Below are positions 1-64,000 of a DNA stretch of 64,000 bases, in pieces. Both the position numbers and the translations under genes were made by a program. Source of the stretch: Spironucleus salmonicida (lineage: Eukaryota). The notes beneath the pieces were generated by a model. The model ran no database searches. It saw only the letters and a program-made list of their open reading frames with translations, and was not told the origin of the DNA. The stretch's first letter is position 1. The number at the start of each line of letters is the position of its first letter. The stretch lies in assembly GCF_000497125.1 (NCBI RefSeq), contig NC_090599.1, positions 930,001-994,000 of the forward strand, in the 5' to 3' direction.

Positions 1-304
1 ACCGGTCGATCGAGTTGGCCGGGCAGACCTGACCGTTCGCGCACTGGCTCACGTAGGTCGAGCAGAAGTTGGGAAAGCAGTTCAGCTTGGTGTCATCTAG
101 CAAGTAGAAATCTAGGCATAATGTGCATTAATCGGGATTGGAGTTTTTGCAGTTTCGTACATTTCCATTTCTTGAAATTTTACAATAAAATCCTTCAGTA
201 ATTTGAGCACATGGTGTACAAGCCGCATGTGCTGTAGGAGATGTACATGAATAGTTAAAGCTGCAACCATTATTGGATAAATTTAAATCACAGCTTCCTG
301 ACAT
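1..304 (-). CDS. Cysteine-rich membrane protein (VSP/CRMP-like), 5' part, runs off window start; paralog of 57519-60788
   Basis: ATG at 304 after AAAA; MSGSCDLNLSNNGC... closely matches the start of the 57519 gene. Confidence 0.8.
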
Positions 305-1242
305 TTTTGAAATTAAAAAAATAAACTATGTATATATTACCTAAATTATCGAAACGTGTTAAATTTACTTATGGTTATATAAGTTGTTCAGTGCAGATTA
401 AATAAAATATTGATTTATTTTCAATAATTTATGTATTATTATTATTATTTTATTCATTTATTGTTATAGTAAAAACTAAATAAAACTAAGATAATTGAAA
501 TATATATATAAATATATGACTTATACTTCGGTTAAAAATTTCAATGACGATTATTATTCAATATTTTTCAATTTTGAAAATAAATATAACGGTTTACTTT
601 TGAGATACTACATATAATGGACACATTATTATTTAATTAACAAGAATATTAATATTTATTAGTTTAGAAAGAGTATAAAATAAATTGTATACTAAAACAG
701 AATCGTATAGATAAATGTTTATATATACTATTACAGCATAAATAGACCTGGACTAGATATGACAAATTTAGGCCAATCAATAAAGGTGGTTCTTAGGGTA
801 TAAAATGTTATAACCGTTAGTTATTTGTGCATAATTACTATATTCGTTATAAATTATTGATTCATAGCTGATCAGGATATCTGAATCAATAAGGACCTAT
901 CAAACGCGAAAATTTAGCTTAGTATAAATCTAGTTTTATTATTTTCGGTAATAATTCACTGTGAGAATTAAGTAAATTTATCCTTATTAATTAGCATGTA
1001 TAAAAGATCACAGTTCATGAAGCAATGTATCCCATTTTAAAATAGGTAGGCCTTGTTTTGTAAACCTAAATAGATATTACTCTCATAGTTTCTATTGGAT
1101 TGCTTAAAATCATAAAAGCAGCTAATAATGAGTATATGTTAAATTTTTATTTTTAAGAGTGTTAACCAGTCAAGTACTTACTTCTATTGGGAAATTTATA
1201 TTGTTGACATCTTTTTCGTATACTTTATTTAAATCCAAAAAT
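1..1242. repeat. Outer left arm of giant inverted duplication (partner 56582-57822)
   Basis: Reverse complement of e.g. 1141-1242 is found at 56582-56683; more substitutions than in the inner arms. Confidence 0.85.
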
Positions 1243-3396
1243 ACTTGTAAGGTTAAAATAAAACTTTTGTATTTTAAAAGTATATATATATATATTATAT
1301 GTTTTAGAGTGGCAATATTTTTATTATATTCTGGTATATAATATTATGTTTTTCCACTTTATTTTCTATTCCTTACTTAATATTATATAGTATATAATAA
1401 CTTTTAGCTTTTGAAAACTACGAAACTATATATCTCCCACTTCTGTTGTTGTATACTTAAATCTTTTTAAGTATTATATCCAATATATAGTATAATAAAA
1501 TTGTGTAAAGTAGAAGTTTCCTACGTATGGGTAATGGCAATTATAAATTTTTAACGATGCCTCTGGGCTTAAGTCCAGATAATGGCATAATAGCTTGGCC
1601 GAAAGTTTAAATGCCAAAAAAGTTAAATTGTGAGTGGAGGCTCAGTTTCATTTTTAGCAAGACAGAACTGTCTGTTACAATAAGAATGAAACAATGAAAA
1701 TTAATTTAACAAAAATAAAATAGAAAACGACCTTTTATCATCAGGTTGGCCAAAACTATTAACGATTAAAATTTTTGAGTAGGAATTTTAAAAAAGTGAT
1801 TTTTCAAACTTTCAGTAGGCGACTAGCAATTGAGGGTCCTTGTGTTAACACATTTTGGTGGTGCTAGATGACTTCTCTGGATGACCTTGTGCGAAACATG
1901 ATCTAGGTTTGTCAGAGGGATGAGAACCGACATAAATATTATATATTCTATATATCGACAATATATGCATAAATTAGTTTTTTCTACGTATACAATTCTG
2001 CAAAAACTGAAATGTTGATATTTGTTGAGGTTACTAGTTTTTTAGTTTCTGTATTGTGAAAACAATACAAAATTTAATATAATATAAAAAATATACAAAT
2101 ATTTTTGTATAATATAAAATTAAAATTTAGATTTATGTATTAGTATTATATATATTACGAATATTAACGTTTTTCAATTTACTGTATATGTTAGTTTCTG
2201 GCAGAGATAGAAAAGGAAAAAATATAGTATATATATAATAGATATATATATATTCTATATTGTATTTTAAAAGTACTTATTTTTCAAACGATTCGTCCAA
2301 AAAGGTCAAAAAATCATTATTTTGACACCTGTTGTGGAGTGGTACTTTTTGAAAAAAGGAGTTATGTAATTATTATATAGGATTATGTTAAACTTATTTT
2401 TTTCAAATTTTCACACACTTTGTTATGGTGTAGTATTATGCAATTTTTCTATTGTTTAAAGTGGTGAAAAAATAATATATATATATATATTATAGGTATA
2501 TTTTTTTGGTTTATAATATTGGAAAGATTTGTATTTTACATTAGTTTTGTACATAATTACATCAAAATTATACATACAAATTTACTATAAAATTCAGTTT
2601 CTACAGTTTCTATAGATTATTCAATATACAGACATATTATATTTACATATATATTAATAAATGTATTTTAAAGTACTCAAATTTATCAACCAAACCCATC
2701 AACACTATCACAAAACTCACTATAAAATTTTATCAAAATTTTTTAACCCTTGTTTGAAAGCTTATTATTAAAAATATCAAATAAAACTATTTTTAATATA
2801 TATTATTATATGTTTTTAAATAAAATATTTACAATTAATTATTCTAGTTTCTTCTATAACTTGTGTGGCAATAATATATATATCTAAAATATACAATTAC
2901 TTTCCTTTTTTTAAGAGAGTATAATTTATTGAATATTACTATTATATTTGTATATTATATTAGTTATTATAAGTTTTCCTTTTCTTTTTTACATTAATAT
3001 AATTATAATTATATAAAATTAATAATTTAAAAATGGGTAATGATAATAAAAATTAAAGTGATCAAAAAAATAAAAGAAATGGAAATTTAAATTATTATAT
3101 AATGAATATAATTTTATTAAAAAAATAATGATCTATTCAGAGTTGAACCCAGTATTAGTAAAATTAAAAAAATCGCTTATAACATCTAAACAAAAATTAT
3201 TATTTATAGATTTTTGGAGTGGAAATATTTTTAAGAATTTAAATAAATGGATATTATTATTATATATATTTAGATATACCATGGAAAGAAGAAATATTAC
3301 GTATAATAAACAATAATATTAACAAATCAATTTATCGTAAAAATGGATAATTAATAATTTCATATATATAAAATAGTACTAAAAATAGTCTCTAGA

Positions 3397-4659
3397 ATAT
3401 ATTATATACAAAAACTAATTTCGTAGAAAAAGAAGTAATATATATTTACAATATTAAATGATAGTTTCAATTCTTTTTTTAAAATCATAATAATAACTTT
3501 ATATATGAATAATATAGTGTTTGGTGATGCTAAAAAACTATTTAGAAATCTACAAAACCGATCTATTTTTAGAATCAACGTTTTAGAATAAGTGTATATG
3601 AATATATAATAATATGTAGTTTGCCCAGAAAAAACGCTTCATTTTTATGATTATAGATAATTTACTATTATAATAGGTTTGGTAACTTCCGGATTTTTAG
3701 CCAACTGTAGATGTATAGGTTTTTCCTTTCCTAAACATAACCTTTTGGTATTTTTTTTCTAATAGTGATTCTGCATTGAACGTGAAAAAATTTACATCCC
3801 ATAGGATATAATACACTATCGTATTTTTTTAAATACCATTAAATGTTGCAACCACTGCAGACTAGTTAATAGGATATACGATAACGTTATACAAAAGCTG
3901 CTGCAAAAGCTCTTGCAGAAGTCTATAATGCAGAAGCTACTGAAAAATACCACGCAAAACGTTGGGACCATATCGAATGCTTACGGTATGACGTGGACAG
4001 ATTCTAAAGGATGGTTGAGTCATTGACTAATTAATTAAAAAGAACTTAAATTGTTCTCAGAAGTGGTGACACGCTTAGAATCTTACACCATCAATATAGC
4101 TTATCATATCTTGACGGTTAAATTGAACAGGAAAAAAAGTCATTAGAGATAACTAAATACGAATTAGAGGTGGCAGTCCACTAACATAGATATATTTAGG
4201 CATAAATCCTGGCATTACCTGCAGACCCTGCAAACTATACTTATGTATAAGGATAAGGATTATCCGAAGAAGTTTGGGCCGAACTCCTTGCGATAAAAAC
4301 ATAATACACAGATCAAGAAATATTAGACAGATATCAAACTTCTGACACATCAGAATCTATGTGATATAATATTATATTATTTTTTTTTTCAATTTAATTA
4401 TTTTAAAAGTGATTAATCTATATTAATGATCTGAATAAATTAACCAATCTTAAAATGGTTAAAGGTTTAAAGTTTTAAATGAATTAATTATTTCTAAATA
4501 TAAATATAACTATAACTATAAATAAATAAATAATAATTCAGGAGATGTAAAGTTAATAATATTTATTTAATCTTATACTATATTTTTTTCGATTTTAATT
4601 TATATTTATATTTATTAATATTACGGATCTAATTTGATGAAGATGTTTTAATAAATATA
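3397..4659 (+). repeat. Left terminal inverted repeat
   Basis: Near-perfect reverse complement of 19840-21101 (one homopolymer indel noticed); mirrored ORF-track entries 4153-4350 / 20149-20346. Confidence 0.95.
3843..4364 (+). CDS. Hypothetical 173-aa helical/coiled-coil protein encoded within the left TIR
   Basis: TAAATG start, open to TGA with TAR=Gln: MLQPLQTSQQDIRQRYTKAAAKALAEVYNAE...SESM; followed by T10-CAA. Confidence 0.7.
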
Positions 4660-4772
4660 TTTGTTTGATGAATATATGAATAATTCTATTACTGATAAGT
4701 GTACGTGTATAAATATGAATATGTTTTAATAAATAAATTAAAATTGAAAAAAACAAAGATAATTCTTGTTGA

Positions 4773-5735
4773 TCACTATCTCATAATAATACTTTAATCT
4801 AATGGTAACTATATATTAATAAGATCATATTAATTAGAATAAATATCTATAAATCCGTTATCTGGTCTAATAATAATAGTACCACTCTTTGCAGATCCTT
4901 TTTAAATAGTAATTGGGAACTTTTTAGCACAGTCTTTTGGCATAAGAATTAATCCACCTTACTGAGCACACTCATCATTTATAATAATTTTATTATCTAC
5001 GCTACCAGATTCTTTGATGAGAATATTACCAGTACAATCTTTACCAATAAATATATTTTATGAATCTTATATTTATATATTTTTAGAATTACTATCAATA
5101 TACACTTTTGATGAATTATTTATTTTTACATTCTCACAATCTGATATGAATATATTGCTACCAACTACATCACAACCTGTTATTTACTTAGTACCTTCAA
5201 ATAAACATAAATTTTCTGCAACATATTTAACATTTTACATATTTGGTAAACTAACTTAAACATACTAAGCAGTATCATTTACGAACCTTTTAGGATAACC
5301 GATAACAGATTATACATTATTTGGTAATGCTTGATCAGTTACTTATACAAATTATAAATTTTAGAAATCGAAAGACATGTCAATCAATCCTGGTCTGATA
5401 CGTCTAACAATATTATAATGTTACATAGTCTTTGAACTTGGGTATTAAAATTTAAAATCACATATATCTGAATCAACTTTAGTACATATAATAATATCAT
5501 CAGTAAAGTTTACTGATTTCAATAGTTTAACAGTGTCACTTTCTTTATCATATTCAACTACATATAATCTTTCTAAACTACTATAATCTTAATTAATATA
5601 AACTTAATCTTAAATTTTACCGTGTGCTGATAGTTGTACAACATAAGGACCTTCTTGTCCTTCTTCGTAACCTTTTATATTATCAATTTGAATAGGTGTT
5701 TAACCACCTTACATAATATTAATGAACCTTTACAT
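4773..5735 (-). CDS. Beta-helix-like repeat protein, paralog B (320 aa)
   Basis: TAAATG start, MQRFINIMQGG...; Asn/Ile/Cys/Gly-rich repeats (NIFISDCENVKINNSSKVYIDSNSKNI); TGA stop. Confidence 0.7.
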
Positions 5736-5780
5736 TTATTCATATAAAAAATAAAGTCAATAAATATATAATCATAATAA

Positions 5781-6800
5781 TCATAATAATATTACATCTT
5801 ATGTAGATTATATGTTTAACAAATCATTGTCACTTGTTCTAACATCTATCATACCATTATTATTTTTGATTCTCACTACTCCATTATTTCCTGAATCAGA
5901 TCTGATTGTTATCGAATTTGTTTTTGCAGATCCTTACTCTATAAATAATATTCCATTATTAAAACAATTGGATTCTATATTTATTTAACTATTAATGTTT
6001 CCAGAGTTGTTACCTATAAATACTTAACCAGAATATTTATCAATATGTCCATCTAGCTTTATATTTTAACAACCTTGTTCTATAATTATATTTTAACAAT
6101 CATTATTTATTAGTATATTTTATCCATTAATTATTTAATTTTATTATTTACCTATAAATATTATGTTGTTACCTTTACATTATATATTTTACATGTTGGT
6201 ACCTAGAACAATATTGTTACCAGTAATTTAACAATTGCTAATATGTGTTATGTTAACTTCACATAATAAATATTTTGAATAGTAACATAATTAAACATCT
6301 TAAGGTAATCTTAATGGTTGATAACTTATGTTACATTAATTTTATTTTACTAATATAAATTCATCTGGTAAATTTGGAGTACTAGCAGGAATAGTTATTG
6401 GAATAAAACAATTAATAATATTACCTAAATAATTAAATTATTAACATACAGTATTCACAAAATCAAACTAACAATGTAACTATTGTCTAGATCTGTTACA
6501 AATCAAGTAAAATTTGTTTTAATATTTAAAAGAGTAACACTCGTTACATATCTTAACATAAATAACATCATTTGTAAACTTATCAGAAACTAATTATATT
6601 ATCTCATTATTTATATTATCAAATGATATTATTTTAAGTTTCTCATTTTATAATTATATTGGATAGTCATCTACTTTATTCACAGATTATTATTCATTCT
6701 TTTTTTCAATTCTTATTTCTTAATAGAATCATTGATTATTTCCTAGTCTATATCTATAAATATTTATAACTATTTTGTAGTTACTACAATTCTACCATTA
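5781..6800 (-). CDS. Beta-helix-like repeat protein, paralog A; 5' end disrupted, start uncertain
   Basis: Open frame ~6700 to TGA at 5781 (GNNIVLGTNMQNIQCKGNNIIFIG...); C-terminus resembles paralog B; frame change near the T7 run at ~6700-6706. Confidence 0.6.
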
Positions 6801-6868
6801 TATGTTAAAGTTGGATATGATCATATTAGTTGTGCATTTAATTTAGCGAAAAATTTTCTAATAAACAT

Positions 6869-8056
6869 ATGCCACAGCAGTAAATGTTCATAAACATCTA
6901 GTCAACCAATGATATTAAAAGATTGAATATAACTTAATCAGATAAGATAATTTATCCAGAACAATTAAACGTATTAGAATTAACAAACATTAGTGTATAA
7001 ACTAATTAAAAATGTAACGACTTAGTATTAAAAGGAAGTAATGATGATATTATAATAGCTAGATTAGTTGATACTGAACTGTGTTCGTTTTTGTATAGAC
7101 ATGACAAATATTCTATAATTAAAAGATACAATGATAATATAAGTCCAAATTTTGATTTTAAAAATACAATTAAACACTAAGATCGTAGTGGATTAATATA
7201 ATATAAATAAGTAACTTAAAATTAATATAATTTAGATGGAATTGTTAGTATTAAAGATAGCATAGATCTATCAACATATTTATAAAATATAAATTTGTAA
7301 CTAAACTTGTTATAATCTTATTCTGATATCACCAAATTATAAGATATAACTGTTATTAACTCTTCTGATATTGTGTTAGGAAACTAGAGTTAAGGAATTA
7401 GTATACATGATAGTACAAATATTAGAGTAGATGATAATTGTTGTAGCGAGTCTGGAAATATAATTATTAATTCTTCTAATGATATTCACATAGGAAACAA
7501 TTGTGCAAACTATGGATTAATTTATATAAAAGATAATTGTTAAAATATTTATATTTAAGAATAGTGTAGTAATTCGGGTTAAATAATAATAAACAGTAAT
7601 TGTGGATCACTTGGTGGTTAAATTATTATACAAGATCAGTGTGCTAATTAAGGTTAAATATTGATAGGGAACTCTTGTGCAACTAATGGAGGTAAAATAT
7701 TGATAGGTAAACAACTATAATTAGTAAAAATATAAAATGGGACGACAACTAATCCAAATTCTATATTAAACATATGTTACGATTAATATAATTTTGACCA
7801 ACAAATAATATTATAGAAATCTTAGTAAAATCTTTAAATTATAAATGATCTACAAATATAGAGATACAAATTCCTATATTTAATAAACACTAAAGATTAT
7901 TATAATCATATCAAGAAGATACACTAAAATAATATTATAAATTTATAATAAGTATAGAATTATATAGCACCAGTAATAGATCTACAAAATCCAGACTAAA
8001 TACCAAATATGTTCGACACTGATTAATATGAGAATGTAAAAATTTTATTAAACTGA
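6869..8056 (+). CDS. Beta-helix-like repeat protein, paralog C (395 aa)
   Basis: MPQQQMFINI...DDIIIARLVDTELCSF...FDFKN, then repeats such as NSSNDIHIGNNCANYGLIYIKDNCQNIYIQEQCSNSGQIII; TGA at 8054-8056. Confidence 0.72.
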
Positions 8057-8061
8057 GTATA

Positions 8062-11000
8062 ATGAACGCTTCTATAAATGATTGTTTCAAAGCATGCATT
8101 GGTTCTTAATATATCTTCTGGATTTATGATAAAAGGCTATAAAGTTAGTACGCAACACACTATTTACCTACCTAATCTGACAATGATGCATTTTGGTAAG
8201 AGTATATAGAGAAGTTCATATCTTCACCAAATAACACTAATGTACAATACAAAAACAAAGCTATTGATCCTAAATATAATTCTGGGATACCATTTGACTC
8301 TGATATATACATAAATATAGATGAAAAGGAATATTTAGTCAGCTATTATTAAATCTTATTGTAAGGTAGATAAAAGTAGCTAGCTCAACAAAAATTAGAT
8401 AATATATAAAATATGAATGAAAATGATATTATGTAAACGTTTAAATAATTAGTAAGTGCTCACAAATTTATACCGAAATAAGATATTATGTAACTAATTT
8501 AATAAGCAACAGTAGAGTTCCTATCTTTCCTAAACAGTAGATTCGAAAAGTCTACTATAGGTGGTAATCCATAAGGTAATCCTTTAGGTATATAACCTAT
8601 AATTATGTTACGAGACAAATTAGACTTATCAAAATCTAAAAGTGATGAACATGTTTACAGATACGGTTTCCATATATATTATTTTGGTGTCAAGTTTACC
8701 TTTTAATGGAAATATTTTATAAAAGAGTACTTCACTTTCTCACCACAACTAATTTAAAATCTATAAATGTTGTTACCACACACTACTCTAGATTAATTCT
8801 TAGATACTTAACCTTTGGTAGGAGCAATTTCTCTTCCTTTATCTAATAGTAAAGCTAAATCTTATTCTAGATTTTATAATAGTGATAACAATAAATATGT
8901 AGATGTTACTACTGATATCTTATTATTATTAGCATTAAATCCTTTCTAAGGATAACCTGCTAAGATATAGTAACAGTACTCATATTTAATATTAGATGAA
9001 TTTTAATCTTTTGTAGAATATTTGTAGATTAACCAAACCCAAAGTTACGAACATGCAATAACTGTAGCTATTAATTTTATAATGTAACATTCAAAAGCTG
9101 ATCCATCTTTACTAGAATTATATAAATAGTATGGACATCCATCTTACCAACAAAGAATACAAATTATATAATATTTAATAAATATATATAGCGGTAAACA
9201 TAGATTTATGTTACTATAGTGTGCTTACTATTTAATAATGTGTGGTAACGATTAAACTACTTAACTAAAATATAATTCTGTACAACAAATACTTGATACT
9301 TATGTACCTTCTATTGATACTCCATAAGGTAATCCATAAGGTACTCCATAAGGTAATCCTATTATTGATAACAACGTTGATGATGAATATGTTGATGAAT
9401 CTGTTGATGATAGTACTACATAAGGTAATCCATTAGGTACTCCATAAGGTACTTCGTTAGATGGTGAAGTATCTCAAGTATCTTATTTATTAAATTCTGA
9501 TACACTTGTTAATACGTCATCAGAAGATACTGTTTGGTTAGAAAGTAAGAGAAATAGATTTCAAAAAAAATATCTATTATAGTATAGCAATAATTTTAGT
9601 ACGTTCATAAAAATAACCAATCAGTAGAGCAATCAATATTATTATTGTTCAAATTATATAATTCTATAAATAATACTAACTTATAATATAATTAATAATT
9701 AATATATTTATAAAATTTTGAAAGTTTTCTTGCTAAGTATCATTATGGAATATTTCTTCAAACTTATTATTCACAGTTGAGATCATCTACTTTAGATGTA
9801 TCAGTTTAAGAAACTTACACAGATTATATTGTAACATAATTATAAAACAAAGTAATAAGAAGATGTGATGGATTATTAGTATTTTAAGAATCTGCTATAA
9901 ATTATTCTGATTATAATAAATATCACTTTGATACTGGTGCTATACAAGTTCCGGATATTACAAACAAAATTATGGTTAATTTAAAAAATAATATATGTTA
10001 AAAGGTAGCTTAATATAAATTAAATTCTTATATAATATTTCTTGAAGCTTCTAGTAACTTTTCTAATAAACGGTGGCTTGCTAAATAAGAAGATTCTCCG
10101 AATATTGTTCAATACCGAGAAATTTCATAGTTATATTGTTAGATACGTTCCATAGATATGTATTAAACTAAATTCAGAACTACTGGTAAAGCTACAACAG
10201 ATAAATTGTAACCAAACTTATAGTTAAATCAATTAGATATAGATTAAGATGATAATATAATAGGAGTATTTAATGGTATAATATAATATGATAATAATAT
10301 TAATAACTTTTAATTACTAAATGCTGATCAATGTAGAACTAAACTAGTTACAAAATCTAATCTGTTTGAAATATAGTAATAGTTTATAGATAAGAATTAA
10401 TTCTTGATAACTCCAGAATAATTATCAAAAGATATTATAGAAGGATATGATGATAACTAGAGTTATTATTAAATTTATAAAGAAGTAGAATCAATTTACT
10501 CAGATATATTTAATGATGGAGACGACATCGAAGTATTTGAATTTATTATATTATAAGGTTTTACAAGAATGATTCATAAGACTATATCAAACTCTCACGT
10601 ATTGTTTTAATATGGTACTGGTTCAGATGGTAAAACATTCTCAACTTAAAACATAATGACAGGATTAGGTTCTGATGCAACATCTATACAAAAACGAAAG
10701 ATTTCAGCGTAAGGTTATTCATCTAAAGTTAAATCATCAGTATTACAAACTTCGAACACTTGTGCTAGTAGTCATGACAGTGGGGGTTATCCAGAATTAA
10801 TTGGTAAATATATTGCAGTAGTATCTGAATTAAATATTAATGTTGACCTAAGTGTAGATGTAATCAAATCATTATGTTGTGACACTTAAGTTAGTTGTAG
10901 AAAAGCAAATGCTTCTGATGTTGTTAGTTTTACAAATAAAGCTCTTATTATTATATAATCAAATTCTTATCCTAGATTTAATTAATAAATAGATGATGGT

Positions 11001-11673
11001 CTAGCAAGAAGATTCTTATTTTATAGCCATAAAGTTAAATTTATAAGTGAGTAATCTTATAATGACAAAACCGAATCAGAAAGAAGACAAAACAAAATAG
11101 CTAGTGTAGATATACGTACAAAAATGTCATCAGATCTTAGATATATAGATGTGTTTGGGTTTTATATGTTATAAACTTATATGAAGTGTATAAGAAGAAG
11201 AGATGATTATACTAAAGTTACCCCAATGTTATAATATGAAACTAAACAATTTTAAGATAATATTTAAAAATATATCACAGAGTGTTCTAATTTATTAGAA
11301 TTTAAACACATAAACTTCATCTACTTTAAATAATATATAAAGAATGTTTAAAATATAATAAAATCTTAAGAAGAATAGAAGAACCTTAATTAATAATAAG
11401 TTGTAATCATATTTATTAATTAAAAGTAATCTTTAGTATATATATATATGTTATTTTGACTTAACTAAGAAGATCTTGTGTAGGTTAACTGAGAATGACT
11501 TCTAAGCTAAAATGAACAACACAAATTTTATAGTAATAATTATAGACCACGTTTATGTAAGTTAAAACTTACAACAGATCAATGATGTGTTCTACACTTC
11601 GTTATCTACTAAGAACATAGACGTACATACGACAATATTGAAAACTATATAAAGCTTTGAAAATAACATCTGA
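8062..11673 (+). CDS. AEP primase - superfamily 3 helicase fusion (poxvirus D5 / ASFV C962R-like), frameshifted
   Basis: AEP-like motifs SGIPFDSD and YRYGFHIYY; Walker A YGTGSDGKT at ~10611-10637; IAVVSE, IIIQSN, DDGLARRF..HKVKF. Frame change at A8 (9563-9570); second frame stops at 11459, probable further shift in (TA)n ~11437-11449 extends to TGA 11673. Confidence 0.88.
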
Positions 11674-11747
11674 TAATTATATTCTTATAATTTTTTTCAA
11701 GAATTTTATCAAAAAAAATATTATATAAATAAATATTAGTGATCATC

Positions 11748-12728
11748 TCACACTAATAAAGTGTCCCAGTTCTTGTATAGATTACTAACAGGTTATTAAA
11801 CAATTAATAAGAAGTTATAATTTGACAACTGTTGATTAATCTAAATAGGTTAAGGTAAGTTCGTCACTCTATTTAATTGCTTATATTGTTCTATAAATTA
11901 AGGTACCTAAAAAGTATCTGTCTACAACTTTGGTAAACTATAATACAAATCTTATATCTCTTCAAAGTCTACTCCTTAAAATAAGAATATCATATTCATG
12001 TGCTATTTAAATAGTTTAGTTGCTCGGTTGATACTATGTAAAGATATACCTATAAACCATAATCCTAAATGTCTCTTTGTTGTTAATAGTTTTGCAAAGA
12101 GTTCGTGAGTTAAATTAGTTAACTCTGTCTTTTAATAATAATCAAATCTTAAAACTATCTTCTACCTTCTGATCCAATATCCATCAAAGTGTTGTCCAAC
12201 TGATTTATATAATTGACTAACCTGTATATGTTTCTAGTTATCATATTCAGCGAATAACAATTCTGGATACTTAGTCTTTACTGTTTAAATTTAATTTATA
12301 CATTATATGATTTTATCTTAGTCCTATATTTAACCATTTCTTAATGTAGATTGTTTAGTTAAGACTTTACTAACATCGTCACTCATATTTTAAAAGAATT
12401 TAAATAATTATTATAATTTGTTATCATCTGGTTAAATCTTAGTCTTCTTATCTTTAGTTTGTTTTAAAGTATCGTCGCTCTGTACTGAAGGGGATATAAA
12501 GATATTATGAGTAACTTTTTCATTATTTAATTAAGGATTATTTAAATCATATTTAGTAAGAGTAGCGTAATCTATATATTGTTGAGCAACCGTATTCATT
12601 TAGTATGATTTACCTGAACCTGGAGATCCCCAGAACCCATAGAATCCATAAGATATTAATTTAATATTATTGTTTTAACTAGAATCTATAATAAATTAAC
12701 ATTCGTCTGATTACACATTATATGCCAT
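11748..12728 (-). CDS. A32/FtsK-HerA-type genome packaging ATPase (326 aa)
   Basis: TAAATG start; Walker A GFWGSPGSGKS (~12607-12639), NIFISPS, Walker-B-like IVLRFDY, arginine-finger region LLTTKRHLGLWFIGISLH; intact frame to TGA. Confidence 0.82.
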
Positions 12729-12755
12729 TTATTAATTAGAAAAATATAATTTTGA

Positions 12756-15236
12756 TCATTTTATTATGTCTGGTCCTAAACATGTACCCGTTTATAATGC
12801 GTAATGTTATATATAACGACATCTATTAATTAAAGATAATTTATCATATACTTCTTATTTGTAGAATTAATTTTCAGAAAATAATTTATTGTAACTTGGT
12901 TAGAAAGTTGCACACACTTTAATTTAATCAGATATTATAATTTTATATTATGGTAACTCATCAGTAACTTAAAATATAATAAGGTTGTTGTTAGTATACA
13001 ATCTAGTTTGTACTACACATTTTATTTCTATCCTGGTATAATAATAGTATTAGCTTAATAATAACCTATAATGTTAAATTACTTTATTAGTTTGTTTATA
13101 CTATTCTTAACATATATTAAAGGTTTGTCATATATTGCAGCAAACAATTGTTTATGATTTTCAATAAATTAAGTATCATCATCTTTCATATATACATAAT
13201 TATCCCAAACTAAGTAAGATGTTAATGTATCATTGTTTAAGAATTCTTTTTCTAGTGATGCTTATTATTATATTAATTAACATATTTGCACTCTTAACTA
13301 ATTAGTAATTACTAATTAATTTATTTGTGTGAATACGTTAGCCATAGTATTGTTAGTATTCTTTTATACAATAATAATTGGAGTTAATTACTTTTACATA
13401 TTTGCTAATTATGTTTCTGAGGATTATTGTTTGGTAAGACAATCTTTTCTATATAAATATTCTTCATTAATATTTGATTAAATATATAATTATTTAATAA
13501 TATTTAGTAATTCTTCGTCACTAAAATATGATAAAGAGAAATTAAAGGTTACAAATTAATCCGTTCTAAGTATCTATAATAATTATTACTTAGGTATTGT
13601 TTTTATTTATAATTCAAATAAGAATTTGTAAATTTGGCTAAACATTTCTAATTTAAATCTGTCATACAGCTTTTTGGATTAATATTTAATTTGTTTTGTA
13701 TCTTCTAACAAGTTTGCATTATAACATTGTTTTCTTATTTTAAATAATAGTTATTATATATTTTAATCATCGTTATATATTTAAATCCATTTCTACTCAT
13801 GTTAAGTAATTTTTGAGAAGTTTGGAGCAGATGGTACGAATATATACGTTTTAACATATCTTTACTATTCTGGTAAATCTTAATGTGATTTAAATCTAAT
13901 AGATCTAGCAACAATTTATTTAAACATAGACATGTCTACTATATTATCAGTTATCATAAAATGGTTTACACATCTAAGACTTAACCCTGTCTGACCTATA
14001 GATGATAATATTAATAATTATATTTTGTATCCGTATTTATTTTCATAACTATTAAATATTTATTAAACTTTAGATAACTATATTCCAGATAACTCAGCCG
14101 TATATTTTAAATAAGTTGCTTGCTAATAATGCCTCTTATCTTCTTTGTTAGTATGTTATTATAACTGTTATCCACAAATCGAACATAACGTAGTCTGAGT
14201 AGGTCTTTCATTAAATAAAATGTAACCATTATGTAATAATATTTGTTCATATTGATATAACCCGAAATGAGTTTTAGTGTGATCAAAATATACTACTATT
14301 TTTTTTTTGATCTTTCTATTTTAATATATATTATAATTATTTTATGAAATTATAACTAATAGGTGAACACTTCTTAAGATTTTAAATAGATACTTTATCA
14401 CCTACCAAAATATGATTAGATAATATCTCAGTTCCATCATAATAATATTTAGGTAACAACAATTTAGCTCTATCCAATCCATCAGAGTTAGATGTTACTT
14501 ATAAATATTTATTATATTATTATTACCCGAGTTAACATCTAAACAAATTAAACTATTTTATTAAATTAGGTCCATTTTCTATTTATATGTTATTAGGAAT
14601 ATAGCTAGAATTAAGCTTAGTCCAACTTATAACATGTTCAGCTAATTTTTATATGTTTTAAGTATCATCACCTATACTCTAATTAAATATAGATAATATA
14701 GAATTAATTTCATCTACGTTAGAATTAATTAATGTACCAATAAGACATATAACTCTACAACTATTTAGATGTATTTTAAAGAAATCTCTAAACAGTTTAC
14801 CATAAGTGTTTAACTCTTTTTAATTATATAAATGTTAAAATTCATCTATGATTATATAACTACCTACGAATTAATCTTACAATTCTTAATAAGTATATCT
14901 CAACAGTCCTTATAAAGTAACGAATGTAATTTATAAAGTAGATTAACATTTATGTAAATCATTTTTGAATGCTTATACTGTAGTCTCATTTCCAATTACG
15001 ATTGCTCTATTAGTTATTTATTATATCATAGATATGGCAGTAGTAGTTATACCAGTTCCCATTACGAAGTCTAATATATACCATTTTAATTATTAATTAG
15101 CTAACATAAATATTCTTTAAGCATATAATTAATATTTCTTATATTAGAACTACGTACCAGTATTTTATATATTTAGTTTATCAACGTTAGTGTGCAAAGA
15201 TTAAAATCATAAATCATTTTTATCAATTTAAGTCAT
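12756..15236 (-). CDS. D6/D11-type SF2 helicase (VETF small subunit / ASFV D1133L-like), disrupted
   Basis: LDFVMGTGITTTA, YIIIDEFQHLYNQKELNTYG, CLIGT, Zn-like insert TTLCSICG..H, QIVARSIRFKSHQDLPEQQRYV. In-frame TGA at 15207-15209, frameshift at T10 (14299-14308), probable shift near 13030; 3' end tentative. Confidence 0.85.
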
Positions 15237-15294
15237 TATGTTAATCAATACAAAAAACACAACAATAGAAGATTATCTTTTTTTTCAAATATAA

Positions 15295-16113
15295 ATGTCT
15301 TCTTTTGGTATAGATCAGTACAATGCGTATGCTGGAAGTTTAGGAGAGTCTAGTGTACAATATTATAAAATCAAAAACATATTATTTAATTCAGCTTTCT
15401 ATTTAGGACCTGGACAATCTATTCCTAATTAAACATTCGATGACGATCATTACTTTACTAATATTTAAATTAATAGTATATATTTCTTAGGGAATTATTT
15501 TGATAAAGATAACATAAATGGGTTAAGCTTATACCATGCAGCATATTATTTCTCACCTACTGACAAATTCAACATGTACTTATTCTACGGAGATTTGTAG
15601 TTTACTAGGATGTTCATTCTTGGACATCTATTATAAGATGCTACTGCATAATTGAGTAGTTAAATCATGTTTACTTTCCATTTAATTAAACGAAACTGTA
15701 TATATGTATCTAAAGATATATATTAAATAACAATTGATAAATAAACATACCATGGTCAAATGAATGTTATGTGTTAAAGACTTTACCAGACCTAAGTTAT
15801 TATTGATAAATATAAATTATTTATAGAATTAGTATTAAAATTAAATGAAGAAACCAACAACAAACTAAAAGATTATAAAATATAAGCTAATGAATATTAA
15901 TAATATACTAAGCCAATTAAGTTATCATTATTATAAGATTATTATTAAACTATTAACCGATCGATATAATTATAAACTAATATGAATAAATTTAATACTT
16001 AAAATGTAAATGTTATATCATGTGTAAATATAGTAGATGTGTAGTTAGATAATTCAGTAGTTAACAACATGGATATAAAACAAAGTTGTAACATTAGTCA
16101 AGAACAATAATGA
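15295..16113 (+). CDS. Hypothetical 272-aa protein; C-terminal C-x-N-I...N..I.Q.C pattern reminiscent of NCLDV virion membrane/entry proteins
   Basis: TAAATG start, open with TAR=Gln; ends NVISCVNIVDVQLDNSVVNNMDIKQSCNISQEQQ. Confidence 0.65.
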
Positions 16114-16291
16114 ATTTGAAAAAGATAATTCAAAAAAAATCATATAAACTGATCATAAATTAAATTTATTTAATTACATACGTTCATTTAAATTTATTTA
16201 AGTTTATTTAAGTTAATCAGTTTAATAAAAACATATGTTTTATATATTATATTAATTTACGTATTATTAATTTGATGAATACTATAAAAGT

Positions 16292-16906
16292 TCATTTAGA
16301 AAAACATTACATACATGATTTAGAAATTTCAAATATGTCATTAAATATGCTTAGAAGCTTTTTTTTGTTTTTCTCGAATATAAAGGTTATATATTATTTT
16401 AATAAAATATAAAAATCATCATTAACTTCAATGCGTTTAGACGTATCATCACTAGATAAATATTATATTATACTATTTAATACTACTTATTGTCTATACT
16501 ATCCTAACTTTTTACCTTTAAAACATGACTCAGCTGTTGCCATTAATCCAACAATAACTTAATAAGCTGACTCAACAATGTTCTAATTAACGTAAGCTAC
16601 TTTAACATTTTGCATTATTTATAATGAATATTTTTAATATTTCTTGTTTTGGTTTTATGTTATTATTGATTATTTTAAATTATCTTTACTTATATTATTT
16701 AACAACAGGTCTGTTCTCTACACTAACGTTTCTTAACTGTTTACAGAACTTCCTAAATTATTTACTACAGTGTTCACTATATTACTTTCTATTTTTTCGT
16801 CTATATGTTCATTTTACAGTTTGTAAACTTCTTTTGAAAAATCTTATGAAAAGTCTTCAGACTCTTCTATTATATCTTTAAGAGTTTGGTTAATATCAGG
16901 TGGCAT
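16292..16906 (-). CDS. Hypothetical 204-aa protein, acidic N-terminus, C-terminal CxxC
   Basis: MPPDINQTLKDIIEESEDF...IVGLMATAESCFKGKKLGQ...SKSCMQCFSK-TGA; intact frame. Confidence 0.65.
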
Positions 16907-16946
16907 TTGTTACTGTGAAAAATATTTTTTTATTGGCAGACATCAA

Positions 16947-18080
16947 ATGGGTATTAATGGATTACTGAACTATCTTTAAAGAACAAATAACATATAATAC
17001 GAATAATTTAATTAGTTAGTATTCGTAAAACACAATATAGTAGATTTTAATAACCTTTTATACAAATAATAAAACAATACTTAACGAGAATTTAAACCAA
17101 TAAATAGAATATAAAATGTACTAAACTGTTGTAAATAATTTGCTAATAATCCTGATAAATAATTCTACATAGTGTTAGACCCAATTGGAAAAACTAGAAA
17201 ATAACCTATCATAGATTTTAAATAATATTAAGATATTATAACAACTTATAGCGATCGTAAATGTGAACTAATGTTTAATAATAGCGATATATGTGCTAAA
17301 TATAATAACGGATATGTTGATAGTTACTACCCTTTTAAATATAAGAAAGCAGATTTTAATCATTGGTAGACTGCTAAATTTCCTATATATAATGATATAA
17401 TATGTATGTAATATTTTAAAGATCTACCTAACGTTGAAGTAATATATGCTCCAGTAGAAGCAGATATAACGATAGGCTAATTAGTTTAACGACTATAAAC
17501 TGAAGCTGAAGTAACAAACAATGATATAAATATATTTTCATATGATTCTGATATGTTAATTTATTCTAATGGGGTTAATATGTAAACTAAATAATATATT
17601 ATTAACATGGACACTATTAATAAACAATTACATTTTAAATATATTTATATAATTAAATATATTTCTATAACATATGCAGATTATTTTAATTTAGAAGAAT
17701 AACATTTGTAAACATTATTTGATAAAGTATATCGTTAAAACATACAACAAGTTAATCTTAAGTTTATGTTAGACAACATAAAATATTCTAAATATGATTA
17801 AATAGATCAAATCTAATTATAACTATCTTAATTTAATATTAATACACTAGGTTGTGCTATTATTTTTAATTTATTATTTCTACAACCTGTTTATGATTAG
17901 CATTTGACAACAAGTTAATTGATAGAATAATATTATAATATTAATTATTAATATAAATTAAAACTTGATAGTAACATATTTTAAAATATAACATTTTTAA
18001 TGAACAACTTAGAAATAATTTAGAACCTATCTCCTACAGAATTATAGACTATACGTAATAACAAGATAACAGTTATATGA
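16947..18080 (+). CDS. FEN1/XPG-family PIN-domain 5' nuclease (377 aa; poxvirus G5-like role possible)
   Basis: MGINGLLNYL, IVDFNNLLY, YIVLD, APVEAD, FSYDSDMLIY, ADY motifs in canonical order; intact frame. Confidence 0.85.
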
Positions 18081-18209
18081 TATTTTAATTTATATTTAGT
18101 GTTACTCTCTATTCTTTTTTTCAATTTTAATTTATTTGTATATTTATATTTATTATTTATTAAACTTTAAACTTACAACTATACATGTACCTTTATCAGT
18201 AATAGAATT

Positions 18210-18596
18210 ATTTATATATTTATATATTTATATATTTATATATTTATATATTTATATATTTATATATTTATATATTTATATATTTATATATTTATATATT
18301 TATATATTTATATATTTATATATTTATATATTTATATATTTATATATTTATATATTTATATATTTATATATTTATATATTTATATATTTATATATTTATA
18401 TATTTATATATTTATATATTTATATATTTATATATTTATATATTTATATATTTATATATTTATATATTTATATATTTATATATTTATATATTTATATATT
18501 TATATATTTATATATTTATATATTTATATATTTATATATTTATATATTTATATATTTATATATTTATATATTTATATATTTATATATTTATATTTA
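18210..18596. repeat. 8-bp tandem repeat (TATTTATA)n
   Basis: Direct reading; gives the spurious IYLYIYIF ORF. Confidence 0.95.
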
Positions 18597-18749
18597 TTTA
18601 TTAAATTAACTTCATAAACTCAAACTTACACACATATTTATATTTATTAAACAAACCTCTTAAACAACTTTATGGATAACTTCATGGATAACATCATGTA
18701 TCAGAATTGGAACTTCAACTTAAACTTAGATAACTTACAAATATTATTT

Positions 18750-18919
18750 ATTATTTATATTTATATTTATATTTATATTTATATTTATATTTATATTTAT
18801 ATTTATATTTATATTTATATTTATATTTATATTTATATTTATTTTTTTTTATTTATATTTATATTTATATTTATATTTATATTTATATTTATATTTATAT
18901 TTATATTTATATTTATATT

Positions 18920-18966
<47 letters not shown>

Positions 18967-19849
18967 TTATATTTATATTTATATTTATATTTATATTTAT
19001 ATTTATATTTATATTTATATTTATATTTATATTTATATTTATATTTATATTTATATTTATATTTATATTTATATTTATATTTATATTTATATTTATATTT
19101 ATATTTATATTTATATTTATATTTATATTTATATTTATATTTTATATTTATATTTATATTTATATTTATATTTATATTTATATTTATATTTATATTTATA
19201 TTTATATTTATATTTATATTTATATTTATATTTATATTTATATTTATATTTATATTTATATTTATATTTATATTTATATTTATATTTATATTTATATTTA
19301 TATTTATATTTATATTTATATTTTATATTTATATTTATATTTATATTTATATTTATATTTATATTTATATTTATATTTATATTTATATTTATATTTATAT
19401 TTATATTTATATTTATATTTATATTTATATTTATATTTATATTTATATTTATATTTATATTTATATTTATATTTATATTTATATTTATATTTATATTTAT
19501 ATTTATATTTATATTTATATTTATATTTATATTTATATTTATATTTATATTTATATTTATATTTATATTTATATTTATATTTATATTTATATTTATATTT
19601 ATATTTATATTTATATTTATATTTATATTTATATTTATATTTATATTTATATTTATATTTATATTTATATTTATATTTATATTTATATTTATATTTATAT
19701 TTATATTTATATTTATATTTATATTTATATTTATATTTATATTTATATTTATATTTATATTTATATTTATATTTATATTTATATTTATATTTATATTTAT
19801 ATTTATATTTATATTTATATTTATATTTATATTTATATTTATATTTATT
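18750..19849. repeat. 6-bp tandem repeat (ATATTT)n with a ~43-nt poly-T at 18922-18964
   Basis: Direct reading. Confidence 0.95.
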
Positions 19850-21101
19850 AAAACATCTTCATCAAATTAGATCCGTAATATTAATAAATATAAATATAAA
19901 TTAAAATCGAAAAAAATATAGTATAAGATTAAATAAATATTATTAACTTTACATCTCCTGAATTATTATTTATTTATTTATAGTTATAGTTATATTTATA
20001 TTTAGAAATAATTAATTCATTTAAAACTTTAAACCTTTAACCATTTTAAGATTGGTTAATTTATTCAGATCATTAATATAGATTAATCACTTTTAAAATA
20101 ATTAAATTGAAAAAAAAAATAATATAATATTATATCACATAGATTCTGATGTGTCAGAAGTTTGATATCTGTCTAATATTTCTTGATCTGTGTATTATGT
20201 TTTTATCGCAAGGAGTTCGGCCCAAACTTCTTCGGATAATCCTTATCCTTATACATAAGTATAGTTTGCAGGGTCTGCAGGTAATGCCAGGATTTATGCC
20301 TAAATATATCTATGTTAGTGGACTGCCACCTCTAATTCGTATTTAGTTATCTCTAATGACTTTTTTTCCTGTTCAATTTAACCGTCAAGATATGATAAGC
20401 TATATTGATGGTGTAAGATTCTAAGCGTGTCACCACTTCTGAGAACAATTTAAGTTCTTTTTAATTAATTAGTCAATGACTCAACCATCCTTTAGAATCT
20501 GTCCACGTCATACCGTAAGCATTCGATATGGTCCCAACGTTTTGCGTGGTATTTTTCAGTAGCTTCTGCATTATAGACTTCTGCAAGAGCTTTTGCAGCA
20601 GCTTTTGTATAACGTTATCGTATATCCTATTAACTAGTCTGCAGTGGTTGCAACATTTAATGGTATTTAAAAAAATACGATAGTGTATTATATCCTATGG
20701 GATGTAAATTTTTTCACGTTCAATGCAGAATCACTATTAGAAAAAAATACCAAAAGGTTATGTTTAGGAAAGGAAAAACCTATACATCTACAGTTGGCTA
20801 AAAATCCGGAAGTTACCAAACCTATTATAATAGTAAATTATCTATAATCATAAAAATGAAGCGTTTTTTCTGGGCAAACTACATATTATTATATATTCAT
20901 ATACACTTATTCTAAAACGTTGATTCTAAAAATAGATCGGTTTTGTAGATTTCTAAATAGTTTTTTAGCATCACCAAACACTATATTATTCATATATAAA
21001 GTTATTATTATGATTTTAAAAAAAGAATTGAAACTATCATTTAATATTGTAAATATATATTACTTCTTTTTCTACGAAATTAGTTTTTGTATATAATATA
21101 T
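19840..21101 (-). repeat. Right terminal inverted repeat
   Basis: Reverse complement of 3397-4659. Confidence 0.95.
20135..20656 (-). CDS. Second copy of the TIR-encoded 173-aa protein
   Basis: Mirror of 3843-4364. Confidence 0.7.
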
Positions 21102-23045
21102 ATTTTGGGTGTTTTTATAACTTATTTAAATCATATAATATCTATATATTAAAATGCTGTATAAAAACAGATTCCTAATATTTATTAATATTATTTATAA
21201 TATTGTGATAAATTTACATTATTATTAAGCATATAATAGTATAAGTCTATTTTTATGACAAGAGACAAGAAACCAGCTACTGGTTTAAATTATTTATTAC
21301 TATAAATAAATAATATTTAATTGCCTTGATTTTACTTTTTATACACCACTCTAAATTGTATAGAATTTTTAGAAAGATAATATTGATATAAAATATATAA
21401 TATTAAATCAAAGAAATCATATATACAGTTTTTAAATATAACATATACATATATTAACATATATAAAATCATTATAACCAATAAAATAATTTTCATAAAA
21501 TATATATTATATATATGTTAATAAATATATCTATAGATTTTTATATTTTACAAAATATCGTAAGGGCAGTGCCTTATATATTTCAAAACTATTATAATTA
21601 TTATACTTATAAGTACGAAGTATATTCTGGGCTAGATCAATATATTGTATTAAATATCTTAGGTCATTTATTTAAGAAATATTGCCTAATACGATATAAT
21701 ATAAATCTTTAGTGGTGTAGGTTAAATGAAGATTCAATGGTATTATATTCATGCAGCGATCAAATGTAAGTATTAGAATACTTTACGCATATTCTCATCA
21801 TAGGGTTTATTTCTATTGACTATATTAACTTCGAAATTATTAAATCTAGATAGCCATACTTTTAAGTGTTCAGTAGATTCAAAGACCTGAGCATCTACAG
21901 AATATGAATCTAGAGTCTAGTAATGGTGTTTCTATTTATATATCTCAAAATAAACACAAAATTTACCGAGTGTAAAGTGTTACTTACATACGGGATATTT
22001 CAATAGTTCATAAAGAAACTATAGCTAATACTAATTGCAGATTCTTAGCCAATACCATCCGCATGAAATTACTTCCAATTATTGTCGATGCCTGCCAGAG
22101 ATCTGTATTTCTAGATCCATTAAGAGGTACATTCTGGATTATTTACTTTATTAAGATCGAAACTGCATTTAGATAATAATTTATTATTATCACTATTTTT
22201 GCATAGACTTTATTTATTATAAAATTTGCTCCTAAAGGCCATATAGTATCAACTTGCTGGTTAGTTTAATAAGGTAAACGTAAAAATTAACTTATAGCGC
22301 GCTAGGAGGCCTATTTTAGATGAAATAATTGCAGTAAAATGTTTACTAAATATTATTAAGCACGCTATCTTGCTTCATCACCTAAAGAGACGATTTACAT
22401 TAGATATCGCTGAATTAAACATCAGCAATGCTAATAAAATAATAGCATATACTTCTAAAGTAAGTAAGATACTATATATAGTTTATCTATTTTCTCAATA
22501 TAAGACATATCAATATTTTTACACAACGTTACCTATTGAACTATATAATCAATTTTTGCAATATAATTATTACAGAATAATAATTACTTATAACTCAATT
22601 TTTAAAACAAAATATATCTTGTATAAACCAATTTGCCAGAACACCAATAATAAAATTTATTGTATTTAAAACACATTATATGTTAACATTACATATTTAC
22701 CATTATTACAATTAAAAAACTAATTTAGTTTGTGTTTTATTTATATAATAATGCAATATGCAATATTTTATTTTAAATAAATTCTTAGCAAGATTCTTTC
22801 TCTCGAGGATTACACATTTTTAAGTATTTTAAGATATTTAATTAGATATTCTTTCATAAAAAATTACAATTAAAATTATCCGCGACAATTACTTTCTAAT
22901 TAAACCTATTCTCCACCACCTAGCCATTCTTAGAGTAAAACCACAATTTTCCACATTTACAACATCTGACCTTTCCAAAATAAAACCTAAAATTCATATC
23001 ATTCATAACTTAAAACCTCTAATTTCCCAGATTCTCAATTTAAAA

Positions 23046-26000
23046 ATGACCTGCGACCCCACATCCCTTAAACCCCTCAACAACGCGGGAACCTGCGTCG
23101 CCTGCTAGGAAGTTATACCCAACTGCCGTACCTGCACCCAGGCAACCCCAACAACGATCGCCTGCATAACCTGCAAAGCGCCCTTCACGGGTGCGACGTG
23201 CGAGCGAAACTGCGGCCCGGAAATGGTGCAGCTGAACGAAAGCAACTGCCAGCCGTTCTCGGTAGCCTTCCCGCACCCGAAAGACTACAAACTCGCCTGC
23301 TCCGGCAGAAAGTACGGCGAGCCGAGCGTTCCGGACGCAAACGGCGACATTTCCTGCATCTGCCGCGCGGACAAATCCGCTGCACGGCACTTCACAGGCC
23401 CGAACTGCGACCGGCGCGTGCTGGGCCTCAGATGCAAGGGCGGACTCGTCCCCGTCTGCGCCAAATGCAGCAGCACAGGCTGCGCGGACTGCATTCCGGG
23501 AACGCAAAGCGCAAATCCAGCATCCGGATGCTGCAACAACAGCTGCAAGACCTGCGCGGCCACGCAGGGCGACTTTTCGGCTGCAACGCCATTCCCGCCC
23601 TCTCTCTGCACCGCCTGCGACGCGGATTCGGAGCGGCCGGTGCTCAAAAACAGCGCCTGCATCGCCTGCGCGGACGCGATCGACGGCTGCCTGCTGTGCG
23701 CGCAGCCCGGGAACGGCCCCGCGCGCTGCACGCGCTGCCGCGACCGCCTCCGGGGCGCGTCCTGCGACGCCGAGTGCGGCCCGGGCTACGCGCAGTTCAA
23801 CGTCGATTTCTGCGCGCCGGCGACGTGCTAATAGCCATCAAAATGCAGCGGCCGCGGCAGCTGCGTTGAGGCGTCAGGAGGGCAGATCTGCACCTGCGAG
23901 GCGGGCTTCGCGGGCGCGAATTGCGAGCTGAACGGGCCGGCTTGCGAGGTCAAAAACTGCGAGTCCTGCGCTTCGGAAGGCGTTTGCGGCGTTTGCAGGC
24001 CGAATTTCAAGCTGGTTGGGCCCGGCTGTGCGGAAATGGAGTGTGAGGATTTGATTAAAAATTGCGAGATTTGCGATGGCGAGTTTCCGGCGTTCAGCTG
24101 CACTATTTGCGGACAAGAATTCACGGGGAAGGACTGCAGGACGCGCTGCGAGAACGGCTACGTGCAGTTCGGGGAGGACGCGTGTGGGAACATCTCGTGC
24201 GCGACGAATTTACCCTGCTCCGGGAATGGAACCTGCGCGGTCGACGAGGTTGGGAATAACGTCTGCGGCTGCAAGCATGGCTTCGCGGGGCGGAGCTGCG
24301 AGTTCCGCTGCGACTAGAGCTGCGCGAGCTGCGTCGAAAGCACCCCTGCCAACTGCACCAGCTGCCCTGACCAGAAATATTTGGTAGACATGAAGTGTGT
24401 TGCCTGCAGCCAGGTGCCAAACTGCATCGGCTGCGCGCAGCAACTCCCGGACCTGCACATCAAGTGCGTGGCGTGCGCGGACGGCTTCACCGGCGCATCG
24501 TGCGACCGGGAGTGCCCCGCGGGGCAGCTGCGTTACAAGACCGAGTTCTGCCAAAGCGCCTCCTGCGAGACTGCGGTTCCGTGCAACGGGAACGGCACCT
24601 GCCAGCTAGCGGGAAGCGACTTCCTCTGCCAGTGCAGTAGCACCACGGCTGGCCCCGACTGCGGGACGCTGCGCGCTGGCAAAAGGTGCGGCAGCGGCCC
24701 CGAGATCAAAAACTGCACGAAATGCACCAGCGGGCTGACGTGCGCCGAGTGCTTCATGGGCGCGAGCCTGTCGAGCGACGCGCTGCAGTGCTGCGCGCGC
24801 GGCTGCCGCGGCTGCGAGAGCAATGACCCGGATGTCTGCTTCGGCTGCGACAAGGGCAGCGCGAAGCCGTTTTACGACGGCGGCGCCTGCAAAACGTGCA
24901 CGGAGGTTTACGCGCAGTGCTAGCTCTGCAGCCAGCTGGGCTTTCTGAACAAAGTGACCTGCGAAGCGTGCGCCGCCCCGTTCACTGGCGCGCAGTGCGA
25001 CCTCAAATGCGCCCCCGGGGAGCGCCAGTTCAACGGGCGCTTCTGCCAGCCGGCGACGTGCAAGGAGCACGCGCCCTGCACAGGGGAGGGCGCTTGCGTT
25101 CCGAAGGGCAGCAACATGGCCTGTGAGTGCGTACGCGGCGTGGGGGGCACGAATTGCGAGCTGCGGCCGCGGTGCGACGTAGCGAACTGCCAGCTGTGCA
25201 CGCTCCACGACCACGGAGCGTGCCAGGATTGCGATTTGGACTACACGCCGAAAGGGGGGCTCTGCGCCCCCAAAACGTGCGCTGAGGCGCTGCCGAACTG
25301 CGCCTCGGGGTGCTCCGGCGCGCCTGCGAGCTTCTTCTGCGCGCGCTGCAAGCCTCCGTTCACGGGCCAGAGCTGCGAAAAATCCTGCGAGCCCGGCTTC
25401 GTGCAGTACCTGTAAGAGCACTGCCAGCCTGAAACGTGCGAAACCGGCTGCTCCGGGAGTGGAACCTGCGCGCAGGACGCTTCTGGGAATAAGTCCTGCA
25501 GCTGCGCCAAAAATTATAGTGGAATTAACTGCGAGAACAACTGCGCAGAGCCATGCAAAACCTGCACCGCAAGCAAGCAGGTCTGCACGTCCTGCTACGG
25601 CAGCTTTTCGCTGGAAAGCAGCACCTGTGTCAGCTGCGCGCAAAAGTTCCCGAACTGCGCCGAGTGTGCCGCCGCCTCCCCGCTCGCGTGCGCAAAGTGT
25701 GCCGTGGGGTTCACGGGCGCCTCCTGCACGGACACCTGCGCGCTAGGGACCGTCCAGTACGGCGTCTCCGGCTGCCAGCCGATTTCCTGCCTTTCGGCGC
25801 TTCCGTGCCAGGGCCAGTCCGCTTGCTTAGCTGCTGGGGGCGACCTAAAATGCACCTGCAAGAAGGACGCCAGGGGCCCGAACTGCGAGATCCATTCCGG
25901 GAAGGGCAAGACCTGCAACGGATACAAAATCTTAAAATGCGTCGCCTGCACTACCGGGCGCCCTCCCGCATGCGCGTTCTGCGCCGTCGGGTACCGGCTC

Positions 26001-26621
26001 AACTTTACACAGACCGAGTGCTGCGAGGGCCACTGTACGGACTGCGAAATGCGCGCGCCGGGCATCTGCACTAAATGTGACATTAAATCCGATTTCCCGT
26101 TCCTTTTTAACGGAAAATGCGGCAGCTGCGAGTCCGCTATAGAGAATTGCGCGAAGTGCGAGCAGGCTGACTTGTTCAGCGCAGTTTCTTGCGCATCTTG
26201 CATGGCTTAGTTTACGGGGGCGACTTGCGAGACTGACTGTGGCCCGGGCATGAGGCAGTTCAACGGAGGCTCCTGCCAAAGTGCGTCCTGTGGCACGCAG
26301 CTCGAGTGCAGCGGCAACGGCGTCTGTGCTGGCGGCCTGTCGGGGGACCGAATGTGCTCCTGCGCTGAGAATTTCGTTGGCGTGAACTGCGAGGGCTGCG
26401 GCGAGGGCTTCGAGCTCAAAAACGGAGCCTGCGAGGCGGTAAACGGAAGCTTTGGAGCTGGAAAAATAGCTGGAGTGGTAATTGGCGTTGGAATTGGAAT
26501 TGTGGCCATGGCAGCGATTAGCATATGGTGTCTGTGTAAGAACGGGAGCAGGAAGGCGAGGTTTGTAGACCAGGGGCTGATGTAGGGCGAAAATGGGAGC
26601 CAGGTGGCGATTGTGGACTGA
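23046..26621 (+). CDS. Cysteine-rich membrane protein with CxxC/furin-like and EGF-like repeats, C-terminal TM (1191 aa)
   Basis: Six ORF-track pieces are in one frame, joined by TAA/TAG; TM IAGVVIGVGIGIVAMAAISIWCL; TGA at 26619-26621. Confidence 0.9.
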
Positions 26622-27139
26622 GCGGAGTAGCGAGTCGAGATAACAGCAGGAAAATGAGAAAACTAACTTATAAGAACACCAGATGAAGTGATATAATGAC
26701 GATTAGCATATTGAAAAATTTGGTAACTAGAAATTCGGAGGCAGCTCTAGAATCGTGGAGCGAAGTTTTAGTATTCGTTGTATACTAGATGGAACTATAA
26801 ACCGCGGAGAAACATCAAGTGGCGAAAGCAAACTGATATAACAATATATCTAAACTTGAATTTACAGTACTATTATAGCATTTTCTATTTCTAGGTCGTG
26901 GTTTAACGCCGGAAAAGCACCCGAATCTTCGCCGTTGAAAGTCGAAATTTTGCTTTCGCTTCCGGATATATCGTTATGTCAGTTGCATGCTAAACTTTGC
27001 GAATGCTATAACGGCTGCGAGACCCTCAAATTGCACAATTTCGTGACAAAGAGGCGCTGCTAATCCGAGGAGTGGAAAATTTCGAAAGTTCGGAAACGCC
27101 GGTGCTCTGTACAACTGTAAAATATAGAATCTAAAATGC

Positions 27140-29609
27140 TCAGTCTCTCGCCTGCTGCGGCAATAGCGTTTGCCTGCGCGCCTCAGTTCCGAATGGTAAG
27201 TTGGCGAACCCAATATCGCCACCTCCTAGCAATAAAAGACGCGGCCGTGCTTGTTTGCGCCCAGCTTAGGTCCGGTAATGGTTGTTTACAAAGACTAACC
27301 ACGTCCTCCACTAACTATACGGCAACGCTGCTGGTAAGTGGGGACACCGCTACTCTAGCGCCTCGCAGCGCCTGGATGATTTGCCCGCCTTGAGGCGCCT
27401 TTGCACGACCAGGCTCACACAGAACGCAAGCAGGCCCACCACGACGGGGGCCAGCACGAAGCCAATCCAAAACACGCCCGACTCGTTCTCGAAGTTTGCC
27501 TCCGCGACGGGGAAAGCGCACCGCTCGGCGGCGCAGTCGAAGTCGGCGTGCCACTGGCGGTTCTTGGCGGAGACGGCATTGTGCAGCTGGATCTTTCCCC
27601 GGTAGCTCAGCGCAGGCCTCGGTGCGCTGGCGAACTAGCAGGTGATGGTCTCGTTGAAGTCCACGAAGGAGGTTTGTTCGCGGAGGTAGCCCCTGAATAT
27701 CTGCTGCTCCTGTCTGACCTCGATGATGCGCGGCGTGAAGGAGACGCTCTGCGGGACCCGGTTGGAGATGTACCGCTTCCCGCCGAACCGGCTCAGCCGC
27801 CACACGATGTCGTGCACGAAGGCGTTCGTGTCGATGGCCCGCGTGTGCGTCCTCCCCTGGTTGAACTCCACCCTGAGCCGCTCGTCCTGCCCCAGGTAGG
27901 CCACGACGCCGGTGGTGGTGAAGTACGCGTCGCTGAACACCCGCCGCGCGCAGTCGCCGTCCCACTGGGGGAACTCCGAGATCACGGGCCGCTCCCGGGG
28001 CCCATGGTCGCCCACCACCACCAGCAGGGAGTGGGGGTCGTTTAGGCGCAGGTGGGCCACGAGGTCGCTCAGCTGCCGGTCCGCGTAGTTCGCGACGCGC
28101 TGGTAGTCATTCTCGATGGCGTTGTCGTAGAACTTCGGCTGGTCGTAGCCCGTGAATGGGGTGTGCGTGTCCACCGTCATCACGACCCCGAAGGCCGGCC
28201 GCGCCGCAACCGACATCTGGTCGATGAACTGGCGGGTGGTGATACGGTCGCACACCCACGAGTTGGGCGGCGGCAGGTCGGGCAGGTACCCCTTCCGGGG
28301 GAAGTAGTACTGCGCCGTGTCGAAGTGGCTGTACAGAATGTTCTGCTTGCCGTCGAACTCCGGGGGCGACGGGGACGTGTAGTGGGTGGAGTAGGCCATC
28401 CGCCTGAACATGCCCGTCAGCGAGTCGTGCGCGTGGTTCCGCAGCTGCGTCATTGCCGCGCCGTACTGCAGGGGGAGCTCGCCGGTCATAAGTGCGTACC
28501 AGCCGTTGATCGTGGGCAGCGACAGCGTGGAGAGCGTGAGCTCTGTCGTCCCGCTCTGCTGGAGGCCGTGCAGCGTGGGCATCAGCGTTTCGGAGAAGAT
28601 GTTGTTCGCGACCAGCAGGGGACTGCCGACAGGGACTCGATGATGACCATGTAGACGTTCGGCATCTCTCCCGGCTGCTCCCTGCCTTGGGGCGCCGGGG
28701 CCTCGCACTGGTTGAACTGGCAGTAGCTCGCCTCGTCCCCCACCACGAACGGGAACTGGACGCTGTCGCGGTTGTCGATGTAGAACAGGCCCGGCGGCAG
28801 CTCAACGCTCTGGCGCTCGTCCCGGATCAACGCCTGCAGCCTCGCCTCCGGCAGGTGGTAGCGCGTCAGCGACTTGAGCATGTTCCAGTGCCCTGGCGCC
28901 GCCTCGGCCAGCTGCCCGTAGGGGAAGGCGATGAAGGAGGCGAATAGTGCGACCGCTACGAGGGAGAGCAGGGCCCCAACAGGGCCGGCCGCCCGTCGGA
29001 CTCTCCGCGTTGCCGAGGATATCTTGGCGGTCTGCATGTCCATCTCGCTCCCGAGCCCGGCGCTGACGGCCTGCAGCACAAAGTTGTGCGGGGCAGCTGG
29101 CCGGACCAGAAACGAGGATACTATGTGCTTCCGTCCGATCAGCACCAGCAGGAGCGCCAGCCCGACCGAGCCGATGACGATCGACGACAGCAGCACCCAG
29201 TGGATGATGTCCCTTCCGATGGCCAGCAGAAGCGTGGCGAGCGTGTTGGAGGAGGTCTTCTCGCCCGCGACTAGCAGCGTGCTGGGGAACAGGGTCGGCA
29301 CGCCGAGGATGTAGCTCTTGAACAGCGAGAAGCTGGCGATGCCCTGCATCTCGCGCCCCAGCTCGGTGTCGTAGATGCAGACCACCATGAAGAGCACCGC
29401 GAGGTAGAGCACCACGCACGTCGGGACGGCTCTGGCGACCTTCGCCTTGGCGCCAAGCAACTGGAGCGCGGCGAGCACGGACGCCAGCAGGAAAAGCGCC
29501 CGCTGTGAGACTGCTGGTTCTCGGCTGGCCCTAGCATGAAGCACTTCAGCCCTGCGATGAGGGAGGTGAAGACGGCATAGAGCACCAGCACAGACAGCGC
29601 CTCATGCAT
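27140..29609 (-). pseudogene. LTA synthase / sulfatase-superfamily membrane protein, frameshifted copy 1
   Basis: N-terminal TM helices then PNVYMVIIESL, LPTINGWYALMTG, TVDTHTPF, YADRQL, VVGDHG; frameshifts near 29510 and 28620; 3' end taken at first in-frame TGA. Confidence 0.75.
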
Positions 29610-29697
29610 ATTATGGAGCGTAGGGTGTAGACCCGGCGGCGGGCTAGAGCGGAGCGCTGGATGGTTGCCATGCAAACCAGGCAGACCCCTCATTCAT

Positions 29698-30107
29698 AGT
29701 GCCCGATGCCAGCTGGCTGGTGAGTATCTTGAGGTTTCCCGTCCAAGTTCCGTTCCCTATGCCGCTGCGCCAGGCCGAGGGTCCCGCCGCGGTGCCTTTG
29801 GCCGGCATGCGAGTCGGAGGGAAGAATTACCTTCTCTGGCCGCGCCGGAGGTAGCAAAATTCCACCAACGGAAACTCTATTTCCCCATGCTGGTGTGCAG
29901 CTGGCCCATAGTTACGTGTTTCCGTGCTTTGGCCAGGCTAGGGGATTGCGCTGGGTGGCTTCGGAATATGCGGCTGCTTGCTATGCTGGCACCCGGTTAT
30001 ACCCTGTTCGTATGCCCGGTCCCGCAAAGCGCTCTTGCGGTTATGGAGCTGGCGGCCGGGAGCTGGGTGAGGAGTCATGCCAGCGAGGGTGCTGGCTCAG
30101 GCTTTCC
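29698..30107. repeat. ~410-bp GC-rich dispersed non-coding element (also ~48040-48450, 61651-62071, 63405-63825)
   Basis: Four similar copies, with differing distal flanks and a small indel between copy pairs. Confidence 0.7.
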
Positions 30108-30536
30108 GTCAAAATCCATAGCTGCTAGATAGAATCCTACCAAATAGCTGGCAATCTTTAGTTGGTTTGCAGAGTCGCACAGCCAATAGATACATGCCAA
30201 CCATATACGCTAGGTTCGTTCAGTTAACTGAGGAATACGCAATGTTGACTATATTCTGTATAAATAGATTGGTGCTTGGTATTTATTAGAAAATGCAACT
30301 AGTAATATGCTACGATATTTTTAACGTTGCATTAAATATTATATTTAGTAATAATACATTCCTGCATGCATCTATGAGTATCAGCATTTCTATTTTTAGC
30401 AGTGTTACTATGATATCAACTGCCTAACCACTCCTTATTCTATACGCTCCCCTCTACTCACCGCTCTACTCGGGCCGCAGAAAAAACGGGGAGTGGTAAG
30501 CAGAAACCGCACTCGGGCCGCCCGCCCCACTCCACA

Positions 30537-31127
30537 ATGAACTTCGACTAGCCCTCCAAGATCTCCTTCGCGGGCCTCTCCTTCGGCCTCGACCTCGACC
30601 TCGGCCAGGAGTACTCGGTGCCCCTGCTGTTCACGCCCGCGGACTTCGAGACCGGCACGCTGAGCGCCACGCCCTCGGCCCGCGCGGAGGTGTCCTCCAG
30701 CTTCGCGGCCTCCGAGGTGTCCGAGGCGTCCGACCGCCCCCGCCGCCCCCACCGCGCGCAGAGCGAGTGGGCGCCCGAGGAGGACAGCCTGCTGCGGCGG
30801 CTCGCGGCGTGCCCGGAGCGCGGCACCTGGCCGCACATCGCGCGGGAGATCCACCGGCAGGTCCCGGGCGCGCCGGTGCGGTCCCCCGCGCAGTGCAACC
30901 AGCGCTGGGCCCGCGTGGCGAACCCCGCGATCCGCAAGGGCAAGTGGAGCCCCGCGGAGGACGCCCAGCTCGTGGCGGCGATCGCCGGGTCCCCGCCGCG
31001 CAGGTGGCGGCTGATCGCGGACAAGGTGCAGGGCCGCACGGACGTCCAGGTGCGGTACCGCCTGCAGGCCATCGGCAAGGGGCTGGTGCGCCAGCGGCTG
31101 ATCGGACGCGAGTGCCTGCCCGAGTGA
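30537..31127 (+). CDS. Two-repeat Myb-like DNA-binding protein (196 aa)
   Basis: ATG 30537 with TAG read as Gln; WAPEEDSLL..W..IA..RSPAQCNQRW..NPAIRKGKWSPAED..W..IA..GRTDVQVRYR; AGTGA stop. Confidence 0.9.
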
Positions 31128-31202
31128 GCGGTTTTGCAATTCGGCTGGTGCCAATCTTTAGCCTCTCCGGGAGGCCCAGGACACAGTGGCGGCGAACCTG
31201 GC

Positions 31203-32024
31203 TCACTTCCGCCCCTCGAGCCGCTTGCTGTACGGGCTCGCCTCTGCCGGAGGGTGGCTCGGGGCAGCGCCGCCGACCGTCTGGGCGAGCTGGGCCTGGT
31301 ACCGCAGGACGCTCTGCCGCCGGCCCCCAGCGCGGTGGGCCTACACGCGGATGTCCTGCAGCGTCTGCGCGTGCCGCCCCGGGGACACCGGTCCCGCGTC
31401 CATGATCGCCTTCAGGTCCTTGTACGGGGACGGCGGGTTGCTCAGGATACCCGCGGGGGCGCGCGGCCGGAGAACAGGCGGCGGCGCCGGGACCTGCCTG
31501 GCGGCGGGCTGCGTGCGCTCCGTGTGGACCGGGTACAGTCTGTCGGTGAGCTGCTGCTGCCTTCGCGCGGACTGCGTTTTCGCGGTAGAATGCGCGAGCT
31601 CCACCTCCTGCAGGCTGATCTTGAAGCCGCTGAAGAGCACGCTCTGGGGCTTCTGCTTCGGAATCTGCACGGAGCGCTCTAGCTGGAAGGCGACGGGTTT
31701 GCCGCGCGAGGCCGGCTGCACGTTGATCATCTGCTGGATCGCGAGGATCTCCTCGCAGTCCCGGACGCGCCTCTCGGTCTCTGACTGGATGGCGGCGTCG
31801 GACACCATGTCGTTGAAGACAATCGAGCACGTCTCCCAGTCCTCCTCGAACCTTGGGAGGTAAACCGCTAGCTCGGCGTCGACCTGCTGGAGGAGCGCCT
31901 CGAGCTGGCGCAGCCGCCGCATGCGCCGGATGCAGTCCTGCTCTTCGAGGTAGGACACGTTGCGCGACAGCTCCTGGATGTACACCTCGGAGTCCGAGCT
32001 GTCGAGCAGCGAGACGAATGCCAT
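31203..32024 (-). CDS. Hypothetical 273-aa protein, N-terminal coiled coil
   Basis: AAATG start MAFVSLLDSSDSEVYIQEL..., GC3-rich codons, reads through TAG to AAGTGA. Confidence 0.75.
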
Positions 32025-32113
32025 TTGTGGAAACGCCAATTAGTCGCGTTGTTCGCAATCGTATTATATTCCACAACCCCAGAAAGAAACCCCTCCCTCA
32101 GCACAAATTACCA

Positions 32114-34126
32114 TCACTTCCACGGCTCGCTCTGGCGCTTCCTCGCGCTGCACTTCACCGCGACGACGACGACGACCACCAGCAGGGCCCCGCAGAGCAC
32201 CGCCAGCGCGATCCCCGCGATCTCCATCCCCGCGCCAGACTTCACCACCGCGCCGTCCCCGGCCCCGTCCGGCAGGCACTCGCCCGCGAAGTTCCGCAGG
32301 ACGCCGTCCTGGCACTTCCCGCAGTTCCAGCCCTCGTACAGGGCGTCGCACTGGCAGATGTCGTCCTGGCACCGCCCGTGCCCGTCGCACTGCCTGCCCA
32401 GCCCGCAGCTGTTGCTGACGCACCTCGCGCCGTCGAAGCGGGCGCCGGTGGGGCATACCTCGCAGTTGGTGCCCCCGTGGCCCGGCAAGCAGTTGCAGAG
32501 CCCCAGCTGGCAGTAGCCGTTGCCGTTGCAGTGCGCCTCGCCCAAGCACGTGCTCGCCATGCAGACGCCGGCGTGCAGGTCGTGCCCCGCTGCGCAGCCC
32601 TCGCAGTTCCTGCCGGCGAAGTGGCCCGTGCAGACGCACTCGCTTCTGTCGTTGCATTTGCCCCTAAAGCTGCAGAACTTCGCCGAGTCGCCCGCGCAGT
32701 CCGGCACGCAGCCCTGTTGGGCATCATAGCGGTAGTTCTCATTGCTGCAATAGCAGGAAAACCCGTCCGCGCCCAGGATGCACACGTCCTGGTACGAATT
32801 GCAGTTTCTGCAGCCATCGGCAACGCATTTTCCACTCCCCTTGTCTAGCTTCCCCCCGTCTGGGCAGGTGCACTCAAAAGACTTCCCATCGAACACGCAC
32901 GCGAAGTCGGGGTGTACAGGAGTGCAGTCTTCCACGCAGGAGCTCTGCGCGCAGCCGGTCTTAGAGGGGTTTATGCGCTGCCCGTCGGGACATTTTTGAC
33001 ACTCGAACTTTCTGGCGGAGTAGGAATACCCGCAAAACTCGTCTTCGGCGCAGCCCACGCAGCTCGGAACGCACTCTTCTCCCAGGAAGCTCGTGCCCTC
33101 GGGGCAGTCCTGGCACTCGAACGCGGTCACGCCTGCATTCACCTTGCAGAGCTGTTTGCTTCTGGTGCAGTCGTAGCATATGTTTGCATTCAGGCAAATC
33201 TTCTTGTCGTCAGAAAGCTACTCGCCGTACTTGCACACGCACTGTACTTTGTCATCCTGGAAGCCGCACGATATGCTGTTCACGACGATATCGGGGCACT
33301 CCGCGTTGGAGCTGCAGAGGGCCTCGTAGCAGAATCCAAACACTTGCATGAAGCCCTTCTGGCACGCCTTGCATCTGGAGCGGTCGCAAATCAGGCAGTT
33401 ATCGACGTGTGAGCAGCTGGTCGCTGGCCCGCATCCGCCGCTGACGACGGCCATCCCCGGCGCGCAGGCAGCGCAGGCAGTGCTGTCATTGTTTTCGCAG
33501 CGCAGGCAGCCGAAAATCATATCGCATGGGGGAGCGGTGATACATACAGTGCTGTCGTCGCTCGGAACGGTGCCGATGGGGCATGCCTAGCAGGCGCCCT
33601 CCGGGGTGCAGACTTCGCCCCTTGCCGCGCAAACTTCGCAGGCAGCCTTCTTAAAGCAGTACAGCCGGTCTTCCGAGCTCGGCATGTTGTCTGCGCAGTA
33701 CCGGCAGGTGGTCGTCGCGGAAAACGAGGTCTCGCTCACCACCTGCACGCAGTGCGTATTCGGCGGACATGTGGTGCACTGCTTTGCCGATATGCATGTC
33801 TGCTTGTCGAACGAGGAGATCTGGCCGGAGCTGCAAGGCGTGCACGAGAGTTCGCCGTTCATGCTGGTGCATCTTTCCAGCCTCGTGCAGCTTGCGCATA
33901 CAGTGTTGTCAAGGCACTGCATCCCGTCTTCGGAGGGCTGCCCGGAGCACTCATTGCACTTAAAGGCTCCACTGGGGTCACAAACGCGCCTGGCGTTGAA
34001 GCAGGTTTGGCAGAATGCATTTTAGACGCAGACAGACTAATCTTTGGAAGGAGTAAAGCCATTCTGGCACCGCGTGCACGAGCATGGAGGAATCGTACTT
34101 ACGCAATTTTGAATATGGCAAGACAT
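32114..34126 (-). CDS. Cysteine-rich membrane protein with tenascin-like EGF repeats (670 aa)
   Basis: In-frame pieces joined by TAR; TM IAGIALAVLCGALLVVVVVVAV, tail KCSARKRQSEPWK, AAGTGA stop. Confidence 0.9.
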
Positions 34127-35118
34127 TTAAAGAAATGGTAAAATGGGGATATCTTAAACTTAGAAATAAAGCTAGAGTTGTAAAAATAATGTTTCTTGAT
34201 ATTGATTATTATAGAGAAAAAGGATAAAATTAATTTATACAATTGTATAAAAATAAAATGACTATACTAATTAAAAAGTTTATAGTCATGAGAGTTGAGT
34301 TTTCTGATTTTCACTTCTTAGTGTCCTCATAATAAATATACATAATACTATTATTTATATAGTAATTAATTTCATAATCACAAAATATAAGTAAAAGTAA
34401 ATGTTCACTGGTTAATAAATTTCAAAGTATAAGGTCTTCAATATTTATCTTTATTAGGTATATGGTATCATATATAATTTAAACTAACATAGAGTCGTTG
34501 AAAATTATTTTGTTTTTGCAATTAAAGTATTTATAATTTTACTTAAATTATTTTAAGAGGAGGTTTACTTCTTTTTAGTAATTATTGTTTTTAACCCTCA
34601 TAAGTAAACCGCTATGGATAGCATAATTAACCTATCAATATTACCCTTACTAAGATGGAATCATTCTGGCTTATATTTCTGACCTAAATTGATTTAGTGG
34701 AATACAAAGATATACATTATATAGTATAATATATTTATATATAATTAATCACTTCTTATGGCTCCTAAGCATAAATGCCCCAGCTGCCACTAACCAACCA
34801 ATTATTGCTATGACACCAAGACCTGTAAAACGACTCTATAAAACCATCTTACCACCTTGACACATATACTAATCTATAATATCGCCATTTCTACATTCTG
34901 AGCAGAGAAGTTCGTGACATTTTAAAACACCACAAAACCTATCAGCATTACAAGGAGATAAATAAAGCTCATGAGATTATAGCGGTGCACAAACTCCAGA
35001 ATCCAAACAAACCCGGCCAAAACCGCATGATAATGGAATTAATTAGTTACATATCATTGCGAAATTTGTTTTGTTTTCACTACATTGGAAGGGGACAAGC
35101 AAGACATCCTTCCAAATA

Positions 35119-35745
35119 ATGGACTTCGCAGTCCGCGTCGACAGCAACGTGTCCCCAGAACCCCAACCCCAGATGGATATCGCACCCCCTCCAGTTCCCA
35201 ACCCGAACTTCCGCGTCGAGGAGCATCCTAGCATCCCGGAACAGCCTCTCGCATCGAAGCAGAAACCGAAGCGGGCGCGCCCCGGCTTCTTGGCGGACCG
35301 CACGCAGGAGAACGAGCAGCTCTTTGGGGATGTGTTCGCGGAGCGCTGGTTCCAGTTCAGCGACAACCTGCCGCTGCGCTCCCAGGGCGCCCAGGTGTAC
35401 GTGCTGGTGGCGACCATCGCGGCGCTGCTCTTTGCCATCACCGCCCAGCTCGCGGTCCTGACGCTGCCAGCAGGCCCCACGGCCACGATACGGGCGGTGT
35501 TCCTGGGTGCTGCCGGGGCGGCCTTCCTCCTCGGGCTGTGCAGGCTCGGCGCGGTGCAGCTGCTGCTCTTCGCCCACTGCAAGATGCTACTCTCGCGCCT
35601 CGCCGCCAACGTGTTCCTCGTCCTTGCGGCGCAGGTGCACGGCTTCGACTTCAGCACGCTGGCGGCTGCTTCCCTCGCCGGGAACGCCCTCAACGCGGTC
35701 GCCTGCGCACTGGGGGTCGTGAACCTGCGCGTGGTCGGCGTCTGA
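35119..35745 (+). CDS. Hypothetical multi-pass membrane protein (208 aa)
   Basis: ATG 35119, Pro-rich N-terminus then about four hydrophobic segments, TGA stop. Confidence 0.75.
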   Translation: MDFAVRVDSNVSPEPQPQMDIAPPPVPNPNFRVEEHPSIPEQPLASKQKPKRARPGFLADRTQENEQLFGDVFAERWFQFSDNLPLRSQGAQVYVLVATIAALLFAITAQLAVLTLPAGPTATIRAVFLGAAGAAFLLGLCRLGAVQLLLFAHCKMLLSRLAANVFLVLAAQVHGFDFSTLAAASLAGNALNAVACALGVVNLRVVGV

Positions 35746-35758
35746 GGCCCCTTCCAAA

Positions 35759-35978
35759 ATGCGAAGCGCTCTGGCCTGCCTGCTGCCCCACCCTCCGCGC
35801 CACGTGGACCTGCCCGGCATCCGCAGGGCGTACCGGGCCCATGCCGCGACGAGTTCCTGCCGACTTCGACCTGCTGGTGCGGGGCCGCGCGAGCGAGGAC
35901 GGCGAGTACCCGGAGCGCTGACGGACGACCTGGATACGGCCAAGTTCAAGGGCCGCCGCCCCCGGGCACTCCTTGACG
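35759..35978 (+). pseudogene. 5' fragment of an unknown gene truncated at the arm junction (mirror ~42128-42390)
   Basis: AAAATG start; truncated at different points in the two arms. Confidence 0.4.
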
Positions 35979-35979
35979 C

Positions 35980-37145
35980 GCGCTTCCGTGCCAGGGCCAG
36001 TCCGCTTGCTTAGCTGCTGGGGGCGACCTAAAATGCACCTGCAAGAAGGACGCCAGGGGCCCGAACTGCGAGATCCATTCCGGGAAGGGCAAGACCTGCA
36101 ACGGATACAAAATCTTAAAATGCGTCGCCTGCACTACCGGGCGCCCTCCCGCATGCGCGTTCTGCGCCGTCGGGTACCGGCTCAACTTTACACAGACCGA
36201 GTGCTGCGAGGGCCACTGTACGGACTGCGAAATGCGCGCGCCGGGCATCTGCACTAAATGTGACATTAAATCCGATTTCCCGTTCCTTTTTAACGGAAAA
36301 TGCGGCAGCTGCGAGTCCGCTATAGAGAATTGCGCGAAGTGCGAGCAGGCTGACTTGTTCAGCGCAGTTTCTTGCGCATCTTGCATGGCTTAGTTTACGG
36401 GGGCGACTTGCGAGACTGACTGTGGCCCGGGCATGAGGCAGTTCAACGGAGGCTCCTGCCAAAGTGCGTCCTGTGGCACGCAGCTCGAGTGCAGCGGCAA
36501 CGGCGTCTGTGCTGGCGGCCTGTCGGGGGACCGAATGTGCTCCTGCGCTGAGAATTTCGTTGGCGTGAACTGCGAGGGCTGCGGCGAGGGCTTCGAGCTC
36601 AAAAACGGAGCCTGCGAGGCGGTAAACGGAAGCTTTGGAGCTGGAAAAATAGCTGGAGTGGTAATTGGCGTTGGAATTGGAATTGTGGCCATGGCAGCGA
36701 TTAGCATATGGTGTCTGCGTAAGAACGGGAGCAGAAAGGCGAGGTTTGTAGACCATGGGCTGATGTAGGGCGAAAACGGGAGCCAGGTGGCGATTGTGGA
36801 CTGAGCGGAGTAGCGAGTCGAGATAACAGCAGGAAAATGAGAAAACTAACTTATAAGAACACCAGATGAAGTGATATAATGACGATTAGCACATTGAAAA
36901 ATTTGGTAACTAGAAATTCGGAGGCAGCTCTAGAATCGTGGAGCGAAGTTTTAGTATTCGTTGTATACTAGATTGAACTATAAACCGCGGAGAAACATCA
37001 AGTGGCGAAAGCAAACTGATATAACAGTGGATCGAAAGTTGAATTTACAGTACTATTATAGCATTTTCTATTTCTAGGTCGTGGTTTAACGCCGGAAAAG
37101 CACCCGAATCTTCGCCGTTGAAAGTCGAAATTTTGCTTTCGCTTC
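35980..37145 (+). pseudogene. Direct partial duplicate of the 3' end and downstream region of the 23046-26621 CRMP
   Basis: Matches 25797-26962 at offset 10183; no start codon region. Confidence 0.88.
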
Positions 37146-37468
37146 TGCTAATTTCAGTTAGTTTTTCAAGTACAACCGAGGCAATAATGACCCAAATCAA
37201 CTCCAAGAACCTCAAAAACTTAGATTTCGTGTCAAAGAGAAATTATTGCTTCGAATATTTTGAAGACTATGGAAACTTAATAATTTAAAATTTCTGGTTC
37301 ATAAATAGGTAAATTAAATCTTTTCGCTACTCAATATCCCAGTACAACTGAGTCCGCTGCCTACAACCGTTTCGCCTAATTCGATTTTTCAAAAAGTTTA
37401 TTATGTTATATTATATATAATAATATATACTACATCTCATTTTTAATTTCACCACTCCACAATCAAAA

Positions 37469-39421
37469 ATGTCGTCCCAGTTTCGTGGCCTCCGCCATTT
37501 TGTCGGCGAAATCCGCGCAGCGATCTCCTACGACGACGAGCTGCAGCGCATCAACGAGGAGAAGCAGAAGATCCGCAACAAATTCTCGGCATCCAACCTC
37601 TCCGTCTACGACCTCAAGAAGTACACCCTCAAGATGTTCTACATGGGCATCTTGGGCCACAAGGTCGATTTCGGCCTTGTACCGGTGTCGCAGCTCATGG
37701 CATCCAAGGACAAAGAGTCGAAGCTCATCGGCTACCTCACGATGCAGCAGCTGCTCAGAGACCAGCCTGACTTCCTCAGAATGGTCACGCAGACGGTCCT
37801 GCACGATCTGAGCTAATCTGACTCCGCTTTCCACATGTGCTTAGCACTCGATTTCATCGCCAACACGGCCGACGCCTCAATGGCCGAAATCGTTGCCCAG
37901 CCGATCCTGACGATCATCGAGGACGGCAACAACAACAGCATCCCTACAGTAGTCCGCAAAAAGGCCACACTGGCTCTCCTGCAGCTCTATCTGATCAATA
38001 CCGAAGCGGTCGAAAACTCTGGCGTCCAGAATCAGCTCGTTAAGCTCGTAGAGGTCAGAAACGTCGGATTCCTCAATTGTCTCATGCACCTCATGGACAA
38101 CATCGCCAAAACGAACCCTGAAGCCGTCGAATGCGTCAAGCACCGCTGCATTTACCTCATGACCAAAGTTCTGCTCAAACGCGAAGTCTCAGAGGACCAC
38201 ATCTACTATCAAGTACCTTGTCCATGGCTCATTATATCACTTGTAAAGATGCTAATGAAACTGAACTGCACCCTCGGAATCGGCTCTCATAACAACCAGC
38301 AACAGGACCAAAAGCAGATGATCGAAGCCGTCATCGAACGCGTCTTTTCTGACACCGCGAAAACAGGCGTTTCCGGCCTCCAGTCAAAAGTTAACATCCA
38401 CTGGGCAATTTGCGTCGAAATGGCAAATTTGGCAGCTTTCTACAGAAACTTGTTAACTTTCAATATTAATATATAATTTCTTATAGATGTCGTAAAATCA
38501 AATTCTACGGCTTCTAACATCAAGTATGCGGCCTTAATTTCGTTGGAACGTCTCTCACTAATTCCACAAATTTAGTCACAACTTGTCGCTTCAATTCAAG
38601 ACCTGGCGGGTTCCATTCTCACTGAGACCGATTTTTCGGTCAGGCAAAGAGGCGTAATTTTGCTCTGCAACTGTCAAAATTCCGAGAATTCGGCGGCGGT
38701 CGTCGCGGCGTTAATTTTCTGCGCGAAATGCGACGCGCCCGAAAATTACAAAGAAGACGCGATTTTGAGGAGTGTCAGAATTTGCTAAAAGGAGTGGAAA
38801 GTCGAATTCGTAGTCAATTCTTTGCTGAAATTAATAGTTGCCGGAAACGGCCTAAAAATCAATATTTGGCACGATTTTATCGAGATTGTGGAGCGGAAAA
38901 TCAGGGAATAGCACTGCGGCCTAGAGGTGTTAAATGAGGTGTTTTAGGCCTGTTTCAGCGCTGGTCAGTTCACGTCAGATAAGACGCTTTTGACGTGTTT
39001 TTGTTACATTTTCAAAATGCTTTTCAAAGAAGTTGTGGACAAGAATAACTACATAATGCTCGTTAAGCATAGTTTGGTGAGTTTGTAGGCAAAAGAAACG
39101 GAAAATCAATTTGGAATTGCAATTGATGCTTTTATGCTGCTGGTCGCCGCTGGCGACGTGCCGCTCGAAGAACTCGTCTGGTACTGCGGGAGCGAGTTTG
39201 CGAACGTCCAGCAGAGCGTCTGCGAGGGCTACGTCCTGATCGCTGGCGGGCAGCAGGAGCTGCTGGCTACGTTGATGTGCGGGGAGGAGGTAGTTGGTGG
39301 TGTTAATAGCGTTAATGCTGGGATTAAACTCAATGGGGAAAAGAAAATTGAGGAGAAAATGGAGGAAAAAGAGCCTGTAAAGGTGGCGCAGAGCGTCAAT
39401 CTGCTCGACGACTTGTTCTGA
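37469..39421 (+). CDS. AP-2 complex alpha subunit (alpha-adaptin) trunk, 650 aa
   Basis: FRGLRHFVGEIR..ELQRINEE..IRNKF..YDLKKY..LGHKVDFG..KLIGYL; NIKYAAL; ETDFSVRQRG; single frame with TAR=Gln to TGA. Confidence 0.9.
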
Positions 39422-41352
39422 GGTTTTAATTTTGCGGTGGCGCGTTTCGGTAAGTGGCTGGTGCGGCAGCGGAGTTGAATGCTGTAAATGATGGTATATG
39501 GGGGCTATAAGTGAGATTTTGAGCTAGGGCGCAAACGCGATCGGGCGACGAAAATGAAGGGGTTCGCTGCCAAACGTCACATGCAGCAATCTCATGCGTG
39601 CAGGCTTCGCAATTATTTTAGGGGTTCGCAGCCTGCGTTTCCGGTGATTTCAGGCTAGCGGCAGGGGCTACTAATTTTGATTGAGTAGGGCCAAATTGTT
39701 GTTGATAGGAGGAGTTTACTGGTAAGGTTATTTTTATAATTTGATGTTTCGTTAACAACAATCGCTACAAATTGATTCACATCGTATATAAGAATATATG
39801 TATCGCAAATCATGCTATAGCTAAGATTGAGAAATAGAGTTCTCTAATAATTAGCTTCTATTTTAAAGAGTTTCTGGAGTTTATTTTAGGCAGTTTAATT
39901 CTTCTAGTGGTAACTGACATATTTTACAGCAAAATAGGGTATGTGAATCTATAATTAAGTAATTCTGTCAAATATTCATCAGTTGAAATTACTTTTATCA
40001 TTGACTGTGAATACTATATAAATTAGAGCTTAATTTACATTTTATCGCAATCTCACTGCTATCTTAATAAATTTAACAAAGTATAATATAGAGAAAATCT
40101 ATTTTAATTTTTTTCATATCGGGGTTAATTATTTAGTTATTATTAATTATAATCTGAATTTGGTTTTGGATCTAACAAATTTTATTGATAAAATTGCAAT
40201 AGTTATGACAATTTTATAAGCATTAACATAAAACTAAGATTTAATTTTATTATTAATAACATTGTATTAACGTAAAGTATTAGGCAATAAGTAGTTTATC
40301 TGACTTATTTATTCTTAATTAATAAAATTTATCGATTTATTAACTATACTTTGCATAATTTCAAAGTTTTTAGAAGTTTAATGCAATTATAGCCAAGATT
40401 ATTAATTTCATACATAAACTATTCGTGTTTTTTGAGTCCAGGTTAGTGAAATTATATGTTACTAAAATCTTAGTTCATGATATGGTTATGCAAACTACTG
40501 TTAAAAAGTTAAATTAATAGAAAAATATCAATTTTAGTGATTTGGTATATTTCATTTATACATAGAGTCTTATTGTTTGGATTAAAATCAGCACAGTAAA
40601 ATAGTATATATTAAAATTAATTTTATACTAATATAATCTTAGTAATATATAGTAGTTTATACCTGATTTGATATGTTTTGGGTATACGTATAAATTTCTT
40701 CACACTTTTATAGAGATGTAAACAATTTAAGCTACACTCCTAAAAGAATTTGAACTAATATAAATTCTATTATTATTTAAAAATATAACTTAATGTAAAA
40801 AGTAAGTATAAATAGTTTATCATATAAATTTTATAATCTAAGAAATGAATAAGTACATTTCTATATAGCAATTTATTATATATTTTTAATTTAGTTGTTG
40901 CTGTAATAGATTATTAACAGAATACGATAATTATCTTAGTTTTCTAATTAAATAGTTATTTCGACATTATAATAAACTATATAAAGTTTAAAAATATTGA
41001 ATAATTATATACAATTTTAAATAAATTATTCTATCTTTATCTAATTTAAGTGTTAATTAAACCAATAAATCTAAAAATTATTGATAAAATAACTTTTTAT
41101 TAGATATTAATCAGTTTATCTATAAAAAATTTAAAAATAATATTTTTATTTATAACTATAAATCCACTTAAAACGTTTCTTATTGTCAGTTTTATATAAT
41201 ATGATAATTATGATAGTTGAACTTTAATGCTTAAACGAGAAAATCTCAATATAATATTAATTATGAAACATCTGATGAGCCCTACAACTTCGAAACTGAT
41301 ATCATCATAAAGTTAAATATTTTTGTAATAATTTATTTTAAAATTAGTAAAA

Positions 41353-42127
41353 ATGTCCGGAACCTGTGATTTAAACTTATCAAATTATGATTGCAATAAT
41401 AATTATTCTTGCGCTTCACCTAATGCGATAGATCCGTGTATACCATGTACAATAATGCCTGAAGGATTTTATTGTAAAATTTCAAGAAATGGAAATGTAC
41501 AAAACTGCAGAAACTCCAATCCCGATTAATGCACATTATGCCTAGATTTCTACTTGCTAGATGACACCAAGCTGAACTGCTTTCCCAACTTCTGCTCAAC
41601 CTACGTGAGCCAGTGCGCGAACGGCCAGGTCTGCCCGGCAAACGCGATCGACAGGTCCAACTGCCAGGCCTGCACACGAAACCAGACCACGCCCTGCAAG
41701 TGCGGGAAAAAGGCCGACTGCTCGATCTGCGACGGCAGCGGGAAGCAGTGCGGGGCCTGCCTGAAGGGCTTCGTGCTGGACGACGGGAACTGCGTGCTGG
41801 AGAACAACATCTGCAACCAGTTCCGGCAGAGCATCCTGTGCGATGACGGCTCCTACTGCAACGGGGACTTCGGGGACACGTGAGAGCTCTGCGCTAAGCT
41901 CCAGCTCAACCAGTCCTGCAAGTGCGCGAACGGCGAGGTCAAGAACTGCGTCAAGTGCGGTGCCGATGGCTGCTCGGAGTGCCTGGATAAGTACGCGGTG
42001 CAGTTCGGCCGGTGCCAGCTGAACACCTGCGGGCAGATCCAGAACACGCTGAACTGCGCCTTCAACCACCTCTGCAAGGACGGCTCCTCCCCGAACCAGG
42101 TCTGCATCGCGTGCGACTAGACCCAGC
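41353..42127 (+). pseudogene. Truncated paralog of the 57519-60788 CRMP
   Basis: In-frame TGA at 41881 where the paralog has TGC; homology stops at ~42127. Confidence 0.85.
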
Positions 42128-42403
42128 GCGGGCAGCGGCAAGGCGCCCAGCACCTCCGCCAGCTCCCACACGTCAAGGAGTGCCCGGGGGCGGCGGCCCT
42201 TGAACTTGGCCGTATCCAGGTCGTCCGTCAGCGCTCCGGGTACTCGCCGTCCTCGCTCGCGCGGCCCCGCACCAGCAGGTCGAAGTCGGCAGGAACTCGT
42301 CGCGGCATGGGCCCGGTACGCCCTGCGGATGCCGGGCAGGTCCACGTGGCGCGGAGGGTGGGGCAGCAGGCAGGCCAGAGCGCTTCGCATTTTGGAAGGG
42401 GCC

Positions 42404-43030
42404 TCAGACGCCGACCACGCGCAGGTTCACGACCCCCAGTGCGCAGGCGACCGCGTTGAGGGCGTTCCCGGCGAGGGAAGCAGCCGCCAGCGTGCTGAAG
42501 TCGAAGCCGTGCACCTGCGCCGCAAGGACGAGGAACACGTTGGCGGCGAGGCGCGAGAGTAGCATCTTGCAGTGGGCGAAGAGCAGCAGCTGCACCGCGC
42601 CGAGCCTGCACAGCCCGAGGAGGAAGGCCGCCCCGGCAGCACCCAGGAACACCGCCCGTATCGTGGCCGTGGGGCCTGCTGGCAGCGTCAGGACCGCGAG
42701 CTGGGCGGTGATGGCAAAGAGCAGCGCCGCGATGGTCGCCACCAGCACGTACACCTGGGCGCCCTGGGAGCGCAGCGGCAGGTTGTCGCTGAACTGGAAC
42801 CAGCGCTCCGCGAACACATCCCCAAAGAGCTGCTCGTTCTCCTGCGTGCGGTCCGCCAAGAAGCCGGGGCGCGCCCGCTTCGGTTTCTGCTTCGATGCGA
42901 GAGGCTGTTCCGGGATGCTAGGATGCTCCTCGACGCGGAAGTTCGGGTTGGGAACTGGAGGGGGTGCGATATCCATCTGGGGTTGGGGTTCTGGGGACAC
43001 GTTGCTGTCGACGCGGACTGCGAAGTCCAT
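42404..43030 (-). CDS. Hypothetical multi-pass membrane protein, copy 2
   Basis: Mirror of 35119-35745. Confidence 0.75.
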   Translation of the reverse strand: MDFAVRVDSNVSPEPQPQMDIAPPPVPNPNFRVEEHPSIPEQPLASKQKPKRARPGFLADRTQENEQLFGDVFAERWFQFSDNLPLRSQGAQVYVLVATIAALLFAITAQLAVLTLPAGPTATIRAVFLGAAGAAFLLGLCRLGAVQLLLFAHCKMLLSRLAANVFLVLAAQVHGFDFSTLAAASLAGNALNAVACALGVVNLRVVGV

Positions 43031-44022
43031 TATTTGGAAGGATGTCTTGCTTGTCCCCTTCCAATGTAGTGAAAACAAAACAAATTTCGCAATGATATGT
43101 AACTAATTAATTCCATTATCATGCGGTTTTGGCCGGGTTTGTTTGGATTCTGGAGTTTGTGCACCGCTATAATCTCATGAGCTTTATTTATCTCCTTGTA
43201 ATGCTGATAGGTTTTGTGGTGTTTTAAAATGTCACGAACTTCTCTGCTCAGAATGTAGAAATGGCGATATTATAGATTAGTATATGTGTCAAGGTGGTAA
43301 GATGGTTTTATAGAGTCGTTTTATAGGTCTTGGTGTCATAGCAATAATTGGTTGGTTAGTGACAGCTGGGGCATTTATGCTTAGGAGCCATAAGAAGTGA
43401 TTAATTATATATAAATATATTATACTATATAATGTATATCTTTGTATTCGACTAAATCAATTTAGGTCAGAAATATAAGCCAGAATGATTCCATCTTAGT
43501 AAGGGTAATATTGATAGGTTAATTATGCTATCCATAGCGGTTTACTTATGAGGGTTAAAAACAATAATTACTAAAAAGAAGTAAACCTCCTCTTAAAATA
43601 ATTTAAGTAAAATTATAAATACTTTAATTGCAAAAACAAAATAATTTTCAACGACTCTATGTTAGTTTAAATTATATATGATACCATATACCTAATAAAG
43701 ATAAATATTGAAGACCTTATACTTTGAAATTTATTAACCAGTGAACATTTACTTTTACTTATATTTTGTGATTATGAAATTAATTACTATATAAATAATA
43801 GTATTATGTATATTTATTATGAGGACACTAAGAAGTGAAAATCAGAAAACTCAACTCTCATGACTATAAACTTTTTAATTAGTATAGTCATTTTATTTTT
43901 ATACAATTGTATAAATTAATTTTATCCTTTTTCTCTATAATAATCAATATTAAGAAACATTATTTTTACAACTCTAGCTTTATTTCTAAGTTTAAGATAT
44001 CCCCATTTTACCATTTCTTTAA

Positions 44023-46035
44023 ATGTCTTGCCATATTCAAAATTGCGTAAGTACGATTCCTCCATGCTCGTGCACGCGGTGCCAGAATGGCTTTACTCCT
44101 TCCAAAGATTAGTCTGTCTGCGTCTAAAATGCATTCTGCCAAACCTGCTTCAACGCCAGGCGCGTTTGTGACCCCAGTGGAGCCTTTAAGTGCAATGAGT
44201 GCTCCGGGCAGCCCTCCGAAGACGGGATGCAGTGCCTTGACAACACTGTATGCGCAAGCTGCACGAGGCTGGAAAGATGCACCAGCATGAACGGCGAACT
44301 CTCGTGCACGCCTTGCAGCTCCGGCCAGATCTCCTCGTTCGACAAGCAGACATGCATATCGGCAAAGCAGTGCACCACATGTCCGCCGAATACGCACTGC
44401 GTGCAGGTGGTGAGCGAGACCTCGTTTTCCGCGACGACCACCTGCCGGTACTGCGCAGACAACATGCCGAGCTCGGAAGACCGGCTGTACTGCTTTAAGA
44501 AGGCTGCCTGCGAAGTTTGCGCGGCAAGGGGCGAAGTCTGCACCCCGGAGGGCGCCTGCTAGGCATGCCCCATCGGCACCGTTCCGAGCGACGACAGCAC
44601 TGTATGTATCACCGCTCCCCCATGCGATATGATTTTCGGCTGCCTGCGCTGCGAAAACAATGACAGCACTGCCTGCGCTGCCTGCGCGCCGGGGATGGCC
44701 GTCGTCAGCGGCGGATGCGGGCCAGCGACCAGCTGCTCACACGTCGATAACTGCCTGATTTGCGAAGGTTACAACTGCGAGGTGTGCCAGAAGGGCTTCA
44801 AAAGCGAGTATGGACGCTGCTACTAAATCCTCTGTGACTCCAGCGAAGAGTGCCCCGACATCGTCGTGAACAGCATATCGTGCAGCATCAGTGAGGGTAA
44901 ATTCCAGTGCGTGTGCAAGTACGGCGAGTGGCTTTCTGACGACAAGAAGATTTGCCTGAATAAGGACATCTGCTACGACTGCACCAGAAGCAAACAGCTC
45001 TGCAAGGTGAATGCAGGCGTGACCGCGTTCGAGTGCCAGGACTGCCCCGAGGGCACGAGCTTCCTGGGAGAAGAGTGCGTTCCGAGCTGCGTGGGCTGCG
45101 CCGAAGACGAGTTTTGCGGGTATTCCTACTCCGCCAGAAAGTTCGAGTGTCAAAAATGTCCCGACGGGCAGCGCATAAACCCCTCTAAGACCGGCTGCGC
45201 GCAGAGCTCCTGCGTGGAAGACTGCACTCCTGTACACCCCGACTTCGCGTGCGTGTTCGATGGGAAGTCTTTTGAGTGCACCTGCCCAGACGGGGGGAAG
45301 CTAGACAGGGGGAGTGGAAAATGCGTTGCCGATGGCTGCAGAAACTGCAATTCGTACCAGGACGTGTGCATCCTGGGCGCGGACGGGTTTTCCTGCTATT
45401 GCAGCAATGAGAACTACCGCTATGATGCCCAACAGGGCTGCGTGCCGGACTGCGCGGGCGACTCGGCGAAGTTCTGCAGCTTTAGGGGCAAATGCAACGA
45501 CAGAAGCGAGTGCGTCTGCACGGGCCACTTCGCCGGCAGGAACTGCGAGGGCTGCGCAGCGGGGCACGACCTGCACGCCGGCGTCTGCATGGCGAGCACG
45601 TGCTTGGGCGAGGCGCACTGCAACGGCAACGGCTACTGCCAGCTGGGGCTCTGCAACTGCTTGCCGGGCCACGGGGGCACCAACTGCGAGGTATGCCCCA
45701 CCGGCGCCCGCTTCGACGGCGCGAGGTGCGTCAGCAACAGCTGCGGGCTGGGCAGGCAGTGCGACGGGCACGGGCGGTGCCAGGACGACATCTGCCAGTG
45801 CGACGCCCTGTACGAGGGCTGGAACTGCGGGAAGTGCCAGGACGGCGTCCTGCGGAACTTCGCGGGCGAGTGCCTGCCGGACGGGGCCGGGGACGGCGCG
45901 GTGGTGAAGTCTGGCGCGGGGATGGAGATCGCGGGGATCTCGCTGGCGGTGCTCTGCGGGGCCCTGCTGGTGGTCGTCGTCGTCGTCGCGGTGAAGTGCA
46001 GCGCGAGGAAGCGCCAGAGCGAGCCGTGGAAGTGA
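44023..46035 (+). CDS. Cysteine-rich membrane protein with tenascin-like EGF repeats, copy 2 (670 aa)
   Basis: MSCHIQNC... to AAGTGA in one frame with TAR=Gln. Confidence 0.9.
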
Positions 46036-46124
46036 TGGTAATTTGTGCTGAGGGAGGGGTTTCTTTCTGGGGTTGTGGAATATAATACGATTGCGAACAA
46101 CGCGACTAATTGGCGTTTCCACAA

Positions 46125-46946
46125 ATGGCATTCGTCTCGCTGCTCGACAGCTCGGACTCCGAGGTGTACATCCAGGAGCTGTCGCGCAACGTGTCCTACC
46201 TCGAAGAGCAGGACTGCATCCGGCGCATGCGGCGGCTGCGCCAGCTCGAGGCGCTCCTCCAGCAGGTCGACGCCGAGCTAGCGGTTTACCTCCCAAGGTT
46301 CGAGGAGGACTGGGAGACGTGCTCGATTGTCTTCAACGACATGGTGTCCGACGCCGCCATCCAGTCAGAGACCGAGAGGCGCGTCCGGGACTGCGAGGAG
46401 ATCCTCGCGATCCAGCAGATGATCAACGTGCAGCCGGCCTCGCGCGGCAAACCCGTCGCCTTCCAGCTAGAGCGCTCCGTGCAGATTCCGAAGCAGAAGC
46501 CCCAGAGCGTGCTCTTCAGCGGCTTCAAGATCAGCCTGCAGGAGGTGGAGCTCGCGCATTCTACCGCGAAAACGCAGTCCGCGCGAAGGCAGCAGCAGCT
46601 CACCGACAGACTGTACCCGGTCCACACGGAGCGCACGCAGCCCGCCGCCAGGCAGGTCCCGGCGCCGCCGCCTGTTCTCCGGCCGCGCGCCCCCGCGGGT
46701 ATCCTGAGCAACCCGCCGTCCCCGTACAAGGACCTGAAGGCGATCATGGACGCGGGACCGGTGTCCCCGGGGCGGCACGCGCAGACGCTGCAGGACATCC
46801 GCGTGTAGGCCCACCGCGCTGGGGGCCGGCGGCAGAGCGTCCTGCGGTACCAGGCCCAGCTCGCCCAGACGGTCGGCGGCGCTGCCCCGAGCCACCCTCC
46901 GGCAGAGGCGAGCCCGTACAGCAAGCGGCTCGAGGGGCGGAAGTGA
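46125..46946 (+). CDS. Hypothetical 273-aa protein, copy 2
   Basis: Mirror of 31203-32024. Confidence 0.75.
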
Positions 46947-47021
46947 GCCAGGTTCGCCGCCACTGTGTCCTGGGCCTCCCGGAGAGGCTAAAGATTGGCA
47001 CCAGCCGAATTGCAAAACCGC

Positions 47022-47612
47022 TCACTCGGGCAGGCACTCGCGTCCGATCAGCCGCTGGCGCACCAGCCCCTTGCCGATGGCCTGCAGGCGGTACCGCACC
47101 TGGACGTCCGTGCGGCCCTGCACCTTGTCCGCGATCAGCCGCCACCTGCGCGGCGGGGACCCGGCGATCGCCGCCACGAGCTGGGCGTCCTCCGCGGGGC
47201 TCCACTTGCCCTTGCGGATCGCGGGGTTCGCCACGCGGGCCCAGCGCTGGTTGCACTGCGCGGGGGACCGCACCGGCGCGCCCGGGACCTGCCGGTGGAT
47301 CTCCCGCGCGATGTGCGGCCAGGTGCCGCGCTCCGGGCACGCCGCGAGCCGCCGCAGCAGGCTGTCCTCCTCGGGCGCCCACTCGCTCTGCGCGCGGTGG
47401 GGGCGGCGGGGGCGGTCGGACGCCTCGGACACCTCGGAGGCCGCGAAGCTGGAGGACACCTCCGCGCGGGCCGAGGGCGTGGCGCTCAGCGTGCCGGTCT
47501 CGAAGTCCGCGGGCGTGAACAGCAGGGGCACCGAGTACTCCTGGCCGAGGTCGAGGTCGAGGCCGAAGGAGAGGCCCGCGAAGGAGATCTTGGAGGGCTA
47601 GTCGAAGTTCAT
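47022..47612 (-). CDS. Two-repeat Myb-like protein, copy 2
   Basis: Mirror of 30537-31127. Confidence 0.9.
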
Positions 47613-48538
47613 TGTGGAGTGGGGCGGGCGGCCCGAGTGCGGTTTCTGCTTACCACTCCCCGTTTTTTCTGCGGCCCGAGTAGAGCGGTGAGTAGAGGGG
47701 AGCGTATAGAATAAGGAGTGGTTAGGCAGTTGATATCATAGTAACACTGCTAAAAATAGAAATGCTGATACTCATAGATGCATGCAGGAATGTATTATTA
47801 CTAAATATAATATTTAATGCAACGTTAAAAATATCGTAGCATATTACTAGTTGCATTTTCTAATAAATACCAAGCACCAATCTATTTATACAGAATATAG
47901 TCAACATTGCGTATTCCTCAGTTAACTGAACGAACCTAGCGTATATGGTTGGCATGTATCTATTGGCTGTGCGACTCTGCAAACCAACTAAAGATTGCCA
48001 GCTATTTGGTAGGATTCTATCTAGCAGCTATGGATTTTGACGGAAAGCCTGAGCCAGCACCCTCGCTGGCATGACTCCTCACCCAGCTCCCGGCCGCCAG
48101 CTCCATAACCGCAAGAGCGCTTTGCGGGACCGGGCATACGAACAGGGTATAACCGGGTGCCAGCATAGCAAGCAGCCGCATATTCCGAAGCCACCCAGCG
48201 CAATCCCCTAGCCTGGCCAAAGCACGGAAACACGTAACTATGGGCCAGCTGCACACCAGCATGGGGAAATAGAGTTTCCGTTGGTGGAATTTTGCTACCT
48301 CCGGCGCGGCCAGAGAAGGTAATTCTTCCCTCCGACTCGCATGCCGGCCAAAGGCACCGCGGCGGGACCCTCGGCTTGGCGCAGCGGCATAGGGAACGGA
48401 ACTTGGACGGGAAACCTCAAGATAATCACCAGCCAGCTGGCATCGGGCACTTTGCATGCGGGTCTGCCTGGTTTGCATGGCAACCATCCAGCGCTCCGCT
48501 CTAGCCCGCCGCCGGGTCTACACCCTACGCTCCATAAT

Positions 48539-51008
48539 ATGCATGCGGCGCTGTCTGTGCTGGTGCTCTATGCCGTCTTCACCTCCCTCATCGCAGGGCT
48601 GAAGTGCTTCATGCTAGGGCCAGCCGAGAACCAGCAGTCTCACAGCGGGCGCTTTTCCTGCTGGCGTCCGTGCTCGCCGCGCTCCAGTTGCTTGGCGCCA
48701 AGGCGAAGGTCGCCAGAGCCGTCCCGACGTGCGTGGTGCTCTACCTCGCGGTGCTCTTCATGGTGGTCTGCATCTACGACACCGAGCTGGGGCGCGAGAT
48801 GCAGGGCATCGCCAGCTTCTCGCTGTTCAAGAGCTACATCCTCGGCGTGCCGACCCTGTTCCCCAGCACGCTGCTAGTCGCGGGCGAGAAGACCTCCTCC
48901 AACACGCTCGCCACGCTTCTGCTGGCCATCGGAAGGGACATCATCCACTGGGTGCTGCTGTCGTCGATCGTCATCGGCTCGGTCGGGCTGGCGCTCCTGC
49001 TGGTGCTGATCGGACGGAAGCACATAGTATCCTCGTTTCTGGTCCGGCCAGCTGCCCCGCACAACTTTGTGCTGCAGGCCGTCAGCGCCGGGCTCGGGAG
49101 CGAGATGGACATGCAGACCGCCAAGATATCCTCGGCAACGCGGAGAGTCCGACGGGCGGCCGGCCCTGTTGGGGCCCTGCTCTCCCTCGTAGCGGTCGCA
49201 CTATTCGCCTCCTTCATCGCCTTCCCCTACGGGCAGCTGGCCGAGGCGGCGCCAGGGCACTGGAACATGCTCAAGTCGCTGACGCGCTACCACCTGCCGG
49301 AGGCGAGGCTGCAGGCGTTGATCCGGGACGAGCGCCAGAGCGTTGAGCTGCCGCCGGGCCTGTTCTACATCGACAACCGCGACAGCGTCCAGTTCCCGTT
49401 CGTGGTGGGGGACGAGGCGAGCTACTGCCAGTTCAACCAGTGCGAGGCCCGGCGCCCCAAGGCAGGGAGCAGCCGGGAGAGATGCCGAACGTCTACATGG
49501 TCATCATCGAGTCCCTGTCGGCAGTCCCCCTGCTGGTCGCGAACAACACCTTCTCCGAAACGCTTATGCCCACGCTGCACGGCCTCCAGCAGAGCGGGAC
49601 GACAGAGCTCACGCTCTCCACGCTGTCGCTGCCCACGATCAACGGCTGGTACGCACTTATGACCGGCGAGCTCCCCCTGCAGTACGGCGCGGCAATGACG
49701 CAGCTGCGGAACCACGCGCACGACTCGCTGACGGGCATGTTCAGGCGGATGGCCTACTCCACCCACTACACGTCCCCGTCGCCCCCGGAGTTCGACGGCA
49801 AGCAGAACATTCTGTACAGCCACTTCGACACGGCGCAGTACTACTTCCCCCGGAAGGGGTACCTGCCCGACCTGCCGCCGCCCAACTCGTGGGTGTGCGA
49901 CCGTATCACCACCCGCCAGTTCATCGACCAGATGTCGGTTGCGGCGCGGCCGGCCTTCGGGGTCGTGATGACGGTGGACACGCACACCCCATTCACGGGC
50001 TACGACCAGCCGAAGTTCTACGACAACGCCATCGAGAATGACTACCAGCGCGTCGCGAACTACGCGGACCGGCAGCTGGGCGACCTCGTGGTCCACCTGC
50101 GCCTAAACGACCCCCACTCCCTGCTGGTGGTGGTGGGCGACCATGGGCCCCGGGAGCGGCCCGTGATCTCGGAGTTCCCCCAGTGGGACGGCGACTGCGC
50201 GCGGCGGGTGTTCAGCGACGCGTACTTCACCACCACCGGCGTCGTGGCCTACCTGGGGCAGGACGAGCGGCTCAGGGCGGAGTTCAACCAGGGGAGGACG
50301 CACACGCGGGCCATCGACACGAACGCCTTCGTGCACGACATCGTGTGGCGGCTGAGCCGGTTCGGCGGGAAGCGGTACATCTCCAACCGGGTCCCGCAGA
50401 GCGTCTCCTTCACGCCGCGCATCATCGAGGTCAGACAGGAGCAGCAGATATTCAGGGGCTACCTCCGCGAACAAACCTCCTTCGTGGACTTCAACGAGAC
50501 CATCACCTGCTAGTTCGCCAGCGCACCGAGGCCTGCGCTGAGCTACCGGGGAAAGATCCAGCTGCACAATGCCGTCTCCGCCAAGAACCGCCAGTGGCAC
50601 GCCGACTTCGACTGCGCCGCCGAGCGGTGCGCTTTCCCCGTCGCGGAGGCAAACTTCGAGAACGAGTCGGGCGTGTTTTGGATTGGCTTCGTGCTGGCCC
50701 CCGTCGTGGTGGGCCTGCTTGCGTTCTGTGTGAGCCTGGTCGTGCAAAGGCGCCTCAAGGCGGGCAAATCATCCAGGCGCTGCGAGGCGCTAGAGTAGCG
50801 GTGTCCCCACTTACCAGCAGCGCTGCCGTATAGTTAGTGGAGGACGTGGTTAGTCTTTGTAAACAACCATTACCGGACCTAAGCTGGGCGCAAACAAGCA
50901 CGGCCGCGTCTTTTATTGCTAGGAAGTGGCGATATTGGGTTCGCCAACTTACCATTCGGAACTGAGGCGCGCAGGCAAACGCTATTGCCGCAGCAGGCGA
51001 GAGACTGA
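48539..51008 (+). pseudogene. LTA synthase / sulfatase-superfamily membrane protein, frameshifted copy 2
   Basis: Same motifs as copy 1; frameshifts near 48637 and 49449; extra C-terminal TM after read-through TAG at 50511. Confidence 0.75.
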
Positions 51009-51526
51009 GCATTTTAGATTCTATATTTTACAGTTGTACAGAGCACCGGCGTTTCCGAACTTTCGAAATTTTCCACTCCTCTGATTAGCAGCGCCTCTTT
51101 GTCACGAAATTGTGCAATTTGAGGGTCTCGCAGCCGTTATAGCATTCGCAAAGTTTAGCATGCAACTGACATAACGATATATCCGGAAGCGAAAGCAAAA
51201 TTTCGACTTTCAACGGCGAAGATTCGGGTGCTTTTCCGGCGTTAAACCACGACCTAGAAATAGAAAATGCTATAATAGTACTGTAAATTCAAGTTTAGAT
51301 ATATTGTTATATCAGTTTGCTTTCGCCACTTGATGTTTCTCCGCGGTTTATAGTTCCATCTAGTATACAACGAATACTAAAACTTCGCTCCACGATTCTA
51401 GAGCTGCCTCCGAATTTCTAGTTACCAAATTTTTCAATGTGCTAATCGTCATTATATCACTTCATCTGGTGTTCTTATAAGTTAGTTTTCTCATTTTCCT
51501 GCTGTTATCTCGACTCGCTACTCCGC

Positions 51527-54500
51527 TCAGTCCACAATCGCCACCTGGCTCCCGTTTTCGCCCTACATCAGCCCCTGGTCTACAAACCTCGCCTTCCTGC
51601 TCCCGTTCTTACGCAGACACCATATGCTAATCGCTGCCATGGCCACAATTCCAATTCCAACGCCAATTACCACTCCAGCTATTTTTCCAGCTCCAAAGCT
51701 TCCGTTTACCGCCTCGCAGGCTCCGTTTTTGAGCTCGAAGCCCTCGCCGCAGCCCTCGCAGTTCACGCCAACGAAATTCTCAGCGCAGGAGCACATTCGG
51801 TCTCCCGACAGGCCGCCAGCACAGACGCCGTTGCCGCTGCACTCGAGCTGCGTGCCACAGGACGCACTTTGGCAGGAGCCTCCGTTGAACTGCCTCATGC
51901 CCGGGCCACAGTCAGTCTCGCAAGTCGCCCCCGTAAACTAAGCCATGCAAGATGCGCAAGAAACTGCGCTGAACAAGTCAGCCTGCTCGCACTTCGCGCA
52001 ATTCTCTATAGCGGACTCGCAGCTGCCGCATTTTCCGTTAAAAAGGAACGGGAAATCGGATTTAATGTCACATTTAGTGCAGATGCCCGGCGCGCGCATT
52101 TCGCAGTCCGTACAGTGGCCCTCGCAGCACTCGGTCTGTGTAAAGTTGAGCCGGTACCCGACGGCGCAGAACGCGCATGCGGGAGGGCGCCCGGTAGTGC
52201 AGGCGACGCATTTTAAGATTTTGTATCCGTTGCAGGTCTTGCCCTTCCCGGAATGGATCTCGCAGTTCGGGCCACTGGCGTCCTTCTTGCAGGTGCATTT
52301 TAGGTCGCCCCCAGCAGCTAAGCAAGCGGACTGGCCCTGGCACGGAAGCGCCGAAAGGCAGGAAATCGGCTGGCAGCCGGAGACGCCGTACTGGACGGTC
52401 CCTAGCGCGCAGGTGTCCGTGCAGGAGGCGCCCGTGAACCCCACGGCACACTTTGCGCACGCGAGCGGGGAGGCGGCGGCACACTCGGCGCAGTTCGGGA
52501 ACTTTTGCGCGCAGCTGACACAGGTGCTGCTTTCCAGCGAAAAGCTGCCGTAGCAGGACGTGCAGACCTGCTTGCTTGCGGTGCAGGTTTTGCATGGCTC
52601 TGCGCAGTTGTTCTCGCAGTTAATTCCACTATAATTTTTGGCGCAGCTGCAGGACTTATTCCCAGAAGCGTCCTGCGCGCAGGTTCCACTCCCGGAGCAG
52701 CCGGTTTCGCACGTTTCAGGCTGGCAGTGCTCTTACAGGTACTGCACGAAGCCGGGCTCGCAGGATTTTTCGCAGCTCTGGCCCGTGAACGGAGGCTTGC
52801 AGCGCGCGCAGAAGAAGCTCGCAGGCGCGCCGGAGCACCCCGAGGCGCAGTTCGGCAGCGCCTCAGCGCACGTTTTGGGGGCGCAGAGCCCCCCTTTCGG
52901 CGTGTAGTCCAAATCGCAATCCTGGCACGCTCCGTGGTCGTGGAGCGTGCACAGCTGGCAGTTCGCTACGTCGCACCGCGGCCGCAGCTCGCAATTCGTG
53001 CCCCCCACGCCGCGTACGCACTCGCAGGCCATGTTGCTGCCCTTCGGAACGCAAGCGCCCTCCCCTGTGCAGGGCGCGTGCTCCTTGCACGTCGCCGGCT
53101 GGCAGAAGCGCCCGTTGAACTGGCGCTCCCCGGGGGCGCATTTGAGGTCGCACTGCGCGCCAGTGAACGGGGCGGCGCACGCTTCGCAGGTCACTTTGTT
53201 CAGAAAGCCCAGCTAGCTGCAGAGCTAGCACTGCGCGTAAACCTCCGTGCACGTTTTGCAGGCGCCGCCGTCGTAAAACGGCTTCGCGCTGCCCTTGTCG
53301 CAGCCGAAGCAGACATCCGGGGCATTGCTCTCGCAGCCGCGGCAGCCGCGCGCGCAGCACTGCAGCGCGTCGCTCGACAGGCTCGCGCCCATGAAGCACT
53401 CGGCGCACGTCAGCCCGCTGGTGCATTTCGTGCAGTTTTTGATCTCGGGGCCGCTGCCGCACCTTTTGCCAGCGCGCAGCGTCCCGCAGTCGGGGCCAGC
53501 CGTGGTGCTACTGCACTGGCAGAGGAAGTCGCTTCCAGCTAGCTGGCAGGTGCCGTTCCCGTTGCACGGAACCGCAGTCTCGCAGGAGGCGCTTTGGCAG
53601 AACTCGGTCTTGTAACGCAGCTGCCCCGCGGGGCACTCCCAGTCGCACGATGCGCCGGTGAAGCCGTCCGCGCACGCCACGCACTTGATGTGCAGGTCCG
53701 GGAGTTGCTGCGCGCAGCCGATGCAGTTTGGCACCTGGCTGCAGGCAACACACTTCATGTCTACCAAATATTTCTGGTCAGGGCAGCTGGTACAGTTGGC
53801 AGGGGTGCTTTCGACGCAGCTCGCGCAGCTCTAGTCGCAGCGGAACTCGCAGCTCCGCCCCGCGAAGCCATGCTTGCAGCCGCAGACGTTATTCCCAACC
53901 TCGTCGACCGCGCAGGTTCCATTCCCGGAGCAGGGTAAATTCGTCGCGCACGAGATGTTCCCACACGCGTCCTCCCCGAACTGCACGTAGCCGTTCTCGC
54001 AGCGCGCCTTGCAGTCCTTCCCCGTGAATTCTTGTCCGCAAATAGTGCAGCTGAACGCCGGAAACTCACCATCGCAAATCTCGCAATTTTTAATCAAATC
54101 CTCACACTCCATTTCCGCACAGCCGGGCCCAACCAGCTTGAAATTCGGCCTGCAAACGCCGCAAACGCCTTCCGAAGCGCAGGACTCGCAGTTTTCGACC
54201 TCGCAAGCCGGCCCGTTCAGCTCGCAATTCGCGCCCGCGAAGCCCGCCTCGCAGGTGCAGATCTGCCCTCCTGACGCCTCAACGCAGCTGCCGCGGCCGC
54301 TGCATTTTGATGGCTATTAGCACGTCGCCGGCGCGCAGAAATCGACGTTGAACTGCGCGTAGCCCGGGCCGCACTCGGCGTCGCAGGACGCGCCCCGGAG
54401 GCGGTCGCGGCAGCGCGTGCAGCGCGCGGGGCCGTTCCCGGGCTGCGCGCACAGCAGGCAGCCGTCGATCGCGTCCGCGCAGGCGATGCAGGCGCTGTTT

Positions 54501-55102
54501 TTGAGCACCGGCCGCTCCGAATCCGCGTCGCAGGCGGTGCAGAGAGAGGGCGGGAATGGCGTTGCAGCCGAAAAGTCGCCCTGCGTGGCCGCGCAGGTCT
54601 TGCAGCTGTTGTTGCAGCAGCCGGATGCTGGATTTGCGCTTTGCGTTCCCGGAATGCAGTCCGCGCAGCCTGTGCTGCTGCATTTGGCGCAGACGGGGAC
54701 GATTCCGCCCTTGCATCTGAGGCCCAGCACGCGCCGGTCGCAGTTCGGGCCTGTAAAGTGCCGTGCAGCGGATTTGTCCGCGCGGCAGATGCAGGAAATG
54801 TCGCCGTTTGCGTCCGGAACGCTCGGCTCGCCGTACTTTCCGCCGGAGCAGGCGAGCTTGAGGTCTTTCAGGTACGGGAAGGCTACCGAGAACGGCTGGC
54901 AGTTGCTTTCGTTCAGCTGCACCATTTCCGGGCCGCAGTCTCGCTCGCACGTCGCACCCGTGAAGGGCGCTTTGCAGGTTATGCAGGCGATCGTTGTTGG
55001 GGTTGCCTGGGTGCAGGTACGGCAGTTGGGTATAACTTCCTAGCAGGCGACGCAGGTTCCCGCGTTGTTGAGGGGTTTAAGGGATGTGGGGTCGCAGGTC
55101 AT
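51527..55102 (-). CDS. Cysteine-rich membrane protein, copy 2 (1191 aa)
   Basis: Mirror of 23046-26621. Confidence 0.9.
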
Positions 55103-57518
55103 TTTTAAATTGAGAATCTGGGAAATTAGAGGTTTTAAGTTATGAATGATATGAATTTTAGGTTTTATTTTGGAAAGGTCAGATGTTGTAAATGTGGAAA
55201 ATTGTGGTTTTACTCTAAGAATGGCTAGGTGGTGGAGAATAGGTTTAATTAGAAAGTAATTGTCGCGGATAATTTTAATTGTAATTTTTTATGAAAGAAT
55301 ATCTAATTAAATATCTTAAAATACTTAAAAATGTGTAATCCTCGAGAGAAAGAATCTTGCTAAGAATTTATTTAAAATAAAATATTGCATATTGCATTAT
55401 TATATAAATAAAACACAAACTAAATTAGTTTTTTAATTGTAATAATGGTAAATATGTAATGTTAACATATAATGTGTTTTAAATACAATAAATTTTATTA
55501 TTGGTGTTATGGCAAATTGGTTTATACAAGATATATTTTGTTTTAAAAATTGAGTTATAAGTAATTATTATTCTGTAATAATTATATTGCAAAAATTGAT
55601 TATATAGTTCAATAGGTAACGTTGTGTAAAAATATTGATATGTCTTATATTGAGAAAATAGATAAACTATATATAGTATCTTACTTACTTTAGAAGTATA
55701 TGCTATTATTTTATTAGCATTGCTGATGTTTAATTCAGCGATATCTAATGTAAATCGTCTCTTTAGGTGATGAAGCAAGATAGCGTGCTTAATAATATTT
55801 AGTAAACATTTTACTGCAATTATTTCATCTAAAATAGGCCTCCTAGCGCGCTATAAGTTAATTTTTACGTTTACCTTATTAAACTAACCAGCAAGTTGAT
55901 ACTATATGGCCTTTAGGAGCAAATTTTATAATAAATAAAGTCTATGCAAAAATAGTGATAATAATAAATTATTATCTAAATGCAGTTTTGATTTTAATAA
56001 AGTAAATAATCCAGAATGTACCTCTTAATGGATCTAGAAATACAGATCTCTGGCAGGCATCGACAATAATTGGAAGTAATTTCATGCGGATGGTATTGGC
56101 TAAGAATCTGCAATTAGTATTAGCTATAGTTTCTTTATGAACTATTGAAATATCCCGTGTGTAATGAACACTTTACACTCGGTAAATTTTGTGTTTATTT
56201 TGAGATATATAAATAGAAACACCATTACTAGACTCTAGATTCATATTCTGTAGATGCTCAGGTCTTTGAATCTACTGAACACTTAAAAGTATGGCTATCT
56301 AGATTTAATAATTTCGAAGTTAATATAGTCAATAGAAATAAACCCTATGATGAGAATATGCGTAAAGAATTCTAATATTTACATTTGATCGCTGCATGAA
56401 TATAATACGATTGAATCTTCATTTAACCTACACCACTAAAGATTTATATTATATCGTATTAGGCAATATTTCTTAAATAAAAGACCTAAGATATTTAATA
56501 CAATATATTGATCTAGCCCAGAATATACTTCGTACTTATAAGTATAATAATTATTATGGTTTTGAAATATATAAGGCACTGATTTTTGGATTTAAATAAA
56601 GTATACGAAAAAGATGTCAACAATATAAATTGCCCAATAGAAGTAAGTACTTGACTGGTTAACACTCTTAAAAATAAAAATTTAACATATACTCATTATT
56701 AGCTGCTTTTATGATTTTAAGCAATCCAATAGAAACTATGAGAGTAATATCTATTTAGCTTTACAAAACAAGGCCTACCTATTTTAAAATGGGATACATT
56801 GCTTCATGAACTGTGATCTTTTATACATGCTAATTAATAAGGATAAATTTACTTAATTCTCACAGTGAATTATTACCGAAAATAATAAAACTAGATTTAT
56901 ACTAAGCTAAATTTTCGCTTTTGATAGGTCCTTATTGATTCAGATATCCTGATCAGCTATGAATCAATAATTTATAACGAATACAGTAATTATGCACAAA
57001 TAACTAACGGTGATAACATTTTATACACTAAGCACCACCTTTCTTGATTGGCCTAAATTTGTCATATTTAGTCCAGGTCTATTTATGCTGTAATAGTATA
57101 TATAAATATTTATCTATACGATTCTATTTTAGTATAGTATTTATTTTATACTATTTCTAAACTAATAAATATTAATATTCTTGTTAATTAAATACTAATA
57201 TATCCTTTATATTGAATATCTCAAAAGTAAAAAAGTATTTTTATTTTCAAAATTGAAAAATATTAAATAATAATCGTATTAAAAAATTTTAGTAGAGATA
57301 CAATCACTATATTTATATAGATATCTCCATTATCATGGTTTTATTTAGTTTTTTCTATAACAATAAATGCTTAAATAATAATAATAAGACATAAATTATT
57401 AAAAATAAATCAATATTTTATGCCATATGAACTGAAAAACTTATATAACCATAAATAAATTTAACAGGTTTTGAAAGCTTAATTCATATATATTTAGTTT
57501 GTTTTTTAAACATCAAAA

Positions 57519-60500
57519 ATGTCTGGAAGCTGTGATTTAAATTTATCCAATAATGGTTGCAATAATAATTATTCATGTACATCTCCTACTGCTAATGCAC
57601 GTTGTACACCATGTGCTCAAATTACTGAAGGATTTTATTGTAAATATTCAAGAAATGGAAATGTACGAAACTGCAAAAACTGCAATAGCTATTCATGCAC
57701 ACAATGCTTAGAGTTCTACTTGTTAGATGACACCGGACAGAACTGCTTTCCCAACTTCTGTTCCACTTACGTGAGCCAGTGCGCGAACGGCCAGGTCTGC
57801 CCGGCAAACTCGATCGACAGGTCCGACTGCCAGGCCTGCACGCAGAGCCAGGCCACGCCCTGCAAGTGCGGGAAAAAGGCCAACTGCTCGATCTGCGACG
57901 GCACCGGAAAAAAGTGCGGGGCCTGCCTGAAGGGCTTCGTGCTGGACGACGGGAACTGCGTGCTGGAGAGCAACATCTGCAACCAGTTCCGGCAGAGCAT
58001 CCTGTGCGATGACGGCTCCTACTGCAACGGGGACTTCGGGGACACGTGCGAGCTCTGCGCTAAGCTCCAGCTCAACCAGTCCTGCAAGTGCGCGAACGGC
58101 GAGGTCAAGAACTGCGTCAAGTGCGGTGCCGATGGCTGCTCGGCGTGCCTGGATAAGTACGCGGTGCAGTTCGGCCGGTGCCAGCTGAACACCTGCGGGC
58201 AGATCCAGAACACGCTGAACTGCGCCTTCAACCACCTCTGCAAGGACGGCTCCTCCCCGAACCAGGTCTGCATCGCGTGCGACGAGACCCAGCAGTGCAA
58301 CTGCGGGACCATCCTCGGCTGCAAGACCTGCGGGGATGCTATTAACACCTGCGGCTCCTGCTTCGTCGGGTACCACATCAAGGACGGCAAGTGCGTGAGG
58401 GATACTAACAGCTGCGGCGAGAGCTTCGACTCGGCGCTCTGCGACACCGGTTCCTACTGCAACGGTACCTTCGGCGTGAAGTGCATTGTCTGCACGTTCA
58501 TCAACTACAACAGTGCCTGCCGCTGCGGGGAGAACCAAATTCAAAACTGCACCGCCTGCACCACCGGAGACTGCACCGCTTGCAAGTTGGGACTCTACCC
58601 GGTCAACAACATCTGCTCGCCCAACACGTGCGTTGGTGGTCAGAAGTCGACGCAGTGTGCGGTGAACAACTACTGTCCGGTTACTCCCGCGGGCCAGACC
58701 ACGAACTGCCTGCTGTGCTCCGAGAAGTCCACCGTGGCCTGCAATTGCGGGGCTGAGGACAACTGCGCTACCTGCGATGCCGGACTCACCAAATGCAACA
58801 AGTGCCTGCGGGGATTCGAGTCTACAACCGCGGGAAAATGCACGCAGATCCCTAATATCTGCGACCAGAACGGGTCTTCTTCGCTGTGTTAGTAGGACAA
58901 CTTCTGCAGCGGCTCTTTCCTGGAGACCTGCAAAAGCTGTGCGAACATCACCACGGACCTTTCCTGCAACTGCGGTGGCAACCTGCTGCAGAACTGCGTC
59001 AAGTGCGACGGTTCTCTCTGCAAGAAGTGCCTCACCGGCTACCACCCCATCAAGGGCGTGTGCCAGGTAAATATCTGCGACAGGCAACTCTCCAACACCC
59101 AGTGCGCGAGCGGCTTCTACTGCAAGAAAGACAGCAAGGAGAACGACCCCTGCACAGTCTGCGACAAAAACCAGACCCAGCCCTGCAAGTGCGGCGTCGC
59201 CTCCAACTGCGCAACCTGCGGTATCACCCCCAGTACGTGCCAGGACTGCCTGTCTGACCTCGTGCTGGACCCTAGCACGTTGTCCTGCATTACGCAGCAG
59301 ACGGGTAGCAACGTCTGCAACTCCGAGAAAACCTCAGCAGGATGCTTCAACAACTACTTCTGCGACGGCAAAGAGAACGAAGCGTGCCAGTCATGCGTAG
59401 TCCTCCAGCAGGGCCAGAAGTGCAAATGCGATACGGCCCTGGTCGAGAACTGCCAGTTCTGTATAGGAACGGTGTGTCAGGCCTGTGTCCGGGGCTACGA
59501 GGCCATCAACGGCATCTGCGTCCCCAACAAGTGCGGCGACGAAGGGAAAAGTTGCCTGCCCGGATTCTTCTGCCCCACGGATGCAACAAAGGATATGTCT
59601 TGCCGCCCCTGCTCGCTGGACAACCAGGAGCTCTGCAACTGCGGAGCCGCCGCGCACTGTCAGTCCTGCACTTCGCTCAACAACCAGTGCCAGACGTGCG
59701 TCAGCGGCTTCACCCTCATCAACGGCGTGTGCGCGGTACCGCCCAACTGCAACGCGATTCTGCCCTGCCCCATCGGCCAGTACTGCAACAACCTGACCTG
59801 CGAAACCTGCTTAGACCAGCAGATCGCCTGCTCCTGCGGCGAGGCCGTGAACTGCCAGAACTGCGGCCAGCAGGGCGCCTGCCTGAACTGCATAAACGGC
59901 TGGTTGCAGGACGCGAACGGCAACTGCAAGATCCCCATCTGTACCATTCCCCCAGGCCGCGACAAGTACTGCGCCGGGCCCGAGTCGCCCCAGGACTGCT
60001 CCACGAACCCGCTCGTCATCAGCAGCATGCAGCACTCCTGCAACTGCCTGAAGACGCCAGATGGCCAGATTGCAGCAAATTGCGCGAACTGCGAGCCTGA
60101 TATCAATCAGTGCAAGCAGTGCCTCAACGACCACACGCTCATGAGCGGAATCTGCGTTTTCACGCCCCCAGGCTACAAGGGCAGCTGCGACGACCTCGGT
60201 ACCTCCAAGTGGTGCGCAGAGGGCCTCGGCTGCAAGTAGTACGGTCAGTGCATCAACTGCGCGACGCTCGACGTCGGAATGTCCTGCAAGTGCGCCGCCG
60301 ACACGCTCCAGCTCAACTGCGCCGAGTGCGACGGGAGCGGCTGCAAACGCTGCGTCGAGGGCGCGACCATGATCGAGGGCGCCTGCCGGGTCAAGTGCAC
60401 GAACGTGGCCCAGTGCTCCGACGGCGAGCAGTGCGACCTGGCCTAGCAGGTATGCGTCACCTGCGACGGAATGCAGTTCTGCAAGTGCGCGGCGAACCAG

Positions 60501-60788
60501 AACTGCCTGGGCTGCACGGTCGACAAGAAGTGTAACGGCTGCCTCGACGGGTACGTCCAGAACGTCCAAGGCTCGTGCCAGAACTGCGACGCGGGCTACG
60601 AGCTCATCCACGAGTTCCCCTCCGTGTGCGAGATCCTCCAGCAGACCAGCACCGCGCTGGGCCCCTGGGACGTGGTGGGCTGCGTCGCCGCCGGAGCGAC
60701 CATCGTGGCGATCGTGGGCTACCTGATCTACTACTACACGCACCGCCCCAAGAAGTTCTACACCCAGCACAACATGTTTAGCAAGTGA
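57519..60788 (+). CDS. Cysteine-rich membrane protein (VSP/CRMP-like), 1089 aa
   Basis: Three ORF-track pieces in one frame joined by TAG; CxC/CxxC repeats; TM VVGCVAAGATIVAIVGYLIYYY, tail THRPKKFYTQHNMFSK, AAGTGA stop. Confidence 0.92.
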
Positions 60789-62130
60789 GCGGTTTGGTTA
60801 CTCATTGCACACGGTGCGGGATGTCGCCGCGAGCGGACCGGGAGGGTTTGCGGCTCTAGGAGAAATGTGTAGTAGACACCACGGGGCGCGGGACTGTGCT
60901 TGCACTCGGCAACTGCTGCAGCCGATGCGTCCTGGGCGTACAGTAGCCTCCCGGGGAGCACGCTGCAGGCTTACGCCAGACTAGTCCTTTCGCACCATAG
61001 ACGCGCCTCGCTGCCCTGCATTGGTCAGGGTGCGGTTATGAATAGTTTTCAATTTGCCAATTTACGCCGTCGGCGTGCCCAGACGGCCGGTATATTGCTG
61101 TTTTATTAAGTTCGAGGACAGCCTCGGTGCTTTGCAACACGTGGATGGTCGAAACTCAATTAAATCATTCCCTTTGGTAACTTACAACTGCTATGCCTAC
61201 ACATCATAAGTAATTTAGCAGAGTAAAAAGAAAAAGCTTTCATAACGATACTGGCGTGAGAAATCACATGGATTATATAGCTAATGTTTGATCTTTCTAT
61301 GAATTACAGCGATGATTGTAACTAGACTACAATCTTATTTGCAATTTGATTCAGTAACTTTCATTTAATATATATCTTTAAAACAGCTAGAAAAGAGAAT
61401 AGGCATTTTCTATCGAAATAACTAAATCCATCTGATGAACTGAATATACATGAACTGATCCGAAGCTTCCTCTAATACTACACGTACTTCCTTTACACAA
61501 AGATTTTGTAGGACCTAGTAAAAATATTAAGTGATTAGTATCAAATATATGATTTTATAAAAATTATGAGGTTTAGAAGTTGTCATGGTGGTATTAGTTA
61601 ATATGGATAATTTTTTAGGAGAGGCAATAAATAAGTGTGCGCCATTTTTGGACGGACAGCCTGAGCCAGCACCCTCGCTGGCATGACTCCTCACCCAGCT
61701 CCCGGCTGCCAGCTCCATAACCGCACGAGCGCTTTGCGGGACCGGGCATACGAACAGGGTGCCAGCATAGCAAGCAGCCGCATATTCCGAAGCCACCCCA
61801 GCGCAATCCCCTAGCCTGGCCAAAGCACGGAAGCACGTAACTATGGGCTAGCTGCACACCAGCATGGGCAAATAGAGTTGCCGTTGGTGGAATTTTGCTA
61901 CCTCCGGCGCGGCCAGAGAAGGTAATTCTTCCCTCCGACTCGCATGCCGGCCAAAGGCGCCGCGGCGGGACCCTCGGCCTGGCGCAGCGGTATAGGGAAC
62001 GGAACTTTGACGGGAAACCTCAAGATACTCACCAGCCAGCTGGCATCGGGCACTTTGCATGCGGGTCTGCCCACCGCTCCCCGTTTTTTCTGCGGCCCGA
62101 GTAGAGCCCGGTCTACGCGGCCCGCTCCTC

Positions 62131-62265
62131 ATGTTACGGGTTCTCGCGCACGCCGTGTTCGTCGCCGCCGCCCTGCTGCTCGCCGCGCCGGACGACCCGA
62201 TGCTGGAGTTGCTGGACGGCGTCTGCGCGCAGGTGGACTGCGGTCTGGAGGCGGCCTTCTGCGGA
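62131..62265 (+). pseudogene. 5' fragment of an unknown gene with signal-peptide-like start
   Basis: MLRVLAHAVFVAAALLLAAPDDPML..., cut at the junction with LTA-synthase-like copy 3. Confidence 0.45.
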
Positions 62266-63334
62266 GGCATAAGCGTTTCGGAGAAGGTGTTGTTCGCGAC
62301 CAGCAGGGGGACTGCCGACAGGGACTCGATGATGACCATGTAGACGTTCGGCATCTCTCCCGGCTGCTCCCTGCCTTGGGGCGCCGGGCCTCGCACTGGT
62401 TGAACTGGCAGTAGCTCGCCTCGTCCCCCACCACGAACGGGAACTGGACGCTGTCGCGGTTGTCGATGTAGAACAGGCCCGGCGGCAGCTCAACGCTCTG
62501 GCGCTCGTCCCGGATCAACGCCTGCAGCCTCGCCTCCGGCAGGTGGTAGCGCGTCAGCGACTTGAGCATGTTCCAGTGCCCTGGCGCCGCCTCGGCCAGC
62601 TGCCCGTAGGGGAAGGCGATGAAGGAGGCGAATAGTGCGACCGCGACGAGGGAGAGCAGGGCCCCAACAGGGCCGGCCGCCCGTCGGACTCTCCGCGTTG
62701 CCGAGGATATCTTGGCGGTCTGCATGTCCATCTCGCTCCCGAGCCCGGCGCTGACGGCCTGCAGCACAAAGTTGTGCGGGGCAGCTGGCCGGACCAGAAA
62801 CGAGGATACTACGTGCTTCCGTCCGATCAGCACCAGCAGGAGCGCCAGCCCGACCGAGCCGATGACGATCGACGACAGCAGCACCCAGTGGATGATGTCC
62901 CTTCCGATGGCCAGCAGAAGCGTGGCGAGCGTGTTGGAGGAGGTCTTCTCGCCCGCGACTAGCAGCGTGCTGGGGAACAGGGTCGGCACGCCGAGGATGT
63001 AGCTCTTGAACAGCGAGAACCTGGCGATGCCCTGCATCTCGCGCCCCAGCTCGGTGTCGTAGATGCAGACCACCATGAAGAGCACCGCGAGGTAGAGCAC
63101 CACGCACGTCGGGACGGCTCTGGCGACCTTCGCCTTGGCGCCAAGCAACTGGAGCGCGGCGAGCACGGACGCCAGCAGGCACGCGTCCAGCACGTTCACG
63201 AGCACCGCGAGCAGGAAAAGCGCCCGCTGCGAGATCTGCTGGTTCTCGGCTGGCCCTAGCATGAAGCACTTCAGCCCTGCGATGAGGGAGGTGAAGACGG
63301 CATAGAGCACCAGCACAGACAGCGCCGCATGCAT
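62266..63334 (-). pseudogene. LTA synthase-like gene copy 3: intact N-terminal TM region, 3' truncated
   Basis: MHAALSVLVLYAV...; carries 1 nt and 36 nt absent from copies 1/2; homology ends at 62266. Confidence 0.75.
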
Positions 63335-64000
63335 ATTATGGAGCGTAGGGTGTAGACCCGGCGGCGGGCTAGAGCGGAGCGCTGGATGGTTGCCATGCAA
63401 ACCAGGCAGACCCGCATGCAAAGTGCCCGATGCCAGCTGGCTGGTGATTATCTTGAGGTTTCCCGTCCAAGTTCCGTTCCCTATGCCGCTGCGCCAAGCC
63501 GAGGGTCCCGCCGCGGTGCCTTTGGCCGGCATGCGAGTCGGAGGGAAGAATTACCTTCTCTGGCCGCGCCGGAGGTAGCAAAATTCCACCAACGGCAACT
63601 CTATTTGCCCATGCTGGTGTGCAGCTAGCCCATAGTTACGTGCTTCCGTGCTTTGGCCAGGCTAGGGGATTGCGCTGGGGTGGCTTCGGAATATGCGGCT
63701 GCTTGCTATGCTGGCACCCTGTTCGTATGCCCGGTCCCGCAAAGCGCTCGTGCGGTTATGGAGCTGGCAGCCGGGAGCTGGGTGAGGAGTCATGCCAGCG
63801 AGGGTGCTGGCTCAGGCTGTCCGTCCAAAAATGGCGCACACTTATTTATTGCCTCTCCTAAAAAATTATCCATATTAACTAATACCACCATGACAACTTC
63901 TAAACCTCATAATTTTTATAAAATCATATATTTGATACTAATCACTTAATATTTTTACTAGGTCCTACAAAATCTTTGTGTAAAGGAAGTACGTGTAGTA

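Follow-up and report, generated by a model that had tools for sequence, protein, structure and literature searches.

A small, probably new virus-like or plasmid-like insertion, written in genetic code 6, in a diplomonad-like host

Mavericks (Polintons) are characterized by a protein-primed family B DNA polymerase (PolB), an rve integrase, an A32 ATPase, a Ulp1-like protease, capsid genes and a 6-bp target-site duplication. The cytoplasmic linear killer plasmids of yeasts (pGKL1/2 type) are AT-rich linear molecules with inverted ends that carry an NPH-I/D11-like helicase and also encode a terminal-protein PolB, an RNA polymerase and a capping enzyme. The kingdom Bamfordvirae includes both the Polinton-like viruses and the giant viruses; C962R/D5-type primase-helicases, NPH-I-type helicases, A32 ATPases and FEN1-like nucleases are core families of giant viruses, the smallest of which are about ten times larger than the element described here, and ATPases of the A32 type are tied to the packaging of DNA into capsids. 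According to PMC10120064, A32 ATPases and primase-helicases are also found in Polinton-like viruses, so that the initial annotation of this locus, which had read its gene content as that of giant viruses rather than Polintons, is unproven on this point. The same source describes endogenous viral elements written in code 6 (TAA/TAG=Gln) in the metamonad Streblomastix, a partial equivalent where the initial annotation knew of none. Diplomonads go unnamed in its main text, in which Spironucleus and Giardia have no occurrences.

In the window (the whole 64-kb stretch of DNA analysed) lies a small integrated element, viral or plasmid-like and probably new. With moderate confidence, it may be understood as a small virus-like element of double-stranded DNA, present as an integrated genome or as an almost complete remnant of one, and related to the world of Polinton-like viruses and giant viruses. 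Repeat searches and gapped alignment place its terminal inverted repeats at 3397-4659 (+ strand) and 19840-21101 (- strand), where 1.26-kb repeats had been reported; the two arms align over 1263 columns with no mismatches and a single indel (one gap). The inverted repeat continues in degenerate form (18153-18414 on the right), 4668-4711 pairing with 18180-18223 at 89%. On its inner side, the right repeat is broken up by an AT hexamer microsatellite of about 270 copies (18223-19848, no strand). Its outer 280 nt (3499-3778 in the left arm) are found again in another contig, which has roughly 20-fold greater depth and then diverges.

The insertion itself can be delimited to the base, because a paralogous copy of the flanks elsewhere in the window lacks exactly 1243-21566 (20,324 bp, no strand): the reverse complement of 56582-57822 matches 1-1242 at 91.6%, that of 55500-56581 matches 21567-22648 at 98.9%, and the two stretches abut directly at 56581/56582, forming a base-exact empty site. 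The copy in the window is chromosomal, with host sequence on both sides; its surroundings are intergenic, AT-rich and contain other repeats, and large inverted duplications are frequent in this part of the host genome. The earlier view of a replicon ended by inverted repeats and integrated in a diplomonad holds as to the insertion and the repeats, but what was inserted extends beyond the 17.7-kb repeat-bounded unit. The excess consists of a right segment (21102-21566, no strand), which is non-coding, and a left segment (1243-3396, no strand), which is non-coding in the codon-usage scan, has a Pfam family in none of the four ORFs that touch it and has no further copy within the window. Part of the left segment is a high-copy repeat, with a contig depth of 8,800-11,000 over 1349-2231 compared to 148 for the core of the element in short-read run X1. 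Given this excess and the high copy number on its left side, the extent of the mobile unit may differ from what the inverted repeats suggest. No direct repeat that could represent a target-site duplication is common to the flanks of 3397/21101 or to those of 1243/21566. An independent contig from run X1 of the same sample reproduces 3752-18100 with no differences and no gaps, and no second copy or close relative of the element was found anywhere searched.

The region appears empty under the standard code and open once TAA and TAG are read as glutamine, as had been proposed. With translation table 11, only six ATG-initiated ORFs of at least 100 aa overlap 1-25000, the sole one inside the element lying in the microsatellite, and the longest standard-code open frame within 3397-18100 has 97 codons. 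With TGA as the sole stop, there are 36, 17 and 5 open frames of at least 200, 300 and 500 codons, compared to means of 16.8, 3.1 and 0.07 in 200 Markov-1 shuffles. A codon-usage log-odds scan clearly singles out one frame at each position between about 4776 and 18077 and is also positive for four genes outside its training set (5784-6728, 15295-16110, 16295-16906 and 3843-4361); nothing scores in 1-3800 or 21100-23000, and in the rest of the window none of 57 AT-rich sub-windows reaches a score of 8. The resulting map has 12 coding segments, which represent ten genes plus the duplicated ORF of the repeat, in agreement with the earlier count of about eleven tightly packed ORFs. TAA or TAG accounts for 368 of 467 glutamine codons in the element, whereas three host genes use them for 17 of 146, and the G+C content of its genes is 21-27% (36% for the repeat ORF) versus 47-62% in the same host genes. 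In-frame TAA and TAG codons are also present in the host adaptin and Cys-rich membrane protein genes. Element and host thus share code 6, and the element is a foreign, AT-rich, repeat-bounded insertion.

A primase-helicase is split between an N-terminal part with the AEP primase region (8062-9570, + strand), identified by a profile of relatives, and a C-terminal part with a D5-type SF3 helicase (9501-11459, + strand) in another frame, the frame change falling at the A8 run (9563-9570) where the N-terminal part ends. The SF3 part matches phrog_1156 'DNA primase' (6.9e-10), TIGR01613 (4.4e-12, below the curated cut-off of that family) and DUF5906 (1.4e-3), and has 29 database relatives. A profile of the three nearest (P0006-P0008) matches both ORFs of the window colinearly, at 5e-33 for the C-terminal part and 5.6e-7 for the N-terminal part; in the latter match, found among 208 ORFs, profile positions 118-216 align to residues 187-281 of ORF 8032-9777. 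A tblastn alignment of P0008 residues 113-223 falls on 8587-8949 (E=0.004). Pfam AEP_C962R is detected in two of the 16 relatives scanned, P0008 (1e-7) and P0033 (6.5e-23), and the upstream ORF of the window itself has no Pfam AEP match. The best solved relatives, in a search with the profile of relatives, are poxvirus D5/E5 (about 2e-7). The nearest relatives are full-length proteins of 1,100-1,200 aa on metagenome contigs of at most 48 kb, a size range that fits small viral genomes. Sequence comparison thus supports the AEP+SF3 primase-helicase of the initial annotation as a real gene, apparently of the C962R/D5 kind.

An SF2 helicase is likewise in two pieces, an N-terminal part (14286-15107, - strand) and a C-terminal part with motifs IV-VI and a long tail (12596-14308, - strand), with the frame change at a 10-base poly-A homopolymer (14299-14308). 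For the C-terminal part, vaccinia NPH-I is the sole meaningful match among solved chains (4.3e-6 over 84 residues, motifs V-VI), consistent with the D6/D11-type helicase first proposed, and Helicase_C matches at 4.5e-4. The N-terminal part has weak SNF2/DEAD/ResIII matches (0.004-0.04) and no match among solved chains; its motif I reads GTGITT rather than GxGKT, and the Walker A lysine is missing. An NPH-I-type helicase is thus present in an element that has no RNA polymerase. Neither the primase-helicase nor the SF2 helicase search of solved chains returned a direct match to an ASFV chain, so that the particular affinity to ASFV D1133L and C962R, over the wider D5 and NPH-I families, that had been suggested is unproven, as is the suggestion that the element is not Polinton-like.

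Two further enzymes are more divergent. P0004 (326 aa; 11748-12728, - strand) appears to be an A32/FtsK-HerA-type packaging ATPase, an assignment supported by a single source, language-model and predicted-structure look-up in the ESM Atlas, which bears out the earlier call. The three nearest clusters score 0.97-0.98, carry Pox_A32 in 18-57% of their members and are rich in Parabasalia and Fornicata, and the structure comparison gives TM 0.52-0.61. Pfam gives only weak, sub-threshold P-loop families over the N-terminal region, none of them Pox_A32, and the PDB search gave no match. A 377-aa ORF (16947-18080, + strand) is a putative FEN1/XPG-like nuclease, weakly indicated by XPG_I, its only Pfam family (E=0.089; residues 162-231 versus profile positions 1-75 of 89), and by the initial residues MGINGL, which we take to resemble the start of an XPG-N domain. 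For this FEN1-like nuclease of the initial annotation, XPG_N has no match and the PDB search returned no FEN1/XPG chain.

The remaining genes include three paralogs of a beta-helix protein: paralog 1 (320 aa; 4773-5735, - strand), paralog 2 (315 open codons; 5781-6728, - strand), the first 177 codons of which contain no in-frame ATG, and paralog 3 (395 aa; 6869-8056, + strand). Paralog 1 is 28-31% identical to the other two; the C-terminal half of its AF2 model has a pLDDT of 70-81, its N-terminal 115 residues being poorly modelled, and VIA-align gives Z scores of 9-12 versus parallel beta-helix tailspikes, lyases and adhesins. The repeat contains an orphan ORF of 173 aa with 36% GC (3843-4364, + strand; second copy at 20135-20656, - strand), which has no family at a meaningful E-value in Pfam, PHROG or NCBIfam, and of which 3858-4354 is covered by contigs of two runs that are presumed, as a guess, to be RNA. 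Two other orphans are coding by codon usage: P0051 (272 aa; 15295-16113, + strand), with an AF2 pLDDT of 29, a best ESM Atlas score of 0.83 without a family and no notable Pfam, PHROG or NCBIfam family, and a 204-aa ORF (16292-16906, - strand).

No capsid protein, penton, maturation protease, integrase or polymerase was recognized by Pfam, PHROGs, NCBIfam, PDB sequence, ESM Atlas or fold searches. The double jelly-roll major capsid protein and penton have no family match, in a set of proteins that includes the poorly modelled P0051 and beta-helix N-terminus; nor do an rve-type integrase or a tyrosine recombinase, in a protein set of such divergence that Pfam misses even the ATPase. A protein-primed PolB is matched in none of Pfam, PHROG and NCBIfam, and there is no room for one because the longest unassigned ORF has 395 aa. 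A multi-subunit RNA polymerase likewise has neither a match nor an ORF of sufficient size. Neither a capping enzyme, VLTF3 nor any other giant-virus core gene was recognized in the element.

If the element is an integrated virus-like genome, its free form would be a linear molecule with inverted ends of about 1.3 kb. Starting and unwinding the replication forks would fall to its own AEP primase and D5-type SF3 helicase, the FEN1-like nuclease may trim flaps or primers, and DNA synthesis would be left to host polymerases, since the element has no space for a polymerase gene. Packaging into a capsid would be driven by the A32-type ATPase, and the capsid proteins may be among the unrecognized ORFs, the virion being deduced from the ATPase because no capsid, penton or protease gene was recognized; spikes or fibres may be supplied by the three beta-helix paralogs. 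Long residence in hosts that read TAA and TAG as glutamine may have left the element dependent on that code. Insertion by non-homologous joining is suggested, and this copy is probably no longer autonomous, because there is no target-site duplication, two replication genes are frame-shifted, the Walker A lysine of the SF2 helicase is missing and one of the beta-helix genes has no start in frame.

The unrecognized capsid, penton and protease genes would also suit an unlikely alternative, a capsid-less selfish replicon (a transposon derived from Mavericks/Polintons, or an integrated linear plasmid) that retains its replication module and A32-like ATPase without forming a virion. The AT-rich sequence, inverted ends and NPH-I-like helicase of the element count in its favour, since the cytoplasmic linear plasmids of yeasts have all three, whereas the link of A32-type ATPases to the packaging of DNA into capsids counts against it, as do the missing terminal-protein polymerase, integrase and target-site duplication. 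Trichomonas Mavericks, according to PMC10120064, were long without known capsid genes, as such a replicon would be, but a Trichomonas major capsid protein was eventually found, so that the lack of a capsid match by sequence in this element is weak evidence.

It is improbable that the element is a fragment of a much larger asfarvirus-like giant-virus insertion, with inverted ends that arose by local inverted duplication. Its C962R/D5-type primase-helicase, NPH-I-type helicase, A32 ATPase and FEN1-like nuclease would fit such an origin, as would the frequency of large inverted duplications in the host region; however, the flanks have no coding signal of the element's kind, the empty site indicates that just 20.3 kb was added, the repeats that frame the compact unit are identical apart from one indel, and no polymerase, RNA polymerase or capsid gene was recognized anywhere in the 64-kb window. 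Least probable is a free linear replicon or contaminant misjoined into the chromosome at the repeats by the assembler, for although the left extra segment is high-copy, no contig among the short-read contigs listed bridges junction 1242/1243 and the composition is sharply unlike that of host genes, the element lies on a 1.70 Mb contig (1,696,856 bp, on which the annotated P0004 and P0051 are both located) between host sequences that have a base-exact paralogous empty site, it uses the rare code of the host, and, as a hint only, its depth in run X1 (148) does not exceed the depths of the chromosomal contigs next to it (156 and 280).

The integrated virus-like element, as it is preferentially read here, differs from each of the closest known systems in gene content. 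The pGKL1/2-type plasmids resemble it in AT-richness, in the size of their inverted ends and in having an NPH-I/D11-like helicase, but it lacks their terminal-protein PolB, RNA polymerase and capping enzyme, and its copy is chromosomal. With Mavericks/Polintons it shares size, inverted ends and an A32-type ATPase, the Atlas clusters of which are rich in Parabasalia and Fornicata, but it has no PolB, recognized integrase or target-site duplication. With the Nucleocytoviricota it shares AT-richness, inverted ends, the AEP_C962R, D5_N and SF3 architecture seen in relatives of its primase-helicase, and best solved matches to poxvirus D5/E5 and vaccinia NPH-I (D11), but it lacks PolB, RNA polymerase, VLTF3, a capping enzyme and a recognizable capsid protein. 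Features of Polinton-like viruses (Preplasmiviricota) found in the element are a length within 15-40 kb, inverted ends, an A32 ATPase and, from the pair of primase-helicase or PolB, the former. According to PMC10120064, Polinton-like viruses and the endogenous Polinton-like-virus and virophage-type elements of protists, including the group in Streblomastix, share with it a length of 15-30 kb, terminal inverted repeats, a G+C contrast with the host, the primase-helicase as an alternative replication gene, the A32-type ATPase, integration in protist genomes and the use of the host's code 6, whereas the host here is diplomonad-like. Unlike them, the element has no recognizable major or minor capsid protein, protease, rve integrase or tyrosine recombinase and no target-site duplication; its NPH-I-type SF2 helicase and FEN1-like gene set it further apart. 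It is probably a single-copy, defective endogenous element, adapted to code 6, that stands between the Polinton-like viruses and the giant viruses.

Genes rich in GC (60-68%) alternate with AT-rich spacers across the window, and its host genes are translated with TAA and TAG as glutamine: in-frame TAA and TAG codons are present in the host adaptin gene (Pfam Adaptin_N, 7e-41) and in long genes for cysteine-rich membrane proteins, a code use consistent with a diplomonad-like host. With standard stops, the longest open frame within 3397-18100 has 97 codons. When TGA alone terminates translation (code 6), 17 frames reach 300 codons or more and five reach 500 or more, versus a mean of 3.1 and versus 0.07, respectively, in 200 Markov-1 shuffles. 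Because AT-rich DNA yields many spurious TGA-free frames, a codon log-odds model was trained on eight candidate genes. A single winning frame per position was obtained from approximately 4776 to 18077, and four genes kept out of the training set were positive. The flanks (1-3800 and 21100-23000) gave no score, and in the rest of the window none of 57 AT-rich sub-windows reached a score of 8 (maximum 6.5). In the element delimited by inverted repeats (3397-21101), 368 of 467 glutamine codons (79%) are TAA or TAG; the count in three host genes is 17 of 146. The G+C content of the element genes is 21-27%, and that of an ORF within the repeats is 36%. The codon use shows that the element depends heavily on the variant nuclear code, and the 79% of glutamine codons that are TAA or TAG implies long co-evolution with the host. 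Pipelines that use the standard code would therefore miss such elements.

The inverted repeats described in the initial annotation are borne out by gapped alignment of the left arm (3397-4659) with the right arm (19840-21101), which has no mismatches and one gap over 1263 columns. A weaker extension of the repeat pairs 4668-4711 with 18180-18223. A 1.6-kb AT hexamer microsatellite (18223-19848), with approximately 270 copies of the unit TATATT and a 51-nt run of T, breaks the right arm at its inner end; it accounts for the element's single long ORF under the standard code, which was rejected as an artefact. A 14,488-nt contig of a sequencing run (X1), taken from the same sample and hence not independent of it, matches 3752-18100 with no differences and no gaps. 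Most element genes have a short A/T tract resembling AAAAATTTT 10-30 nt upstream of their start. Neither tRNA genes nor Rfam families were found in 1-23000.

One of the genes encodes a primase-helicase. The ORF frame P0001 (9501-11456) matches phrog_1156 'DNA primase' (6.9e-10), and P0005, the annotated version of this frame, has a match to TIGR01613 (P4-family primase C-terminal domain; 4.4e-12) that falls short of the curated cut-off. A HMMER search of 1.84 billion representatives returned 29 proteins at E <= 0.001, the window's own P0005 included. The best three relatives (P0006, P0007 and P0008; 1113-1182 aa, E 1e-19 to 5e-18) and a second group (P0011, P0013, P0022, P0024, P0029 and P0031) are metagenome proteins from contigs of at most 48 kb. 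When a profile of P0006-P0008 was compared with 208 code-6 ORFs of 1-23000, two matches were obtained, and these are colinear: ORF 8032-9777 with profile positions 118-216 (5.6e-7) and ORF 9501-11456 with positions 515-1001 (5e-33). Such colinear matches in two ORFs predict a single primase-helicase of approximately 1,130 amino acids encoded in two frames, with the frame switch at a run of eight A (9563-9570). The putative AEP primase domain of the window ORF was assessed via its database relatives: Pfam identified AEP_C962R in two of 16 (P0008, 1e-7; P0033, 6.5e-23, which also has PriCT_2, D5_N and DUF5906), DUF5906 in seven, D5_N in three, and no family in seven. Among solved structures, the best matches of the profile were monkeypox E5 and vaccinia D5 (approximately 2e-7), so that the profile matches and these poxvirus structures together sustain the initial identification of a primase-helicase. 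Related loci were found with the profile neither in viral contigs nor in metagenome contigs, and with P0005 none were found in viral contigs.

An A32 ATPase had also been proposed, and this assignment to P0004 (11748-12728) agrees with the nearest clusters in ESM Atlas (0.97-0.98), in which Pox_A32 is represented: the family is present in 57% of the members of a virus/Parabasalia cluster and in 43% of the 326 members of a Fornicata-rich one. Structure rows for P0004 in ESM Atlas have TM values of 0.52-0.61; Pfam gave weak sub-threshold matches to P-loop families in the N-terminal region and nothing more, and no related locus was found in viral contigs. The D6/D11-type SF2 helicase of the initial annotation stands for its C-terminal part, which matches vaccinia NPH-I (4.3e-6) over motifs V-VI and the next conserved block, the only meaningful solved match of this part despite the many SF2 helicases in PDB. 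The N-terminal part, in contrast, has no solved match in PDB and only weak SNF2/DEAD/ResIII scores in Pfam. Motif I of the helicase is GTGITT, without the lysine, and the reading frame differs between the N- and C-terminal parts, with the switch at a 10-base homopolymer (14299-14308). Word-based protein searches with the SF2 helicase, the ATPase and the orphan P0051 (15295-16113) returned the window's own proteins or nothing. The protein encoded at 16947-18080 begins with MGINGL, which resembles the XPG-N start. XPG_I (E=0.089), its sole Pfam family, weakly favours the FEN1-like nuclease that had been claimed, and no FEN1/XPG chain was matched in PDB; the assignment is plausible but weak. Atg8 rows in the same PDB search (E ~0.03) were weak and taken as chance. 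The FEN-like gene and a 204-aa orphan ORF (16292-16906) are divergent and have in common a 40-bp spacer (16907-16946) with a near-palindromic A/T tract.

Three beta-helix paralogs are 28-31% identical to one another. Residues 190-320 of the first were modelled with pLDDT 70-81 (AF2, three-row alignment), and VIA-align matched this part (Z 9-12) to phage tail fibres/tailspikes, pectate lyases, adhesins and similar proteins with a parallel beta-helix, which on a repeat fold may be taken to show beta-helix architecture alone and nothing finer. Foldseek comparison of the model with BFVD and PDB gave no match at E <= 0.001. Three ORFs are orphans: the 173-aa ORF within the repeats (3843-4364, second copy 20135-20656), which matches no known family; P0051, for which AF2 without an alignment gave pLDDT 29 and ESM Atlas gave no family (best score 0.83); and the 204-aa ORF. 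The candidate identification of P0051 as a Ulp1-like protease was discarded, having no support from Pfam or ESM Atlas. Contigs of two putative RNA runs (X5 and X6) cover 3858-4354, in the repeat ORF, along with small fragments of further genes; this coverage falls short of proving expression and is uninformative for the stretches it misses. No ORF of the element resembles a polymerase, an integrase, a protease or a capsid protein, and the unassigned ORFs do not exceed 395 amino acids. The replication module would need host polymerases.

The insertion site can be read from a 14.4-kb inverted duplication within the window (21567-35978 versus 42171-56581, 99.3% identical), which has a 6.2-kb spacer and bears genes for cysteine-rich membrane proteins. 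In its right arm, the homolog of 21567 onward directly abuts the homolog of 1-1242. This base-exact empty site shows that 1243-21566 (20,324 bp) was either gained here or lost from the other arm. The repeats bound the unit of approximately 17.7 kb first delineated, but the inserted block is larger, reaching 2,154 bp beyond that unit to the left and 465 bp beyond it to the right. None of the six ORFs in these extra segments has a Pfam family. Direct repeats are absent from the boundaries at 1243/21566 and at 3397/21101, and the insertion looks non-homologous. Identity falls from 99.3% within the duplication arms to 91.6% outside the block, and the high identity stops exactly at the insertion point, a pattern that would fit homogenisation of the arms halting at the insertion. 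Another local repeat family, which has no relation to the element, consists of three copies of an AT-rich sequence (1-450, 41328-41656 and 57373-57822; 82-87% identical), located upstream of genes for cysteine-rich proteins.

Parts of the block have relatives elsewhere. Depth, which is a hint only, is 8,800-11,000 for short-read contigs containing 1349-2231, 3,110 for the one containing 3499-3778, and 148 for the core, which suggests that the first two are dispersed high-copy repeats. The two segments are at 20-70 times the depth of the core, and a high-copy contig has 280 nt in common with the outer part of the inverted repeat (3499-3778). A diverged copy of 2718-3413 (9-12 differences, in contigs of two DNA runs) joins the tip of the repeat after skipping 75 nt (from 3413 to 3489), and seems to be a second, partial copy of the left-flank/repeat junction elsewhere in the genome. 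Contigs ending at 1242 run on into the empty-site arm, and the 1242/1243 junction is bridged by none of the short-read contigs listed over 800-18100. Judged by the depths, the diverged junction copy and the contig ends at 1242, repeat families include both the outer tip of the inverted repeat and the extra segment on the left, and the core looks single-copy. P0004 and P0051 are annotated on a 1,696,856-bp contig, with no other member in their clusters.

The copy carries several defects. Three of the six A/T runs of at least 8 bases in 4776-18077 are coding, and two of these three are sites of frame changes, which are present in the X1 data too, since the X1 contig has no differences over 3752-18100. 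The first 177 codons of the second beta-helix paralog have no in-frame ATG; the nearest upstream sequence does contain an ATG, but shifted by one base from the frame. These defects suggest that the copy is no longer autonomous. Since its ends are identical and its frames are otherwise open, either the insertion may be young or conversion may keep the ends alike.

Compact genes that depend on code 6, identical ends and a packaging-type ATPase point to a probable endogenous virus-like element. A speculative extension, to which we assign a low probability, is that it is the first sampled member of a diplomonad lineage of miniature viruses, with genomes of approximately 15 kb in the TAA/TAG=Gln code, placed between Polinton-like viruses and Nucleocytoviricota. 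Such viruses would have a giant-virus-type set (C962R/D5 primase-helicase, NPH-I-type helicase, FEN1-like nuclease and A32 ATPase), no polymerase of their own and a capsid diverged past recognition, and their relatives with the standard code would be the primase-helicases of 1,100-1,200 aa encoded on metagenome contigs of 15-48 kb. Being written in the TAA/TAG=Gln code, the lineage would be invisible to standard virus mining. If virus-derived, the element provides the first genomic sign of a DNA virus in diplomonads, for which, to our knowledge, the sole known virus is an RNA virus of Giardia.

Among the matches listed, no literature was found that connects diplomonads with Polintons, Mavericks or endogenous viruses with DNA genomes, and the words 'virus' and 'viral' are absent from the available text of two diplomonad genome papers (PMC11787283, PMC9509377). 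A 2026 catalogue, in its accessible portion, has just one code-6 giant-virus genome bin (PMC13524828). The insertions described in a large survey of protist genomes (PMC10120064) measure 15-30 kb, have inverted ends and encode a capsid protein, an ATPase, an integrase and either PolB or a primase-helicase. Its Metamonada group includes Streblomastix elements that use TAA/TAG=Gln; Spironucleus and Giardia are absent from its main text, and its supplements may list more hosts. The initial statement that no described equivalent was known must accordingly be narrowed: code-6 elements are already published in that survey, but the diplomonad host and the gene combination are new. Comparison with its published elements is the reason for filing the element as a variant of Polinton-like/giant-virus-related endogenous elements. 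Relative to published Polinton-like elements, it differs in its new host group, in the presence of an NPH-I-type helicase and a FEN1-like gene in so small a unit, in the absence of recognisable integration or capsid genes, and in its extreme use of reassigned stop codons. Size and ends recall Polintons, yet the gene set includes helicases of a type characteristic of giant viruses; the combination therefore bears on the relationship of the two groups.

Follow-up and report, generated by a model that had tools for sequence, protein, structure and literature searches.

Does the window analysed here, a 64-kb stretch of DNA, carry viral genes written in a code in which TAA and TAG mean glutamine, and if so, was this code acquired before or after the genes reached the chromosome? 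An earlier note had read several genes of this locus as virus-type genes in the TAA/TAG-sense code of the host, and this core reading holds. We consider it very likely that 1243-21566 represents part of the genome of a large DNA virus with kinship to Nucleocytoviricota, with a native TAA/TAG = Gln code that was acquired in a free viral lineage before integration.

An insert with exact junctions

The inserted segment of 20,324 bp is defined by a paralogous empty site. Its left flank (1130-1242) is the reverse complement of 56694-56582 and its right flank (21567-21648) that of 56581-56500; both flanks align to the empty site without gaps, and 56582 directly adjoins 56581 there. These exact junctions, seen by comparing the filled with the empty site, identify the segment as an insertion rather than native host DNA. 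The empty site is a paralogous locus within the same window, not an allele or the locus of a sister strain. The main parts of the insert are as follows.

1243..21566, no strand: whole insert, 21% GC, from the empty-site comparison
56581..56582, no strand: paralogous empty site, the two bases flanking the would-be insert position
1243..3396, no strand: AT-rich part left of the inverted repeat, without recognisable gene
3397..4659, no strand: inverted repeat, left arm, from the alignment with the right arm
19840..21101, no strand: inverted repeat, right arm, ending 465 bp short of the right insert boundary
3843..4364, plus strand: putative ORF within the repeat, 173 aa, 13 in-frame TAA/TAG
18223..19848, no strand: (TATATT)n array of about 270 copies that adjoins the right arm of the repeat

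Neither the insert junctions nor the ends of the inverted repeat show a target-site duplication. The insert would have lodged between two divergent host surface-protein genes without such a duplication, probably via end-joining. Its GC content of 21% is equal to that of host intergenic DNA (22-26%), so base composition is no marker of foreign origin; the stretch 18081-19839 has a GC content of 3%. The code-6 frames in 1243-3396 resemble composition-driven junk and matched none of the relative loci and proteins compared.

The exact junctions also bear on whether the segment could be an assembly chimera, in which an AT-rich stretch from another code-6 organism, or from a free virus in the culture, was misjoined to the host chromosome. 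The Logan contigs that we compared span the interior of the element (4700-18080) and not its junctions, and one of the two sequencing runs, X1, may be the assembly source and hence not independent. On the other hand, the two flanks adjoin precisely at a single point of the paralogous locus, which is unexpected for a random misjoin. A weak hint in the same direction comes from the k-mer depth of the element contig, 148.2 in X1 and 11.7 in X2, against 149-176 and 10-12.1 for other contigs, these being same-run contigs with short matches to the stretch and k-mer depth not being equal to copy number. Taken together, we regard a chimera as highly improbable.

The two arms of the inverted repeat agree at 1262 positions without a mismatch and with a single 1-nt indel at 3751. 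The left arm sits 2154 bp inside the insert, and neither arm is at an end. Position 3843 is not the end of the element but the start of the 173-aa ORF inside the left arm, a second copy of which lies at 20135-20656 on the minus strand. The near-identity of the arms had also been read as a sign of recent integration. While the identity itself stands, the dating argument is weak: repeats internal to the insert are a poor clock, and the host region homogenises inverted duplicates. Ends of the Maverick/Polinton type were considered and rejected, as the repeats are internal (by 2154 bp and 465 bp) and lack a target-site duplication.

Reading frames under the standard code and code 6

Read in the standard code, 4700-18080 has no open frame of more than 97 codons, and the only two ORFs of at least 100 aa in 1-22000 both fall within the simple repeat at 18.1-19.9 kb. 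The coding density of 4660-18080 is 0 under the standard code, 0.91 with TGA as the sole stop, 0.52 if TAA alone is sense and 0 if TAG alone is sense. In table 6, TGA-terminated frames carry 13-64 in-frame TAA/TAG apiece. The frames between the repeat arms are listed below.

4773..5735, minus strand: g1, member of a three-gene paralogous family, Asn- and Cys-rich, 25 TAA/TAG
5781..6683, minus strand: g2, paralogue of g1 and g3, 26 TAA/TAG
6884..8056, plus strand: g3, paralogue of g1 and g2, frame open from 6830
8062..9570, plus strand: g4, N-terminus of a D5/C962R-like primase-helicase, comprising the primase, from phmmer and the alignment with metagenome contig L002
9570..11459, plus strand: g5, C-terminus of this primase-helicase, comprising the SF3 helicase, frame open from 9534, from PHROG and profile matches
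11748..12728, minus strand: g6, 326 aa, with the P-loop GSPGSGKS
12596..14308, minus strand: g7b, C-terminal half of an NPH-I (D11)-like SF2 helicase, from the PDB match to vaccinia NPH-I
14283..15197, minus strand: g7a, N-terminal half of the same helicase in another frame, with a DExH-like motif and weak SNF2-rel_dom and ResIII matches
15295..16113, plus strand: g8, predicted ORF of 272 aa, 20 TAA/TAG
16947..18080, plus strand: g9, predicted ORF of 377 aa, N-terminus MGINGLL

Trimmed to their likely coding parts before counting, the 11 frames comprise 4181 codons, including 300 TAA and 57 TAG (357 TAA/TAG in all), 77 CAA and 20 CAG. In-frame TAA/TAG thus run throughout the element genes, as the earlier note had stated; they make up about 8.5% of codons, TAA being the main Gln codon. 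They also occupy the conserved motifs named there: the Q of LFQYGTGSDGKT and that of FKQIVARS are both TAA, and SHQDLPEQQR is written with TAA, then TAG and TAA. That the genes end in TGA is correct for 11/11 frames, although this is partly circular, being true by construction when TGA is the only stop. With about 8.5% TAA/TAG codons, the genes are translatable only in a host in which TAA and TAG do not terminate. A search of the window and of six loci for tRNA genes gave none, and the element would probably depend on the tRNA-Gln and eRF1 of its host.

The length of the frames exceeds what composition would give. We observed 17 TGA-free frames of at least 300 codons and five of at least 500, as compared with means of 4.13 (maximum 10) and 0.23, respectively, in 300 second-order Markov simulations, none of which (0/300) yielded four or more frames of 500 codons.

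Not all genes are intact, the primase-helicase and the second helicase both being divided between two frames. The g4 frame exits at a run of eight A (9563-9570), with which both DNA sequencing runs, X1 and X2, agree; g7a and g7b join in a run of ten T (14299-14308), where the X2 contig is one base shorter and X1 is the same as the window. With both large genes frame-broken at homopolymer runs, this copy of the element may be dead, and it is probably inactive at present.

The code of the host

Two host genes of the window bear on the code of the chromosome itself.

23046..26621, plus strand: host cysteine-rich membrane protein gene, 8 in-frame TAA/TAG
37469..39421, plus strand: host AP-2 alpha-adaptin gene in the frame 37466-39421, 7 in-frame TAA/TAG

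An inverted duplicate of the former, on the minus strand, occupies about 51.5-55.1 kb. As previously noted, CAG at 24933-24935 stands opposite TAG (the reverse complement of 53213-53215) in the duplicate, and this is one of 24 differences in the gene pair. The alpha-adaptin frame is indeed continuous, with seven TAA/TAG and matches to Adaptin_N (7.4e-41) and AP-2 alpha (2vgl_A, 6.4e-42). In our preferred reading, the host is a protist that terminates solely at TGA and reads both TAA and TAG as glutamine, with a resemblance to Hexamitinae diplomonads.

Decoding of TAA and TAG in the element

For decoding we used a profile of 22 long standard-code homologues of the helicase. Over 29 columns, the TAA codons of the window were decoded as Gln (7.3 nats, next-best Arg 2.6), and the control codons AAA, GAA and TAT were properly decoded as K, E and Y in the same profile. 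Opposite helicase TAA, 30/221 residues (13.6%) are Gln, compared with 120/4342 (2.8%) elsewhere; this five-fold enrichment equals the rate opposite Gln coded by CAA/CAG (9/63). One TAA faces a column with Gln in 17/25 homologues, and another corresponds to the Gln in motif VI of vaccinia NPH-I. More generally, alignments of the element genes with homologues continue across the in-frame TAA and TAG. In L002 by itself, TAA scores 12.4 for Gln and 12.0 for Lys. The check proposed in the earlier note thus shows that residues aligned to TAA are enriched for Gln rather than random, and nonsense decay was not seen. Both codons are sense, and TAA encodes Gln in the element.

These data weigh directly on the idea that the frames are dead pseudogenes of a standard-code virus, their TAA and TAG being nonsense mutations that arose after integration. 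Two genes are frame-shifted and AT pressure favours the creation of TAA, yet 357 TAA/TAG are accompanied by no in-frame TGA in frames of up to 767 codons, far beyond the simulations. The Gln enrichment at TAA positions, the same as for CAA/CAG, speaks against decay as well. Moreover, TAA/TAG positions are conserved among the window, L002 and the paralogues, and this TAA/TAG pattern recurs in relatives with a GC content of 28% and 45%. Such pseudogenes are therefore scarcely credible.

Homologue alignment assigns TAA to Gln, whereas for TAG the window alone offers only seven columns against standard-code homologues, with Asp (3.3) above Glu (1.0) and Gln (0.4), and Gln is opposite window TAG in 0/14 residues. 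Could TAG then be decoded otherwise, or read through, such that the element code differs from that of the host? Besides these seven columns, single-codon reassignments are commoner than double ones in the part of a giant-virus catalogue (PMC13524828) drawn on here. Against this, treating TAG as a stop lowers the coding density from 0.91 to 0.52. Window TAG is opposite a Gln-type codon of L002 at 6/17 positions (background 55/1048, p=2e-4), and clade-wide, over 31 columns, TAG is decoded as Gln (5.8) ahead of Glu (2.0). Among the paralogues g1-g3, TAA/TAG are opposite a Gln-type codon in 34/127 ordered pairs (background 112/1408), and one invariant column reads TAA/TAG/TAA; the host CAG/TAG swap points the same way. 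A deviating TAG thus seems improbable, and, judging from the within-clade comparison and the host, TAG probably encodes Gln in the element itself.

Two genes of nucleocytovirus type

The family profile of the primase-helicase, A1, matches ASFV C962R (1.3e-15) and poxvirus D5/E5 (about 2e-14) over the SF3 helicase domain; no solved structure matched the N-terminal primase part. g4 is 31% identical (168/542) to the single ORF of L002 (phmmer 2.6e-49), and g5 matches phrog_1156, 'DNA primase' (6.6e-10), and had 29 matches in a representative protein search. For g7b the only PDB match is vaccinia NPH-I (6rfl_Y), at a modest 6.1e-6 and covering motif VI; g7b also matches a standard-code ORF of contig L010 (8e-21). 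Two NCLDV features are therefore present, a D5-type primase-helicase and, at modest score, an SF2 helicase of D6/D11 (NPH-I) type.

All Pfam matches of the element frames are under their curated cut-offs, including that of g6 to RNA_helicase (0.0052). A PDB sequence search with g6 gave no match, and we treat an A32-like packaging ATPase as a lead only. g1, g2 and g3 are paralogous (E 1e-8 to 1e-14, alignment A2); the start codon of g2 is uncertain, its first 60 codons being without ATG. The AlphaFold2 model of g3, built from three sequences, has a mean pLDDT of 46, reaching 60-81 only at residues 160-285, where a region of short-strand repeats is predicted. g8 had no Pfam or PHROG match. g9, which shows no more than a resemblance to an XPG/FEN1-like nuclease, had no match in Pfam, PHROG or PDB, and its single-sequence structure model has a pLDDT of 35. 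Altogether, 7/11 frames have no recognisable relative.

The label 'viral' draws on two NCLDV-type genes for replication and transcription, and not on a capsid gene. Pfam and PHROG searches with 10 frames gave no match to a double jelly-roll capsid protein; structure models were poor, and a remote capsid fold is possible. Nor was there a Pfam or PHROG match to family B DNA polymerase, A32 packaging ATPase or VLTF3 (g6 has only a P-loop), to an integrase, or to the Maverick/Polinton set of a protein-primed PolB with rve integrase or a capsid/penton/protease module. The fragment may simply be without a capsid gene.

The same gene content could also belong to a selfish element that is not a virus, for instance a giant transposon or plasmid-like replicon, long resident in code-6 eukaryotes; the code would then be its home code and no virus would have adapted. 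Consistent with this are the missing capsid, packaging, polymerase and integrase genes, the long identical inverted repeats, and the occurrence of D5-type primase-helicases in phages and plasmids as well, the best PHROG being a phage 'DNA primase' family. However, among solved structures the two recognisable genes find their best relatives in poxvirus and asfarvirus proteins, the repeats are not at the insert ends and there is no target-site duplication. In addition, relatives reside on densely coded contigs of 32-174 kb with KilA-N and DUF285 genes, and from the window's own genome the representative search returned only P0004 and P0033, both of this same locus. We consider such an element unlikely, and a fragment of a viral genome remains our preferred reading.

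Relatives that need the same code

The earlier note had suggested looking for free relatives in metagenomes with table 6. Four metagenome contigs (L001-L004) carry closer relatives that are readable only in a TAA/TAG-sense code. L002 has a single ORF of 1161 aa with 64 TAA/TAG, and L003, a contig of 91 kb, has an ORF of 1143 aa with 25 TAA/TAG. The examined part of L003 is densely coded, the coding density rising from 0.29 in the standard code to 0.88 in table 6. L001 and L004 are 77-81% identical to L003; the counterparts in L001 of 10 TAA/TAG codons of L003 are 2 CAA, 7 TAA/TAG and 1 AAG. In the tree, these relatives group with the window gene: a branch with SH-aLRT 94 has all code-6 rows on one side, and the standard-code proteins P0005-7 are their neighbours. 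Masking TAA/TAG as X leaves the outcome unchanged. Read without a root, the grouping denotes one side of a split.

Because related metagenome contigs share the code, the recoding appears to predate integration, for which these four relatives are better evidence than the identity of the repeats. In the sequence of events that we propose, the viral genes would be natively in the TAA/TAG = Gln code, which a free viral lineage would have gained, with integration following later.

A wider reading is tentative and, on balance, we do not favour it: the insert would be the first host-anchored member of a deep poxvirus/asfarvirus-like clade that switched as a lineage to TAA/TAG = Gln, with diplomonads as hosts and the 91-kb code-6 contig as a free virus. 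No DNA virus is known from diplomonads. If true, this reading would make diplomonads hosts of giant-virus relatives. Free viruses of code-6 protists would then be represented by that contig and also by a number of mis-called protein fragments in public databases, and across the clade the code would limit host range in both directions.

Comparison with known systems

The Tlr elements of Tetrahymena thermophila are, in the descriptions of them used here, likewise virus-like, with long inverted repeats and a host in which TAA and TAG mean Gln; presumably they are read in the ciliate code. Unlike them, with their capsid genes and their place in the Polinton supergroup, the insert shows no such genes. 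With poxvirus D5/monkeypox E5, ASFV C962R and vaccinia NPH-I (D11), the element shares a profile match over the SF3 helicase domain and NPH-I motif VI, but the identity is low, and the window copies are split at homopolymer runs and contain 8-9% TAA/TAG codons.

According to Bellas et al. 2023 (PMC10120064), endogenous polinton-like/Maverick-type elements of the oxymonad Streblomastix strix share with their host a table in which TAA and TAG are Gln, and in the portion of that report considered here its authors take the shared code as a sign of long virus-host association. Endogenous viruses in a host TAR = Gln code are thus already on record for an oxymonad (PMC10120064), and the kind itself is not new. 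In both cases, as far as that portion goes, viral DNA is integrated in a metamonad with a TAA/TAG = Gln nuclear code and its genes follow the same table. The Streblomastix strix elements, however, are small, polinton-like and were found via capsid genes, whereas the insert has D5/C962R and NPH-I genes and no capsid gene was found; the host lineage is diplomonad-like here and oxymonad there.

Finally, the metagenome giant-virus genome Imitervirales IM_12 is best read in code 6, with a coding density of 13% in the standard code and 93% in table 6, and, according to the sections of GVMAGs V2 used here, direct infection of a code-6 host is not known for any giant virus (PMC13524828). A similar collapse of density under the standard code, the sole basis of this likeness, is seen for the window (0 to 0.91) and L003 (0.29 to 0.88). 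Unlike IM_12, for which that source names no host, the DNA described here lies within a code-6 host chromosome.

The insert and its chromosomal setting

Bases 1–22000 of the window have a GC content of 20–27%, except for a simple repeat at 18–20 kb (5%), and the remainder is mostly 44–64% GC with AT-rich spacers. Genes for cysteine-rich membrane proteins and for AP-2 alpha-adaptin lie in the GC-rich part, and they stay open only when TAA and TAG are treated as sense. The adaptin frame, with seven in-frame TAA/TAG codons, matches Adaptin_N (7.4e-41) and the structure 2vgl_A (6.4e-42), while one of the cysteine-rich genes has eight such codons. An inverted duplicate of the latter differs from it at 24 sites, one of which is a CAG/TAG swap, as the earlier note had reported. 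Since these host frames are open only in this way, the host terminates at TGA and reads both TAA and TAG as sense. Surface-protein genes of this type give it the look of a diplomonad of the Hexamitinae.

The borders of the foreign segment follow from a second copy of its surroundings. The left flank (18–1242) is paralogous to the reverse complement of 57805–56582 (1137 matches, 103 mismatches), and the right flank, from 21567 onward, to the reverse complement of 56581 downward. Left and right flanks abut in the second locus with zero bases between them, and the insert is therefore defined to the base, without a target-site duplication. It sits between two divergently oriented surface-protein genes. 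The features needed below are as follows.

1243–21566: insert, 20,324 bp
3397–4659 and 19840–21101: inverted repeats
8062–9780 and 9534–11459: frames of the two primase-helicase halves
11748–12728, minus strand: P-loop protein gene
18223–19848: TATATT array of about 270 copies, 3% GC, within the insert and flush against the right repeat arm
21567–35980 and 42169–56581: inverted host duplication of about 14.4 kb, holding surface-protein genes, with 94 mismatches in about 14 kb

Host intergenic DNA (311–1242, 21567–23045 and 55103–57518) has 22–26% GC against 48–63% in the adjoining host genes; the 21% GC of the insert is thus not distinct from host non-coding DNA. The host part also has a second inverted repeat (about 27–29.5 kb and 59–63.8 kb), with 985 common 25-mers at a single offset, and the frames 28004–29539 and 61683–63785 have long identical peptide stretches in common.

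The inverted repeats of the insert start 2154 bp and 465 bp inside its ends and agree at 1262 positions, with no mismatch and one 1-nt indel. The earlier note took this near-identity as a sign of recent integration. Arm identity is, however, a poor clock for the insertion, because the region homogenises inverted repeats. The near-identical host duplication begins exactly at the right junction, and the left flank is only 92% identical to its counterpart, which suggests that gene conversion between the host copies halts at the heterology formed by the insert.

Coding capacity of the element

Within 4700–18080 the longest standard-code frame has 97 codons. With TGA as the sole stop, the same interval contains 17 frames of at least 300 codons and five of at least 500. 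As a null model we used 300 second-order Markov simulations, which gave on average 4.13 frames of at least 300 codons (maximum 10) and 0.23 of at least 500; four or more frames of 500 codons arose in none of the 300. A greedy non-overlapping gene set covered 91% of 4660–18080 under code 6 (TAA and TAG read as Gln, TGA the only stop), 52% with TAA alone as sense, and 0% under either the standard code or with TAG alone as sense.

The 11 likely coding frames comprise 4181 codons, including 300 TAA, 57 TAG, 77 CAA and 20 CAG. TAA and TAG thus account for 79% of Gln-type codons, compared with 12% (23/194) in four host genes of the window. Of all element codons, 10.9% are Gln-type, whereas Gln accounts for 2–3% of residues in standard-code homologues. 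Inspection of the codons showed TAA or TAG in each of the three motifs that the earlier note had cited for them.

Assignment of TAA and TAG

According to the earlier note, TAA and TAG facing random residues in homologues would speak against recoding. Comparison with homologues instead revealed that helicase TAA positions are enriched for Gln. Across all 28 homologues, Gln was the commonest residue opposite helicase TAA/TAG (40/292), compared with 143/5179 at other positions and 10/72 opposite CAA/CAG. Because some of the short "homologues" are fragments of code-6 relatives, a second round was restricted to 22 long standard-code proteins. In this set Gln was found opposite TAA in 30 of 221 cases, against a background of 120/4342 and 9/63 opposite CAA/CAG. 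A Codetta-style sum of profile log-odds over 29 columns gave 7.3 for Gln and 2.6 for Arg at window TAA, and control codons were decoded correctly. Taken by itself, L002, a metagenome locus carrying a recoded relative, barely separated Gln (12.4) from Lys (12.0) at TAA, but over all three code-6 genes Gln scored 21.6 and Lys 11.6.

For TAG, just seven window columns could be aligned with standard-code homologues, and in these Asp (3.3) scored above Gln (0.4). Support for TAG as a probable Gln codon comes from elsewhere. Window TAG codons lie opposite Gln-type codons of L002 in 6 of 17 cases, against a background of 55/1048 (p=2e-4); the clade-wide score over 31 columns is 5.8 for Gln and 2.0 for Glu; an invariant column in the three paralogues of the element reads TAA/TAG/TAA; and the host CAG/TAG swap points the same way.

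Identity of the element genes

The primase-helicase has only below-cut-off matches in Pfam, while its 9534–11459 frame matches "DNA primase" in PHROGs (6.6e-10). HMMER, run exhaustively against 1.84 billion representatives, returned 29 proteins. One of these, P0004, is the annotated product of the window itself (100% identical). The top-ranking others, at 26–30% identity, are primase-helicases of 1100–1180 aa encoded on metagenome contigs. The family profile detects the ASFV C962R primase (1.3e-15) and poxvirus D5/E5 (about 2e-14). For the second helicase, the sole PDB match of the C-terminal half is vaccinia NPH-I (6.1e-6), in an alignment that places the window's FKQIVARSIRFKSHQDLPEQQRYV opposite a 24-residue NPH-I segment.

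For the seven remaining frames, namely three Asn/Cys-rich paralogues, one P-loop protein, two proteins of unknown function and an ORF internal to the repeat, no recognisable relative was found in Pfam, PHROGs or the ten metagenome loci described below, nor, for some of them, in protein or PDB searches. Word-based protein search gave no match for residues 170–420 of the C-terminal NPH-I-like half or for one of the paralogues (g3). The PDB sequence search gave none for the P-loop protein or the N-terminal NPH-I-like half, and only chance-level Atg8 matches (E 0.05 or worse) for g9, one of the two unknowns. AlphaFold2 modelling reached only pLDDT 35 for the C-terminal part of g9 (single sequence) and pLDDT 46 for g3 with its two paralogues, a quality insufficient for searching by fold. 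The element frames yielded no gene for a capsid protein, polymerase, integrase or packaging function. We considered a Polinton/Maverick identity and rejected it: Pfam and PHROGs gave no match to the integrase/PolB/capsid module, the inverted repeats are internal and there is no target-site duplication.

On the same strand, the NPH-I-like frame and the P-loop gene share 133 nt (12596–12728), the 3′ end of the former running into the 5′ end of the latter; this may be a consequence of TGA being the sole stop.

Recoded relatives and the timing of the code switch

The earlier note had proposed looking for code-6 relatives in metagenomes. One metagenome scan with the family profile yielded ten loci (L001–L010) from 74 pattern matches, and the best matches among them, L001–L004, proved to have little or no coverage by standard-code ORFs. 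L002 (3.8 kb, 28% GC) is a single ORF of 1161 aa with 64 TAA/TAG codons. It is 31% identical (168/542) to frame 8062–9780 and 32% (199/624) to frame 9534–11459; as both align to one ORF, the two window frames represent one gene. L003 (45% GC), at the end of a 91-kb contig, encodes a 1143-aa orthologue with 25 TAA/TAG codons amid tightly packed same-strand frames, and its coding density is 0.88 under table 6 versus 0.29 under the standard code. L001 and L004 are 77–81% identical to L003. Opposite ten TAA/TAG codons of L003, L001 has TAA/TAG in seven cases, CAA in two and AAG in one.

L005–L010 are more distant and use the standard code (density 0.83–0.91); L010 also encodes a homologue of the NPH-I-like gene (8e-21). 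L005 has, near its primase-helicase, a DUF285 repeat protein (1.1e-21) and a KilA-N domain protein (1.1e-6), at 1538–2272 and 18679–20460. When the 11 window proteins were compared with the ORFs of all ten loci, only the two primase-helicase halves and the C-terminal NPH-I-like half matched, and no further common gene order was seen. Viral-contig scans with the homologue P0005 and with the family profile gave no confirmed relative.

Seven public "proteins" of 86–179 aa turned out to be pieces of code-6 relatives, truncated at TAA/TAG by gene calling in the standard code. P0008 matches L002 at 99% identity, and P0014 matches L004 at 100%. For the remaining five (P0011, P0013, P0015, P0017 and P0025), identity to L002 or L003 is 35–58%, a hint that more recoded members exist.

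We built an unrooted tree of 27 rows from 280 columns of the helicase core. A branch with SH-aLRT 94 separates the four code-6 rows from the rest, and they lie beside the standard-code proteins P0005–7 in a starred clade. Support was unchanged when TAA/TAG residues were masked as X and one long-branch row was dropped. Since all other rows use the standard code, a single switch on the stem of the code-6 group would be the simplest reading. Across the core, the window and L002 share only 37% identity, which makes the switch old relative to the insertion. Hence recoding before integration, as the earlier note proposed, holds on different grounds: the recoded relatives, and the implausibility of a later gain of 357 in-frame sense TAA/TAG codons.

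State of the copy and candidate signals

The frame of the primase-helicase shifts within an A8 run (9563–9570), where both public DNA runs compared, X1 and X2, match the window. For the NPH-I-like gene, the shift falls within a T10 run (14299–14308). Here the X1 contig (depth 148) equals the window, whereas the X2 contig (depth 11.7) is one base shorter, which puts both halves into one frame. All four X2 differences are one-base losses in runs of 7–10, so the shorter T10 run may be a homopolymer error. Of six homopolymer runs of at least 8 in 4660–18100, only these two are coding. Each of the two breaks may be a true inactivating mutation, an error or a site at which slippage is tolerated.

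TAAATG occurs at five of about nine gene starts (3843, 5735 on the minus strand, 6884, 12728 on the minus strand, and 15295), against 25 of 510 ATGs in the stretch, and a T-run precedes most of these starts by 10–17 nt. This arrangement may resemble the poxvirus late-promoter initiator. Four window gene starts are preceded, at a distance of 21–61 nt, by the word GTGAAA..TTT (3782, 6846, 8036 and 16915); it also precedes the L002 helicase (289) and one L003 gene (340). The broader G[TC][GA]AAA..TTT was dropped as a promoter word because it is not enriched (6 observed, 4.2 expected). Runs X5 and X6, whose RNA type is only guessed and which are uninformative on transcription, yielded ten short identical pieces (166–338 nt, depth 2.4–5.6).

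Implications and comparison with known cases

No tRNA gene was found in the window or in the six loci examined, which suggests that element genes would be read by the tRNA-Gln species of the host together with a release factor blind to UAA and UAG. AT pressure has made TAA the main Gln codon. In a standard-code cell each element gene would be cut many times, and in this host a standard-code virus would suffer readthrough of its TAA/TAG stops, so that the code would act as a barrier in both directions.

A virus needs host ribosomes, and a host that changes its code should thus either lose its viruses or bring them along. The second outcome is directly visible here: virus-type genes in which one codon in 12 is a standard-code stop lie inside the chromosome of a Gln-reading host. 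A recoded lineage of large DNA viruses thereby gains a concrete host, and the elevated Gln content shows, in measurable form, how the code affects protein composition. Standard-code gene callers fragment such viruses, as exemplified by the pieces of L002 and L004 in the public library.

The words "virus" and "viral" are absent from the diplomonad genome papers that we text-searched, and literature searches on diplomonads or Spironucleus and endogenous or giant viruses brought up no such element, although supplementary lists in PMC13524828 and PMC10120064 may name the genome. In a 2026 giant-virus catalogue, one Imitervirales genome is best read in code 6, with no host given, and direct infection of a code-6 host by a giant virus is stated not to be known (PMC13524828). 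In the oxymonad Streblomastix strix, endogenous viral elements are described as using the host's TAA/TAG=Gln table (Bellas et al. 2023, PMC10120064). The principle of an integrated virus written in its host's recoded table is therefore already known; the novelty lies in the host lineage, in the kind of virus and in its connection to recoded relatives from metagenomes.

What the first reader, a model, noticed from the sequence alone, without database searches (positions are those of the whole stretch)
3397..21101. No PolB, integrase, capsid or RNA polymerase recognised: possible segment of a multipartite virus or helper-dependent element
Seen: both ends are present and the interior is almost fully accounted for by ORFs, yet I find a packaging ATPase without a recognisable capsid and an early-transcription-factor-type helicase without RNA polymerase. 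Inference: it could be one segment of a segmented NCLDV-like genome sharing common TIRs, a defective/satellite genome, or an internally deleted copy.
Basis: inference. Interest (0 to 1): 0.78.

Follow-up and report, generated by a model that had tools for sequence, protein, structure and literature searches.

The report
Giant-virus-like gene cassette in a diplomonad-type genome
A single-copy block of giant-virus-type genes, written in the host's own unusual genetic code and framed by near-identical inverted repeats, sits in a protist chromosome; it lacks the genes needed to copy or package itself, so it is most likely a defective remnant and a rare host-linked trace of such viruses.

Summary
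The inverted repeats are real: 3397-4659 and 19840-21101, 1263 nt, one indel. The "ORF-filled interior" exists only if TAA/TAG are read as Gln. Under tables 11 and 4 there is no ORF over 85 aa between 5259 and 16624. Under table 6, 3787 ORF codons hold 318 in-frame TAA/TAG, and TGA only as last codon. The host reads them the same way (Adaptin_N).

Gene content:
- a poxvirus D6/D11-type helicase
- a D5-type SF3 helicase
- a weak FEN1/XPG-like nuclease
- a small P-loop ATPase, with packaging identity unproven
- three beta-helix paralogues
- orphans

No PolB, capsid, RNA polymerase, capping enzyme or integrase family was found in the 11 element ORFs and 8 flank ORFs scanned.

The core lies on one short-read contig of even depth. 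Against a paralogous empty site the insertion is 20,324 bp (1243-21566), larger than the repeat-bounded unit and edged by deep host repeats. Both large genes carry a homopolymer frameshift.

Best reading (0.55): a non-autonomous endogenous remnant of a Nucleocytoviricota-like virus of a code-6, diplomonad-type host. The multipartite idea is not supported; helper dependence stays open.

The parts
1243..21566 (.). DNA present here but absent from the paralogous copy in the other arm of the large palindrome (empty site at 56581|56582)
   Evidence: 1-1242 = rc 57822-56582 (91.6%) and 21567-23500 = rc 56581-54648 (98.9%); the two are contiguous in the right-hand copy; exact junctions, no target duplication.
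1243..2231 (.). Very deep (multi-copy) host repeat that starts exactly at the left end of the insertion
   Evidence: X1 contigs over 1349-1622 and 1626-2231 have depth 11030 and 8803, against 148 for the core. The X4 contig begins to fit at 1241. No Pfam family in its ORFs.
3397..4659 (+). Left inverted repeat (1263 nt)
   Evidence: 99.92% identical to the right arm, one indel.
3499..3778 (.). Sub-segment of the repeat that belongs to a deep repeat family; its left limit lies somewhere between 3460 and 3499
   Evidence: a 3930-bp X1 contig, depth 3110 (X4: 155), fits only 3499-3778 and then continues into sequence unlike the stretch laid.
3843..4364 (+). Repeat-borne ORF, 173 aa, orphan, coiled-coil-like; second copy at 20135-20656(-)
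   Evidence: only itself among 91 candidates (annotated as a 173-aa protein in the host record); best feature score 0.76, below the tool's 0.9 lead bar; codon use like the core; contigs of two runs guessed to be RNA cover 3858-4354 at depth 1390-1530.
4773..5735 (-). Beta-helix paralogue A (320 aa)
   Evidence: 32% identical to paralogue C. TGA only at the end.
5781..6683 (-). Beta-helix paralogue B (300 aa, GTG start)
6869..8056 (+). Beta-helix paralogue C (395 aa)
   Evidence: AF2 with 3 sequences, mean pLDDT 46, residues 160-290 at 55-82; parallel beta-helix chains, Z 8-12 over model residues ~140-317. The N-terminal 160 aa are unresolved.
8062..9570 (+). N-terminal part of the primase-helicase gene. 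A primase identity rests only on my reading of motifs ('DIYINID' at residue 81, 'GFHIYY' at 202)
   Evidence: No Pfam, PHROG or PDB match.
9534..11459 (+). D5-type SF3 helicase part, in another frame; the frame change is at or near A8 9563-9570
   Evidence: frames. DUF5906 at E 0.0014-0.0022, below cut-off; phrog_1156 'DNA primase' 6.6e-10; nearest clusters D5_N + DUF5906, score 0.97.
11748..12728 (-). P-loop ATPase, 326 aa (Walker A GSPGSGKS at residue 34); packaging function unproven
12596..15107 (-). D6/D11-type (NPH-I / VETF-s-like) SF2 helicase, about 825 aa, split by one frameshift at T10 14299-14308
15295..16113 (+). Orphan ORF, 272 aa
   Evidence: no family; pLDDT 29.
16292..16906 (-). 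Orphan ORF, 204 aa
   Evidence: nothing above cut-offs.
16947..18080 (+). FEN1/XPG-like nuclease candidate, 377 aa
   Evidence: XPG_I E 0.089 (weak); motifs MGINGLL at residue 1, APVEAD at 168, SYDSDML at 198; the match to the family is my reading.
18223..19848 (.). (TATATT) microsatellite of about 270 units, with a T51 run, between the core and the right repeat
   Evidence: GC 2-7%.
19840..21101 (-). Right inverted repeat (1262 nt)

Best explanation
This is a chromosomally integrated, apparently single-copy remnant of a Nucleocytoviricota-like DNA virus, or of a small element derived from one. Its genes are written in the host's variant code: TAA/TAG = Gln, TGA the only stop.

The ~15-kb core carries:
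- a primase-like N-terminal part joined to a D5-type SF3 helicase
- a FEN1/XPG-like nuclease candidate
- a poxvirus D6/D11-type transcription helicase
- a small P-loop ATPase
- three diverged beta-helix paralogues (spike or adhesin-like)
- two orphans

A further orphan gene sits in each 1.26-kb inverted repeat. No DNA polymerase, capsid protein, RNA polymerase, capping enzyme or integrase was found. The cassette therefore cannot copy, transcribe outside the nucleus, package or insert itself.

Shown: the code, the repeats, the helicase family, the insertion relative to an empty paralogous site, and the frameshifts.

Inferred: that it descends from a larger virus genome by loss or deletion; that it entered by illegitimate or repeat-mediated recombination rather than by an integrase; and that it is now decaying.
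For: Code:
- In-frame TGA occurs 0 times internally, against 187 in the two other frames, over 3787 codons.
- At the 37 helicase columns encoded by TAA/TAG, homologues carry Q at 7.5% against a 2.9% background, and mostly polar residues.
- The host's Adaptin_N match grows from profile 97-239 (E 3e-13) to 3-239 (E 1.7e-31) when the in-frame stop is read through.

Foreign origin: core GC3 is 0.17, and 342 of 430 Gln codons are TAA/TAG. The two host genes have GC3 0.70 and 4 of 30.

Lineage:
- helC has 1476 hits at E<=1e-3.
- The A2 profile matches vaccinia NPH-I at 3e-35 and VETF-s at 5e-26.
- An independent 29-sequence profile covers both frames (E 1.7e-69 and 2.4e-27).
- One homologue lies next to a capping enzyme and Rpb1.
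- The D5-type helicase is supported.

Not autonomous: no polymerase, capsid, RNA polymerase or integrase family.

Integrated and single: the window's contig is 1.70 Mb. One 14,488-bp short-read contig covers 3752-18118 with 0 differences. The X1/X4 depth ratio of the core (15-23) is like that of host pieces (12-35).

Entry without an integrase: the insertion is 20,324 bp, has no target duplication, and its left end coincides with the start of a deep host repeat.

Decay: one homopolymer frameshift in each of the two largest genes.
Against: - Every other ORF is intact, with ATG starts and TGA ends, and the three paralogues are all open. This fits a recent or still-used element as well as a decaying one.
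- The two repeat arms differ by one indel in 1263 nt. That is what replicating linear virus genomes show, but it also fits recent duplication or gene conversion.
- The frameshifts could be homopolymer errors. The agreeing short-read contig may come from the sample used to build or polish the assembly.
- Capsid absence rests on Pfam and two poor models (pLDDT 29 and 46). Metamonad capsid genes are known to escape such searches (PMC10120064, passages).
- The ATPase could not be classified.
- No listed contig bridges host and element. Integration rests on the assembly itself.
Confidence: 0.55

Rival explanations
1. It is a complete, helper-dependent linear element: a satellite or transpoviron-like passenger, or one genome segment, of an undiscovered giant virus of diplomonad-type hosts, caught here as an integrated copy. 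It would use its own primase-helicase and nuclease, and rely on the helper for polymerase, transcription and particles.
For: - Near-identical 1.26-kb repeats, each carrying a gene.
- ORFs intact apart from the two homopolymer sites.
- A giant-virus-type transcription helicase without an RNA polymerase.
- A ~300-nt piece of the repeat is shared with a deep family whose contig continues differently.
- Helicase fragments 41-53% identical exist in other public data.
Against: - The core and inner repeat lie on one contig of even depth, with no paralogues of the D5-type helicase or repeat ORF.
- The inserted DNA extends beyond the repeats on both sides.
- Another contig elsewhere carries the same flank-to-repeat junction: 2718-3413, then 3489 onward. 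So 3397 may not be an element end.
- No helper genes lie in the window.
- There are two frameshifts.
Confidence: 0.2
2. The inverted repeats are not viral ends at all. They are a local inverted duplication made by the host region, which forms palindromes readily, around a captured fragment of viral DNA.
For: - The same window holds a palindrome with ~14-kb arms at 99% identity.
- The repeat contains a piece of a deep host repeat family, and its outer edge lies inside a unit found elsewhere.
- A 1.6-kb microsatellite sits at the inner edge of the right arm only.
- A degenerate inner inverted repeat (4668-4711 / 18180-18223, 89%) lies next to it.
Against: - The repeat ORF has core-like codon use (GC3 0.29; 13 of 19 Gln codons are TAA/TAG) and no host paralogue.
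- Giant-virus genomes commonly end in gene-bearing inverted repeats (recalled, not tested here).
Confidence: 0.15
3. It is a Maverick/Polinton-type or Polinton-like-virus integrant that has lost its polymerase, integrase and capsid genes.
For: - Its size (17.7 kb), long inverted repeats, and a D5-type helicase plus a small ATPase are common in Polinton-like viruses (PMC4642659 and PMC5499653, abstracts and listings only).
- Metamonad integrants using TAA/TAG = Gln are known in Streblomastix (PMC10120064, passages).
Against: - No rve, PolB, protease or capsid family was found.
- No target duplication.
- To my recollection (not tested here), D6/D11-type helicases belong to giant viruses and cytoplasmic linear plasmids, not to Polintons.
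Confidence: 0.06
4. It is an assembly artefact: a free episome or contaminant joined to the chromosome through shared repeats.
For: The element touches host sequence only through repeats, and no listed short-read contig bridges the junctions.
Against: - It uses the same rare genetic code as the host.
- Four DNA runs of the organism hold 93-100% of its sampled words.
- Its depth ratio between runs is like that of host pieces.
- The junctions against the empty site are exact.
Confidence: 0.04

Closest known systems
Endogenous Nucleocytoviricota elements (GEVEs and smaller fragments) in protist genomes
   Same: Giant-virus core-type genes (D6/D11-type helicase, D5-type helicase, FEN1-like candidate) integrated in a eukaryotic chromosome and compositionally distinct from neighbouring host genes. 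PMC13524828 (passages read) reports such elements in algae, fungi and Trichomonas.
   Different: - Only ~15 kb of genes.
- No capsid, PolB, VLTF3 or RNA polymerase found.
- Framed by near-identical 1.26-kb inverted repeats.
- Written in code 6.
- The host is of diplomonad type, a group not named in the passages I read.
Code-6 Imitervirales metagenome genome (family IM_12) in PMC13524828
   Same: Giant-virus-type genes that read properly only with TAA/TAG = Gln. The paper says no giant virus is known to infect a code-6 host directly (passages read).
   Different: That one is a free metagenomic genome without a host. This one is a small, incomplete cassette inside a code-6 host chromosome. Kinship between the two was not tested.
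Maverick/Polinton-type integrants of Streblomastix strix (PMC10120064)
   Same: A viral integrant in a metamonad that shares the host's TAA/TAG = Gln code (passages read).
   Different: Those were found by their major capsid protein. Here no capsid, integrase or PolB was found, and the helicase is of giant-virus type.
Transpovirons and cytoplasmic linear 'killer' plasmids (pGKL type)
   Same: Works like: AT-rich linear DNA with inverted terminal repeats, few genes, and dependence on another replicon's or virus's machinery. pGKL2 carries a D6/D11-like helicase (recalled). Transpovirons appear in PMC3671162 (listing and abstract only).
   Different: Transpovirons are about 7 kb, and pGKL plasmids encode their own PolB and RNA polymerase (recalled). 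This element is integrated, and no helper is known.
Mriyaviruses (35-45 kb relatives of giant viruses)
   Same: Small genomes with giant-virus-type genes (PMC11253617, abstract; 10.64898/2026.06.19.733378, passages).
   Different: They are defined by giant-virus-like capsid protein, A32 ATPase and VLTF2/3. None of these was demonstrated here.
Tlr1 elements of Tetrahymena
   Same: A code-6 host, AT-rich DNA, long inverted repeats, virus-like genes.
   Different: Tlr1 carries an SF1 helicase fused to an inactivated polymerase, and belongs with Polinton-like viruses (PMC5499653, abstract only). No such gene is present here.

Membership tests
Poxvirus/giant-virus D6/D11-type (NPH-I, VETF-s) SF2 helicase | Full-length sequence similarity to NPH-I/VETF-s well above that to cellular SNF2 helicases | tested here: met
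   the family profile matches 6rfl_Y at 3.1e-35 and 7amv_W at 5.1e-26, and CHD1L at 3.8e-4; a profile built without the window's sequence fits both frames, HMM positions 16-908 of 979.
Poxvirus/giant-virus D6/D11-type (NPH-I, VETF-s) SF2 helicase | Genomic company of viral transcription genes | tested here: not met
   No RNA polymerase or capping enzyme in the element, although homologue P0012 has both beside it.
D5-type primase-helicase | SF3 helicase core with a D5_N-type region | tested here: met
   phrog_1156 at 6.6e-10. Atlas D5_N + DUF5906 clusters, score 0.97. Pfam DUF5906 only 0.0014, below cut-off.
D5-type primase-helicase | N-terminal archaeo-eukaryotic primase domain | tested here: inconclusive
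   No family or PDB match for 8062-9562. Only motifs read by eye.
A32-type (FtsK/HerA) packaging ATPase | Match to the family profile or fold | tested here: inconclusive
   Pfam at E<=0.01 gives only RNA_helicase, 0.0052. PDB sequences gave nothing. No fold was made.
FEN1/XPG nuclease | XPG_N and XPG_I domains | tested here: inconclusive
   XPG_I at E 0.089, below cut-off. Motifs at residues 1, 168 and 198.
Nucleocytoviricota genome (autonomous) | Double jelly-roll major capsid protein | tested here: inconclusive
   No capsid family. The models are too poor to judge. The matches cover only the beta-helix.
Nucleocytoviricota genome (autonomous) | PolB, RNA polymerase subunits, VLTF3, capping enzyme | tested here: not met
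   None found in the 11 element ORFs. The full six-frame scan failed for size.
Maverick/Polinton | Protein-primed PolB and rve integrase | tested here: not met
   none found.
Maverick/Polinton | Target-site duplication flanking the inverted repeats | tested here: not met
   flanks are ...tctaga | ... | attttg...; one search shows the same for the outer junctions.
Segment of a multipartite genome with common ends | The same terminal repeats on other molecules or loci with different cargo | tested here: inconclusive
   Only ~3499-3778 is deep and continues differently, while the inner repeat is not deeper than the core. No genome is held for a full search.
Transpoviron-like or satellite episome | A free linear form and dependence on a giant virus | not testable with these tools
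   Only contigs could be laid, and no helper is known.

The most novel reading that the evidence does not exclude
The cassette is the integrated form of a new kind of helper-dependent linear element, transpoviron- or satellite-like, belonging to an undiscovered giant virus that infects Hexamitinae-type diplomonads and shares their TAA/TAG = Gln code. It brings its own primase-helicase, flap nuclease, D6/D11-type helicase and three beta-helix spike proteins. It expresses a repeat-borne gene while integrated, and it shares a short terminal module with about twenty other loci of the genome.
Probability: 0.17. Interest if true: 0.85.

Novelty: new variant of a known kind. Interest (0 to 1): 0.62.

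Why it matters
A recent catalogue (PMC13524828, passages read) states three things. All giant-virus isolates come from standard-code hosts. One metagenomic giant-virus genome reads properly only in code 6. No giant virus is known to infect a code-6 host directly.

Here, giant-virus-type genes in code 6 lie inside the chromosome of a code-6 host. That gives a physical virus-host link, and it points to DNA viruses of diplomonad-type protists. I found no report of such viruses:
- no diplomonad paper among the 10 and 15 listed.
- 3 papers hold both terms; the 2 listed were seen by title and abstract start only.
- 11 papers hold both terms; passages of one were read.

These searches are not exhaustive, and supplements were closed.

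The locus also gives named queries for finding the full virus: the helicase and its 41-53% identical fragments. It is a test case for how such DNA enters a genome without an integrase.

Tried and rejected
- RIP-type mutation of a fungal transposon (my first idea). Rejected: TpA/ApT is about 1.0 and (CpA+TpG)/(ApC+GpT) is 0.8-1.1; TGG, TGT and CAT are kept; ATG starts and TGA ends are clean.
- Table 4 (TGA = Trp): no ORFs.
- tRNA and Rfam scans: none found.
- Whole genome and earlier notes: none held.
- Relatives in IMG/VR: 6 scans, each with pattern hits but 0 confirmed.
- Word-based protein search: D5-type helicase, only itself of 3630 candidates. helC, one hit at E 5e-3 of 3120. Repeat ORF, only itself of 91.
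- PDB sequence searches: nothing for the ATPase, the D5 part and the N-terminal part. Only chance-level Atg8 rows (E 0.03) for the nuclease.
- AF2 of 15295-16113: pLDDT 29, so no fold search was made.
- BFVD search with the beta-helix model: 0 matches at E<=0.001.
- Names for 10 helicase hits: none carried a name.
- Mimivirus-type early motif AAAATTGA (recalled): 10 matches against 5.2 expected; 3 of 100 shuffles reach 10; within the element it occurs only at 4740 and 18121, downstream of genes.
- Low-stringency self-BLAST of the flanks: only AT-rich noise.
- Pfam scan of 146 six-frame pieces: failed for size and was dropped.
- No RNA holder is listed for the core. In the two runs guessed to be RNA, most of the core had little or no cover.
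- The ATPase was not examined by the Atlas, fold prediction or the full HMMER search, so its class stays open.

Full report
WHAT THE WINDOW IS. Bases 1-23000 are about 22% G+C. The rest is about 63% G+C with AT-rich islands. The GC-rich part encodes eukaryotic proteins: Adaptin_N, a sulfatase, and cysteine-rich CXXC proteins with a C-terminal membrane helix. It also contains a palindrome with ~14-kb arms, 21567-35978 and 42171-56581, at 99% identity.

The host reads TAA/TAG as sense. Translated through the in-frame stop at 37814-37816, the Adaptin_N match becomes one stretch over profile 3-239 (E 1.7e-31, 110 bits). Under the standard code it covers only 97-239. This code, together with arrays of GC-rich cysteine-rich membrane protein genes, is what is described for Hexamitinae diplomonads (PMC11787283 section 3 and passages; PMC9509377 passages). 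I did not test the host's position by phylogeny, and I name no species.

THE OBSERVATION. The inverted repeat is real and far beyond chance: 3397-4659 against 21101-19840, 99.92% over 1263 nt, with one 1-nt indel near 3757.

The "interior accounted for by ORFs" holds only under table 6. Under table 11, none of the 18 ORFs >=60 aa in 1-24000 lies between 5259 and 16624. Table 4 does no better.

My first idea was RIP-type decay of a fungal transposon. It failed on dinucleotide indices.

In ten ORFs (3787 codons) there are 263 TAA and 55 TAG in frame. TGA occurs ten times, always as the last codon, against 187 TGA in the two other frames. Where the helicase uses TAA/TAG, its homologues have Q at 7.5% (background 2.9%) and otherwise polar residues (37 columns).

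Codon use is unlike the two host genes in the window. Core GC3 is 0.17, with 342 of 430 Gln codons TAA/TAG. The host genes have GC3 0.70 and 4 of 30.

GENES.

Helicase, 12596-15107(-). The full HMMER search of the C-terminal 559 aa found 1476 proteins at E<=1e-3, 112 at <=1e-10 and 0 at <=1e-30.
- The best long hits (~950-1100 aa, 25-31% identity) align over query residues 3-390.
- An alignment of the query with 29 of them (A2), searched as a profile against PDB sequences, matches vaccinia NPH-I (6rfl_Y, 3.1e-35) and VETF-s (7amv_W, 5.1e-26). The best cellular remodeller is at 3.8e-4.
- A profile of the 29 without the window's sequence fits 12599-14899(-) at HMM 439-908 (E 1.7e-69) and 14286-15206(-) at HMM 16-445 (E 2.4e-27). 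So this is one full-length gene split by a single frameshift at the T10 run 14299-14308.
- One homologue (P0012) lies on a 35.9-kb metagenome contig beside a three-domain capping enzyme and RNA polymerase Rpb1.

D5-type helicase, 9534-11459(+).
- phrog_1156 "DNA primase" at 6.6e-10.
- Atlas neighbours D5_N + DUF5906 at score 0.97.
- Pfam DUF5906 at 0.0014, below its cut-off.

It continues an upstream ORF (8062-9570) in another frame, with the switch at or near A8 9563-9570. That upstream part has no match anywhere. Calling it a primase rests on two motifs read by eye.

Nuclease candidate, 16947-18080(+). Only XPG_I at E 0.089, plus three motifs typical of the family by my reading.

ATPase, 11748-12728(-). 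Walker A at residue 34. The only Pfam match is RNA_helicase, 0.0052, and PDB gave nothing. Its packaging role is not shown, and it could not be examined further.

Beta-helix paralogues, 4773-5735(-), 5781-6683(-), 6869-8056(+). They are 32% identical to one another. A three-sequence AF2 model has mean pLDDT 46, with residues 160-290 at 55-82. Those residues fit parallel beta-helix chains (tailspikes, polysaccharide lyases, adhesins) at Z 8-12, rmsd about 3 A, 140-160 aligned. The tool warns that Z under about 8-13 can be generic for repeats. The N-terminal 160 aa are unresolved, and BFVD gave nothing at E<=0.001.

Orphans. 15295-16113 and 16292-16906 have no family.

Repeat ORF, 3843-4364. A 173-aa orphan annotated in the host record (Atlas best score 0.76).

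No PolB, capsid, RNA polymerase, capping enzyme, integrase or recombinase family was seen in 11 element ORFs and 8 flank ORFs. A scan of all six frames failed for size.

HOW IT SITS IN THE GENOME. The right arm of the large palindrome is an empty site. Its reverse complement matches 1-1242 (91.6%) and 21567-23500 (98.9%), and the two matches are contiguous. The left arm therefore carries 20,324 extra bases, 1243-21566, with exact junctions and no duplication. The repeat-bounded unit 3397-21101 lies inside this, also without a duplication.

Four runs of one organism were laid on 1150-18150 (contigs only, so depths are one figure per contig and are not copy numbers). They showed:
- A 14,488-bp contig covers 3752-18118 with no difference, at depth 148 (X1). 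The X4 pieces are at 6.5-9.6.
- Contigs over 1349-2231 are at depth 8800-11000 (X1) and 317-345 (X4). The family begins to fit at 1241, which is the insertion's left end.
- A 3930-bp contig at depth 3110 (X1; 155 in X4) fits only 3499-3778 and then leaves.
- A contig at depth 338 carries 2718-3413 joined to 3489 onward. So the flank-to-repeat junction exists elsewhere in a variant form.
- A loose end at 1242 reproduces the empty-site sequence.
- Contigs of 419 and 438 bp, from two runs guessed to be RNA, cover 3858-4354 (the repeat ORF) at depth 1390-1530.

From this I conclude three things. The core and inner repeat are not multi-copy. Only short pieces at and outside the outer repeat are shared with other loci. 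And the outer end of the repeat may not be a true element end. The D5-type helicase and the repeat ORF have no paralogue in a database that holds this genome's own proteins.

INTERPRETATION. The gene set combines giant-virus core-type functions in the host's rare code. That implies a long association of the donor virus lineage with code-6 hosts, as argued for Streblomastix integrants (PMC10120064, passages).

The set lacks everything needed for autonomous replication, cytoplasmic transcription, particle formation and integration. Two genes are frameshifted, although this may be assembly error: the agreeing short-read contig may not be independent.

I therefore favour a defective endogenous remnant that entered by illegitimate or repeat-mediated recombination (0.55). 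The rivals are:
- an integrated copy of a complete helper-dependent element or segment (0.20)
- a viral fragment whose "terminal" repeats were made by the palindrome-prone host region (0.15)
- a degenerate Polinton-type element (0.06)
- a misjoin (0.04)

The laid contigs speak against it for the full repeat. They leave a ~300-nt shared module unexplained.

NOVELTY. PMC13524828 (passages read) states that all giant-virus isolates come from standard-code hosts, and that only one metagenomic genome prefers code 6, without a host. My searches turned up no report of giant-virus-type DNA in diplomonads. They are not exhaustive, and most listed papers were seen only as titles and abstract starts. Supplements, where genome-by-genome lists of integrants would be, were closed.

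The kind (endogenous giant-virus-derived DNA) is known. The code, the host group and the small repeat-framed, capsid-less format make this a new variant. Helicase fragments 41-53% identical in other public data sets (P0003, P0004, P0071, P0083, P0100) show that closer relatives exist and are the way to the intact virus.

Noticed in passing
window 21567-35978 and 42171-56581: Large palindrome with ~14.4-kb arms in pieces at 99% identity, carrying GC-rich cysteine-rich membrane-protein genes. The 6.2-kb spacer holds an adaptin gene. Further copies of arm pieces lie at 61476-64000.
   Followed up: partly
window 1-1242 vs 56582-57822, and 21567-23500 vs 54648-56581: Identity between the two palindrome arms drops from 98.9% to 91.6% exactly across the insertion point. 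This would be expected if the heterology stops arm-to-arm gene conversion.
   Followed up: no
window 37814-37816 and 36391-36393: In-frame TAA/TAG inside host genes (adaptin; a cysteine-rich membrane protein). The Adaptin_N match runs straight through the first.
   Followed up: yes
window 3843-4364 (= 20135-20656): An orphan 173-aa ORF in each inverted repeat. Contigs of 419 and 438 bp from two runs guessed to be RNA cover it almost end to end at depth 1390-1530. It has no homologue.
   Followed up: partly
window 18223-19848: A (TATATT) array of about 270 units with an internal T51 run, G+C 2-7%, on one side only of the core.
   Followed up: no
window 4668-4770 and 18090-18223: A degenerate second inverted repeat just inside the near-perfect one (89% over 44 nt). 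It includes TTTTTTTCAATTTTAATTTATTT after the last gene on each side.
   Followed up: no
window 1243-2231: A non-coding AT-rich repeat whose short-read contigs are 60-75 times deeper than the core in X1 (30-40 times in X4). It begins exactly at the insertion's left end.
   Followed up: partly
L001 10001-22901: A metagenome contig (40% G+C, standard code) with a D6/D11-type helicase, a three-domain capping enzyme and RNA polymerase Rpb1 in a row. This is a giant-virus-type transcription block.
   Followed up: partly
upstream of 6869, 8062, 16947/16906, 3843: A G(T/C)GAAAAAT(A)TTT-like word lies 15-60 nt upstream of several element genes. Its enrichment was not tested.
   Followed up: no
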